From the NCBI GenBank assembly GCA_030704615.1, contig CM060732.1, forward strand, positions 8,308,001-8,372,000: a DNA stretch of 64,000 nt, written 5' to 3'. The position numbers were made by a program, and so were the translations under genes. The notes under the pieces were generated by a model. It saw only the letters and a list, made by a program, of their open reading frames with translations. It ran no database searches and was not told the origin of the DNA. The stretch comes from Takakia lepidozioides (Eukaryota > Plantae > Bryophyta). Below are positions 1 to 64,000 of this stretch, in pieces. Positions within the stretch are counted from its first letter, which is position 1; each line of letters opens with the position of its first letter.

Positions 1-1267
1 ACAACGACACATTAGTTCCGGATATTATCCCATCCACGAACAATAACTGACTCCCTTTTCGTAAGGCGCCAGTTTCCTGATACAACTCACAAGAAAATTT
101 GCCTACCTTGCAAGTCCTGGCGACCACCGCTTCCACCAAGCGACTGATGGTATCTTCCGACAGCTCCGTGGTCGCCCGAGTCATGTTCAATTGCCGGGGC
201 TTCGTGCACTTCTTGGCCATGTGCCCGGGCTCCCCGCAATTGAAACACACTCCATCAAAGGTCGCCTTCTGTCCGCCATAAGCCGCTCCACCCGCTTTTC
301 TTTTCGAAGCACCGGGTGCCGCCTTAACGTGTGAAGGCCCTCCCTTCGATTTCCACGTGCCATTGTCGCCGCGTGGCCTATCCCACTTCTTTTCCGGTCG
401 GAATGAGTCACCTTCCCGTCGGGTCTTCTTGTGGTTCAGCTCCGTACGGCCTTGTCTCTCACCCCTAGGGACATCCGAGAAACATTCAGCCCTCTCAATT
501 GCCTCGTTCAAAGTCTTGGGTGGCTTCTCCTCCAACTTCCGCCTGGCCCATGGGGCCAGTCCCGCCACAAAGTTGAAGACCATTTCTGGTTCTGCCATGT
601 CCGCGACTTCGAGCAACAGCACATTGAAAGCCTGGACATACCCCCGAATGTCATCTGTTTGCTTCAAATTCCTCATCTTGTCCCGGGCAAGCCAGGACGC
701 GTTGAGGGGCACAAACTGTCTCTTCATCAATTCCTTGAACCCACTCCAATTCAAGGTTTCCAGGCTTGGACCTCGGTCGTGAAGGCGTTTCTGCCACCAT
801 TGTTGAGCATAGCCCCTCAAATAGGTGGGAGCCACTTCCACCCGATCCTCGTCACTCAACTTGGCCGCCCGGAAGTACTGCTCTAGCTCCAGGAGCCAGG
901 TGTTGAGTGCCTTCCGATTTCGGACGCCCTCGAAGGTGTCGGGTTCCTTAGGCTTCACCTTAAACTTTGCCTTAGTGGAAGTGGCATTAGCCGCCTTCAA
1001 CACGTCTTTCAACGTCCCGCCAAACTGCGCCAACAACCCTTCCCAAAAGGCTGCCGGCATGGGAGGCATCTCTTGGTTTGTCGGAGCTCTCAAGGATTCC
1101 TCGGGCTCCGACTCCTCGGATTCCTCCCGCTCTTGAGCGGCCTTGTTTTCGAAAACATGCATCGCTTCCTCAAACGGCCGCCTCGGTGACACGTCGCCCC
1201 CATCGGGCTCACCGGGATCATCATCTTTTGGGCCGTTCCGCTTTCGCTTCGGCTTGCCCGACCCCAT
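1..1267 (-). CDS. gag-pol (partial) of chromovirus copy 1, with an intact CCHC zinc knuckle
   Basis: Minus frame from ATG 1267 parallels the 28058 ORF and encodes CFNCGEPGHMAKKC at about 207-248; it leaves the window. Confidence 0.85.
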   Translation of the reverse strand, partial: MGSGKPKRKRNGPKDDDPGEPDGGDVSPRRPFEEAMHVFENKAAQEREESEESEPEESLRAPTNQEMPPMPAAFWEGLLAQFGGTLKDVLKAANATSTKAKFKVKPKEPDTFEGVRNRKALNTWLLELEQYFRAAKLSDEDRVEVAPTYLRGYAQQWWQKRLHDRGPSLETLNWSGFKELMKRQFVPLNASWLARDKMRNLKQTDDIRGYVQAFNVLLLEVADMAEPEMVFNFVAGLAPWARRKLEEKPPKTLNEAIERAECFSDVPRGERQGRTELNHKKTRREGDSFRPEKKWDRPRGDNGTWKSKGGPSHVKAAPGASKRKAGGAAYGGQKATFDGVCFNCGEPGHMAKKCTKPRQLNMTRATTELSEDTISRLVEAVVARTCKVGKFSCELYQETGALRKGSQLLFVDGIISGTNVSL

Positions 1268-1322
1268 GATGAGGCCAATCCCAAGGACGATCGCGTACTA
1301 AACTCTAAGCTCTGATACCAAG

Positions 1323-2036
1323 TGTCGCGCACCTCCCTTTGGTAAGCTCCCCTTCACAACATAGTTACTCGCTTTGATGCGCGCGCCTGACTCCCAACCT
1401 GGACGCTGGGCCAACTTGGAGCTTCGGTTGCTCACCGGGACATAACGGTCCCCCTTCGCTTCCCACTAAACCCTCCACCTATTTGGGACTAGTGGAATTC
1501 CCTTTGGTAGATGGCAGTCCGGAACAGCTCCCCACTCTTTGGTCGCTTTCCAGCTCGCTCGCTTACTCACTAGATTTGGTCACCAATGGGCTTGCACCGT
1601 TCTCGGGGTTACTACTCCCTATATATACTTCTGTAGCTGTCCGCGGGGTTTCACAACCAGCCATGCCATTTTATGGCGAACCACCACGAAAACCCTCGAC
1701 TCCCGGTGATGAGTCGCGGTGAGTCTTGGCCCGCTCACCACGGCCGTGATGAGTCCCAAGACTCCCCACGACTCCCACCACGAGGTCTCCGCCCCCATGG
1801 TGAGTCCTATGCCACCCCCACTAAGTCCCGCTAAGCTACCACCACCCCCCTTGTGGAGCCACCCCCACCGCAACCCGGTGTGCGGGGCTCCACCTCGTGA
1901 GCGCCTCCGCCTCCTTGAGTGCCTTGGGCACTCAAGGGTGCTTCAGCCCCCATACCTATCGCTGCCGCTGCCCCCACCACAGGGGCAGCCACTCATGTGT
2001 CCCAACCCCCTGCCCTCAAGGCAAAGGGCCGCGACA
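1323..2036 (-). repeat. 5' LTR of chromovirus copy 1
   Basis: Reverse-complement homologue of 27278-28002 and 33445-34170; adjacent to the PBS. Confidence 0.93.
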
Positions 2037-3722
2037 CCACCTGCATGCCTAGGACGTTTCCCTAGGAGCCCTCCTCTGGATCTTTGATGAATGGCGGCAC
2101 AAGGAAGTCTCTCTCCCTCCCTTTATAAACCCTACCTTTTGAAACCAAGCTTTTTTTTTCTTGTGCTTGGCAAGACCTTGCTTTGGTTAAGGTAGCAGTG
2201 TTGTGGTGCTAGCGGAGTCCTCCCTGCACGGTTAGGCTTGTGGAGAGATGGCGACTCTCCCTCAAACAGTCAAAAAGGTTTTTTTTCTGTTGGTTTTGCT
2301 TCCTTGTTTCCTTTGGCATTCTCTGCACTTAGATTGAGGTGTATTTGACCTCGATAGCAAGTGTGGAAGCCTGCTACTCACCTAGTGCATCCTCACTAAC
2401 TCACAATGCGTTGTGGTTGTTTTTGGGACGGGCACAGGTGAGGGCTTCCACTTAATATTCTGATGTCTAGGTGCTGCTGGATGCCAAGTGGGATTGCAGA
2501 GCAGGGGAAGGAATCGTTTGCCAGGGACTCATCCTAAAATGTTGAAACACTAAACTACTCTATGGTTTTTCTTGATCCTGCCTCTTTTCTTCTTTGATTT
2601 TTGAAGAACAAGTGTAATGCTTTCTACGATGGGCTAGTTCGGCCCAACCAGTGGAAAACCTCTGTTATGATGTGACAGCCGGGTTTATGATGGCTTGTGT
2701 GAGAGACACACGTCTGTTTTCCAGGCCCTAGTTTGCTTTGCTTACCTTATGGTAGTTGGAAACAAATTGAGAGGCTGCAAGGAACTATTTGCTGCAGCTA
2801 CTCGGGTACCTCTGTTGGTAAAAGGCCCCTGTTATGTTCCAACCCAGATGGCTTGTTAGCTAGATGCTTAGGCCAGGGTATGGTGAAGTTTCTGCTTGTG
2901 GCTATTCGGCTGACACTGAAATATGGCAGTAATATAAATGGTAACTGGTTTTTGAGGCAGCCAGGGTGGTCAAGTGGAAATACCCCCTGGACATGGTGTA
3001 ATGACATGGTCAAATGTGGAATGATGTGAAGGGTGTACTGACAGTACCATATACTGTCACGGGATGTGTATGCAGTCCTTTATATTTACCTTGTTGTGTC
3101 ATGAGCTTTGATTTTCAGCTGTAGCAAGAAATAAAGGTATAGGGGTGTTCTGGAAAACTTACCAGACATATCCACATCCCCTGTGGGGGCAAGTTGTACT
3201 GCACACCAGTCTAAAACAAATACTGGCAAGGCAAGGTATTTAAACCTGTGATATCCAAGTGTTCTTTTCTTTTCTAAGAAAACCCTCTATGACACCCATG
3301 GGGTTTTAGTAAGTATGTTTGGATTACAGCTTGCAGACAGTAAATATGTATGACTATATGACCTGCACCACATGAAGGCCAAAATATGGCCAAGTACCCG
3401 CCATCCCACCCAGACCTCTGTAAGTGAATCATGATCTTGACTGGTGGTCAATCAGCATCAGTGGCATACTCTCTGGATTATGAATCATACTGACATGAAC
3501 ACATTACTGTGCATGGATGTAATTCTGGATTTTCTAAGCTTGATGATTGATGGATGGTGCCACTATTAAGTGGCTGATATGTCTATTTATTCTTTCATGA
3601 CAACGACCCTAGGGGTCCTGTCTTGGTCTTGACATGACAAAATGTATCTTCCCTCTGTTTTTTGCTACTCACAAAAATAAACAAACCACAAGGGAGAGAG
3701 GGTGTAGAAAAAGTTAAAAAGA

Positions 3723-5150
3723 TTGTACTCATAAGACGTTGTTTGCCGTAGTCTTGTGGCCATTGACCCCGCGCCCAGTTTGAGCGGAAACAAAAGGGAC
3801 AGAACCTGCCTCTGTCAGGGGCTGACGTTGGTAGTAAGACTTACCTGCATATATAGAATTAATCTGGGTTTTCCAGATATCCTCTAGAAATCCCTTCACA
3901 CAAGCATCAATCTGTTGTATGTGATTTGCCCAATAACTAGGCCTCAGGAGGGCCTGGGCTTTTGGCTCAGCCTTGAGACTTTCAAAGTTGGTAAACAGAC
4001 GTACAGACACAATTCTCTTGATAGATTTGAAGAGAGAGTCTCTTTGGTGAGAGAACCCGGACAGTGTATCAGAAAATGAGTACTGTCTTCAAATTGCCCA
4101 CACAACGAGCAATTGCACTCTCCCTTTCCTCTCTGCTTCTGTTTGCTATTCAAAGGTAGGCTTCCTGCCCTGAGTTTAAATTTCAGTCTAGTGCCGAGAG
4201 TGGGTAGATCCTTGAGGTCATCCAAGATGTCCTCCCCCATGTCACTGACTGGAAACAAGTTCAGGGAAGTTTTCTGCCTAACTTCATTTTGGGGTTTGCT
4301 ATTCTATCAGCTATCAGCCATCAGTCATCTACCATCAGTGTGACGTGGATGCGCAAACGGCAGCCACATGGCAATATAATATTTTTTTCTCGGGCTGCCC
4401 GTAATTGTATGCTTGGATTTGTGAGAAACAATAATGAAAAATGACACGGGATTGTACTGACATGCCACCTTTGGATGCCGAAGGTGGACGCTGAGCGGGA
4501 GAACATAAAGGTAAAATAAATGGATGTAAAAAATAAATAAAAAAATAAAAATAAAACCAACATTGTACTGCATGCACCTTTGGCTGCCGAAGGTGGAGGC
4601 TAAGCGGGAGAACATAAAGGTAAAAACGAAATAAATGGATGTTTGGGAAAAAAAAAAAAAAAAAACCAACATGAGATATGGACTTCTAACGTGGAAGAAT
4701 TCTGCATGTTTTTTAGCCGTTTTAATCTCTAGCTTGGATTATCGTATGCTACGGAAATGTCCAATGATGCTGGTGAAAAATATATATAATTGTTGGACCT
4801 AAGTTGAACGAAGGTAGCTCTTCTATCCTTGTATAAGGTACTTTTCGCTTTTTGGAATGTGATCTTTTATTCAATTTCAAACTCTAAAATTTATTTTTTT
4901 CCGGGCAGGTTCGTTGGGCAGATTGAAATGTTCTTGTTCACCTTCGTTGACCTTCGTCACTGATGGAATTGCGTGGGTAACTGACAGAATAGGAGCTCTC
5001 CTTCATTTTCATCAGACAATCTCATGGCAACAGACATGGCTTTGGACACTACAGCCTCCAAGTCAGATTTATCAACCCATATTGCAGATCCGTACTCCAA
5101 GGTGGGTCTAATAATGCGACAATTCTTAACCTCAGAGTTGTCCCCTCTGC
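3723..5150 (-). mobile_element. 5'-truncated, internally deleted LINE (same family as 57639-62475)
   Basis: ORF2 C-terminus (CSLCGQFEDSTHFLIHC...ANNVL*); 17-bp TSD AGAAAA(A/G)GTTAAAAAGA at 3706-3722 and 5151-5167. Confidence 0.88.
4291..5000. mobile_element. Mutator-like MITE inserted in the LINE fragment
   Basis: 9-bp TSD CTTCATTTT (4282-4290, 5001-5009); imperfect TIRs GGGGTTTGCTATTCTATCAG / GAGAGCTCCTATTCTGTCAG; AT-rich interior with an internal duplication. Confidence 0.8.
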
Positions 5151-7426
5151 AGAAAAGGTTAAAAAGAGAGAGGAAGAGGGAAGATACTTTTTGTCATGTC
5201 AAGACAAGGACAGGACCCCTAGGGTTATTGTCATGAAAGAATAATCAGACATATCAGCCACTTAACAGTGGCACCATCCATCAATCATCAAGCTTAGAAA
5301 ATCCAGAATTACATCCATGCACAATAATGTGTTCATGTCAGTATTATTCATAACCCAAAGAGTATGCCACTGATGCATTGACCACTAGTCATGATCATGA
5401 TACATATTCAGAGGTCTGGGTGGGATGGCGGGTATTTGGCCATATTTTGGCCTTGATGTGTTGCAGGTCAAATGGTCATACAGATTTACTGTCCGCAAGT
5501 TGTAATCCAAGCATACTTACTCAAACCCCATGGGTGTCATGGAGGGTTTTTTTTCCAAAACAAAAAGAACAAGAAGAACACTTGGACATCACAGATTTAA
5601 ATATCTTGCCCTGCCAATATTTGCTTAGACTGGTCTGCAGCAAAGCTTGCCCCCACAGGGGAGGTGGATATGTCTGGTAAGTTTTCCAGAATACCCCTAT
5701 ACCTTTATTTCTTGCTACAGCTGAAAATCAAAGTTCGTGACCCAACAAGGTAAAGATAAAGGACTGCATACACATCATGTGACAGTATATAATACTGTCA
5801 GTACATCCTATTTACATCATTCCACATTTGACCATGTCATTACACCATGTCTAGGGGGTATTTCCACTTGACCACCCTGGCTGCCTCAAAAACCAATTAT
5901 CAGTTATATATTGCTGTCATATTTCATTGTCAGCCGAATATCCACAGGCAGAATCTTCACCATACCCTAGCCTAAACATCTAGCTAACAAAGCCATCTGG
6001 GTTGGAACATAACAGGGGCCAACATGGGTACCTGAATAGCTGCAACAAACAGCTCCTTACAGCCTCTCAAATTGTTTCCAACTACCATAAGGTAAACAAA
6101 GCAAACTAGGGCGTGGAAAACAGATGTGTGTCTCTCACACAAGCCATCATAAACCCGGCTGTCACAACAAAGCAGAGGTCTTCATTGGCTAGGCCGAAAA
6201 TAGCCCATCGTAGAAAGCATTACACTTGTTCTTCAAAAATAAAGGAAGGAAAGAGGTAGGATCAAGAAAAACCATAGAGTAGTTTAGTTTTTCAACATTT
6301 TAAGATGAGTTCCTGGCAAGCGATTCATTCCCCTGCTCTGCAATCCCACTTGGCATCCAGCAGCACCTAGACATCAGAATATTAAGTGGAAGCCCTCACA
6401 TGTGCCCGTCCCAAAAACAACCACAACGCATTGTGAGTTAGTGAGGATGCATGAGGTGAGTAGCAGGCTTCCAAACTTGCTATCGAGGTCAAATACACTT
6501 CAATCTAAGCGCAGATAATGCCAAAGAAAGCAAGGAAGCAAAACAAACAGAAAAAAAAACCTTTTTTACTGTTTGGGGGAGAGTCGTCATCTCTCCACAC
6601 GCCTAACCGTGCAGGGAGGACTCCGCCAGCACCACAACACTGCTACCTTAATCAAAGCAAAGTCTTGCCAAGCACAAGAAAAAAGAGCTTGGTCTCACAA
6701 GGTAGGGTTTATAAAGGGAGGGAGAGAGACTTCCTTGTTCTACCAATACGCCGCCATTCATCAAAGATCCAGAGGAGGGCTCCTAGGGAAACGTCATAAG
6801 TATGCAGGTGGTACCTCCGCCATCACTGCCGCGGTTCCTTTGTGCAGCAAAAAAACAGACAACAGAGATTGTGAATCTTCCCTCATCTCTAAGCCACCGC
6901 CATCGCCTTAAAGAGCCCGCCTAGGCGGCGCTCACAGGAGCCATAAACACTCAAGGATTGGCAGCTCAAGGTATCTGCAGCACGAGCACCATCGCTCCTC
7001 CCAAGCCGCCATTGCGCGCGCTCTCGCAGCGCAAAAAGAAAGACATTAGGGTTGCGCAGGGTTTTCCCCTGTCTGGCCTGTCATTCATCCTTCTCAGGAT
7101 GAAAAATATCCGCCAGCCTGTACGTCCGACGGACGTTGTTCGTTTCTCATTCGCGGAAGATGAAAGACATCGTGCGTTCATCATGTCTTGAACTCGACGG
7201 ATGCAGTCCGCTTTTCATCTAGGTTAGATGAAAAACATCGGGGGGTTTTTTTTTTTTTTTAATTTTTTTATACCTGTCTTGCCCCGTATTTAGGTCCTGT
7301 CAGATGAAGTCCTTTTTTCGTCCAAGTTGGATTGAAAAAAGTGACGGGAGTTTTGCAATCAGTATATTCCGATTTGATGTTCGGATGAAGCAAAAAACCT
7401 CACAGGTATTTAGTGAAGAAATGTTT

Positions 7427-9700
7427 CACTAGGAAAAAAATGTATTTTGGATAAAAAAAACATCCAAAATTCCCTGCAACCCAACTTTTTCATTTTTTTC
7501 AAAAATGGAAGTCGGGACAACAATTCCATAAACCCAGTTTCCAAAGGGAGAGAGAGGGAGAGAGAGAGGGAAGATATTCATGTCATGTCAAGACATGGAC
7601 AAGACCCACTAGGGTCATTGTCAATTAAAGACATAAACAACCCAAAACAAGGCACTATCTAACATTTCCATTCTTGTCATAGCTTCCCATGAATTGACAT
7701 CACCCAATCAGTCATGATAAAATAGGGTGGGAGGGCGGGGTTTGTTCATGTAGGGGATGCAAGCATCGTTGAACATCCGAAATCCGGCCATCTTGGCCAA
7801 TGAATCATTTGTTCATGTGTGGGACAAAATAAGATATTGTTGCCCATGTGCAGGCTGCAAGGCCTCTTGGTTCAGCCTGTACACATACCAGCAGCCTACC
7901 ATTTCAGCCATTAATTATGGCAGGTCATGTATCAGCCAAGGCATAAGGACCAGCCTGCAGTTTGTCAGAATCTCAGTATGCCACCAAGCAGTCCAACTTG
8001 AGCAAGATGAAATAAATTCCATATTATTTGTATTCACCCCGAGACATGTGATCATACAAGGTATCAAGGGAATGTGAATGCAGCCTGTCAAATTGCAGGT
8101 TCAAGACTTGTACAAACAAGCAGCATGAACAGCCGAGATTCAGCCTCTTTTGTATATAAAAAACCAGATTGCAGGTCATAGGCCTGATGTCATGACAGAG
8201 GCAAAACTATAGGTAGGATCCCATTGCAGCTTACCATCCTCATCCTTCAAGAGTTCCATGCTAAGACATGCAAAGAACACCTTATTACGATCCAGTACAC
8301 ATCAGAAGTAGGCCTGAAAAGGAGCAGGGCAGTACTCTACCAGGCTGCCGCCTTAAACTTCAAGGCCACCAGATCCATAGATACCCAAAACCGCCAAAAA
8401 CATACCGCCAAAAAAGATCCTCTTTGGCCAAAATAACTTACAACCTAGCTTAATAATCCACAAGCTTTGCTGTCAAAGATCAAAATGTAGGGTATGGTTT
8501 GTATATAAGCCTCAGGAAACAGGCCCGTCAGGCCGAGCTGCGCATCGGCGGTAGAACGACAAAGGCCAGAACGCAGGCTGTAGCATGTCAAGCCAGAGGC
8601 AGTCGGGTTGAAATCGGGGCTGCAGGCAGCAGCCACCTCACAGCGCACAAACCCCTAGGTCTCCTCAGCCCATATCCCAATCTGCATGCTCAAGAAACTT
8701 CAAAGTAGGTGAGGATCCTCACCTGGTCCCATCACAAGCCCCCACAAAAACCAACAGGTTAGTGAGGATTGTGGAATCCCAGGTGAATCACAGACCCTCA
8801 CACTTGTCATCGATGTGAACTAAGAAACTCAAAAGCAAGAGAAAGAGATAAGAACATGAGAATCCTTAAACTCCAAAGGCACCTTAAGCGATTGGGAAAG
8901 AGGGTTATGCGCCATCACCACCCGCAACAAGTCGTCTCCACAAAGTACATAAGCAATGAAGCAAAGCAGGCACAATCGCAAGGCACTAGAAAGGAGGGAG
9001 AGAACATAAGCATCATTGCTAAGCACAAAAAAAACCAGAGGAGGGAAGATGCCACTGCATTCATTGCGGTGTTTCCCGCTGCAAGAGAGACAAGACGCCG
9101 CCTTCGCGCCCCCCCAAGACGCTCGTCCAGCATGGATACAACACCACAAACGGGGCAGCCACCGAAGCACGTCCGCCATAACACTCTCCTCGCGAGCACA
9201 GAAGCACATCGCGTACTTCTGACAGCGGGAGAGACGACATAGGGTTGTCCCCCGATTATTCATCCGTGGATGAAAAACAGTAGGACGCATCCGTATACCC
9301 TGACGGATTTCATCCGCAACAAGGTTTTTAATAGGTTTTGGGGTAGGGGTTAGGGTTTCCACCGTAATTAATCATAATTAGGGGTAGTAAAGATCAATTC
9401 CAGGCCATAATCACATCATCCATAGACAGATCACTTGTGTCAGGATGAAAAAGTAGGGAATATCATCCGTGGCAGCGCCTTACCTCCATCTAGGTAATTC
9501 TATCATTCCTCCCCAGACCATCCGGTATGGATAAAAAGAGTCAATAAAAGAAGAATGAAAAATTATCACCCTAGTATCCGGTACGGATGGAAAAACAGGA
9601 TGCTGTTGGCAACCTCCATAGAAGTAATTCTTTTCTTCCATGGTGACTCATCCGATATGGATGAAAAAGCCTGATAGAGGATGAGAAAACAAGAAGTCAA
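7427..9700 (-). mobile_element. Diverged copy of the foldback-arm repeat family, possibly a CACTA/EnSpm derivative
   Basis: 7550-7625 resembles 5170-5235; shares the stem-loop motif at about 8707-8802; CACTAGGAAAA at 7427 faces ...TTTAGTG ending at 7415; many GGATGAAAAA/CATCCG repeats at 7090-7390 and 9260-9690. Confidence 0.45.
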
Positions 9701-12700
9701 CATTGATAGTAAACTGCCAATTCCCAGTAGAGAGGGAGACGGAGGGAGAGAGGGGGTTGGGGGGGAAGGTCAAATGGTGGGGTCAGCTGCAGCATATGTC
9801 CCTCTCTCCCTCTCTCTCCCTCTCTTCAATCTTGTTGCTGTTGATTCAAGTTTTTTCTTTCTTTAAAGAAAAACAACATGGAGGAACCTTTCATTTGTTA
9901 GACCAAGACATTTACATGTCTGGATAACTTGAGATGGACAAATTAATAGCCTGATGTTCCCCCTCACCTAAATCCAATCGGATTTAAAACATTGGAAGGG
10001 GACTTATGTTAATGGAATTGTTTTGAAAAAAAGACAGCTCAATCATTCTAAGACCTTACTGGATGACAGGGAGTATTCCTGGTCCATTGATTGGTTTTTC
10101 AATATTCCTACTTTTGAGGTCCTTGAAGTTTGATCCCTGGACCATTTGAATACTGATTAAATTAAATATTGTCTCAAACACGGTCCAATGATTTTTTATC
10201 CTTGGGTCTCGCTGGTTATGCTCACAATAAAAACAGTGTTGAATATTTTCATCCTGGTGGCTGTTTTTTTGCAATGCCCCTACTGATCGTCTCTTGGAAG
10301 TTTGATCCTTGGACCAGTCATATTTTAATGGAATCTTTTTGGAAAAGAGGCGGCTCAATGGTAGTGTAAAAAACTTTACCAAATGGCAGGGGTAGTCCCT
10401 GACCATTGATTGGTTTTTGATATTTACCTTTGAGTATGTTTTCTTGGATTTCATGATTTTACACATGGTCCAATAAATTTTTATCCTGGGAATTGATGGT
10501 TATATCCCCAATAGACTAGCAAGGTGCAAGTTCTATTACTTCGGGGTTTGACCCCTGGACCACACAGGATTCCTGGCATAACATGACAATGGCATGGCAA
10601 TGTCATATGACATGGGGCTGGCTCTAAGAATGGCACAACGTGGCATTATCATGATGACCTAAGCATACCTGGTCATAATTAATCCAGGATTTGTTACTTT
10701 GGATAGTGGAAGTCCTTGACGATACGGAATGTATCGGGTATATTAGTTTTGGAGATCACAATTTATCTTGCATAACCTACCGGTATAATACGAGGGATCG
10801 TGACCATCACGAGGAGATACTCAACTGGAAGTTACGCAGGTTTCTGTGACAAGAATTGGGAGTCCTCTGCTTCATATCTTCAGGGGATGTGTGAAAGTGG
10901 ATTGAGACCTTGAAAATACCTATGTGTTACGAGGTACGAGGAAATACAGATACTTCAGTAACAGACTGGTATCTCGATTGTGCAAGCCTTGTGGAGAAGG
11001 TCGATGGATGTTGACTGTCCTGAATACCTCTGGATGGCCTTGTTAACTGCCAGACTGTTGTCAGAGGCTCTTTCCTCTGATGATGAGCACAAAACTGGAG
11101 ATCCTCTTGGCAGGCGATGTGCTATCATTCCTCGTTGAGATTGCAGAGATGGGGAGTTCTCTACATGAGTGCTGCAGCAGATGTGGAGCAAAATGACAGG
11201 TTCTTTTCTGAAATCCTGCAAGCACCCTATGATGATGAAAATGCAGAAGTGGCGGCATCCCTTGGTGCCTTAAGTATGCCAATTTTGCATTGGCTCTTGG
11301 ACAGTAACAAGCAAAAGGAAGCAGCTCTCTCCCGCTACCTGGTTCCCGAGCATTTCCTTGAATCCTGACTTGCTAGTGCAGTGAGTGACCTCTCATGTCG
11401 TGAGTCGGTTGTCCATGTGATTGTTTGGTTACAAGCTGCCTAGACAGAACGCCAGGAAGAACCATCAAACACTAGGGCCAGAGCGTATGCTACATAATTT
11501 GTGTTAGGGTTCAAACCTTGAGCCAAATCTGCCCAGCAGTTGTGTGTGTTACGATTTACATTGCTGGAGTGCTCCTGAGATCCGCTCGAATCAGCCATGT
11601 CGCAAGCTGTTCTTCCACAAGCAATCAAGGTTCAGAGTGTGAATCTCTAAGGGATTTCTATGAAGGCATATGATAAAACCCAGCAGGGGGCATTTCATAG
11701 CTGACTCTGATTGTTTCCCTACATGATTCTTTATTAAAAGCTAATGCTAAGGGTGACTCATATGTTGTATAGTCCCTGCAGGCAGATGGCAAAAAGTGGA
11801 GGAGCTGGTTATGGGTTTATGATCCGTGCTTGGGAAAATCCCAGCACATTGAAGGCTTTACTCATACTTTTCAGCCTGCTTTTATTATAAACCATAGGAT
11901 GGCTAACCTGGAATGGCCTTTCTTTGTTTGTTCTGAAGGAGACTTATATGAAAACCCTAACAGGAAACAAATTACAGCTTTTCTTAGCTGTAACCTTAGG
12001 GCTTGCATAATATATTGAATATGGGGACACTTATGACTGTCTTTATGTTTTCAGACAGTTTGCATTGACCCATAGGTTATGATGCTCTTACAGCCTATAT
12101 CTCTACCTCAAGGATTCAAGATTTCGTTTTGCTTGACTTGAGAACATCTCAGTGTGTATTTTTCACTTACATAGATTCATTTTGGAAAGCAATAGCACGC
12201 GCAGGAAACTCGTTATGCACCTCAAGGACCTCACTAACACTCATTTTTTAATGTGTTGTTTTTGGGACGGGCGACAGGTGAGAGTTTCCTGCCTTCTATG
12301 AAAATATGTAATGGTGAATGCAGCTGAGAAGGATTGCAGGCTGTCAAGACATGAGACCTTCAGAAGGACAAATACAGAGAGACAGGGGAGTTACACCAGT
12401 CCCACACAGACTGAAGCACCCTGTTTGTTGTTTTTTGATAGACTCTCTAAGATAGAGGACCACTGCTCAAATGCTTGGCTGGTTTTCCTCTATTGAATTC
12501 TGTGAAAGGTAAAATGCAGCGGCTTGGCTGAATAGAATCCAACATAGGCCTTGAAACCATATGAAGTCTTCATGGATCTTTCAGACTCTGACTACAGCCC
12601 TGATTGATTTTTCTTTTACATTTTCAGACTGTTTGTCAAGACTTGGTTCCTGCGGGAGGACAAATACAAAGAGACAGCGGAGTTCCACCAGTCCCACACA

Positions 12701-13794
12701 GACTGAGAACCCTGTTTTTGTTTGTGATAGACTTTCCAAGATAGGGGACAGCAGCTTGAGTGCTATGAACTCTATTTGGCTGGTTTTCCTTTGATGAACT
12801 CGGTGACAGTTACTTTGCAGTGGATAAGCTGAATAGAATCCAACATAGACTGAAGTCTTGATGGTTTTTTCAGACTTTGATTACAGCCCTGCATGACTTT
12901 AAATTTTGAGAACAATGAGGGCAATCTATGAATGAAGGTACTCTCCTACAGGGTCGGGCTTTAGTTGCAAACAAACTGTTTGCCTAAAACAAAAACTTGC
13001 CCTTATGATATACCTTTTTGGGTGCTCCCAGGTAGATGATAAACCATTGTAACTAATCACTGTGAGCCTATCATAAGGAAATGCCTTTTCAGAAGACCTG
13101 GATTTTCAAAACTGATAGACTATGTGTCTACCGGGTCATACTCTGGTTGCAAACAATTTGTTTGATTAGACAGAAACTTGGCTTGGATTGTATAATTCTT
13201 TTTGAACTACCAGGTATGTGATAACCACTGCAACCAGTCACTATGAGGTGATCATAGGAGCCATGTTTATTCAAAAATGGCTGGCTGAGTGTATTCCCTA
13301 TGTTATGATGGTTTCCAACAACTGATATAATCATGTTGTATGAATAAGAGGATTCCATAAGATGTCCTGATACTGTATCTCTATCCAGCCAGCAATGTTA
13401 TGTTTTGTCTCAGAATTACACCATTCCTCCTTCATGCCTGGTAATAATTGAAAGGCTATGAATAAACAAGGAGCTAATTTGAATGTAAGGTATGATTGGA
13501 ATATGATTGGCATCTGGGCAAAAGGTGTTCCATACACCATAAAAGAAACCAAGAACTGGGATTCAATTCGTGCAAAATTGCATATTGATCCAGGTGGTTT
13601 TAAATGATTTAATGCTGCCTTTCTTGAAACAGTAATGTTTCACCCACTACCCCACCCTCCCACCCTATTTATTTCCTGATTATACCTGGTCCGGGTCCTT
13701 TATTGATAGTACCCTGTTATGGGGCTGATTTGTCATTTCCAGTTTCCAATCCATTTTTTACTGACTAAACTGTCTTTGTCTTGACAAGACAAGT

Positions 13795-13930
13795 CCAATC
13801 CTGTCAAACAGGCTAAGTCCTGGTAGAAGACAATAGAAGAGATTTTCAAGGACCTGGACCTGGAACCGCGAGTCTTCACCCTGTTGGATAAATCTGACTT
13901 GGAGGTTGTAGTGTCCAACCATGTCTGTTG
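13795..13930 (+). mobile_element. Short internal LINE ORF2 fragment
   Basis: Matches about 61755-61890 (CCTGTCAAACAGGCTAAGTCCTGG...CATGTCTGTTG). Confidence 0.8.
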
Positions 13931-14660
13931 TGAAGTGCACCACTAAGATTTGCAGAGGCGCTGGCGGGACTGCTGCCCCGACATTCACAGGCTTGTTCAA
14001 ACATTACACATCGCGGGAGTCTAGGCCTCACAAGTTCTGGTTCTTCCCAGATGACATGGAGCGTTGTATCATGGGGACTTGTCGGGATTCAGTCATCAGC
14101 AGGCCTACCATCCCTGTCCTGTAGCCAGTGAAGGTGGGAACTTCTGATCTCTCCAAACAAGAGATTGACATGCTGGAGGACGCTGGGTTTCGACTTCCAA
14201 GAGGGCCACATGTCGTAACACCAATTCCATCGCGGGGTACGCCATCCTCATTTCCTGCTTGTCGGCCTCTAGGGAACGACTGGCCAACGAAAAGGAATGG
14301 AAACCGGTTCGTCGTGTCGAGGCAGGTCCAGATAACCAGTGCAAAATTGAATCTGCAACAACCCTGCAGTGCCGGGTTACCCAAATTGTGAATGTCCCCC
14401 CTCCAGGCTATGGGCGGGTGTACAGTATGGTGACATCGGGATCTGTTCTTCATGAGAGGACTTATGAAATTACTATCGGGAATTTTCCAAATTGCACATG
14501 CCCGGACTTCGACAACACGATAAACAGCTCCATTGGAAAGAGAGGAAAATTTGTCCCATGCAAACATCTTTACTACATCTACATTCACAGGATGTTTTGT
14601 GATCCTCAACGAGACACGTGCATTCACCAATGCACAATTCCGAAGGAGTTCAATCTCTGA
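13931..14660 (+). pseudogene. SWIM zinc-finger protein relic, probably transposon-derived
   Basis: YEITIGNFPNCTCPDF...PCKHLYYIY fits SWIM CxC-xn-CxH; the upstream frame is broken by a stop and a frameshift. Confidence 0.65.
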
Positions 14661-15199
14661 CGCTGACTCCACTTTGCTGAATGACTTCAATATTTCGGAA
14701 TGGCTCCACTTTCGTAAACGCAACAATGCTATGTAATTGATTCACTGCATTGAATGATCTACCAGTCATTCTGAATGGATCCACTTTCATCAATAGGATT
14801 TTGTTGATTTTGTGGTTTTCTTTTTTGGGCTCAATTTTCTGGTTTTCTCATGTTCGGAAAGGGCACCGAATTAAGGTATCGTTGATGATACCTTAATCCC
14901 CAGCCCGGGCTGCACGCACATGCTTGGCATGTGTTCCCTCTTCAATGACATGTAATTTGTCACTTTTCGGGGATCGTTTTTTTTTCAGGGATGCCTCGGC
15001 GTGAGCCTGGTCGCATGAGCACAGCTGCGCTCACGCCATGTCACCTTGCGCCCACGCCACATCACCAATCTCACTCCACGTCATCGCGCTTAAACGCCGC
15101 GTCACCGCGCGCCAAGGAAGAAGCGGAGTGTATATCCGCGGAAGAGCACCCTTAATCGCGGAAACAAGTTGGACGACATAATAAAAGGATGTGGTCATT

Positions 15200-15705
15200 C
15201 CCACCTGAAAGCAACAGATGAATGCAGGATGGATGAATGTAGAGTGGATGAAAAATAGATGGATGAGTGCGAACGATGCAAATAGATGGATGAAATAGGG
15301 ATGGATGAGAGTACAATGGATGAATGTACAATGGATGTTGAATAATGGAAAACATTCATGAATGGAGGATGCATTCATACACAGTAGACGAATGCACAAT
15401 GTATATGACATGAGTGTGTGAGGTTTGTAAGATGGATTCGAGAGTACAGTGGATGAATGTACAATGGATGTTGAATAATGGAAACATTCATGAATGGATG
15501 ATGCATTCATACACAGTAGATGAATGCACAATGTATATGACATGAGTGTGTGGGGTTTGTAAGATGGATTCGAGAGTACAGTGGATGAATGTACAATGGA
15601 TATTGAATAATGGAAAACATTCATGATGGAGGATGCATGAATACAGTGTAGATGAATGCACAATGGATATGACATGAGTGTGTGGTGTTTGTGGGATGGA
15701 TTCAT
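15200..15705. repeat. Tandem repeat, about 131-bp unit x3, plus short GGATGA(A) repeats
   Basis: Unit starting GAGTACARTGGATGAATGTACAATGG recurs at about 15309, 15442 and 15573; this explains the repetitive ORF 15031-15882. Confidence 0.85.
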
Positions 15706-15835
15706 GAAGATTGTCATTTCATTCTGAGTGGATTCTTTGTTCCATTTTTTTTCTTCTGCCGGAACATCTGGAATAAAGTAGGGGAATTCAATCTTTTCTG
15801 AAGAGGATGAGAACATAACATTAAAAATGCGTAGT

Positions 15836-16735
15836 TCAGTCTGACTCAGAGTCAGTACAATGTATCCCCGCGTCCTCTGCATCCAAGTCCAAGAATTTAA
15901 GAACTCCGGATCTACGATGGCTACACCTGCGGTCGGGCAATAAAAAGTCAGGGGAGAGAGCCTCGGCCATTTGAAGTGTCATTGCTTCGGCATACACAAA
16001 AAGCCCAAAAGTGGAAAGGGGGCTGTCGAAAATAGTCTCGCCACAAATGGGGGTGTCTCCTGAAGATCCATCGTTGCCTTTCCTGCAAGTCACAGCAAGA
16101 AAAACATTATTACTTCAAATTTGATGTCTGCGATTGAACAGGGCACCCAAAGTGGAATACTTACTCACATGAAAAGTCGTTGTGGACCTGCTTATCCTCG
16201 CGATCCTCATCATTTCGGATTTGAATCGTTTCAATTTGTGTGCCTGATGTAGAGCCAGACAAAAGGGGGAGGAGCATAGTCTTGTATAGGTCAGAGTCAC
16301 CCTCCATGCCAAAAAGGGTTCTTCCGCCTGCCTTGCACGCATGGTAAGTTGCTCCTGCAACAAACAGGAGGACATGAACAGCTTGGAGGGGGGGATTAAC
16401 GAAATTGAAAATGGTGAAAGAAAACCAAATCTGAAGGGAGAAAACAAACCTATGGATACTGAGAGATCGACCACCCGTGCAGAATGGTGGCTGCATGACT
16501 CCAGCAGTGTCTGCATGAACGCTGGGGTTTTCTCCTTTGCACCTCTCCAGGGAGTGCCATTTGATCTTTTGAGAGTCTGACTGGGCTGCATGAAGTTGTA
16601 CAAAATGTCATCGACATGCGGCTCATATGGGAGATTGATGAAACACCCCTGGTCAGAAATCTCGAAGCTGCGGACGGAGGATGGTGTCTTTGAGGTGCGA
16701 ATCCTCCGCAGGCAATTTGCCTCGAACATCCTCGT
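15836..16735 (-). CDS. Spliced gene fragment with an N6/N4 (amino) DNA methyltransferase-like C-terminal SAM-binding region; 5' end not found
   Basis: Exons 16735-16450, 16354-16165 and 16082-15836 are joined by phase-compatible GT-AG introns, giving ...PWRGAKEKTPAFMQTLLESCSHHSARVVDLSVSIGATYHACKAGGRTLFGMEGDSDLY..., which resembles the beta-class pattern K-P..LL..LI..S...G..VLDPF.GSGTT..A....GR...G.E.D. Confidence 0.55.
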
Positions 16736-17049
16736 CTGCAAAAGACTGAAGGTTAGGGTGCGAAACACAAACAATAGTGGAAGTTTGTAGATTGGCACTT
16801 CAAAACATAGGCATGCAACAAACTGATCAGTCATGTATTTGTGATGATCGGTGCCGATCATCACAGATTCTTCTAGAGTTACGCTGCAAAAAACATTGAA
16901 ACGCATCAATAAAGCACAATCAGGAAAGAGACGTCATACCAGCTGACCAGGACAACCCCCTTCCATTTTTGTGACACGTATTGCGTTGCAGTAAGAATAC
17001 GACATTTTTTCACCTCTTTATATATATATATATATATTTCAAGCTGCTC

Positions 17050-17525
17050 ACATGGGCGACGCACTATGCGTCGCAGTAAAATTGCGACGCCTTTCGGGGG
17101 GGTTTTTTTTTTTTTTCGGGTGCTCCTCCTTCGACGCCGGGGACGTCACATTAGAACTGCGACGCTTACGGACGCCCAATGGGTGTCCCCCTGTGCGTCG
17201 CAGTAAACGTACAACAATTGTGGGGGTGGGGGGGGGGGACAATTGTGTCCGTCATGCGACGGATAGGACGTCGCAATAAAACTGCGACGCTTGTGGGTGC
17301 CCCAGTAAGGGGTCGCCTCGTGCGACGGATAGGGCGTCGCAGTTAATCTGCGACACATTTTTAGAGGGTGGCGCATATATGCGACGCTCGCGACGTCGCA
17401 GTAATCCTGCGACGTTTATGTTTTTTATATAAAATATTTTGGTGGCCTCCATTTGCGACGCCCAGGGTGTCGCAGAGGGTCTGGTTACTTTTGTTTTTTA
17501 CATTTGCGACGCCTGGGAGGTCGCA
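17050..17525. repeat. Cluster of direct and inverted TGCGACG/CGTCGCA motifs (subterminal-repeat-like)
   Basis: More than a dozen copies in both orientations within about 480 bp. Confidence 0.7.
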
Positions 17526-17859
17526 CCAAGCCCGAATTAGGATTGGGAGTTCAGGGTTAGGCTTAAGTTTAGGGAATATAGGGATTGTGCATATTTAGTA
17601 TAAATGAGAGAATACCACATCATTCGCATGCGTATATACATATATACATATGTAAAATTGACCTCAAATGTACATCATCCCTACTACTCACCCTGGCCCT
17701 CCGAACTCCCGGGGCTAGATCCCTCACTAGCGTCATCACCGCGGGGGTCACCATCACCATCAGGGTCACCATCACGGGCGGGGTACCATCTGAGTCGGTC
17801 TCACTCTCACTCACATGACTCTCATCACTCTCACTACCCTCACTATCAAATATAGCAAA

Positions 17860-20800
17860 TACCAAAGTCCACCGTACCTTTGATATACCTAAACAAGTGC
17901 TTCACAACATCCAGATGTAGAGTTTGGGGTTGGTTCAAGAACCTACTCACCATATTTACTGCGAAAGAAATGTCTGGTCGGGTTTGTGTCGGAAAATTCA
18001 ATTTCCCTTCATTCGTTGGTACATTTGTGCATCGACTGTGGAAGCCCCCATGTCTGGCATGAGCTTAAGTCCTTGTAGCATAGGTACAGCTGCAGCATTG
18101 TAGTTAGCAAACCCAAATTCTTTCAGCATCTATGTTGCGTATCCTCTCTGCGTGAAAATAATACCCTCTGACCGAAAAAAGTACTCCAGCCCTAATGAGT
18201 GACTCGGCAAACCCAAATCTGTTATCTCAAATCTCTTCTGAATTTCTGTTCTAATCCACTGGAGCTTAGTAGCGTGGTTACCGGTGAAATAAACATCATC
18301 GACATAAAGAATTAAAATAACCACCTTGTCATATTCGCGAAAATAATACACGTTGCCATCAACAATGCTTTTCTTCAATCCTTGTTTTTGCAAGTATTCA
18401 TCGATCTTAGTATAGGTCAGGCACGAGGTGCTTGGCGCAATCCGTACAATGCTTTGCGTAATCTGCATACTTTGCCCTCTTTACCTTTTTCTTCAAAACC
18501 CTCTGGTTGTTGCACAAAAACTTCCTTAGAGAGTTCGCCATTTAGAAAGGCAGTCTTCACGTCAACTTGTAAATCCATTTAGTTGTGATTGGTTTTCGAC
18601 CAGGGGCCAAATCCTCTAATACCCAAGTTTAGTTCTTATGTATGGAACTATTCTCCTGTTCCATAGCTTCAAACCATCCGGGTATCGAGAAGCTTCAGAA
18701 AAACTCACGAGTGGGTTCAGTAATCGTGGATTCAGACAAACCCCATAACAAGAACCACTTGGGTGGCCTGACAAGGCGGCCAGCATGAGTGTGAATTTCA
18801 GGCTCTACAGGCAACACCTCCTCCAAATTGACCTAAGTTCAGACTGATCAGCAAAATAGCCTGAAACATTGACTGAACGACAGGGTGAGCTTTCACTGTC
18901 ACCTGAGGCATGACGATCATCACTGCTCATAAATTTAGCATGTGTTGAATGTTCAGTGTCATTTTGAGGAGTTCCAACGCCTTGGTCGAAATAAGGTACA
19001 TCAACTTGTTGTTCCGCTAGTTGGTTCGGTAGTATTGGAGTCTCTGATAGGTGGTAGAATACAGTTGTTGTAGGGTCCTGTTCAATCGTTGTTTTGGTTG
19101 TAACCGGCATGAAGCTCATGTGATCTTCAGAAAAAATGACATCTTTTGGCACTGTAACTTCGTTACATTCTGGACAAAAACATCTATATAGGCCTTCGTG
19201 GATGTATCGTATCCTAGCAGTGCACAACTCTTGGATTTCGGTGACCATTTGGACTTCGAAGTGTTAACGTGAACATAACATTCACAGCCAATGACTCTAA
19301 GCTGTTTGACATCAGGGACTTATCCGTATAAGTTTTGATAGGGAGAGACATCATCATTTGCCTTGGTAGGAGATATATTCGCCCGGGGGAGTCAGTCCTT
19401 ATCACTTGTATAGGGCACGTGAGATAAATGGGTATTTTGTAGGGGGGTATTACTTTTACTTTTGGTATTTTTTAGTACCCTATAATTACATAATTTTGTA
19501 ATATGGTAATTTTTTTTCATGCTATTTTAACTATAATTTTTTTGTTTCAAACAAATATTAGGCACCCTATATTAATAATAGAATAAAAGAATTTTATTTT
19601 AACAAGACAAATAAATTTTATTATTTGGTTGAAATAAATTCATTTAAAGCATTTGCATCATCCGCATTCAAAGTATAAACGTTTTGCGCTCTATCGAAAG
19701 TCATAGTGACTGAACTAATAATTGAATCTACATCTACCCACTTGTTGTCGGTATGATCATATTTGAATTTAAATTGTCCTCTAGATTTTGAGAAGTAGTT
19801 TAATAACACCATAACTGGTGTGGTTGGTCTATTTAGGAGATCAATAGGCTGTTGCGATATCCCCCACCTGCTCCCTGCCTTCCTTCTCATTTTTTGAATC
19901 CTACCTAGCCACTATTTTTTTGTATGTATTAAGTTTTCCCCTAAGATTTTTTCATAGATATTTATCTCAACCCTATATTAGTTTTAAGAAAAAATTAAAA
20001 TCAGTCTTTATTTTAGACATTATTTTAGACCCTATATTAATTTAAATTCACTGATCACAATATAATGTAACCTTTATTACTTTTAAATGTTTTCTAATTT
20101 TTATCTTTTGTGAATAAATTGCACCCTATATTTTTTTGCACGTCGGTTGGAAATTTTTGGAAGTGACCTCCCCGGGGTATATTCGTTAGATAATTTGCAG
20201 TGTTGATGGCCTCGGACCAAAGAGCAGCTGGGACCGCAAAAGTTGCAGCTTCCCTCCCGTTTTGCTCCACCACCCTTACGATTCTTGTCATGGACCTTGG
20301 CCTTGTTGAATTTGGATTTGATGAACAAAGCCTCGTCCTCTGTTCTCTTCCAGGTCAGATTTCCTTCTTAGCCTCATCGTGTAGTAAAATGCCAGTTAGC
20401 TCGCTAAGAGTGGGAAGTTCAGCACGGTAGATCAGCGTGTTGGCAAGTGAATCATAGCTCTCGGGAAGTGTAACAAGAATTTGCTCAACGAGTTCATCCT
20501 CTCGCACCACCTCACCGCACCACCTCACCAATGTTAGCTAGCTGGTTGATGAGGTCCTGCAGTCCTGCATCTGCTTGAAGTAATTGGCAACTGAACCTCC
20601 TTCATCTAGTCGAAGATTTGTGAGCTTGGTCTTCAGTAACAGACGTCGTGCACTACTTCGCTGTTCGAACAAGTCCTTCAAAGTTTGCCACATCTGCGCT
20701 GGATCAGTGATCCCAACAATATGCGGCACGATTTCATCTTTCACGGATAGGCTAATAATCGCTCGAGCCTTCTTCTTCCTCCGATCTTGGTCAGCCTCGA

Positions 20801-21320
20801 ATTCTGTCTCAACCGGCATAAAGATTCCATCGGCATTTGGCTCAGCTACATCTATGAGCTCATCTCTCTGTAGCAAACTGGATACACGGATACACGTGCT
20901 ATAATTAGACTGTCCTCCCAGTTTGGAACTCTCAGACATATTCTGCTCTCCCCATGGGCCATATTGACTCAAGGAAACTTAGAATACTACGAAGAGTTAT
21001 ACTGACAGTGTCAGCTTCTAAGATACCCAAGTCCACGCCGAAGACTAGGTTGAACTGGCCGTTTTCAAGCATTGCTTCAAATACCTCGTTCATCATTTTG
21101 ATGACCAACAACAGCCGCCTTCCGCCCTCCTGCGTTCACTATCTGCTTCAATCACAGCATACAAACAAGCCAATTCTTTTTGACGAAAAATGGCCAACTT
21201 CAAAACTCGTCTTCAAACAAGATTGCCAAACACTGGTTGTTTACTACGGTTTACTCATTGTCTTCACACGTTGCTCCTTTGGGCATTTCTTAGCATTGGA
21301 ATGCCATACACGAACCTGAC
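17860..21320 (-). mobile_element. Degraded Ty1/copia retrotransposon (gag, integrase and RT remnants)
   Basis: gag-like ARAIISLSVKDEIVPHI...QMWQTLKDLFE (20538-20972); integrase LWSEAINTANYLTN|ISPT; RT VILILYVDDVYFTG...FEITDLG (18130-18468) and TRPDISFAVNMVSRF (about 17940-17980); no LTRs identified. Confidence 0.85.
19382..20177 (-). mobile_element. Non-autonomous derivative of the CCCGGG-TIR (P-like) DNA transposon group
   Basis: TIRs CCCGGGGGAGTCA / CCCCGGGGAGGTCA; 8-bp TSD TATATTCG (19374-19381, 20178-20185); removing it restores the copia frame LTNISPTKAN; ORF 19621-19890 is homologous to the C-terminus of 43477-43926. Confidence 0.85.
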
Positions 21321-21899
21321 TCAGTCGTTCACCAGTTGAACCAAATTCTGACACTCGAGAATGAGCGAGCTGCTACCCTCGTTACTATCTTCTTCTTCTT
21401 CGGCAACTCGCTGGTTCATCATACGTCATTGGTTCATCATACAACAATATTGCTGCCCGCAAGCCGATACAAGACAGTATGAAGTGGCTGTCTATGCATA
21501 CAAGGCCTGCACAAAGTAGTTAATGCCTCCAGGCTGCACTTTCCCAACCTAGGAGTTGCAAGCTGCCTCATCCTTTTGTCACATGCTCACTTGTTACGGT
21601 GCTGAAACTCCATCGATACTGGTCATATGCCATCTGTATGCAGTACCATCACTTCCGTCACAGGGAAATCAGCAGCTAAGCATGTAAACAAACCAATCTT
21701 TCCTTTCAAAATTTCATTTTTCTTTTAACTACAGGTTTCTTCGACACGAGTAATCCCTTCAAGTGCTAATTTTCCAATCTTGCACTCACTCAACTGAGCT
21801 GACATCTGTATGCTTGAACCGTGAAGCTTCATACAAACATAAGTGCTAATAACATGTAGTCTATCTAGACTAGCAGTGCCTAGCACTAAAAGCCTAGAC

Positions 21900-22225
21900 A
21901 TGATCTCTCTCAAGTGATATAAACACTCAAAAATCACTCGTACTTTGTTAAGCCCACTGCACCCCAAAGCCTTGGGGAATCCACAGTACACAATGCCATA
22001 GCTAAGCTGCCGGACGTGGTGAGGCTCAACTCGAGAGAGATGAGCCTCACCGCGTCTAACGCGAGGATAACTCCCGCCAGGGCCCATTATTAATTTTGGG
22101 CCCTGGATTGACACTTGGGCAAACTCAAGTGTCAATACAACTCCGAGTGAAAACATACACAAAACCAAACCAATGTTTCACTCATAAAATAAGAATCAAG
22201 CCCACTACACCCCAAGGCTTTGGGG
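21900..22225 (-). repeat. Left part of an inverted B-like terminal repeat of a related family (the target of the 22226-50571 insertion)
   Basis: Reverse-complement similarity to repeat B; the sequence continues at 50572-50871 across the GGGG duplication. Confidence 0.7.
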
Positions 22226-22552
22226 TGTCAAGTTATTTTACCATTAGTGTGAAACTAGCTAGGAAATAGCTAGCTTTTACATATTGACATTTGGGATTGG
22301 CCCAAGTGTCAATCCAGGGGTCGAGGCAGATTTAGGCCTTGGAGTGGTTATCTTCACGGCAAGCGAGGGAGGCTCATCTTTCTCGAGTTGAGCCTCACCG
22401 CGCCTAGCTATGGCGCCGTAGTGTGGATTCCCCATGGCGTGGGGTGCACTTGGCTTGACTTGTATTTGAGTGATGATGTTATATATGCATGAGTTTATGC
22501 TTCAGTTTTGTGAGCTCGCATGAGCTTGTGCTTGTATTCTTCTTCTTTATCA
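22226..22552 (+). repeat. Terminal repeat B1 (327 bp)
   Basis: Direct repeat of 50056-50382 with about 13 substitutions by eye; TG...CA. Confidence 0.93.
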
Positions 22553-22568
22553 CTCGAGAAAGATGAGC
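22552..22568 (+). promoter_or_regulatory. Putative self-priming primer-binding site
   Basis: ACTCGAGAAAGATGAGC is the exact reverse complement of 22372-22388 inside B1; no TGG-type tRNA PBS follows B1. Confidence 0.6.
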
Positions 22569-23269
22569 TCGTATCTGTAAGTGCCAGATACGAGTTAGTT
22601 GTAACACTTGTGGTTTTTGCTTGAGAATGAGAGAAACTAGGTTGTTATGCAAGGACACCGTGGAGCTCTTGGTTGTTAGAAGCGGAGGCGATGTGGGTTA
22701 TGAGGTGGTAGACCTTGGCATTCGATCTTCAGCTTTAGAGATGAAAGCACCATGCTGCAGGTAATTTCAGAACACCTTGATGGTTTCAGATTATGTACAT
22801 GCATGAGCAAGCACGATTGGGAAGAGGACCAGTCAAGAGCAGGTTATAGTGGCGTTGGTGGCAAAGCTGAGAACTGGACTTGGGAATGCGAGCTTTCATT
22901 GTGTGAAGGATTGCAAGACCAAGCGAAAGGGCCGATTTGGCTTGGGGCAAATCAGTGCACTTTGTGGAGTATGTTGAGATTGGGTTTCAATCTCGAGCTT
23001 CAGCATTGAGAGGGCTCTTGTCAAAGCAAGAGCAGGGCTGGAACAGGAGCTAAGAGGTGTGGCAAGGCCATGGAATCTGCACCTAGGGTTTCAGAGCTTG
23101 GAAGAAGAGCTCTTGCACCACAAGAGGAGTGTCTTGTGGCTGGAAATAATGTAAGCCTTAGGGTTTCAGGAGCTTGGCAAGGGCTGTGGAGTGCTTAGTC
23201 TTGTCTTAGAGAGCATCAAGGAGCCAAAGAGCCAAGATATGGGGCTGATATTACCTCTTGTATGAAGAG

Positions 23270-23620
23270 GATGCATGTGTGGAGCATGCATGCAGCCCAT
23301 TGAAGCTTCCATCTTCAAGCTTGGAGGGCAAGCAAGGATGAGGGAATGGCTGACTTCTTTTATGTGAGGGCAACCCATGTGTGGAGCATGCTTTCAGCCC
23401 ATTGAAGGCTTGTACTTTCAGGTTTGGGAGTGCAAGAAAGGAAGGAAGGGGGCTGGTTTCCCTGTAGGGCATGTGTGGAGCATGCTTCCAGCCCGCTGAA
23501 GCTTGTATTTTCAGGTTGGTGGGTGCAAGAAAGGAAGCAAATGGGCTGATTCTCTTGTGGTGAGAGTGGGGCATGTGTGGAGCATGCCTTCAGTCCATTG
23601 GGCTTTTGTTTTCAAGCTTT
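23270..23620 (+). repeat. Degenerate repeats of about 100 bp in the element leader
   Basis: CATGTGTGGAGCATGC occurs four times. Confidence 0.7.
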
Positions 23621-24079
23621 AGAGAGCTAGAATGGAAGGGCTAGGGCTGGTTCCCACTTGGGTGAAAGAAAAGCACTTTGTAGTGCATATGTGAGATGGG
23701 GTTTCAACCTCAAGCCTAGATAGAGCATGGCTCTTGAAGTGGCAGGTGTAGGGGGCTGGAATAGGCTCTAAGACAGATGCTATGGCCAAGGAAAATGCTT
23801 GAATGCATGCTCACAAGGGCTGGAAACCAGCAAGGCTTGGTTGTTTGCCATTGAGTTTAGTGGCATGTTTGGGGAGTCTAAGTGAGAAAGAAGGCTTGGT
23901 TTGTGGCAACCATCTTCCTTATGGCTTAGGGCTACTATTGGTGGTGTGTGGGAGCCAAAAGAGCAAGAATACCTTGTTGATTTCTTCATAGCCGCCATAG
24001 CTCGGTGCAAAGGAGCCTAGAGTCCAAGAGACACAAACCCTAGCTTGGTATGGCTAAACCCTTGGAGAAATGGCTAAAC

Positions 24080-24480
24080 TGCCATGAGTGGCCATGGATG
24101 GGGCTGTGACGGGCTGTGGCATGTAGGGCCGTGATCCTGTGACCTGTGTAGGGCTGTGATGGGCTGTGATAGGTGGCCTGTGGGGCTGTGACGGGTTGTG
24201 ACAAGCTGTGATGGGCTGTGCCCTATGGCATGTGGGGTTGTGACAGGCTGTGATGGGCTGTGAGGGGCTGTGATAGGCTGTGCCCTGTGGCCTATGGGGT
24301 TGTGACCCCTGTGACCTTTGTAGGGTTGTGACAGACTGTGACAAGCTGTGACCTGTGGTTTTTGGGGCTGTGACAGGCTCTGGCTTGTGTGGGGCTGTGA
24401 CGGTTGTGACCAGTGATCTGTGTGGGCCTGTGCTGGTCTGTGGTGGCCCGTGTTGACCTGTGGACGGCCTGTGCTGACTC
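24080..24480 (+). repeat. Degenerate ~10-bp minisatellite (GGGCTGTGAT-like)
   Basis: Dozens of GCTGTGA/GGCTGTG units. Confidence 0.85.
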
Positions 24481-25173
24481 GTCGAGGCACTGGTGGACTG
24501 CCTAAGGACTGGCATGTGGTCTTGAAGGCCGAATTTTGAAGCTCGTGGAGGGCGGTTTGAGGAGTATCTTCATGATATTCCCATGGTCATGCAAGTGAGG
24601 GAAGAGATGAGAAAAATAGTGTTGGGATTAGGGCATGCTGGGGTTAGGCATTGCTTTAGCTTCTCTTCCTCGTAGTTTTCCACCTCTCATTAGGCCAAGA
24701 CCTTTCCGTAGATGGAGGCAAGAGTCAGTCCGGGTTTGGGCTGGGGTGTCCTTGCAGAAGCAACACCATGGAGTTGTTTTTGGTGTGGGGGAGTTGTCGT
24801 TCTGATTTCTTGTGTTTGAATCCCCTCCATACCTGCATGCTTGACTATGCGCCATGTTAGTTTTGTGTGAGCGCTTGTTTTTATAGGTGATTGGTCCGGA
24901 TTTGATCACCGGCCAGTCCTAGAGCATGCTGTCGATGGTGAGGCTGGGGTGATGACCAGTCAGACCATCATTGTTTCTCATGTGGTGAGGTTGGAGGTGA
25001 TGACCAGCCAACCATAGGAGTGCTTGCGGTGGATGCAGGTGCAGGTATAGGCTATGTTAGGAACCTAATATTCCAAACCATAAGCCGCAATAGGTTCTCT
25101 ACCCGGTTACCTTGTGGAGAGGGGTTTAGGGACATGTTTCTGACCGGTTGAGTGACAGTTTGTCAACACGGAG

Positions 25174-27143
25174 GTGCCACTAGTTGTTGGGGACAGTGCC
25201 GGTTCGAGCACTAGCGATACTAGTGGGTACACGAGACGAGGTGTGCGGTTTAGGCCACCTTCACCTCCTGTGTTTTCTACGGAAGGTTCTGATTCGAATT
25301 GTGAATCAGGAGGACTCACACCGGCGGTGCAAGTTGTTTCCTTGCCATTGTTGTGGGACACAATGGAGGAGATGTATGGAGCTACCAAGGGGCCACGAAG
25401 GTACTCTGGGGCGGTGGGCACCATCGAGTTGGATGATTTTATCTAAGAGTTTGATAGTTGGTGTGATTTGCAGCAAATGCGCAATCCACAACTATTTACG
25501 CCTTTCATGGCATGGAAGGGGCTGTTTCAGCACCCTGAGGGGCCGCCTATGGATGATTACCATGAGTTCAGGCGGGGGCATGAGGTTGAGATCGAGGAGT
25601 GGAGGATGTACTGGTCACCCGACTATGTCTCCATCTTTAAGGGCACTAGAGTCACGAGGGCAGTGACTACACCTGCCGCTGCACCGACAGCTTCAGCAAG
25701 CAGTAGTGGGACTAGTGGGACTAGTGGTACCGTAGCTACGACGTCCACCCAAGCCACTACCGCACCAGCACCAGTACCCGTGCCTGCCTTCAACCCTGTT
25801 GTGGAGTTCTTCGAAGAGTTGAGAAGGAACTACCAAGGGGTGAGGACAGAGAAGTTGCAGAGCTTGCAAGAGTTACAATGGAAGCCGACTGAGAGCTTGA
25901 GGGAGGCTTTCACTCGCATGAGGCGCTTGATAAATGTAACCCAAGGGGTTACGGAAGCTCAGGTAGTCCAATTCTGGTATAGGATATTGGACAAGGAGCT
26001 GAGGAGATGGGTACGGGATGCAATTCTCCTACAAGCGGCCCAACCCACCTTAGCAAATGTGTTTTTGCTGGTAGAGCGGATAGAGCTCAACATGGTGGAG
26101 GAACGAGTGGTCATGGTGGGATTTGCTAAGGAGACACCACGGGGTAGTGGTGCTCCTAGCCAACCACTACCTCAACGTGCTCAAGGCAACAAGGGGGCCC
26201 AGGTGAAGCCCAGGGAAGGACAGAGAGGACCTCAGATGCAGGGGTCTCTCCCTTCATTTGCAGGCCAACAACGGGCAGAGGTGGTGTGTTGGACATGTGG
26301 AGGACCCCATGTCAAGAAGGATTGCCTAGAGGGAGGCAAAGGGCTGGCATATGCACAGCCTGCATAGTTGCAGCGTGGGCATTGTGGCAAGCACGGGCAT
26401 GGAGAGGCCCAGTGTTATGGTTTGCATCCTGAGTTGCGCCCAGGCCAATTCCAATGGAACAATGGTGGCCGGGGGCGAGGTGGGGCAACCCAGAGAGGAC
26501 GAGGTGGCCAGGCACGAGGTGTAGGCCAAGGGCAAGCTCAATATGGCCAAGGACGCAGAGGTCAGGGTGTTGACCAAGGCATGACCAACCGGCTTCAGCA
26601 GCTAGAGCAGAGGCTCGCGACGTGGCGTTCACTCCAGGTGACGTGGCGTGAGCGCTGCTGCGCTCACACGCTCACGCCACCAGGCTCACGCCGAGGCATC
26701 CCTGCCGGCTCCAAGGCCGGATGGTCCACCTCCTGCTCCTGAGGGAGGAGATATGGGAGGCATGGGATTCATGTGCGGAGCAGTACTACCACTAGTTCAA
26801 GTGGAGTCTGCTGCAGCCGTGACTCGAGGACAAGCACGAGTTCTTGAGCCACGAGGTGCAGAGGTGGAATTGGATCCACAGCGTGGGGAGGCAAGCCGTC
26901 AGGCTAGGCTTCCTCAGTCATTCACATTGGCGGAGACAGTGTCGACGCCATCCATGGCACCTAGTTCTCGCCTTACTGTTACCGAGGCGGAGGTTACTAT
27001 GCCATTGGGGAGAGCTACACGGGTAGCACCACTACCTAGTGTTGCCAAGGCTACGGCAGCTAGTGTGCTGCTGGGAGCGGCCACATCTGTGTGCCAGGCT
27101 CCATTGTTCTCGGCTACCATGATTGCGACGCCGGGGGTAAGAC
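25174..27143 (+). pseudogene. gag of the DNMT-bearing element
   Basis: Capsid-like RYSG...ELDDFI*EFDSWCD and QWKPTESLREAFTRM; zinc knuckles CWTCGGPHVKKDC and (R)GHCGKHGHGEAQC; RG-rich tract; premature stops. Confidence 0.8.
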
Positions 27144-27277
27144 CCCGGGGGGTGCACTCCTCTTTAAATGTACCAGCCACGTGCATGCACAGGAGGGGGT
27201 ATTTTAAACCCCCCCATGTACAACACTATACATACAGAGGGGGGTTTAAAACACCTTAAATATAATTTTACAGGAGG

Positions 27278-28002
27278 TGTCACGGCCCTTTGCCTTGAGG
27301 GCAAGGAGGTCGGGACACAAGAGGGGCTGCCCCTGTGGTGGGGGCAGTAGCAGCAATAGGTACGAGGGCTGAAGCACCCTTGAGTGCCCAAGGCACTCAA
27401 GGAGGCGGAGGCGCTCACTAGGTGGAGCCCCGCACACCGGGTTGCGGTGGGGGTGGCTCCACAAGGGGTGGTGGTAGCTTAGCGGGACTTAGTGGGGGTG
27501 GCATAGGACTCACCATGGGGTGGAGACCTCGAGGTGGGAGTCGTGGGGAGTCTTGGGACTCATCACGGTCCATTGGGGCCGCGGTGAGTGGGCCAAGACT
27601 CACCGCGACTCACCACCGGGAATCGAGGGTCTTCGTGGTGGTTCGCCATAAAATGGCATGGCTGGTTGTGAAACCCCCGCGGACAGCTACAGAAGTATAT
27701 ATAGGGAGTAGTAACCCCGAGAACGGTGTAAGCCCGTTGGTGACCAAAACTAATGAGTAAGCGAGCGAGCCAGAAAGCGACCAAAGAGTGGGGAGCTGTT
27801 CCGGACTGCCATCTACCAAAGGGAATTCTCCTAGTCCCAATTAGGTGGAGGGTTTTAGAGGGAAGCAAAGGGGGACCGTTATGTCCCGGTGAGCAGCCGA
27901 AGCTCCAAGTTGGCCCGGGCGGCTAGGTTGGGAGTCAGGCGCGCGCATCAAAGCGAGTAACTATGACTTGAAGGGGAGCTTACCGAAGTGAGGTGCGCGA
28001 CA
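27278..28002 (+). repeat. 5' LTR of chromovirus copy 2
   Basis: TG...CA, followed by PBS TGGTATCAGAGC. Confidence 0.96.
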
Positions 28003-28057
28003 CTTGGTATCAGAGCTTAGAGTTCAGTACGCGATCGTCCTTGGGATTGGCCTCATC

Positions 28058-31000
28058 ATGGGGTTGGGCAAGCCGAAGCGAAAGCGGAACGGCCCAAAAG
28101 ATGATGATCCCGGTGAGCCCGATGGGGGCGACGTGTCACCGAGGCGGCCGTTTGAGGAAGCGATGCATGTTTCCGGAAACGAGGCCGCTCAAGAGCGGGA
28201 GGAATCCGAGGAGTCGGAGCCCAAGGAATCCTTGAGAGCTCCGACAAACCAAGAGATGCCTCCCATGTCGGCAGCCTTTTGGGAAGGGTTGTTGGCGCAG
28301 TTTGGCAGGACGTTGAAAGATGTGTTGAAGGCGGCTAATGCCACTTCCACTAAGGCAAAGTTTAAGGTGAAGCCTAAGGAACCCGGCACCTTCGAGGGCG
28401 TCCGAAATCAGAAGGCACTCAACACCTGGCTCTTGGAGCTAGAGCAGTACTTCCGGGCGGCCAAGTTGAGTGACGAGGATCGGGTGGAAGTGGCTCCCAC
28501 CTATTTGAGGGGCTATGCTCAACAATGGTGGCAGAAACGCCTTCACGACCGAGGTCCAAGTCCGGAAACCTTGAACTGGAGTGGGTTCAAGGAATTGATG
28601 AAGAGACAGTTTGTGCCCCTCAACGCGTCCTGGCTTGCCCGGGACAAGATGAGGAATTTGAAGCAAACAGATGACATTCGGGGGTATGTCCAGGCTTTCA
28701 ATGTGCTGTTGCTCGAAGTCGCGGACATGGCAGAACCAGAAATGGTCTTCAACTTTGTGGCGGGACTGGCCCCATGGGCCAGGCGGAAGTTGGAGGAGAA
28801 GCCACCCAAGACTTTGAACGAGGCTATTGAGAGGGCTGAATGTTTCTCAGATGTCCCTAGTGGTGAAAGACAAGGTCGTACGGAGCTGAACCACAAGAAG
28901 ATTCGGCGGGAAGGTGACTCCTTCCGACCGGAAAAGAAGTGGGATAGGCCACGCGGCGAAAATGGCACGTGGAAATCGAAGGGAGGGCCTTCACACGTCA
29001 AGGCGGCACTCGGTGCTTCGAAAGGAAAAGCGAAGAAGTGCACGAAGCCCCGGCAATTGAACATGACTCGGGCGACCACGGAGCTGTCGGAAGATACCAT
29101 CAGTCGCTTGGTGGAAGCGGTGGTCGCTAGGACTTGCAAGGTAGGCAAATTTTCTTGTGAGTTGTATCAGGAAACTGGCGCCTTACGAAAAGGGAGTCAG
29201 TTATTGTTCGTGGATGGGATGATATCCGGAACTAATGTGTCGTTGTTGGTGGACATAGGAGCGTCGCACTCCTTCATGACACCGGCAACGGCACAAAAGC
29301 TGGGACTCCCGACAAGTGACGTGGGGGCCTCTATTGAGGTGCGTTCTGCCAAAGGAGAACCACAGTTGGCGACAAGGTTGGCGATTGATGTTCCTCTTCA
29401 ACTGGGGAGTTGGGAGGGACGTGAGAACTTCACCATCTGCGAGATTGATGGAGTGGATCTCATTTTGGGGATGACCTTTTTGAGCAAATCCGGAGCGGTC
29501 ATAGATGGCCGCAAGAGAGTAGTCACGCTGCCATGTGGGAATGGTGGCGAGGTTTTACGAGTGTCTGAAACGCCCAAATCCGTGGGAGGGCGAATAAACC
29601 TTCTGTCAGCAAAGGAGTGGGCCGTGGAGCAGACACACGAGCCCCAGTTTGTGCTTTACATTAGAGAAGTGAAAGGAGAAGGTGATGGGGAGCCGAGCCC
29701 AGATTGGATCAAGGGGATTTTGGAGAAATACCAGGATGTGATGCCGGAGGATTTACCAAGCGGCTTGCCACAGCGAAGAGGAGTTGACCACAAGATTGAG
29801 GTGATACCGAGATCGGAACCGCCTGCCAAGGCGCCCTACCGGTTGAGCCACAGAGAGTTGGTCGAGCTGAAGACTCAGCTCAAGGATCTAATGTCAAAGG
29901 GGTACATCCGGCCGAGTAAGTCACCTTACGGAGCCCTGGTGCTATTTGCAGACAAGAAGGATGGGACGCTGCGGATGTGTGTCGATTACAGGGCTCTGAA
30001 TAAGGTGACTATCAGAAACCGGTACCCTTTGCCAAGAATCGACGACCTCTTCAATCGGTTGGCAGGAGCGAAGTATTTCAGCCGGATCGACTTGCACTCC
30101 GGCTATCACCAAATTCGGGTGGCGGAAGGAGATGAGGAGAAGACCGCGTGCAGGACAAGGTATGGTTCATATGAGTTCTTGGTGATGCCTTTTGGGCTCA
30201 CCAATGCACCAGCGACATTTAGCACGCTGATGAACAGCCTTTTTCAGGAGTGGTTGGATGACTTTGTGATCGTGTACATCGACGACATCTTGGTGTACTT
30301 GAAAACAAAGGAGGAGCACCTGGAGCACCTCAAAAGGGTGTTCCAAAAATTGCGAGAAGGGAAGCTGTATGCCAAAGCTTCAAAGTGCGAATTCGGGGTC
30401 ACGAAAGTAGAGTTATTGGGGCATGTGATTACACAGGATGGGATCAAAATGGATGACAGAAAGGTGAGGGCGATCTTGGACTGGGAGCCTTCGACTTCGG
30501 TCCCGGGAGTGCGATCCTTCCTAGGACTCGCCTCCTATTACCGGAAGTATGTGAGAAATTTTGCCAAGATTGCGGGGCCGCTGTCAGACCTTCTGTGTAA
30601 ATCTAAAGTCTGGGCATGGAACATTTTGTGGCCAAGCTTTTGCTGAATTGAAGCAGCGGATGGCGGAAGCTCCAGTCTTGAAAATCCCGGAGTTCGATCG
30701 TCCATTTGAGATTTATACAGATGCGTCGGACTTCGCGATTGGGGGAGTACTTATGCAAGATGGACGTCCAGTGGCTTACGAAAGTAAGAAACTGAATGAA
30801 GTGGAGCGACGGTGGCCGACGCACGAAAAAGAGATGAAGGCGGTGGTGCATTGCCTTGAGCTTTGGCGCCACTATGTTGGTTCCAACCCAGTGAAGGTGT
30901 TCACGGACAATGTCACAGTGAAGTATTTTGCCACGCAGCCCAAGTTGTCCCCAAAACAACTTAGGTGGCAAGATACTTTGGCGGTGTTCGACGTGGATAT

Positions 31001-32540
31001 CCAGTACAAACCGGGACGGGACAATGTGGTGGCCGATGCTTTAAGTAGAAAGCAGCAGCTTTTGTTGGTGTACAAGGGCGAGACGGCGCTCCAAAGGAAG
31101 ATCCGGAAGGCTTGCCGGAAAGATGAGCTGGCAAAGTCCGTGATGCAGGACTTGAGAATGGGGGTTAAATCGCAGTTTCACTTGCAAAATGGGCTGCTCC
31201 GATATAAGCAAAAGCGTCTCTACGTGCCGAAGGGAGGGATCAGAGATAGCCTCTTGAGAGAATGCCATGATAGCCCGCTTGCGGGCCACGGCGGAGCCAA
31301 GCGCACTGCGGCACTCCTGAAGAAAGAGTATTTCTGGCCCAAACTGAGGGAGGAGGCAGAGGAGTATGTCAAGACATGCACCACATGCCAACAAAACCGG
31401 AGCGAGTACAAAAAGCAAGCGGGGCAGTTACAACCCTTGCCGATTCCAGAGGGGACTTGGGAAAGCGTCTCGATGGATTTCATGACTGCTATGCCGCTGT
31501 CAAAAGGATTCGATGCAATCATGGTGGTGGTGGATAGGTTCAGTAAAATGGGCCATTTCATCCCCACCAAGGAGACAGCAACGGCGCAGGAGACAGGGCG
31601 ACTTTACTTTGCCCACGTCTTAAAACATCATGGAGTCCCGAAGGATATTGTCTCGGATCGCGATCCAAAGTTTACGAGTAAATTTTGGAGGACACTTTGG
31701 AAGAAGATGGGGACGAGGCTGAAGATGAGCACCGCCTTCCGACCTACGACGGACGGCCAAACGGAAAGAGTGAATTCCGTAGTGAAGCAATTCTTGCGGA
31801 ATTACGTGTCGGCAGACCAATCAGACTGGATGGAACACTTAGACGCGGCAGAGTTCTGTTATAATAATACAGAACACTCCGCAACGGGAGTTTCCCCTTT
31901 CGTATTGGTCTATGGAAAAGCACCTCTGGTGCCGACAAGTTGGGTCGCCCAGGACGTTGAGGAACCGGCAGTAGCGGCAGTATTGGAAGAACGTGAGCGT
32001 TTGTTGAAGCTCGCAAAGTACAACATTGCCAAAGCTAGGAAACAGTATGAAAGGCAGGCAAATCGGAAGCGGAGGGAAGTGAAGTTTGAGGCAGGCACAG
32101 AGGTCTGGTTGAACATCAAGAATTTCCGACTACCTCCGGAAGTGAGTCCAAAGTTCGTACCTCCGTATGCGGGACCCTTTCGCATTCGGAAGGTTATGAA
32201 TGAGGATGTGTATGAATTGGAGCTACCGGCAAACAGCAAGGTGCACCCAGTATTCCATGTCTCCCTTTTGAAGCCTTACTTCAAAGATGAAGCGCGTCCG
32301 AATCGGCATCAAGTGTTGCGTCCGCCACCTATGCTATTGGATCATGAAAATGAACCTGAGTACGAGGTGGAGGCAATACTTAAGTCGAGGAGGTTCAAGA
32401 ACCGAGAAACGGAGTATCTCGTCAAATGGAAGGGCTATCATCATGTGGAGGCATCTTGGGTGCGTGCCTCAGAAATGGGAAACGCATCCGAGGCGGTTGC
32501 AGCGTTCGAAGGGCGACCTCAAAAGCGGAAGAAGCGTTGA
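28058..32540 (+). pseudogene. Chromovirus gag-pol with one frameshift at about 30620
   Basis: Protease [10 protein letters not shown] (DTG altered); [11 protein letters not shown] and YIDD; RNase H TDASDFAIG; integrase HHCC, SMDF/SDRD/TDGQTE and GPF; chromodomain EYEVEAIL...EYLVKWKGY...SW. Confidence 0.93.
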
Positions 32541-33444
32541 TGGGGACATCAACCCTGGAGCATGGGGGAGGAAATGCATGCTTAGCCCGGCTTAGCTAGC
32601 TTAGGAATCCGATTGCAAAAACTTGTATTGTACAAAACGTGCTATAAATGAAATGGATTCCAAATGTTGTGCGTCCTATTTTGTTTGGAATGGTGATGCA
32701 TGGAATGGTTGGCTAGTGTGTAGAATGCATGCTAGCTTATAAAAGTGGGAGAGGTAAATTGGGTTAATCGTGTGTTTGCGTAGTGCCGAAATCGGGTGAC
32801 TCCCATCCAAGGGGCAAGGAAACTTGCGCCTTCTTTGGGACTTCACGTGCTAGTGCGCACCTGGCGCGTGCGCGTACTATAACTGCGCTACCGAGGGGGT
32901 TGCCTTGTAGTGCGGGCTAACGCGGAAGCTACGTGCTTCCGTTCACGTACTATAATCGTGTAGCCTCGAGACGAAGTCGTAGTGCGGCTTCGGCGTGTTC
33001 CCGTACCTCAGGCCAGCATTCCAAGGCGGACCCAATTGTAGTGATTGGGGCGCACGGTTGGTTCAAGGTTATCTTCCTAGTCAAAGAGGGTTCCAGGTGA
33101 ACCCTTGCTCAAGGTGATGCCACAAGTGGCATCATGAGCGATCGCAAGCAATGTTGTTGCAGTAAGGCGATTCGATCCTCGGGGAGGATCGTTCCTTGGC
33201 CTTGAAGTAGGCCAAGAAGAGTGCACTGGGAGGAGCTGGAGAGGCTCCACCCTTGGCCGAGACTTGGAGGAAGTCGGCCGAACTAGCTAGTGGAGAGTAA
33301 GTCAAGTGTGGGGTTTGGTTCTTTGCCATGGGACGCCATGGTACGGAAACAAATTCCTTGATGTAGGACGCCACAACTTGGATGTTCGTTTCTACAAAAT
33401 GGACAAGTCGATGAGGACATCGACTCCCTGTTGGTAGGGGTGTG

Positions 33445-34170
33445 TGTCGCGGCCCTTTGCCTTGAGGGCAGGGAGGTCGGGACACAAGAGGGGCTGCCCC
33501 TGTGGTGGGGGCAGTAGCAGCGATAGGTACGAGGGCTGAAGCACCCTTGAGTGCCTTGGGCACTCAAGGAGGCGGAGGCGCTCACTAGGTGGAGCCCCGC
33601 ACACCGGGTTGCGGTGGGGGTGGCTCCACAAGGGGTGGTGGTAGCTTAGCGGGACTTAGTGGGGGTGGCATAGGACTCACCATGGGGTGGAGACCTCGAG
33701 GTGGGAGTTGTGGGGAGTCTTGGGACTCATCACGGTCCATTGGGGCCACGGTGAGTGGGCCAAGACTCACCGCGACTCACCACCGGGAATCGAGGGTCTT
33801 CGTGGTGGTTCACCATAAAATGGCATGGCTGGTTGTGAAACCCCCGCGGACAGCTACAGAAGTATATATAGGGAGTAGTAACCCCGAGAACGGTGCAAGC
33901 CCGTTGGTGACCAAAAACTAGTGAGTAAGCGAGCGAGCCAGAAAGCGACCAAAGAGTGGGGAGCTGTTCCGGACTGCCATCTACCAAAGGGAATTCTCCT
34001 AGTCCCAATTAGGTGGAGGGTTTTAGAGGGAAGCGAAGGGGGACCGTTATGTCCCGGTGAGCAGCCGAAGCTCCAAGTTGGTCCGGGCGGCCAGGTTGGG
34101 AGTCAGGCGCGCGCATCAAAGCGAGTAACTATGACTTGAAGGGGAGCTTACCGAAGTGAGGTGCGCAACA
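33445..34170 (+). repeat. 3' LTR of chromovirus copy 2
   Basis: Direct repeat of 27278-28002, followed by TSD GGAGG. Confidence 0.96.
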
Positions 34171-34737
34171 GGAGGGGGTTGTTGAGTTTTTAGGGATAGT
34201 GTAGTGGTAAGAATGGCGATTCCGCCGCGATGCATCCCGGGATCGAATCGTGGAATCGTCGTTTTGTATGTTTTTTTTTTTTTTTTTTCGCTCCACGATC
34301 TTTCTCCCCTGACCTCCCGTGGCTTTCTCTTTTCTTTCTCCTCCTCTCCCGCGTTCGCCTTCCCTTCCGCGGGCTTTCTCTTTTTCCTCCTCTCCTCTCC
34401 CCTCCTCTCCACAGGGCATGGTAGGACAATGTGGTGAGGGCACCGGAATGTGGTGAGGGCACTGACTTGGGAGAAGGTTTGAGGTTGTGATGTATGTAGA
34501 GGGCAGGAATCGAAGGGGATGAAGTAAGTGCGCGGGAATGTGGGGCAGGCCTGGGCTGATCGGTGATGATATGCGGGTATGGTGGCGGATTGTTGTGCAG
34601 CAATGACAGGAGGACATGGGCATCAAGATTCCCAGTCATCAGAGGTAATGAGCACATTAGGCCTATTTTCTTTCCTAATAATGATTGGCGTGACACAATG
34701 GTTGTACTCACTGTATCAGGCCTATTCTCATCCTTAT

Positions 34738-37409
34738 TGAATCCAAACAGCCAGAGGGACAAGATGCCCCTAAGTGTACAGAACCTGAAGGATTTGGTAC
34801 TCAAGAGTTTACACAAGACGAGCAAAATCTACACATGGGGTAACTGTCCCCCCTTTGCAGAACGGTTGGGCGTCCAGGAGCAATCCCAAACTACCTAGAC
34901 GACAAACAATTCACATGCAAAGGGCTGGTTTGCGGCTGGCCACTTTCAACTTCTCAGGGCTTACTAACCAAAGGAAACAACTCGAAGTGGGACAAGTCCT
35001 TCGGACTAATGATATTCATATCTGTGCTGGGCAAGAAACATGGGAAACTTCGGATAAACTGGTTGGAGATGTCAATGGTAATAAATGGGCAGGTAGGATG
35101 TGTACTCTCAAGGCATCCTCTGCCAAACGCGGTCAAAAAGGGGTTGGATTCTTTGTCCGTGATTTCTTGTTTGATAATTGTGAAATTATCAACAAGGGTT
35201 TGAGGTACGAACATAGTATCTGGCTAAAACTGAATCTGAAGGGCGGCATGAGTACGAAGGACCTCTTTGTGGGTTGTGTTTACATGCCCACAGAGGGGAC
35301 CTTAGTGCTGACGCAAACAAAGCCTTCGAAGATGTAAAGCTGGACTGTGCTTCGTTCCTTGCCAAAGGTCAGGTAGTGCTATTGGGTGACTTCAATGCCC
35401 GGGTGGGCAAAGGGCTCCATCAGGACGATATCATTGGGCCTTTTGGTGAGGACGAGCCCTCTATAAAGAGTGCTGCAATTTGAAAACCAACAGAGAATTG
35501 TGGGCGAGGTACTATCAGCTCCGGAAAGATATCAATCAGCTTGTTAGGTCTCAGAAGAAATTATACTGGGATAAGTTATACAGTGAAATAAACTCAAACC
35601 ACCATGGTGGTAATGACAAGAAATTATGGTTGGCCCTTCAATGTTTGTACAAGCCTAAAAACGGTCAGCAAGTACAAGCGATGAAGACTACTAAAGGTGC
35701 AGTGGTGACTTCATCGGTTGACATTGTCAAAACCTTTGAAAATCACTACAGTATCCTTGGCAGAACTTCTAGGTCTAACAGTGAGGGGTCTTCTGCTGAA
35801 TGGAGGGACACAGTTGGAAAAATTGTTCCTATGATTCAAAACAGCCCTGATGAACTGGAGTATATTTCAATGGCTTATAACGCTCCCATTAGTTCTTCTG
35901 AGATTGTGGAAACAATTGAACATTTAAATGGATATAAAGCTGGTGGACCTGATGGTATTGTCAACGAGCTTATCAAGCACGGTGGCGATCCCATGATAGA
36001 GGCCCTAGTTCTCCTCTTTAACCTTATCTGGAAGACTGAAATGATCCCCTTTCGCTGGCGACAGGGGGTCATTGTCAGTCTATACAAGAAGGGTGACAGA
36101 GAAGAACCGGGGAACTACCGTGGCATCACACTCAGGAGTTGATTAGTTGCGCGAAGAGATACTTTGATCATTGGGGGCTAGAGGCTAATGTCAGCAAATG
36201 TGCAGTGGTAGCATTGAGGAGAGGGAGGAAGTGATCTTAAGTGGCAGTGGGGTAGCCAAGAGATCCCGGTCCTCCCTTCCTACACTTACCTGGGCGTTGA
36301 GTTTTCCTCCAATTGTAATTGGGATGCACATATCCGGAAAGTTGTTCGAACTGGCAAGGGCAAAGCTCTGGGGCTCACTAAATTTTTCCACTGCAGAGGG
36401 GTCATCTCTGAGGTTAAGAAAACCATGCTTTGTCGCGTTATTAGACCTGCCTTGGAGTACGGATCTGCTATATGGGTTGATAACTCCAACCAGGCTAAGT
36501 CTCTAGAATCCATTCAAGTGGGGGTGCTTAAGGAGTGTATGTCAGCATGCTCCAAAACAGCCAATGTGGCTGTTCGGGGTGAGTTTGGCATTCCATCCTT
36601 AAGCTCCCGACGAGATGAATTCAAGGTCAGATGGTGGGGTCAGCTGCAACATATGCCCAACACCAGATATCCTAAGTTGATTGACTCTATATCTTGGAAA
36701 CAGGACCGCCCTGTCAAACAGGCTAAGTCCTGGCAGAAGAGAGTAGAAAAGATTCTCAAGGACCTGGACCTGGATCCGCAAGTCTTGACCCTGCTGGATA
36801 AATCTGCCTTAGAGGCTAGTGTCTGAGGCCATGTCTGTTGCCATGAGATTGTCTGATGAAAATGAAGTTAGGCAGAGAACTTCCCTGAACTTGTTTCCAG
36901 TCAGTGACATGGGGGTGGACATCTTGGATGACCTCAAGGGTCTACCCACTCTCGGCACTAGACTGAAATTGAAACTCAGGGCAGGAAGCCTACCTTTGAA
37001 CAGCAAACAGAAGCAGAGAAGAAAGGGAGAGTGCAATTGTCCGTTGTGTGGGCAATCTGAAGACAGTATTCATTTTTTGATACGCTGTCCGGGTTCTCTC
37101 ACCAAAGAGAGGCTCTCTTCAATTCTATCAAGGGAATTGTGCCTGTACCCCTGTTTACCAACTTTGAAAGTCTCGAGGCTGAGCCAAAAGCCCAGGCCCT
37201 CCTAAGGCCTAGTTTTTGGGCAAATCACACACAGCAGATTGATGCTTGTGTGAAGGGATTTCTAGAGGATATCTGGAAAACCCGGATTAATTCCTTATAC
37301 GATGGTAAGTCTTACTACCAACGTCAGCCCTGTTCCTTTTGTTCCCACTGAAACTGGGCGCGGGGTCAATGGCCACAAGGCTACGGCAAACAACGTCTTA
37401 TGAGTACAA
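34738..37409 (+). mobile_element. 5'-truncated LINE with several internal deletions
   Basis: APE and RT fragments match 58400-62475; 12-bp TSD TCTCATCCTTAT (34726-34737, 37410-37421). Confidence 0.9.
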
Positions 37410-37927
37410 TCTCATCCTTATCATCCCTCGCCTTTTGGAAAATTCCAGCCATAATTGAAGGGCAATTGGTTGTTGTACTTAACTGCACGAATGTTCCCCT
37501 TTCTGTTGGAATGAGCCGCACGTCCTTTCCATGCTGACATACCCTTTCTTCTTCCTGCAGGATCCTTTGCCCAGCCCTGTTATTTCTATCATTTGTGCCA
37601 TCCTCTTGGCGTTTCCACAGCCTCCCCTCATTGCCAGTGAAGTGTTTCTTTCTCTTCCCTTTGTCTTTAAAGACACTCCAACTGTTAGCTGCAGTACCCT
37701 TCGCTGATTTCTTATTGCCTTTGACCTCATGTATGTTTTCAATCATGTTTGAAGGGTGATCACTTGCTGCCATATGCATGACTGTGTCCTTGACTGCTTC
37801 TCTTGTCTCAGTATGATGTTTAATTGTTGTCATGTCAGGCTGTGCTCAGCTGCACCGTGGTGTCTTCAAATGGATCAATTTTTCAGACACGGTCTTGCCA
37901 ACTGAATGATGCAGGTTCACTTGGGAG

Positions 37928-38555
37928 AGTGCACTCCCCCTTTCCTCTCTGCTTCTGTTTCATGTTCAAAGGTAGGCTTCCTTCCCTGAGTTTAAATTTC
38001 AGTCTAGTGCCGAGAGTGGGTGGACCCTTGAGGTCATCCAAGATGTCCTCCCCCATGTCACTGACTAGAAACAAGTTCAGGGAAGTTTTATGCCTAACTT
38101 CATTTTCATCAGACAATCTCATGGCAATAGACATGGCTTTGGACACTACAGCCTCTAAGTCTGATTTATCCAGCAGGGTCAAGACTTGTGGATCCAGGTC
38201 CAGGTCCTTGAGAATCTCTTCTACTCTGGCCTTGGGAAAACACCTTTGGATCTCAGTCCAGAAAGTGGTCAGAGGTACCAATATCAGTTCTGTCGATCAA
38301 CACATTGGCACACTTGGGGAACAAATTTTTGTCCATTATGATATAGTCCACAATGGAACGTTCCCCAGTTTGGGATTTCTCACGAGTCCACTGCACTTGG
38401 TCACCTCTTGTCTTGTTAATCAAGGTCAAAAGCTGAAGCTCTTCCAGACAGTTAATTAACCGTCTGCCATTAGAATTCAGCTCGTCCTCACCAGAAGACC
38501 CAATGATATCGTCCTGATGGAGCCCTTTGCCCACTTGGGCATTGAAGTCACCCTA
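37928..38555 (-). mobile_element. Rearranged LINE fragment (an APE piece fused to a C-terminal piece)
   Basis: GDFNA...GKGLHQDDIIG...IVDYII...SDH joined to RVEEILKDLDLDPQ...GKGEC. Confidence 0.85.
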
Positions 38556-39624
38556 CAATAGCACCACAGAGATGAAGAGAAGCTTTGGAATGAGACACTT
38601 TTCTGACCCCAGTCAATGGTGGGACAATGTGGGTGGATGGTCAACTGGAAACAGCATCGACAACAGCGCAATTGATAAAGCAAGGCACTGCTGATGAAAG
38701 GTACCTTCTTCAACACATTTCAGCCTGAGGGCACCTTCTGGTTTGACCTGTTTCAGCCTGTTTTTCCCTCTCATCAGACTCAGCCCTGAAGCATATGTAT
38801 TGAATTCTGTAAGTTAGCTCGTTGGGTGGATCTGCGGTGCTCTGGAGTGACTTTGCAAGTTGCTGCCGAGGTGGTAGCATGACAGTACCTAAAAAAAGAT
38901 AATAGATAGAACAAGGGATTGCTAATGAAGGTACCTTCTTCAACACATTTCAGCCTGTTTTTCCCTATTATCAGAGTCGTCCCTAGATTTCCAGATGGCG
39001 GATTCCAAGCTCCAGATTACCTATGATTCCATGTGGAATGATAGCTACAAGAAACCTGGATGGGTAGATGGTCAACTGGAAGCCACAGTAGTAGCTGCAG
39101 AGGCATGATGTACGCATTGTTAGTGTGGAGGGAGGGGTAGCTGTTGATGCAGGGAGAGGATCGTGGGTGCAAAATCATCCAAGAGGGCCAGATTTGGAGC
39201 AAGGAACAGCGCTGGCAGGAGTTCTATAAATTTGATCCACAGCGGTGGGACAATATTGTCAACAAGGTGAGCTTTCTTCATGCAACATCGTAGGGAGTTT
39301 GACATAACTTTGTATTTAAATATGTTAGTGTGGAGGGAGGGCTAGCCGCTGATGCAAGGATGGACTGTGGGTTCAGGATCACCCAAGAGGGCTACCAGCA
39401 GTGGAAGTAGCAGCATTTGGTCAATAGCAGCAGCAAAAATTAACAACATCAAACTCATCAATCAGGTACTTGCTTTTGTATACATTTCATCCTCTTATGA
39501 ACGTAGTTCCTACTTGGACAGCCTATAGGGTTGTATAAAACAGGACTTTGGAACCTTCCAACCCGGGTGCTTTGTTATTGGTCTATCAAGGTCTGATTTG
39601 AAATATTTTCATTGCATTTTGCAG

Positions 39625-42600
39625 GTGAACTCATCATGGAAGAAGAGTTGGAAGTAAAAGTCATGCTTGTTGGAGGAGATGCATCACCAAACAGGCTTGG
39701 TTCTGTGTTCACTATGCAAGGTGTCACATACAAATGCATCCGAGCAGAAATTATAGGTGATGAGCTTGTCTCAGCAAAATTTCATTTCCTTTCCATGGGG
39801 GGTAGTGTCCTTTCAGCCAAGCAAGAAGAGAGGATGGTTCTGAAAGGGGATATTGTACACATTAAGATTTCAGACCAAAATGATGGGGACCAAAGATTGA
39901 AAAGACCTCTATCTTCCAGTGGTTCTACGATCTTGCATGAGGACAGACCAGGCGAGGACCCGGCACCAGTGTCTATCAAGATGAGGATGGACCCTGATAC
40001 ACCCTTTGCTGGCGATGGTGGAAATGAAGACCATGCACATGAGCATGCACTTCAGCAGAGATCTGGTAGATTGTGCAGCACGTTGGCTACATCCAACGAT
40101 ATTCAAAAATGGCAGAAAGAGATTAGAGCCGTTGAAAGGAAAATCTCTGCAGAAGGACGATGTGACAAGTTTGAGCTGATGACAAAGGATCAACAAGGAC
40201 AAGCAATGTTCCACATATGGTGTATTGAGTGTGAGGATGTTTATGCACGGTCCGGGAAAAACAAACCATATGATGCATGTGCAAACTTTATGAGATCTCA
40301 TTTGAGGAGTGAGGGGCATCGCATAGCCTATGAGAGGCGTCAGAGGAAGTCGCTCGGTTTTGTGAGGACAATCCTGGAAACAGATTTGAGATTGTGGAAG
40401 CCACAATTGGAGACTATTCGCAGTTGGGTTCCATAAGGATTAGGTGCCCACTGGATTCGAAGTGGCTACTCTTGTTTCCAAGGACAGGTTCTTTGCAATC
40501 TTCTTTGACAGAGCATGTGAAAGGAAAAACTCATGTCGATGCAGAGATTTGCCAGAAGGTTGGAAGTAGTGAAGGACCTTGCAAAAAGAGAGGAAGGCCT
40601 CCAAAGCCTATGATTGCCAAAGATGTAAAGCAATGGGATCTAAGCTCTTTCTTGGTCAGTCAACCTGTGTTGCCGTCCCCACCACTTGACAATCCAATTG
40701 TGGCATCAACAATGGGAGCATCCTCGTCACAAACTCCATACGCTTGTGTTGACGCTGCCCAACGGGGAGATCTGATCGAGGATTGACAATTACAGCAAAG
40801 GTCCCAATGCAACAAAGGAAGAGACAGTTTGTGTTGGGGCCTATGGGATGAATGGTGGGAGTACAACCAGCAGAGAATAAGTCTGAAACCATTCCTTCAA
40901 GATAGCAAGGGAGGAAAGAAGTGGTATGTCGAGCCGTTGACAAATGCAACCATCACTCTAAACAATCAAGAGCATAAGGTTGTTGGTACGTTTCGGCACG
41001 CGGATTGTTTTAGAGTGTCATTGGATGGGGAGCCATTTCCAAACTTGAGATGTTCAGCATGTTCTTCCATTCCCTTGGAAAATGACTTCAGAATGAGGGT
41101 ATATAGAGAAAGAGGTGCCATGGAATGTAGAGGGGAGAGAGATACTGGCAAGGGAAGAAGGTTGTCATATCTTGGAAATGCGGAGATTGTCAAACAAGTT
41201 TACAAAAACAGACAGGAGTTGAGGCAGTTGAGGTTCAAATTGTGGGAGGCCAGGACCAAAGTGGCATCATTGTCTGTGCGATGTAGGAGTTTGAAGGAGT
41301 CTGGGATTGAGGCAATTGAAAGAGGAGATGTTCTCAAATTTTGTCGTGATATTGTTGATGCACATAGGAGGCGGGATTTTGAAGGAAAAGAAAGTTTGTG
41401 GGATTTTCTTGTTGATATGGGCAAGAATATTGACAGGTCTCCACAAGGGAAGAGGTATGGTACTCGCACAAAAACAATGTTTGAGACTGTGCAGCTTTGG
41501 GGGGGTCCGAGATTGCATCATTTTTTGGCTTCAAATGTGGGGGGTCCTTCTATTGATACTACAAGACGGTCTTTGAGGAAAGGTTTGAAGTATAGAGCGG
41601 GAGAAACGGATGATATATTTCAGCATGTGGCTGGAATTTACAGAGATGTGATGGAAGATGCAAATATTCCATTGGGAAGCATCCCAGTGATGGTGGCCGA
41701 AGATGAAACTGTTGTGAAGCGATTGGTACGTTGGATTGCTAGGGATGACACCCTTCTCGGGTTTTGTGGGCTTCAAGACAACCATGTATGTATTTCAAAT
41801 TTTGTGGTGCAAGTGGGAGAAGAGGAATCAGGGTACCAACATATTGTGGAGGCATTCAAAACAATGTGGTTGCCCATTATGCTAGAGTGTTGATAGCAAA
41901 TCCTCTACATGTACAGTTACCTCGATTGGTATTGGTAATCCAGCTCACTTGCAATAGATTTGACAACAATTTTGTGAGATCACAATGGGAAGTAGTGAGA
42001 CAGTTGTGGGACAAATATGTGAGGGACGTGGTTGGGCCTATAATTGGGCATGCTTCAGACGGAGATAGTAGGAGGAGAAAAGTGATGTTAGAAGATTATG
42101 CCAATGGGGCTGGAAATAGATTTTGCATCCCTTGGGAAGGATGGTTGTTTACAGGTCGAGTGTGCAACGGGGGAGATATATACGGACTCCATGATCAGGA
42201 CTTCATCCACAATGGGGAAAAATTGGTAAATCCCTTGGACAGTGCATCACGGACTTTGGTGTTGGGTGATGAGGTTGCTACATTGAATCACGTGTTATTG
42301 GTCTACCATTCATTTTCAGTGGACAAGCATGGACTTCGGGAATGTGATATCAAAAGAGAAGATCGACAGAATTGGGCAGCAGCTCAACGATTGGCATCTC
42401 GGAAGGTGCAAGATTGTTTGAGGGAGTTACAATCAACTGTGAATCATCGAAGAGAGAGGACCAAAGGTACTGAAATTTACCTATACATCATTTCATGCTA
42501 CATCGACATTTTTTTGTCTCCTCACATGTCATTGTGTGAGAGGGTACAATCTGCTGCGAAGGTATCATTTTTTTTTTCAGATTGTGGAAGTTGTGGCTAT

Positions 42601-43926
42601 TCTAGCACGAGGTGTATAATCTAAAATCCTTCTTCATTAGCAGGGAAGCATACTTGGATTTACAAATTTCATGCCACTACGTGGTTCTACTTATCAAATT
42701 GTTCAAGGATAAGTTTAATCATGTGCAAGTTCCTTTGAGCCTTGTTGGTTCAGATGTGTGTGAAATATTCTTCAGCAAAGTGGGAGGTATGTCACGGAAT
42801 GAGAGGACATATGACGGGTGTGATTTGATTGAGAGTGCGGGAGCATTAACACGCATATCCGAGTTCGAGGCGAATCCAAAAGGACCCAAGTTCTCAAGAG
42901 CTCACAAGAAACAAGAACACATATGGTCTTCTTTGGAGAAGAAGCCAGGTATCCCCCTTGCTGATTTGTCCGACTTTTCTACTGTCCAATCGGATGATTG
43001 CATTGTAGAGGCTTTGAAAACTGGATTTCTATGCCATAAACTTGGGATGAAACCAAACAAAGCAACAAACTTGGATTGGTGGAATGAGCCATGGACAATT
43101 GAGAGACAAATGGAGGTCGAGCTATTCAAAAGCATGGAAGAGGAGGGTGATGATGTCAATGCCATAGATTCTATTTGTCCTCTTAAAATGAGGTCGTGGA
43201 AGATGAATTGGTGTGCGGGCCTTCGAATTCAATGGAGGATGTTTTGAGCCAACCTTTGGATGATCATGCGGAAGAGGTTCAAAGTGAATTGAGACATACT
43301 CTGGATGCTGTCATTGATGAGTTTGAACAAGAGAAAGATGGATCGAAGACAGTGGTTCCATTTGTCAAAGTAGACGGGAAGACCATATTCAAAAGCACTT
43401 TGGTTAGCCAACTCAATGGCAACCCTCCTCTATCCAAGGATAGATTGACACGAGTAAGAAGTGCATCGATGTTGTTTTGCCGAGAAAACAAACCAACTAC
43501 CAGCAACAAAGCCACGAGCTTGGGATTGGGTTTGGATTGTGCTGGGAGACTGCGATCCAAACTACAAACAGGAAAGGTAGACCAGGGAAAACCTGCAGAG
43601 GAGCAACCAAAGGCACTTGGTATTTGGGCAGGGTTCAAAGAATGCGGAAGAAAATCAATAAGCGGTTTGTAGAATGTAGAGATTCTGTTGATTTATTGGA
43701 GCGTCCTTCTCATATGGAGATTGGGTTAGCATGGTACCAAAAAATTCGAGGAGGGGTCTATACGTACGATTTGACGGATAACATGATGGTTAATTTGGAT
43801 TCCATTATCGCGTTAGCATGTTTAAAGTACAATGTCAAGTCAAACACATATGTTCTTGATGCAAATGACCGAAAAGTCTTTGACAACTTTATCAAAGACA
43901 AATATTTTTTTAAATTAATTTGTTAG
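39625..43926 (+). pseudogene. P-element/THAP9-like DDE transposase with N-terminal zinc fingers and multiple frameshifts
   Basis: Motifs in order VAEDETVVK, HASDGDSRRR, DQDFIHNGEKL, DRQNWAAAQRL, SDVCEIFFSKVG parallel the P-type DEM..K / SD / D..H..K / A.QL / D..E.FFS; upstream CIEC...H....GH finger. Confidence 0.7.
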
Positions 43927-44371
43927 ATTTTATTATGTTTTAAATGAATAAATTCGATATAATATAAAAACATACATATACATATTGGAGGGTTATTTTT
44001 AATGATGAAAAATGAGAATATACATACAGAAGGGGGTACTTTTCGAAAATTGTAAATTTTTGTATATTTACAGGAGGGGATTTTATAATCTTCAAAAAGT
44101 ATGTACAGAGTGGGTATAAATTATCCAAGGACCCGTATACAGGGGTTTTTTTTATTAGGCGACGAACGCACGTGATACGCACAGTTTATAAAGAGTGCAC
44201 CCCCCGGGGGTAAGACCAGCTGAGGTGTTCAGGCTGGCAGCTACACTCTGTGAGAGTGGGGATGTTACCTCATTTTCTGCGGAGATAGTGGGAGGTGTAG
44301 TGCCGGAGGGATCTTCGAATTTGAGGGTCAAGACTGCCACGGCAGCGCCATGACAAGCTGTAGCTGCCAGG

Positions 44372-44830
44372 TTGATGGAGCTGCCAGCTAGGCCAGCCAT
44401 TGAGCGCGCCATGGTGACACCTGGAGTTGTCATGTTAGACAACCAGAATGACATTTTATATTTGAGTGGACCGGCAGGCAAGAGGTACCGGCCACTGCGG
44501 GTCTTGTTGGACTCGGGAGCTCAGCCATTGATGCTGGGCAGAGCTGCTATTGAAGGCTTGGGCCTCACGGAGGCGGATATGGAGCCTTGTCCTTTCCAGA
44601 TACAGACGTCTCTGGGAGGATCGGAGCAGGCTCGGGGCATGACACGGCGTGAGTTGGCTATCAGACTACGGCCGGATCACCCTACAGATGGCTCAGTGAT
44701 GCGAGCCAAGGCCATTGTGACAGACGCGGTCTCGTACGATGTCCTGGTTGGTGGGGCACTCTTGTACCCCATGGGCTTCATCCTGGATTTTTGGGAGGAT
44801 TCAGCTTCCTATAGGCCTGGATGGCAGTCA
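44372..44830 (+). pseudogene. Aspartic protease domain of the DNMT-bearing element
   Basis: RVLLDSGAQP and YDVLVGG retropepsin-like motifs. Confidence 0.8.
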
Positions 44831-45217
44831 GGGGAGGGCCAGCATGTGCAGCTCCCTGTGACATTCATAGGAGGAGTTGTGGTTGCCCAGCAAGGCAAGA
44901 TGCCGATACTAGCAGCATTCACAGCTGCAGTGAGTTGGCCTGGAGAGTTGCTTGAGGGCAACGCTCATTTAGAGGATGTGTCACCTCCAGGAGAGCAGGA
45001 TGACATGTATGGTATGGCGGAGTTGCCTGCCATGGTTGCTCAGACTCCATTGTGGGGCACGAACAAGGATTTGCAGCGGGTTGCTGATCGACGGGTGCAA
45101 CAAACCTGGGTGGAGGCTTTTGTACCATCAGGAGAGGAGGAGAGTGCGGGGATTGCACCAGGACCACCTCAGTTGTCTCTATTGGACACCACACCTATTG
45201 TGTGGCAGTATCCGGAT

Positions 45218-46200
45218 GAAGACATTTGTCTTCTGGACTTGTTTGGCGGGATCAGCACCGGATTGGCTGCTGTGTTACAGGCAGGTGTACGAGTTCGGCG
45301 TTACCTGTATGTGGAGATGGATGAGACTGCACGACGCATTTCACTTCGCCATGTTGCTTAGTTGGTGCAGCAGTACCCTGAGTTGTTGCCGGTGTCTGCA
45401 GTTCGTGGATATCAGCAGGCCTTACCAGCAGACATTTCATTGCTGGGGCGCAGGATTTGGAGCGGGTTGGCTCCATTGATCTGATAGTGGCAGGTTGGCC
45501 CTGCCAAGGGCATTCATCAGCCGGATATGGCAATGGATTGCGAGACTCGAGGTCGGGTCTGTTTTGGGAGATGGTGCGGGTTTTGCGCCATTTGCAGCTT
45601 CATCAAGCTGTATCTCCAACATACATCTCAGAGAATGTGCCACTGATGGGCGATTCTCGGGCCAGGGTGATGGCCAGTGTGCATCAAGTCCGGTCGTGGC
45701 TTGGGTCAGCAGTGTTGCTGGATGCAGCTACAGTGGGGTCACGGGCTCATCGTCCACGGCTATGGTGGACTAACTTGATGCCACCCACACTGCTCAAGCG
45801 TGCATTTGATGGGGTGCAGCGGCCAGCACACGTCACAGTGGATAGCATTTTGGACACAAGGAGGCAGTCTCAACGTGTGAGACACAATGACCGTTCGCCT
45901 TTGGCAGTGGTCAACAGGGTGGGTCAACCACGAGCAGCATTACCTACACTGCTCAGCTTCCCAGGATCGCATGCTTTTTGGGATAATGGACCTGGCCTCT
46001 TGTGGGATGCTCAGTTGCAGCAGTTAGTGGAGCCTAATGCTGACGAGCGTGAACGGGCAATGGGTTTTACCACTGGTACCACGGCGGTGTCATCTCTTTC
46101 TGAGGCATCACATTGTCAGGTGTTGGGGCAAACAATTGATCTCAATTGCTTAACTTGGATTATCAGCTTGGCTATGGCTGAGCAACGCAGAGTGCGGAGT
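45218..46200 (+). pseudogene. DNA (cytosine-5) methyltransferase domain, DNMT3-like, within pol
   Basis: Motifs I LDLFGGI, II YVE.D, IV DLIVAGWPCQG, VI ENV, VIII AHRPRLWWTNL, IX ERERAMGF and X VLGQ; one stop at 45359 and one frameshift at about 45450. Confidence 0.92.
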
Positions 46201-46599
46201 ACACTTCCCTCGATGGTCTCTTTGCCTACCGAGACGGTACAGGCAATGAGTGGGGGCGAGCATGTGAGAACCACGGGGTGTAGGTATCCATGGCACACGT
46301 GGGAGGTGCTCGAGGTTCAGAGGGAGTTGGCAGCCAAGGTGGCGGTGATGGATGAGGTTGGGGATTTTTCTCGGGTTGAGGAAGTCCTCGAGGATGAGAT
46401 GATGGGGCAGGATGAGGCTTTGTCATTGACTGAGCAGGTAGGGAGTACTGCTCAAGAGGTTGCAACATAGCAACCACTGGACGCGTCCTCTACCTCTAAG
46501 CCCACTGGACTTAAGGTTGCACTTACGGAGGACAATTGGGAGCCTGACATTGGACCCATTGTCACCGGAGGAGAGAGACGATGTATACGGCGGTTCCTG

Positions 46600-47970
46600 A
46601 GGGCTTACAGGAATTGCTTTGCCTTCAGTTTGAAGGACTTGGGAGCACTGAAGGGTCAAGAGATTCGTATTGAGTTGGCCACTGACATGCCAATCTTTCG
46701 GAGACCCTATAGATATAGTGACATGGAGAGGTCTTTGATTCAGATGAGGACTCAAGATCTCTAGGAGGCTGGTTTGGTGGAGCTCTCTGGTGGAGAGTAT
46801 GCTTCAACCACAATGATGCTAGCCAAGAAGGATGTGTATGGCAATTGGACGGAGAGACGTATGTGCGGTGCTTACCGACTTGTAAATCGTCAGACCAAGT
46901 CCGATAAGTATGCCATGCCAACACCAGAGGAGATCTTTGATGCCATCGGGCATGCTAAGGTCTTTAGCACTTTGGATTTACGATCCGGATATCACCAGTT
47001 GCCGATCAAGGAGGCGGACAAGCAGAAGACGAAATTCTGGGGGATCAATGAGCACGGCAAGGATTGCCTATATCAGTGGCGGTTCTTACCATTTGGACTT
47101 AAGAATGCTCCTGCAGAGTTTCAGAGAGTCATGGATAGGATTCTAGAAGGGATGGACTTTGCTCGGTGCTATATAGATGACATCATCATCTTTAGTGCTA
47201 TAGTGGAGGAGCATGAGAGACACCTTCAGGTGGTATTAGAGCGCTTGAGAACGCACGGATTGAAGTTGCATCCGGGGTGCAAGTTTTTCCACAACAAGAT
47301 TGAGTATCTGGGTCACATGATATATCCTGGAGGATTGGGGGTACAACAGACTAAGATAGAGGCCATTGCACAAATTCCACGCCCCACGGATGTGAGCCGA
47401 GTTCGAGCTTTCATGGGGTTGGCAAACTATTATAGACGGTTTGTCAAGGGTTTTAGTGCCATTGCAAAGGCTCTAACCAAGTTGACCAAGGTGGACTAGG
47501 AGTGACAATGGGAAGATGAACAGGAACGAGCTTTCCAAGAGCTCAAGGCGAGGTTGACCTCGGCGCCTATCCTGAGACGACCTATCAGGGGGCGTCCCTT
47601 TCAGCTGCATACGGATTGGAGCATGCTGGGGCTTGGGACAGTGCTCACATAGGTGGATGATGAGGGAACAAAGTTCGTAGTGGCTTATGCTAGCCGCTCG
47701 AACAACGCTGCAGAGGCTAAGTACAGCTCATATGAAAGAGAGTGCTTAGCTGCAGTGTGGGCCGTGGCACATTTCAGGTGCTATCTATAAGGCAATCTCT
47801 TCACCCTTGTCACGGATCACCAGCCACTCAAGTGGTTGATGGAGTCAGACAAGCTTACGGGGAAGCTTGCACGGTGGGCACTCATACTTCAGGAGTATGA
47901 CTTTCAGGTTGTGGGGATCGACCAGGTTTGGTCAATCGGGATGTGGATGGATTGAGTCGCAATCCATGCA
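46600..47970 (+). pseudogene. Reverse transcriptase and RNase H of the DNMT-bearing element
   Basis: YAMPTPEE, LDLRSGYHQ, LPFGLKNAPAEFQ, YIDD; RNase H LHTDWS...YSSYE.ECLA...TDHQPL. Confidence 0.92.
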
Positions 47971-48289
47971 CGAGCCAGCAGGATGACACTGGAGCTCGGT
48001 GGCACGGTGAGACGGACAAGGAGATGGTGTCGGGATGACATGCATATGTCTTTTTGTGTATCTTGGCATCGGGAGGTCGGTTGGACCTACAACAGGGATG
48101 ACTGTAGACGGACTGTCTGAGGACCCTGAGGCTAGTGATGAGCCAGGTGGTACCAGAGATATACATGAGGATTCGTCTGTGTTGGACTACCTCCGTACTG
48201 GAGACATGGCAGCCACTGTGACTGCCAATGAGAGGGATCGGATCCTGCAACGAGCAAAGAGGTTCAAGTGGGAGGGGATACACCTGCTC

Positions 48290-49606
48290 TGAGTATGGGA
48301 GGATGGTCGGGTGAGGATTGTGCCTCATCCCACACAGCGTGCACGGTTAGTGCGGCATGCCCATGAGAAGTTGGGGCATTTTGGAGTGCGACGCATTCAC
48401 AGTTTACTGCAGGGGCAGTATTGGTGGCGTGGTATGCATATAGAGGTGCAACAGTTCGTGGCTAGGTGCATGGTGTGTGACAGGGTGCGTGCTTCATTCA
48501 ACGCCCCTACACCACAGTTGCATCCTTTACCAATCATGGGATTGGGCTACAGGTGGAGTCTTGACTTCGCAGGACCGTTACCACTGACTATGCGCCACCA
48601 CAGATAGGTGTTGGTGATGGTGGAGCACTTCTCCAAGTGGATTGAGTTGGTTCCGTTGCCTGACAAGACTAGTAAGGGGGCTGCGTATACATTCTTGGAT
48701 CGTGTGCTTAGCCGATTCGGTGCTCCAGCTGAGGTACTCACGGACCAAGGGAGAGAGTTCTTGGGGGAGTTTCAGGCTTTGTGTGATAAAGCCTTGATAG
48801 ATCACCGCACCACTTCTCGGGATCATCCTGAGGCCGATGGCTTGGCAGAGAGAGTTGTTCAGATGGTGAAGAGGGGTTTACGCAAGTATGGCTTGGCAGA
48901 AGGGACACCTAAGAGATTGGGATCTTCAGGTACCTTGGTTAGCCATGGGCTACCGGTTCAGCAAACAAGCATCACTTGCCTCATTCTCACCATATTTTCT
49001 TCTCTTTGGCCGAGAGCCGGATTTGCCTACAGCCATTTGTAGGGACACTGCTCAAGTCCTTAACCTTGACGATCCAGACGAGTGGGTACGTGCATGTGAT
49101 CAGCGTGCAGAGTTGTTCAAGAAAGTCATGCCCATGGCTTTTGAGAACCTTGCCATTGCACAGCACCGTGATACGTTGAGGTATGCCACTATACGTGGTG
49201 GAGGATATCGTCCTGGGGTTCGGAAGTTTAGCCCTAGTGACTATGTTTATTTGCAGCAGACTGCTCCTACGACCCTGGATGTGACTGCAGGGCGTGTTAT
49301 TCTGAGGGTTCGAGAGGTGTTGCCCTCAGGAGTCCTGATCTTGGAGGGTCGGGATGACATGACTTGGAAGGATCATGTGCGTAATTGTGCGCCATGTCAC
49401 CTTCCCAATGTTGATGGCAGAGTTGACCCAAACTTGGCAGTGGTACCTGCAGGTTTGAGGTGCATGCTCTGTGGGTCTGCCAAAGGGGTAGCCACCATGC
49501 TGGTGTGTGATCGATGCTCAAGGGGTTGGCATATGGGATGCTTGACACCACCTCTTGAGAAGGTTTTCTGACGGAGATTGGTTGTGTCCACACTGCTTGG
49601 GATAGT
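48290..49606 (+). pseudogene. DDE integrase with a C-terminal PHD finger
   Basis: HHCC (HEKLGH...CMVC), WSLDFAGP, VLTDQGREF, DGLAER; PHD CMLC...CDRC...WHMGC...WLCPHC with a frameshift in the last part. Confidence 0.9.
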
Positions 49607-49864
49607 GGCAGTGGACATGACTGGAGGCAGCTAACAAGACATGGGAGGCCAATCTCATAGGAGTCAATACACGAGATCCCAGGCTCAAATTCACAGGTTG
49701 CAAGATGGCGACTAACGATGGGGCAACTCTTGCACTCGGCCTCTTGATCTATCGAGTTTGAGTGTAGTAGGGATAGTGGTGGAGGACTTAGTGAGGCTAT
49801 GGTCACTATCACATCTTGTGGCTACCTGGACTTAGAGGGACCTAAGCACCAGCTAGGGGGACGA

Positions 49865-50571
49865 TTGTGTGGACTAGTGACTGCCATAGTGGGCAGCATA
49901 GTGGCAACCTAGTGACTGACTAGTTGTAGCCTAGTGGTTGGACTAGTGGCTGGACTAGTGGTGGACTAGTGATATACTAGTGTGTGGTGTGCACATGTGT
50001 TGTGTGGTTTTGGACAACGATGTAGTTGTGTAGCGATATGTATGCGCACGACAGCTGTCAAGTTATTTTACCACTAGTATGAAACTAGCTAGGAAATAGC
50101 TAGCTTTTACATATTGACATTTGGGACTGGCCCAAGTGTCAATCCAGGGGTCAAGACAGATTTAGGCCCTGGAGTGGTTATCTTTACGACAAGCGCGGGA
50201 GGCTCATCTTTCTCGAGTTGAGCCTCACCGCGCCTAGCTATGGCGCCGTAGTGTGGATTCTCCATGGCGTGGGGTGCACTTGGCTTGACTTGTATTTGAG
50301 TGATGAGGTTATATATGCATGAGTTTATGCTTCAGCTTTGTGAGCTCGCATGAGCTTGTGCTTGTATTCTTCTTATTTATCATTGTGTGGACTAGTGACT
50401 GCCATAGTGGGCAGCATAGTGGCAGCCTAGTGACTGACTAGTTGTAGCCTAGTGGTTGGACTAGTGGCTGGACTAGTGGTGGACTAGTGGTATACTAGTG
50501 TGTGGTGTGCACATGTGTTGTGTGGTTTTGGACAGCGATGTAGTTGTGTAGCGATATGTATGCGCACGACA
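49865..50571 (+). repeat. 3' terminal A1-B2-A2 split direct repeats
   Basis: A1 49865-50053 and A2 50383-50571 (189 bp, 3 differences) flank B2 50056-50382; purine tract AGGGGGACGA precedes A1. Confidence 0.93.
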
Positions 50572-50871
50572 GGGGAATCAACAGTACACAACGCCATAGC
50601 TAAGCTGCCGGACGTGGTGAGGCTCAACTCGAGAGAGATGAGCCTCACCGCGTCTGACGCGAGGATAACTCCCGCCAGGGCCCATTATTAACTTTGGACC
50701 CTGGATTGACACTTGGGCAAACTCAAGTGTCAATACAACAACTAGTTATTTCCTAGCTAGTTTCACACTAGCTACCTTAAACTAGATACTTTCATACTAA
50801 CTAATAAATTAACTAGTTTCACCTTAACTAGTGAACTAGTTAGTTTAACTAACATCAAAATCCACTTGACA
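50572..50871 (-). repeat. Right part of the inverted B-like repeat of the related family
   Basis: On the minus strand it begins TGTCAAG at 50871, like repeat B, and shares GAAACTAGCTAGGAAATA and CCCAAGTGTCAATCCAGGG. Confidence 0.75.
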
Positions 50872-51475
50872 AGGGCAAAGATGGACACAATTGACCAGAA
50901 CGCTCTACTTCTGCCTCCCGTAGCCCACTTAACAGAGACTTAACAGTGGATGACCCGAATTGAAGGAAGTCACTCTCCAATTTCTGTGCAAGAGGTAAGA
51001 GTAGCGGCTTCACTATAGAGGTGGGACAGACGAGAGCAGATGCCTGCGCCGTGAGCGCCATATGATCATCTGCCATATGATGACTTGGATCATCTTTCAG
51101 CATAATTTGCTTGCACATCCCCAAAACCCTCCATTCCACACACCTGCCGGGCATATGTTGCAAGTGCGCGGACATACATAGCTCGGAAATTGGCGCCGCC
51201 GTGCCTCGCCATGTCACCCACGAACCCGGTGTAGGTGTAGTCGATGGGCCCATCTACAGGTAGCTATAGCCATGTAGTATAGCCATCTCATCCACAAATG
51301 TAGGGTGCAGTGGGGTGTGGGCCCATATGCAGGTAGGCATAGCCATATGCTATAGCCAGTTTTACTAGTTCACTAATTGACTTTATAGATAGTTCTAGTC
51401 TCTAGATAGTTCTGCAAATAAATAGCCAATTGGTATAGCCAGCTTCACTAGTTCACTAGTTGACTTTTTCTAAGT

Positions 51476-52300
51476 ATGGCAGGTAGGATGAAAATGGCTG
51501 CAAGAGGGAAGGCCAAAGTGGCAGAGGGTGGAGAGATGTTCATAGAGGCAAGTGTTTCACTGGGCGTGGGTGGAGCATATATCGACGTCACATGCTTACA
51601 GAAAATGGAGGAGTTTATTGTTACCTGGTGCATTTCTGGCTTGTGTGCACTTGAAAGAGGTGACACTTTGTTCCATTTGCATTTGCAAATGGTTTATAGG
51701 TTGTATGTATCGAGTGTTAACAAACTTATCAAAAAGTGTCTTGGGTGGACCCTGAAGCTTGCACCATCTGGACATCTTGTCCACTATAAAGCTCTTCGTG
51801 GTAAAGGGTTTCATACTTTTACAGGCATGGTTGGGTATTGTCTCAAAAATGCCGATAAACTAGGTTTCACATTTGTACACAGAAATGTAAGTGCAGACCA
51901 AATGCAGGAAGGTGTGGATCTGTATATCAAATATGGTACGTTGTCCACGAAGAACCGTTTATGCCTCACACACCATAATGTGTTGGAGCGCGCACAAATG
52001 TGGAGCAAATACAAAATGCGCAGGCAACTCGTTTTTAATTTGCCTTCTGTATTACTGAGCATGCTAAAGTCCGGTCAGTTTTACCCTACAGCTGCATGGG
52101 TGGTACCCTACAAAAATAGTGGGATGGATTTTCACAGAGCTGGTTCTATCTGGAAGACAATGGTGCAACCGCAGGAATTGGAAATGGTGGACATCGCTCG
52201 AATTTTTTATGAGTGTTCGACTGGTTCTTCACGACTTCGGGACCTCTTTTGTGCACAAGTTACTTCCGAAGCTGACAATTTTGCTGCTTTACCTGTCTAA
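51476..52300 (+). CDS. Replitron-type HUH (rolling-circle Rep) endonuclease
   Basis: LERG...HLHLQ (HUH motif II) and GMVGYCLK (YxxK motif III); no helicase domain; uninterrupted 274-aa ORF. Confidence 0.8.
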   Translation: MAGRMKMAARGKAKVAEGGEMFIEASVSLGVGGAYIDVTCLQKMEEFIVTWCISGLCALERGDTLFHLHLQMVYRLYVSSVNKLIKKCLGWTLKLAPSGHLVHYKALRGKGFHTFTGMVGYCLKNADKLGFTFVHRNVSADQMQEGVDLYIKYGTLSTKNRLCLTHHNVLERAQMWSKYKMRRQLVFNLPSVLLSMLKSGQFYPTAAWVVPYKNSGMDFHRAGSIWKTMVQPQELEMVDIARIFYECSTGSSRLRDLFCAQVTSEADNFAALPV

Positions 52301-53527
52301 TCTCAGTTTGTGGATTCACAAAGGACCAAACTTATGCCAATGGATCAACTCGTACCTACCTTTTATTCCACTTGCTCATAGATTTACTGACAATCACCAT
52401 GCATTTTAGTGACTAGTGGGTTCCTGTATAACAAGTTTTGGCATTTCCATCTATCTATAGCATGTTCTCTGTATAGCCAGGTTCACTCTGAGTTCTCATT
52501 TCTTGAACTCTTTTCAAACTTTTTCATAAAGTTTCATGCTGGACCATCCAACAATTAAAATTAGTAGTAGTTTATGGTGATACGTAGTGAAAACTATGCG
52601 TTATGATTTACCTAGGCTGACAATGAAACCACAAATTAGGGTTTGCATTGTGCGAGAGTAGAAAGCATAGAAGAGTTGAATTTGTTGGCTCTGTCCCCAA
52701 GGATAGAGGCGTTGCGGAGACTTCTTGCCTAGGCGGAGCTAGGCAGAGTACGGAATACTAGGCTTAGAGCCGGGTTTCAGCTACAAGCGCCCCCCCATGA
52801 ATAGCCCCCAGGATTAAGGAGGCGCTATTGGACGAAATAGGATATTCCTTAAGGGGTGCCCCCACGGATCCGCCCCTTGCAAAAAAAGCTGTCCCTTCAT
52901 AAGGGGCGGACGGATTTGGGGGCGCCCCTAACTGACAGCTTTGTCTTTTCCTGCAGCCTTACAGAAAATTATTCTTTCCATCCAAATTTAAGTTAGATTT
53001 TAAGAGAGGGAATGATTTTTGACATTTCATCCAAAACCTATATTAATGGGCCATTTACTATGTCATGGGCCCACAACAATTGGTGCCAAAGACTTCTAGA
53101 GGGGCGAATGGAAACCCACCCCCTCTCATTTTTAAGGGACGATTCCTTCCCGGGGCCTTGGGGGGCACTTGGGAGTGCCCATGGAACCGGCCCTTATACA
53201 TTCAGCCTATGGAGGGTTGATGGACCCGCAAGGTTGGAGAACTAGGCCTATCCATAAGCCTAGTCTATGGAGGGTTGATGGACCCGCAAGGGATAGAGGC
53301 ATTGTGGTTGCCTAGGGGGAGAACTAGGCTTATCCATAAGCCTAGTCTATGGAGGGTTGATGGGCAGATTCATGAAGCCCCGGAAAAAGTATAAAAGAAC
53401 AACCCCAAAATCACCGAAGGACAGAGCCTGATGTGGAGGAGCCCGCTTGTTCTGACGGCGGGGTTTGGGGGTTAGGGCTTTGACTCTGTCGGCGTGTTGT
53501 TTCTCTCGTTGTTGTGGCGGGGTGCTC

Positions 53528-55777
53528 ATGGCGGTCTCTCAGGAGATCACGGGCCATGACGAGTGTTTGAAGAAGCCCAAGGAGCTGATCGAGAACTTCA
53601 ATTTGCCTGGTGCGTCTGTTTATCTCTTCCCGCGTGGGTCTGAATATATTTCATCCTCTTTTCGTGTTGTGACTATGAAGTCCAAGATTTTTATTCCCTT
53701 GGAAGAAGAAACCCTTTGCAAGTGTGAGCGAGTATCCGGTTCCAGAACAGTCCTAGCTATGATCCGGTGGTGAAATTATCGGAGAGAGAGATTATTTGTT
53801 AGACTGAATGTCAGAGTCTCGATGGCTGTTGTTGTTGGTCAGACACTCGAAGAGAGAGGGACTTGGAAACCTGGGAGGGTCGAATGATGGGGGCTGGAAC
53901 CTACTGCAATTTGATGTATAAGCATGGAAGTTTGTCGGGGACCAGCGCAGTTTGCGAGGAGTGTAAGGAGAATGAATCCAAGTACAAGTGCCCAAGGTGT
54001 GGCATACGAACTTGTGGGCTTACGTGTGTCAAGTCTCACAAGGAGCGCACCGGCTGTTGTGGCAAGCGCGATCGCACCGCCTTCGTCTCCATCTCTGAAT
54101 TTGATGACAATTGGCTCATTTCAGGTGTGGATCGATCTCAAAGATTCTTTCCTTAGTTCTTCTTGATGTTGGGGTGTGTCGGGGGTGAAACCGGAACAAG
54201 CTTGGGGAGGGTCAGTATCTTTATTGGTACCTTGACAAGGAAATCGGCAACGAGTACATGTCTCTCCCGACCCCCCTTCTGGCCCAAATCGATGCACAAA
54301 CTTTTGCTACTGCAAGCTAGTCAAGCCAATATGACTTCTTCCGCTCACCCCCTGTTCTCTGAGCTAGCCTATATTTTGATTCTCATGCAGACTACAACTT
54401 ATTGGAAGAGACTCAAAGACAAGCAGAGGCAGCAAGACGCCAGAGGGCTCCATTTGGAGCGGGTAAGTATACAATGCACCCTGCAATGAAGGCACTCCAA
54501 CATCAGGCCAAAATACGAGACATTAAGCTTCTCTTTCTCGCACAAGGCATGTCCAAGAGGAAAGGCAATACCAGCTATTTCGACAGAAAGTGAGTACTTC
54601 TTTTAGGTTAGCTATTTCAAATTCCATTTGCCTTTGCCAAACTTTTGCTTGCAGATACTCTTAGGGTAATCCTTTATGCAATTAAGGACTTCTCGAACCT
54701 GAGGCCATTAGTCTGTTGTGTTTTCCCTATGAGGTAAGCTTAGTGAGGTTATTGCTGCTTGACTGCAGATGTGGGTGGAGGATCCTGAGGGGCCTGAAAG
54801 CTATTGGCATGAGCCTTTAATGGCATCATTTTGACATCCACTCCTTGTCATGGCAGACGCAAGTGCATATTTTGGAGAATCGAGTGGGTGTTTGAGGGGA
54901 CTGGTGTGCACCTAACTGATGCACGGTAACCTCTCTTTTCTCCAGTGCACATATCTCACTTCAATGCTTGGGCCTGACAGACAACAAGGGAGACATTACA
55001 TAGGTGACACAATGAAAGAATACTTGGCAACTGAGCTTATTATGAGTTTGACTTGCAGAGTGGATGAGAACTTGAGCTTACAAACTGTGTTGGAAGAGCA
55101 CCTCACTGAGCAGCCCAGGAATGCTGTCACACTACATCAACTCCGCAATTTCACCAGGGAGCCTATCTCCTCATTAAAACTTTTCTTCAAAAAGGAGCCG
55201 TGCAAGGTGTGTGTCCCTTCCCTTTCTCTCCTTTCCAGCAGTCTTCCTACATATTTTTGCTCATTGTATAAAGACAATTTCCACTTTCGGAAATTTTTGA
55301 CTTGACCATATCACGTTTTCGTAGAATTTATGTCAAGGGCCTCAGCTACGGTTGTCTGATGTGGGGTTGCATCTTTCACAACTCTGCAGCCTTGTGTAAC
55401 CTTAACAATTGGGTATCTGATTAGTTCCATTCTACAACACAGACGAGTCATGCTTTATCTTACTAGAACCTTTCCTCTTTACAATGCAGGCGAATGAAAT
55501 GGTATTTTTCGAGTTGAACATTAAAGAGACGCTTGGACACCAGCTGTCTCACAAATGTGTGATTGAGTATGCTGTGATCCACATTGTTCTACCTCAAGAT
55601 GCTGAAAAGTTCCCTATCACTAACGAGCCCAAGCCAACAAATCTCAACAGCTTGGAAGTTAATCTGTCTGCCCCAGGTGAGGATTCTGGAGTTCCAGAAG
55701 AACCAGAAGGAGTTCCTTTCCGCGAAGAAGAGATAGAAGAAGGGGAGTTTGTGCCAGGAATGAGCTGCATTATATAA
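53528..55777 (+). CDS. Box C/D snoRNA protein 1 (BCD1/ZNHIT6-like, zf-HIT)
   Basis: Exons 53528-53609 (tentative), 53843-54124, 54391-54589, 54857-54925, 55059-55206 and 55490-55777, all GT-AG and in phase; CEEC...YKCPRC...CGLTCVKSHK...C.GKRDRT, LISDYNLLEE, GMSKRK.N.S, IFWRIEW, VIEY. Confidence 0.9.
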
Positions 55778-56570
55778 TTTCTGTCTGGTAAAGTAGAGAA
55801 CCATTGGCAAAGCTAGGGTTCTTATTGGTGATTTTGGAGAAATCCCTCCCAACTTGTTGTATAATATGGTTTCCAGTTTGCATCAGTTTCTTTTGTGCCT
55901 TACATTCATCATGGCAAGCATGTGGATACAACAAGGGTAGAGGAGGGAGGCACCTTCAAGGTCAATGACTCATAGAAGAATCTTCTCTACATCTTAGTCA
56001 GTTTTCATGAACCTACTACTCACCAGTGCTTGCAATGGAACAACTTGTCATTGCACACAAATAGTTGGAACATAAATGTTGATCCATGGCTGGTCACAGA
56101 TGGAAACTAACTGTATTGGATGCTCTAACATGGAGGTGATGGTGAGATAGTAAGAAAGTTAGGATTATATCTATTTGAAAAAATAAGAAACAGAAACTTT
56201 AGCTTGGCCCATGACCAAAGTTTACATCATCATCTCTGAACACTTCCAAAATAGAGACATCTCATCTCACAAACAAGGATGGAAAGTTTACTGTGAAGTG
56301 CAGCCATTCACCTGCATGGTTTGACCTCCCACCAAGCCAACTACATCCTCTTTGCCACACACAACTAAGCTTGACAAGGACTAGGGACCAAGCACATCAC
56401 CCCATGATCAGCTTTATTGACTTCCTTCCAAATCGAATGTTCTTTCTGGTCCCTTTGCCACCAGGCTTCCTGAATCCCACCTTAGTCTGTATGGAGTTAG
56501 GTAGCTATTTCCAGATCACTGTTTACCGCAGTTGTCTTGGTATGGGTTGTTGTTAACAGGGCACGGCCAT

Positions 56571-59500
56571 TTAGACTGGATCAGCCAAGAGTTTCTCCAT
56601 CTGCTTGATCCTCGTTGAGATCGAGAGATCAATGTGCTTGTCCTGCATATCCACCACCAGGCCTCCAATGATGCTTCTATCCACCTGCCAACCATGCCAC
56701 ACCGTAGACAGTGTTTGAATCAAAAAACATGAAATTGCTAAGAGATAAGCAACCACTTTAACCAACCACAGATGAATAAGTCTCTGCACTCAGCTGTCAA
56801 ACCACTTTCTGGCAAAGTACCGTAGAAACAATTGCAGCTCAAAACTTTTAACTGAGGCAAGCTATGACTTTGCCCTTCTGAGATACCGCAGCAGTGACCC
56901 CTTGCAGTCCAAGGCACCCATCATAAATGTAGTACCCCAGTGAGCAGCTTAAGAAGCAATCACACGTCACAATAAACCATGTCAGGCAAGCAGTAGAGGA
57001 GAGGAGCAAGATAAGACAGGTGAGAAAAGGGAAGCCACAGCGGTAGCCGGTAGCCAGTAACCCAGTCACACAAAAGGATATGAAGGGATTTCAGGATATG
57101 GACTGCATTGGAATTGGAGGGTTTCCTCTTTGGCAAGCTGTACCTTTTGCGCAACCTTCAGGGTCTGCCCTTCCTTCAGATGACCCTTCAATGCATTTTT
57201 TATGTCTTCCAGTTCTCCGGGTGAGAGTTCCTGTGAAACAGAAGGCACATATCAATGGAAAACCAGGGACATGAAGCTTGTGGAAACAAGCAATATGGTC
57301 AATCCACTACTGTCTTCCTAATGATCATGAGACCTCTGTGAAACACAAGGCACATATCAATGGAAATCCAGGGAGATGAAGCCAGTAGAAACAAAAGGGA
57401 ATGCAATATGGTCAATCCACTACTGTCTTCCTAATGATCATGAGACAGAGCTTACAAGAGCAGCAGTAATGACAGCTCTGACCTCCCCTCGGTGTGCCAA
57501 CAGGAGCTCAGTAAATGCTTCAGTAATCTTATGAAGCCGAGTCAGCCTTCCGTTCTCTGCCATGACAGCTGTCCCATGCACAGAGCTTCACCCATTACAC
57601 GAATCCAAACACTATCCTTTACATCACCAATTTTCTCCCTGTCCTCTAGGAAGCCTATTGACATTGGGTGGACTTGATACGGGAGTACATTAATGTCTCT
57701 GTGACTAAATGCCGGCCTTGTGACCTCGTGTCCTTGTTTGTTTCGACCTGAAGCGCTTTGCTTCAGGTAAGGTAGTGCATTGGATTTAGTTGGAAAGCTT
57801 GGGGCCTTTCCCTCTTTAGAATATGCCTACACGGGCCATTCCCTGCAACTCCCTGGAGTGTGATCTCTGAATGGTAACAAGCGGACTCCTACCGCTTGGG
57901 GGCAGCCCCTCCGCCCAAATTGGGCCGTCGTATGCTCTGTCTAGCATACTCGGCACTTGGGCTCAGGTTGGTTCCTGTGCTTAAACTTATAGCCTGCGAG
58001 AACAATAAAAAATTTAGCTCCTATCAACATCAACACTCCTCAGGGTGATCCCTGGGAATTGGTTACTTATGCCAAATCTAGGGCTTCATGTGTAGTTTTT
58101 GGGGTGAATCCCAGGATGGACGATGTGTCCTTTAAAACTACATGCTCTAGCTTAGGCTTGGATTTCATGGCTAATGGTACCATCTCGAGACTTGATAACA
58201 GGGGTACGTTGAAGGTTGCAATGACCAAAAGTGCTTCTAATAGAGTCCCGCATCAATTCAATCTCAAAGAAGTTCGTCCCTTGACTGGCTGGAGAGCGGT
58301 CTTAGACATTGGTGATTCAATGGGGCGCTCTAGGAAGACAACCAAGGGCAACGACTTCAACTTGAGAGTTTCTAATCGGTTTGATGCTCTGGATGAGGTT
58401 GAATCCAAACAGCCAGAAGGACAAGATGCCCCTAAATGTACGGAACCTGAACGTCCTGAATCTGAAGGATTTGGTACTCTGAATGGTTTACCAATCCTCA
58501 AGGTTTACACAAGACGAACAAATTCTATACACGGGGTAATTGTCCGCAAGCCGTCAGATGGACAATCTGTCCCTAAGTGTGCAGAGCCTGAACGTCGTGT
58601 AACTGAAGGATTTGGTACTCTAAATGGTTTACCAATCCTCAAGTTTACACAAGACGAGCAAAATCTATACACGGGGTAATTGTCCCCAAGCAGTCTGACG
58701 GACAATCTGCCCCTATGTGTGTGGAGCCTGTGCGTCGTGTAACTGAAAGATTTGGTACCCTGAATGGTTTACCAATTCTCAAAGTTTACACAAGACGAGC
58801 AAAATCTACACATGGGGTAACTGTCCCCCTTTGCAGAACGGTTGGCCGTCCAGGAGCAATCACAAGCTACCTAGACGACAAACAATTCACATGCAAAGGG
58901 CTGGCTTGCGGCTGGCCACTTTCAACTTCTCAGGGTTGACCAACCAAAGGAAACAACTCGAAGTGGGACAAGTTCTTCGGACTAATGATATTCATATCTG
59001 TGCTGGGCAAGAAACATGGGAAACGTCGGATAAACTGGTTGGAGATGTCAATGGTTATAAATGGGCAGGTAAGATGTGTACTCTCAAGGCAGCCTCTGCC
59101 AAATGCGGTAAAAAAGGGGTTGGATTCTTTGTCCGTGATTTCTTGTTTGACAATTGTGAAATTATCAACAAGGGTTTGAGGTACGAGCATAGTATCTGGC
59201 TAAAACTGAATCTGAAGGGCGGCATGAGTACAAAGGACCTCTTTGTTGGTTGTGTTTACATGCCCACAGAGGGGACCCTTAGTGCTGACGCAGACAAGGC
59301 CTTCGAAGATGTAAAGCTGGACTGTGCTTCGTTCCTTGCCAAAGGTCAGGTGGTACTATTGGGGGACTTCAATGCCCGGGTGGGCAAAGGGATCCATCAG
59401 GACGATATCATTGGACCTTTTGGTGAGGACGAGCTGAATTCTAATGGCAGACGGTTAATTAACTGTCTAGAAGAGCTTCAGCTTTTGACCTTGAATAACA

Positions 59501-62500
59501 GGACAAGAGGTGACCAAGTGCAGTGGACTCGTGAGAAATCCCAAACTGGGGAACGTTCCATTGTGGACTATATCATAATGGACAAAATTTTGTTCCCCCA
59601 GTGTGCCAATGTGTTGATCGACAGAACTGATATTGGTACCTCTGACCACTTCCTGGTTGGACTGAGATCAAAAGGTGTTTTCCCACCACCAAGAGATCTG
59701 TGAAACGTTCGATTCGGAAGTGGCGCATAGAAAAATTCCACAATGAGGAGGTCAAGGCTGAGTACATCCAGGCCTTGCAAGAGGCTCTCCCTCATTTTGT
59801 CCAATCGCTCCAAGAACTTCAGTCACGCTCTGTTAACGCAAGAAATGAAGTCGAAAGAGCAGTGGACTCTTGGGAGAGTTTCGTTTCCTCCGTGGCTGAC
59901 AAGATCATTGGGAGGAAACTAATTGTCTGCGGTAGAGCAGTTAATTGGTGGACCAATGAGATTAAACTCAAGATAGCTGAGAGACGAGCCCTCTATAAAG
60001 AGTGCTGCAATTTGGAAACCAACAGAGAATTGTGGGCGAGGTACTACCAGCTCCGTAAAGATATCAATCAGCTTGTTAGGTCTCAGAAGAAATTATACTG
60101 GGACAAGTTATACAGTGAAATAAACTCAAACCACCATGGTGGTAATGACAAGAAATTCTGGTTGGCCCTTCAACGTTTGTACAAGCCGAAAAACGGTCAG
60201 CAAGTACAAGCGCTGAAGACTACTAAAGGTGCAGTGGTGACTTCATCGGTTGACATTGTCAAAACCTTTGAAACTCACTACAGTATCCTTGGGGGGTCTT
60301 CTGCTGAATGGAGGGACACAGTTGGAAAAACTGTTCCTATGATTCAAAACAGCCCTGATGAACTGGAGTATATTTCAATGGCTTATAATGCTCCCATTAG
60401 TTCTTCTGAGATTGTGGAAGCAATTGAACATTTAAATGGATATAAAGCTGGTGGACCTGATGGTATTGTCAACGAGCTTATCACGGTGGCGATCCCATGA
60501 TAGAGGCCCTAGTTCTCCTCTTTAACCTTATCTGGAAGACTGAAATGATCCCCTTTCGCTGGCGACAGGGGGTCATTGTCAATCTATACAAGAAAGGTGA
60601 CAGAGAAGAACCGGGGAACTACCGTGGCATCACGCTCCTCAATGCTGTTGGCAAGACATTCTGCAGAGTTATAAGTACTCGTCTCGAGGTTGATCTGGAG
60701 TCTAGAGGTTGTTTCCACGAAGGCCAAGCTGGCTTTCGGCGAAACAGGGGCTGTGTGGATCATATCTTCACTCTAAGCCAGATTATCCAGGGAAGGAAAA
60801 AAGAAGGGAAACCCACTTATGTTTTTTCCTGGATGTCAAAAAGGCTTATGACACAGTGTGGAGAGATGGCCTATGGTTCCGCCTCTGGTCTTGTGGGATC
60901 AAGGGAAAGATGTGGAGAGTTGTCCACAACTTGTATGCTCACACCAAAAGCTGTGTCACTGTTAACGGACAGAAGTCCAACTTCTTTGACATAAACCAAG
61001 GTGTAGCTCAAGGATGTACTCTCTCCCCTCTGCTCTTCAATGTTTTCATCAATCAACTCCTCGAGGATGTGGAAAGTGAGGGATTTGGGTTAAGGGTGGG
61101 TGATACCACCATACCAGCCCTTATGTTTGCGGATGACTTCGCAGGCATAGGGGAGACTCCAACCAATCTCCAGGAGTTGATTGATTGCGCGAAGAGATAC
61201 TTTGATCTTTGGGGGCTAGAGGCTAATGTCAGCAAATGTGCAGTGGTAGCATTCAACGACAGAGGAGAGGGAGGAAGTGATCTTAAGTGGCAGTGGGGTA
61301 GCCAAGAGATCCCAGTCCTCCCTTCCTACACTTACCTGGGCGTTGATTTTTCCTCCAATTGCAATTGGGATGCACATATCCGGAAAGTTGTTCAAACTGG
61401 CAAGGGCAAAGCTCTGGGGCTCACTAAATTTTTCCACTGCAGAGGGGTCAACTCTGAGGTTAAGAAAACCATGCTTTGTCGCGTTATTAGACCTGCCTTG
61501 GAGTACGGATCTGCTATATGGGTTGATAACTCCAACCAGGCTAAGTCTCTAGAATCCATTCAAGTGGGGGTGCTTAAGGAGTGTATGTCAGCATGCTCCA
61601 AAACAGCCAATGTGGCTGTTCGGGGTGAGTTTGGCATTCCGTCCTTAAGCTCCCGACGAGATGAATTCAAGGTCAGATGGTGGGGTCAGCTGCAACATAT
61701 GCCCAACACCAGATATCCTAAATTAATCGACTCTATATCTTGGAAACAGGACCGCCCTGTCAAACAGGCTAAGTCCTGGCAGAAGAGAGTAGAAGAGATC
61801 CTCAAGGACCTGGACCTGGATCCGCAAGTCTTGACCCTGCTGGATAAATCTGACTTAGAGGCTGTAGTGTCCTCAGCCATGTCTGTTGCCATGAGATTGT
61901 CTGATGAAAATGAAGTTAGGCAGAAAACTTCCCTGAACTTGTTTCCAGTCTGTGACATGGGGGAGGACATCTTGGATGACCTCAAGGGTCTACCCACTCT
62001 CGGCACTAGACTGAAATTTAAACTCAGGGCAGGAAGCCTACCTTTGAACAGCAAACAGAAGCAGAGAGGAAAGGGAGAGTGCAATTGCCCGCTGTGTGGG
62101 CAATCTGAAGACAGTATTCACTTTCTGATATACTGTCCGGGGTTCTCTCACCAAAGAGACGCTCTCTTCAATTCTATCAAGGGAATTGTGCCTGTACCCC
62201 TGTTTAACAACTTTGAAAGTCTCGAGGCTGAGCCAAAAGCCCAGGCCCTCCTGAGGCCTAGTTTTTGGGCAAATCACACACAGCAGATTGATGCTTGTGT
62301 GAAGGGATTTCTAGAGGATATCTGGAAAACCCGGATTAATTCTATATATGATGGTAAGTCACACTACCAACGTCAGCCCCTGACAGAGGTAGGTTCTGTC
62401 CCTTTTGTTCCCGCTCAAACTGGGCGCGGGGTCAATGGCCACAAGGCTACGGCAAACAACGTCTTATGAGTACAATTTCTCCTCACCAATACACCACTGA

Positions 62501-63772
62501 TACAATTGCTCATAAGTAAGAGAAAAAAGATGAAAGAATTCAAAGGAGCTAATGGTCCGCACCCAGAAAGTTTTTGGTGATCTCATGGAACTTGGTTTGG
62601 TTGAAGATTTCTTGGATAGCTTTGACTCGCAAATTTGTAGGAACAGCAGGGTCCTTGAGGAAATCAGCAAACACCGGGTTCCTCTCTGCAGCACCACACA
62701 ATTGATGCAGGTCTCTATCCACAGCATCGAGAGCATTGGCACGCACTGCTGTTATATACAGGGCTGAGGCATATTTTCCCACCACCCCGTACATGGGCAT
62801 AGGTACCTGCATATGTAAAAAGAAAGCATGTGTCAAAATCCTCAAAAGCTCGCAACGGTTCCTATGGACAAGGAGCACACTTCCCTCCTACACAAGTGCC
62901 AAAAATGGGCCTGCGTGTGTTAAGGAGAGAAAGAGAGGGACAGGGAGAGCAGAAAGAGATCAACTCATACCACTTTGCTTGCCAATAAAGCTCTCAACAA
63001 ACCTGTCTGCCATTGGATATTCAAACTCAGAGTGCAGACAACAGAAAGGTCACACCTTTCTTCCACTACAGTACATGGGAAAGTATAGGCTACCCTCGAG
63101 ATCGTGGCTGCCTACATGGGTTATCTTTTTCCAGCTGCATTAATATAGTCTGGCAGTAGACAGCCTTCTCTAAGTATGAAAGTCAATGTGTCCCAATTTT
63201 TATCCTGCACAGGATCCCTACCACAAGTCTGATGCCTCAGCAGTAATATGTAAGCACTTCCATATAAATCCATAGGGTACTGCTGAAGGCATTTCTCCGG
63301 AGTAGTTTGCACATGGTTCTCAGCTAGCTTCATATATCTTCTTTGTTCCCCTGCTGATTCTATGTCCATTAAGAGGCAGAGAAGGAGGATGCATGTCACA
63401 CGGGTAATCCAATCCTAAATACCCCCTCAATGCTTGAAATCAAGTGGAAGCCTCTTAGGGGGTTGTTGATTCACTTCTAGTACAATGTAGGTTAGGCAAT
63501 CTCTGAATCCGACGAGGATAGTGAGAAAAGGACCTGTAAACACTGCGATTGAAGTATGAGAAACTTACACTAACCAGTCCAGTGTTGCCTGACAAGTATC
63601 AGTCATCTAGAAATTGAGCCTACGCATGACAAATGTAAGAGAGGGGGAAAGAGAATGAGACAGATCAGCATGACGCGAGGAGGAGAGAGAGGGAGAGGGA
63701 GGAGGAGGTGCAGAATACCTCGACGTGGGCTTCATTGGAACCCCCCGATTTAGCAGCATATCCCCGCACTGC
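56571..63772 (-). CDS. ATP5: Mitochondrial ATP synthase OSCP / delta subunit (first exon outside the window)
   Basis: Exons 63772-63719, 62806-62563, 57568-57456, 57230-57144 and 56684-56571 are in phase: YGVVGKYASALY...TKNFLAVMAENGRL...AHRGEV...VDRSIIGGLVV...IDLSISTRI. Confidence 0.93.
58430..58830 (+). repeat. Tandem repeat of about 140 bp x3 in LINE ORF1
   Basis: GATTTGGTAC.CT.AATGGTTTACCAAT.CTCAA recurs three times (encoding FGTLNGLPILK). Confidence 0.85.
58831..62469 (+). pseudogene. LINE ORF2 with about 3 frameshifts
   Basis: Consecutive ORFs 58831-59703, 59700-60500, 60497-60994 and 60709-62469 together form one APE-RT protein. Confidence 0.9.
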
Positions 63773-64000
63773 CTGCGTCAACCAAACCTTCTAGAATTAG
63801 AGCCGACTGCATCAAAATGAAGTTGCCCTAATGTGGGCTCAATTCATGCATAATACAAGAGGGAGGCTCTGTAACTTAGATAATAGACCACAAAGAGAGA
63901 AAAGACAGCCGAAATTACAGGAGGGGAGAAGACAGAGACGGATATGAGACAGCCAGACCGGAACTGTGACGTGAATTGTAAAGCGAAAAGAATCTCAAAT

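Follow-up and report, generated by a model that had tools for sequence, protein, structure and literature searches.

A DNMT3-type methyltransferase domain ahead of a conserved, probably leaky stop codon in a Gypsy retrotransposon family of mosses, liverworts and algae

Why should a retrotransposon of the moss Takakia lepidozioides carry a cytosine-5 DNA methyltransferase (DNMT), and is the domain a regular part of the element or something that merely fell into it? Earlier accounts of retrotransposons with a de novo cytosine methyltransferase of their own concern dinoflagellates and one alga. The window analysed here, a stretch of 64,000 nucleotides from contig CM060732.1, was originally predicted to hold a DNMT within pol that might extend the phenomenon to land plants. 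The kind of element is already known from the alga Klebsormidium nitens; what our sequence comparisons appear to add are members in liverworts and mosses, a conserved stop codon of the leaky type and the anatomy of priming.

The domain itself (45218..46197, + strand), delimited by profile search, three-frame translation and comparison with relatives, matches Pfam PF00145 with 46.7 bits (E 4e-12, cutoff 22). Positions counted from the three-frame translation place motif I, LFGG, at 45239-45250, followed by YVEMD (II), GWPCQG with the catalytic cysteine at 45502 (IV), ENV at 45631 (VI), AHRPRLWWTN with arginines at 45751 and 45757 (VIII), ERERAMGF at about 46045 (IX) and VLGQTID at about 46120 (X). 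Both this translation and the alignment of relatives give the canonical I-X order and not that of DRM, and the original prediction of canonically ordered motifs with retained catalytic residues is thereby borne out. The predicted damage was also found, namely a single stop (45359-45361) and a single frameshift near 45440; a read-depth comparison indicates that the frameshift is not present in other copies of the family. The nearest solved sequences to the window fragment are DNMT3A/3B (E 5e-6), followed by M.HhaI (5e-4). The fold was assessed on an AlphaFold model (pLDDT 94.9) of the open DNMT domain of a relative, L001, which is 65% identical to that of the window. Foldseek returned DNMT3A/B as the best match (E 4e-20), with all top 34 entries being DNMT3, and VIA-align gave Z 29.8 for DNMT3A/B (rmsd 2.6, 274 aligned) against 24.6 for M.HhaI. 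The catalytic domain and the motif order are thus like those of the host enzymes PpDNMT3a/b (Yaari et al. 2019, PMC6453930), but the latter have a C-terminal DUF3444 and no Gag-Pol embedding. A Pfam search of the window revealed no DUF3444, the DNMT being fused instead to Gag and protease (PR), and this marker of host plant DNMT3 occurred in 0 of 196 listed protein-search matches.

The surrounding element extends from 22226 to 50571 on the + strand (TGTC...GACA), as defined by self-BLAST, inspection of its ends, target-site duplication (TSD) and read depth. It is flanked by the 4-bp TSD GGGG (22222-22225 and 50572-50575), and read depth drops about 100-fold past 50608. The gag-PR-RT-RH-IN order, the DDE integrase, the TG...CA ends and the short TSD identify it as Ty3/Gypsy. 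The gag and 5' part of ORF1 (25363..27139, +; PF03732 E 0.0015), broken here, correspond to residues 1-540 of the Marchantia protein P0122. ORF1 is split by a DNA element (27145..44207) that has terminal inverted repeats and a 10-bp TSD (27135-27144 and 44208-44217), which is why 17 kb now separate gag from the protease downstream. Residues 1-540 of P0122 map before and residues 539-1243 after this foreign insertion, and two runs, X2 and X5, contain loose ends that connect 44204 to the 27.1-kb sequence. Beyond it follow, all on the + strand, the aspartic protease with LLDSGA (44426..44815; PF13650 E 0.0076, with matches in relatives), the DNMT, reverse transcriptase and RNase H with several stops (46531..47913; PF00078 E 1e-28, PF17919 E 3e-11), a broken integrase comprising H2C2 zinc finger, rve core and C-terminal part (48158..49430; PF17921 E 1e-15, PF00665 E 2e-11) and a C-terminal PHD finger (49437..49600; PF00628 E 9e-7), present in relatives too. 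The expected collinearity of DNMT with protease and RT is therefore real, and the DNMT is intronless within the Gypsy polyprotein region. The window copy of the element as a whole is dead.

The 17-kb insertion has a history of its own. Its terminal inverted repeats are short, and it contains chromovirus and LINE pieces. Its ORFs (39597-43926) look transposase-like by eye, with no Pfam matches above cutoff. The chromovirus nested in it (27278-34170) has LTRs 97.8% identical, a 5-bp TSD and a chromodomain, and a related fragment lies inverted at 293-2043.

Is the DNMT a property of this copy or of the family? As many as 69,411 contigs of run X1 align to 44200-50800 of the window, and depth over four DNMT bins (0.77-1.22 million) is level with that over three RT bins (0.83-0.95 million), figures that are not copy numbers. 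The same evenness was seen in run X5. Although depths do not count copies, this evenness shows that the DNMT belongs to the regular make-up of the family, and the possibility raised at the outset that it would be absent from other copies is not what was found. Protein searches with the DNMT gave 215 and 76 matches, of which 120 and 76 were listed, with 147 representatives at E below 1e-30. Named relatives, at 60-71% identity, belong to Marchantia polymorpha, M. paleacea, Calypogeia, Riccia and Sphagnum, so that the suspected extension of retrotransposon DNMTs to land plants is confirmed; remoter named members are from Closterium and Klebsormidium nitens, and further named ones from Scenedesmus and Cymbomonas. 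In Marchantia polymorpha, many Gag-PR-DNMT frames are open and annotated just as hypothetical proteins; Mp_4g09160 is an example of an annotated Marchantia frame of this kind. This is a model plant with genetics and methylomes, in which the question of what DNMT elements do is directly testable. Moreover, DNMT counts for bryophyte and algal genomes may include or miss Gypsy-DNMT3 copies.

Most related loci have the same PR-DNMT-RT order as the window. Among 370 proteins, 30 are Gag-PR-DNMT, 19 PR-DNMT, 33 RT-RH-DNMT-IN-PHD and 193 DNMT-only fragments. The RT-RH-DNMT-IN-PHD order is a second architecture, found in chlorophytes (P0169, P0261, P0349 and others; named Scenedesmus and Cymbomonas, the Cymbomonas protein having DNMT-IN alone visible), and we found no mention of it in the available text of the cited literature. 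One family member, P0043, is labelled as an Obscuribacterales MAG and probably reflects eukaryotic contamination of the bin. Loci L036-L050, whose match is limited to motifs IV-VI, were left out. The two of them that were inspected turned out to be something else and were kept solely as outgroups: L038 is a phage gene, and L047 (4912-12762) is a tyrosine-recombinase retroelement, resembling SymbioDIRS-Dnmt3, in which a C5 methyltransferase follows RT and the repeats run A...B-A-B.

In the DNMT tree of 154 rows, built from retroelement domains with outgroups, the window belongs to the same clade as Calypogeia, Marchantia and Sphagnum (support 1.0 in FastTree, 100 in a quick IQ-TREE run), where it sits among liverwort and moss elements at 65-72% identity. 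Within this sampling, the domain groups with retrotransposon domains of other lineages. The RT-RH tree (77 rows, K. nitens RT not included) gives the same land-plant placement at 0.999 and keeps the two domain orders largely apart. The K. nitens DNMT is unstable: FastTree joins it to the family at 0.87, and the quick IQ-TREE run puts it outside all other retro-domains, with long outgroups. Because dS is saturated in most between-lineage pairs, those of the window included, selection was read from relatives. For one close, unsaturated pair of open copies (L015/L016), dN/dS of the DNMT is 0.138; L001 or L022 against nearer lineages gives 0.10-0.19. The suggested comparison across copies thus yields about 0.1-0.2 between lineages, and by this measure the DNMT is under purifying selection. 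Decayed peat-moss-like copies have values of 0.35-0.7 for DNMT and 0.35-0.9 for RT.

An in-frame TAG followed by CAA-CCA (46468..46476, +) separates the DNMT from RT, with both domains in the same frame. At the matching site, 20 of the 21 related loci with both domains have TAG or TAA and then CAR-YY(A/C). These 21 loci were drawn from 50, the degenerate L030-L032 and loci lacking the RT linker being omitted; in L023 a nearer stop results from decay. The exact CAR-YYA is found in L001, L015, L016, L022 and the window, the second codon being Pro, Leu or Ser, against an in-frame background of 8/2412, and CAA-CCC, with its last base off the consensus, in 16 of the 20 loci, which are peat-moss-like and several of which are one insertion. 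L015 is entirely open, with 1369 codons, one stop and 1047 codons. In agreement with a stop at this distance, Gag-PR-DNMT proteins of Marchantia and many others end about 95-165 residues past motif X. The stop is not universal, as P0239 and P0220 are among the relatives without any. Judged by these alignments, the TAG between DNMT and RT is a conserved feature and not damage. Its context is identical to UAG-CAR-YYA, the type I or TMV-type readthrough signal of plant viruses, in which UAA works as well (PMC3542737), and the TMV context gives about 20-32% readthrough in plant reporters (PMC2754532). The conserved stop is therefore likely to be leaky and read through. Since the DNMT lies upstream of it, the domain closes the Gag-PR ORF, and the DNMT is likely to be made as the C-terminal domain of Gag-PR, in a predicted several-fold excess over RT. 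The original description of a DNMT embedded in pol between protease and RT consequently holds for its location, but not for its membership in pol, as the domain ends the Gag-PR ORF upstream of the stop at 46468.

Instead of an ordinary pair of identical LTRs round an internal region, the element has split repeats in the order A-coding-B-A-B, as does its relative L021. Self-comparison defines A1 (22226..22552, with TG start and CA end), 96% identical to A2 (50056..50382), and B1 (49865..50053, ending in GACA), 98% identical to B2 (50383..50571), which is the right end of the element; all are on the + strand. Such an arrangement is DIRS-like, but a tyrosine recombinase is absent as the integration enzyme, its place being taken by an integrase with rve and H2C2 parts and a 4-bp TSD, seen in the window and in L021. 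A predicted 16-nt self-primer (22372..22387, +) is the perfect complement of the 16 nt directly after A1 (22553..22568, +), a presumed primer-binding-site position of the self-priming type that is also supported by relatives; 0 of 2000 shuffles reached 16, the maximum being 10. The stem is common to L021 and L015 with differing letters, and this covariation points to Tf1-like self-priming. A purine tract abutting B1 (49855..49861, +), the predicted plus-strand primer, recurs as a motif in L021, L015, L022, L005, L007 and L008. With the primer site following A and the purine tract preceding B, the cDNA should be a conventional B-A-coding-B-A.

How, then, would such a cDNA give rise to the integrated form? 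The integrated element begins with the start of A and finishes with the end of B; inside the repeat these two ends abut as the palindrome GACA-GC-TGTC (50050..50059), which L021 and L022 share and which differs by one change in L015. This suggests that integrase uses the B|A junction of circular cDNA as an internal attachment site. A B-A-coding-B-A cDNA, once circularised and opened at the upstream junction, would yield exactly A-coding-B-A-B. Opening of a two-repeat circle is compatible with variable A|B joints and with copies ending in coding-B. Three forms of A|B joint occur among three elements, one of them, in a rearranged copy, retaining primer-site bases (9 nt at the joint in L024:12952-13240), and copies at L007:11467-11616 and L008:6908-7057 stop at coding-PPT-B with no A after. 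Random opening should also yield A-B-A-coding-B, yet among 7 distinct 5' flanks B precedes A in none, and the model therefore has to assume that one junction is chosen. Most of the relatives inspected retain a CpG just within the B end. The repeat anatomy thus offers a testable model for DIRS-like split repeats in an integrase element. The window element has itself inserted, at a short palindrome, into a sequence related to its own A repeat, inverted and about 75% identical (21947-22225, 50572-50771).

The closest known system is KnitGypsy-Dnmt3 of K. nitens, a DNMT3-carrying Gypsy element (de Mendoza et al. 2018, PMC5890265). It shares with our family the Gypsy domain set, an intronless and unpermuted DNMT3 under purifying selection, and the DIRS-like split repeats A-coding-B-A-B (Fig. 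4 legend). The zfCCHC-PR-DNMT order is shared by the K. nitens protein GAQ93235.1, a partial sequence that likewise stops after the DNMT. On the other hand, the DNMT domains are only 36% identical; the K. nitens DNMT is placed by that paper in the RT/RNase H ORF, whereas here a conserved stop intervenes in the same frame; and KnitGypsy-Dnmt3 has few copies, whereas the window family is very abundant. The available text of that account does not mention land-plant or chlorophyte members, a readthrough signal, a self-priming stem or a PHD finger. The survey behind it covered 96 genomes, and its species table has Physcomitrella, without Marchantia or Sphagnum. SymbioDIRS-Dnmt3 of the same study resembles our family in placing DNMT3 in a retrotransposon with A-coding-B-A-B repeats and two domain orders in one group, and CG activity has been shown for it in yeast; it uses a tyrosine recombinase, in contrast to the DDE integrase and 4-bp TSDs found here. 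EpiLTRs and DAM-LTRs (bioRxiv 10.64898/2026.05.21.726589) are LTR retrotransposons that have likewise captured methyltransferases, together with a chromatin reader, but their DNMT is sister to DNMT4, stands at the end of pol and is accompanied by DAM and a chromodomain; the authors describe it as distinct from the streptophyte Gypsy-DNMT3. The same logic, in which the primer site is complementary to a repeat of the element itself, underlies self-priming of the Tf1/Tcn1 type (PMC6317226). As far as the available sources go, our family differs from the TMV-type stop and Tf1/Tcn1 priming precedents in being a non-chromovirus Gypsy with its stop after PR-DNMT instead of gag. In the available text of the Phygy/Selgy paper (PMC6317226), the words 'methyltransferase' and 'PHD' both occur 0 times. 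The accessible parts of the literature searched hold no description of land-plant or chlorophyte members, of the readthrough stop or of the priming signals, but supplementary trees (PMC5890265, PMC12344493, 2026 preprint) might include Marchantia.

Taken together, these observations are best explained, we think with moderate confidence, by an old green-plant Gypsy family that makes Gag-PR-DNMT ahead of a leaky stop, so that DNMT would be in excess in the particle and would likely methylate new cDNA. Readthrough of the stop would yield RT-RNaseH-integrase-PHD, and PR would release abundant DNMT3 inside the particle. There the enzyme would methylate newly made cDNA, and insertions would arrive marked like host heterochromatin. 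CpG and CHG ratios of the window element show no clear difference from neighbouring repeats. A bolder version, which we regard as doubtful, would add that the Gypsy lineage matches green plants in age and supplies an active DNMT3 at capsid stoichiometry through the leaky stop, that this enzyme marks the cDNA, and that integration proceeds by the internal palindrome of circular cDNA. If true, circle integration at an internal site would follow a route otherwise taken by recombinase elements. In that case the DNMT might determine the junction to be cut and, where a genome contains very many copies, would contribute to the host methylome.

Two other views of the enzyme's target deserve consideration, neither of which we think likely. 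A DNMT made at the level of Gag might work in trans, with host chromatin or other copies as its chief target instead of its own cDNA. Its position before the conserved stop would make it abundant, and isolated SymbioDIRS DNMT3 domains methylate yeast chromosomes (PMC5890265). Furthermore, the 2018 authors argued for cis action since DNMT and RT share an ORF (PMC5890265, peer-review file), a premise that does not hold in land-plant elements, where the stop separates the two domains. The conserved stop thus alters the expected dose of the enzyme and weakens the published case for strictly cis action. Against trans action, the chlorophyte relatives hold the DNMT between RNase H and integrase in Pol, which suits action on cDNA, and the methylome of K. 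nitens is ordinary and plant-like (PMC5890265). It should also be considered that Gag fusions are expected to remain in cytoplasmic particles.

With much the same low probability, the domain might act on RNA or RNA:DNA hybrids, or bind without methyl transfer, for instance guarding or selecting the integration junction. The K. nitens enzyme, the one Gypsy DNMT assayed so far, produced no methylation in yeast (PMC5890265), a result its authors called inconclusive, human DNMT3B having been inactive likewise; the CpG kept inside the B end and the seemingly biased choice of junction would also fit. However, fold and motif VI ENV place the domain with the DNMT3 enzymes that methylate DNA, and the L001 model matches the tRNA enzyme EhMeth with Z 23.2, below the 29.8 obtained for DNMT3A/B. 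Moreover, the catalytic residues are nearly invariant among 152 aligned retroelement DNMT domains (gaps excluded): the cysteine is kept in 149/150, the motif VI glutamate in 151/152 and the two motif VIII arginines in 146/150 and 147/149.

Instead of being read through, the stop might be passed by splicing or reinitiation, in the manner of elements whose PR and RT are separated by an intron, but this seems improbable to us. Some automatic gene models (P0127 and P0162, from Marchantia and Sphagnum) do connect the DNMT to the RT linker, but open copies show a lone in-frame stop with no change of frame, and the conserved bases match the readthrough consensus even though the encoded residue varies. 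For reinitiation, the first in-frame ATG is 73 codons past the stop in the window and 117 in L015, and there it lies within conserved sequence. Finally, the domain could be a host DNMT3 fragment captured once and locally, or a chimera of the assembly, a view for which the broken window copy and a tree without host DNMT3 might be cited. It is hardly credible: depth is even over the family, introns are absent, 30 Gag-PR-DNMT proteins and most related loci have the order of the window, and the domain is 60-71% identical to those in retroelements of distant plants.

The rest of the window is also rich in mobile elements. A Replitron HUH transposase lies at 51464-52300 (PF21859 E 2e-12, PF21860 E 1e-8), and copies of a LINE-like element, 91-96% identical, are found at 34800-37418, 58778-62483 and 3720-4290. 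A long inverted repeat with arms of about 1.6 kb and 90% identity occupies 2036-6812. A host gene at 53456-55777 contains a zf-HIT exon that resembles streptophyte clusters and is of the box C/D snoRNA protein 1 type.
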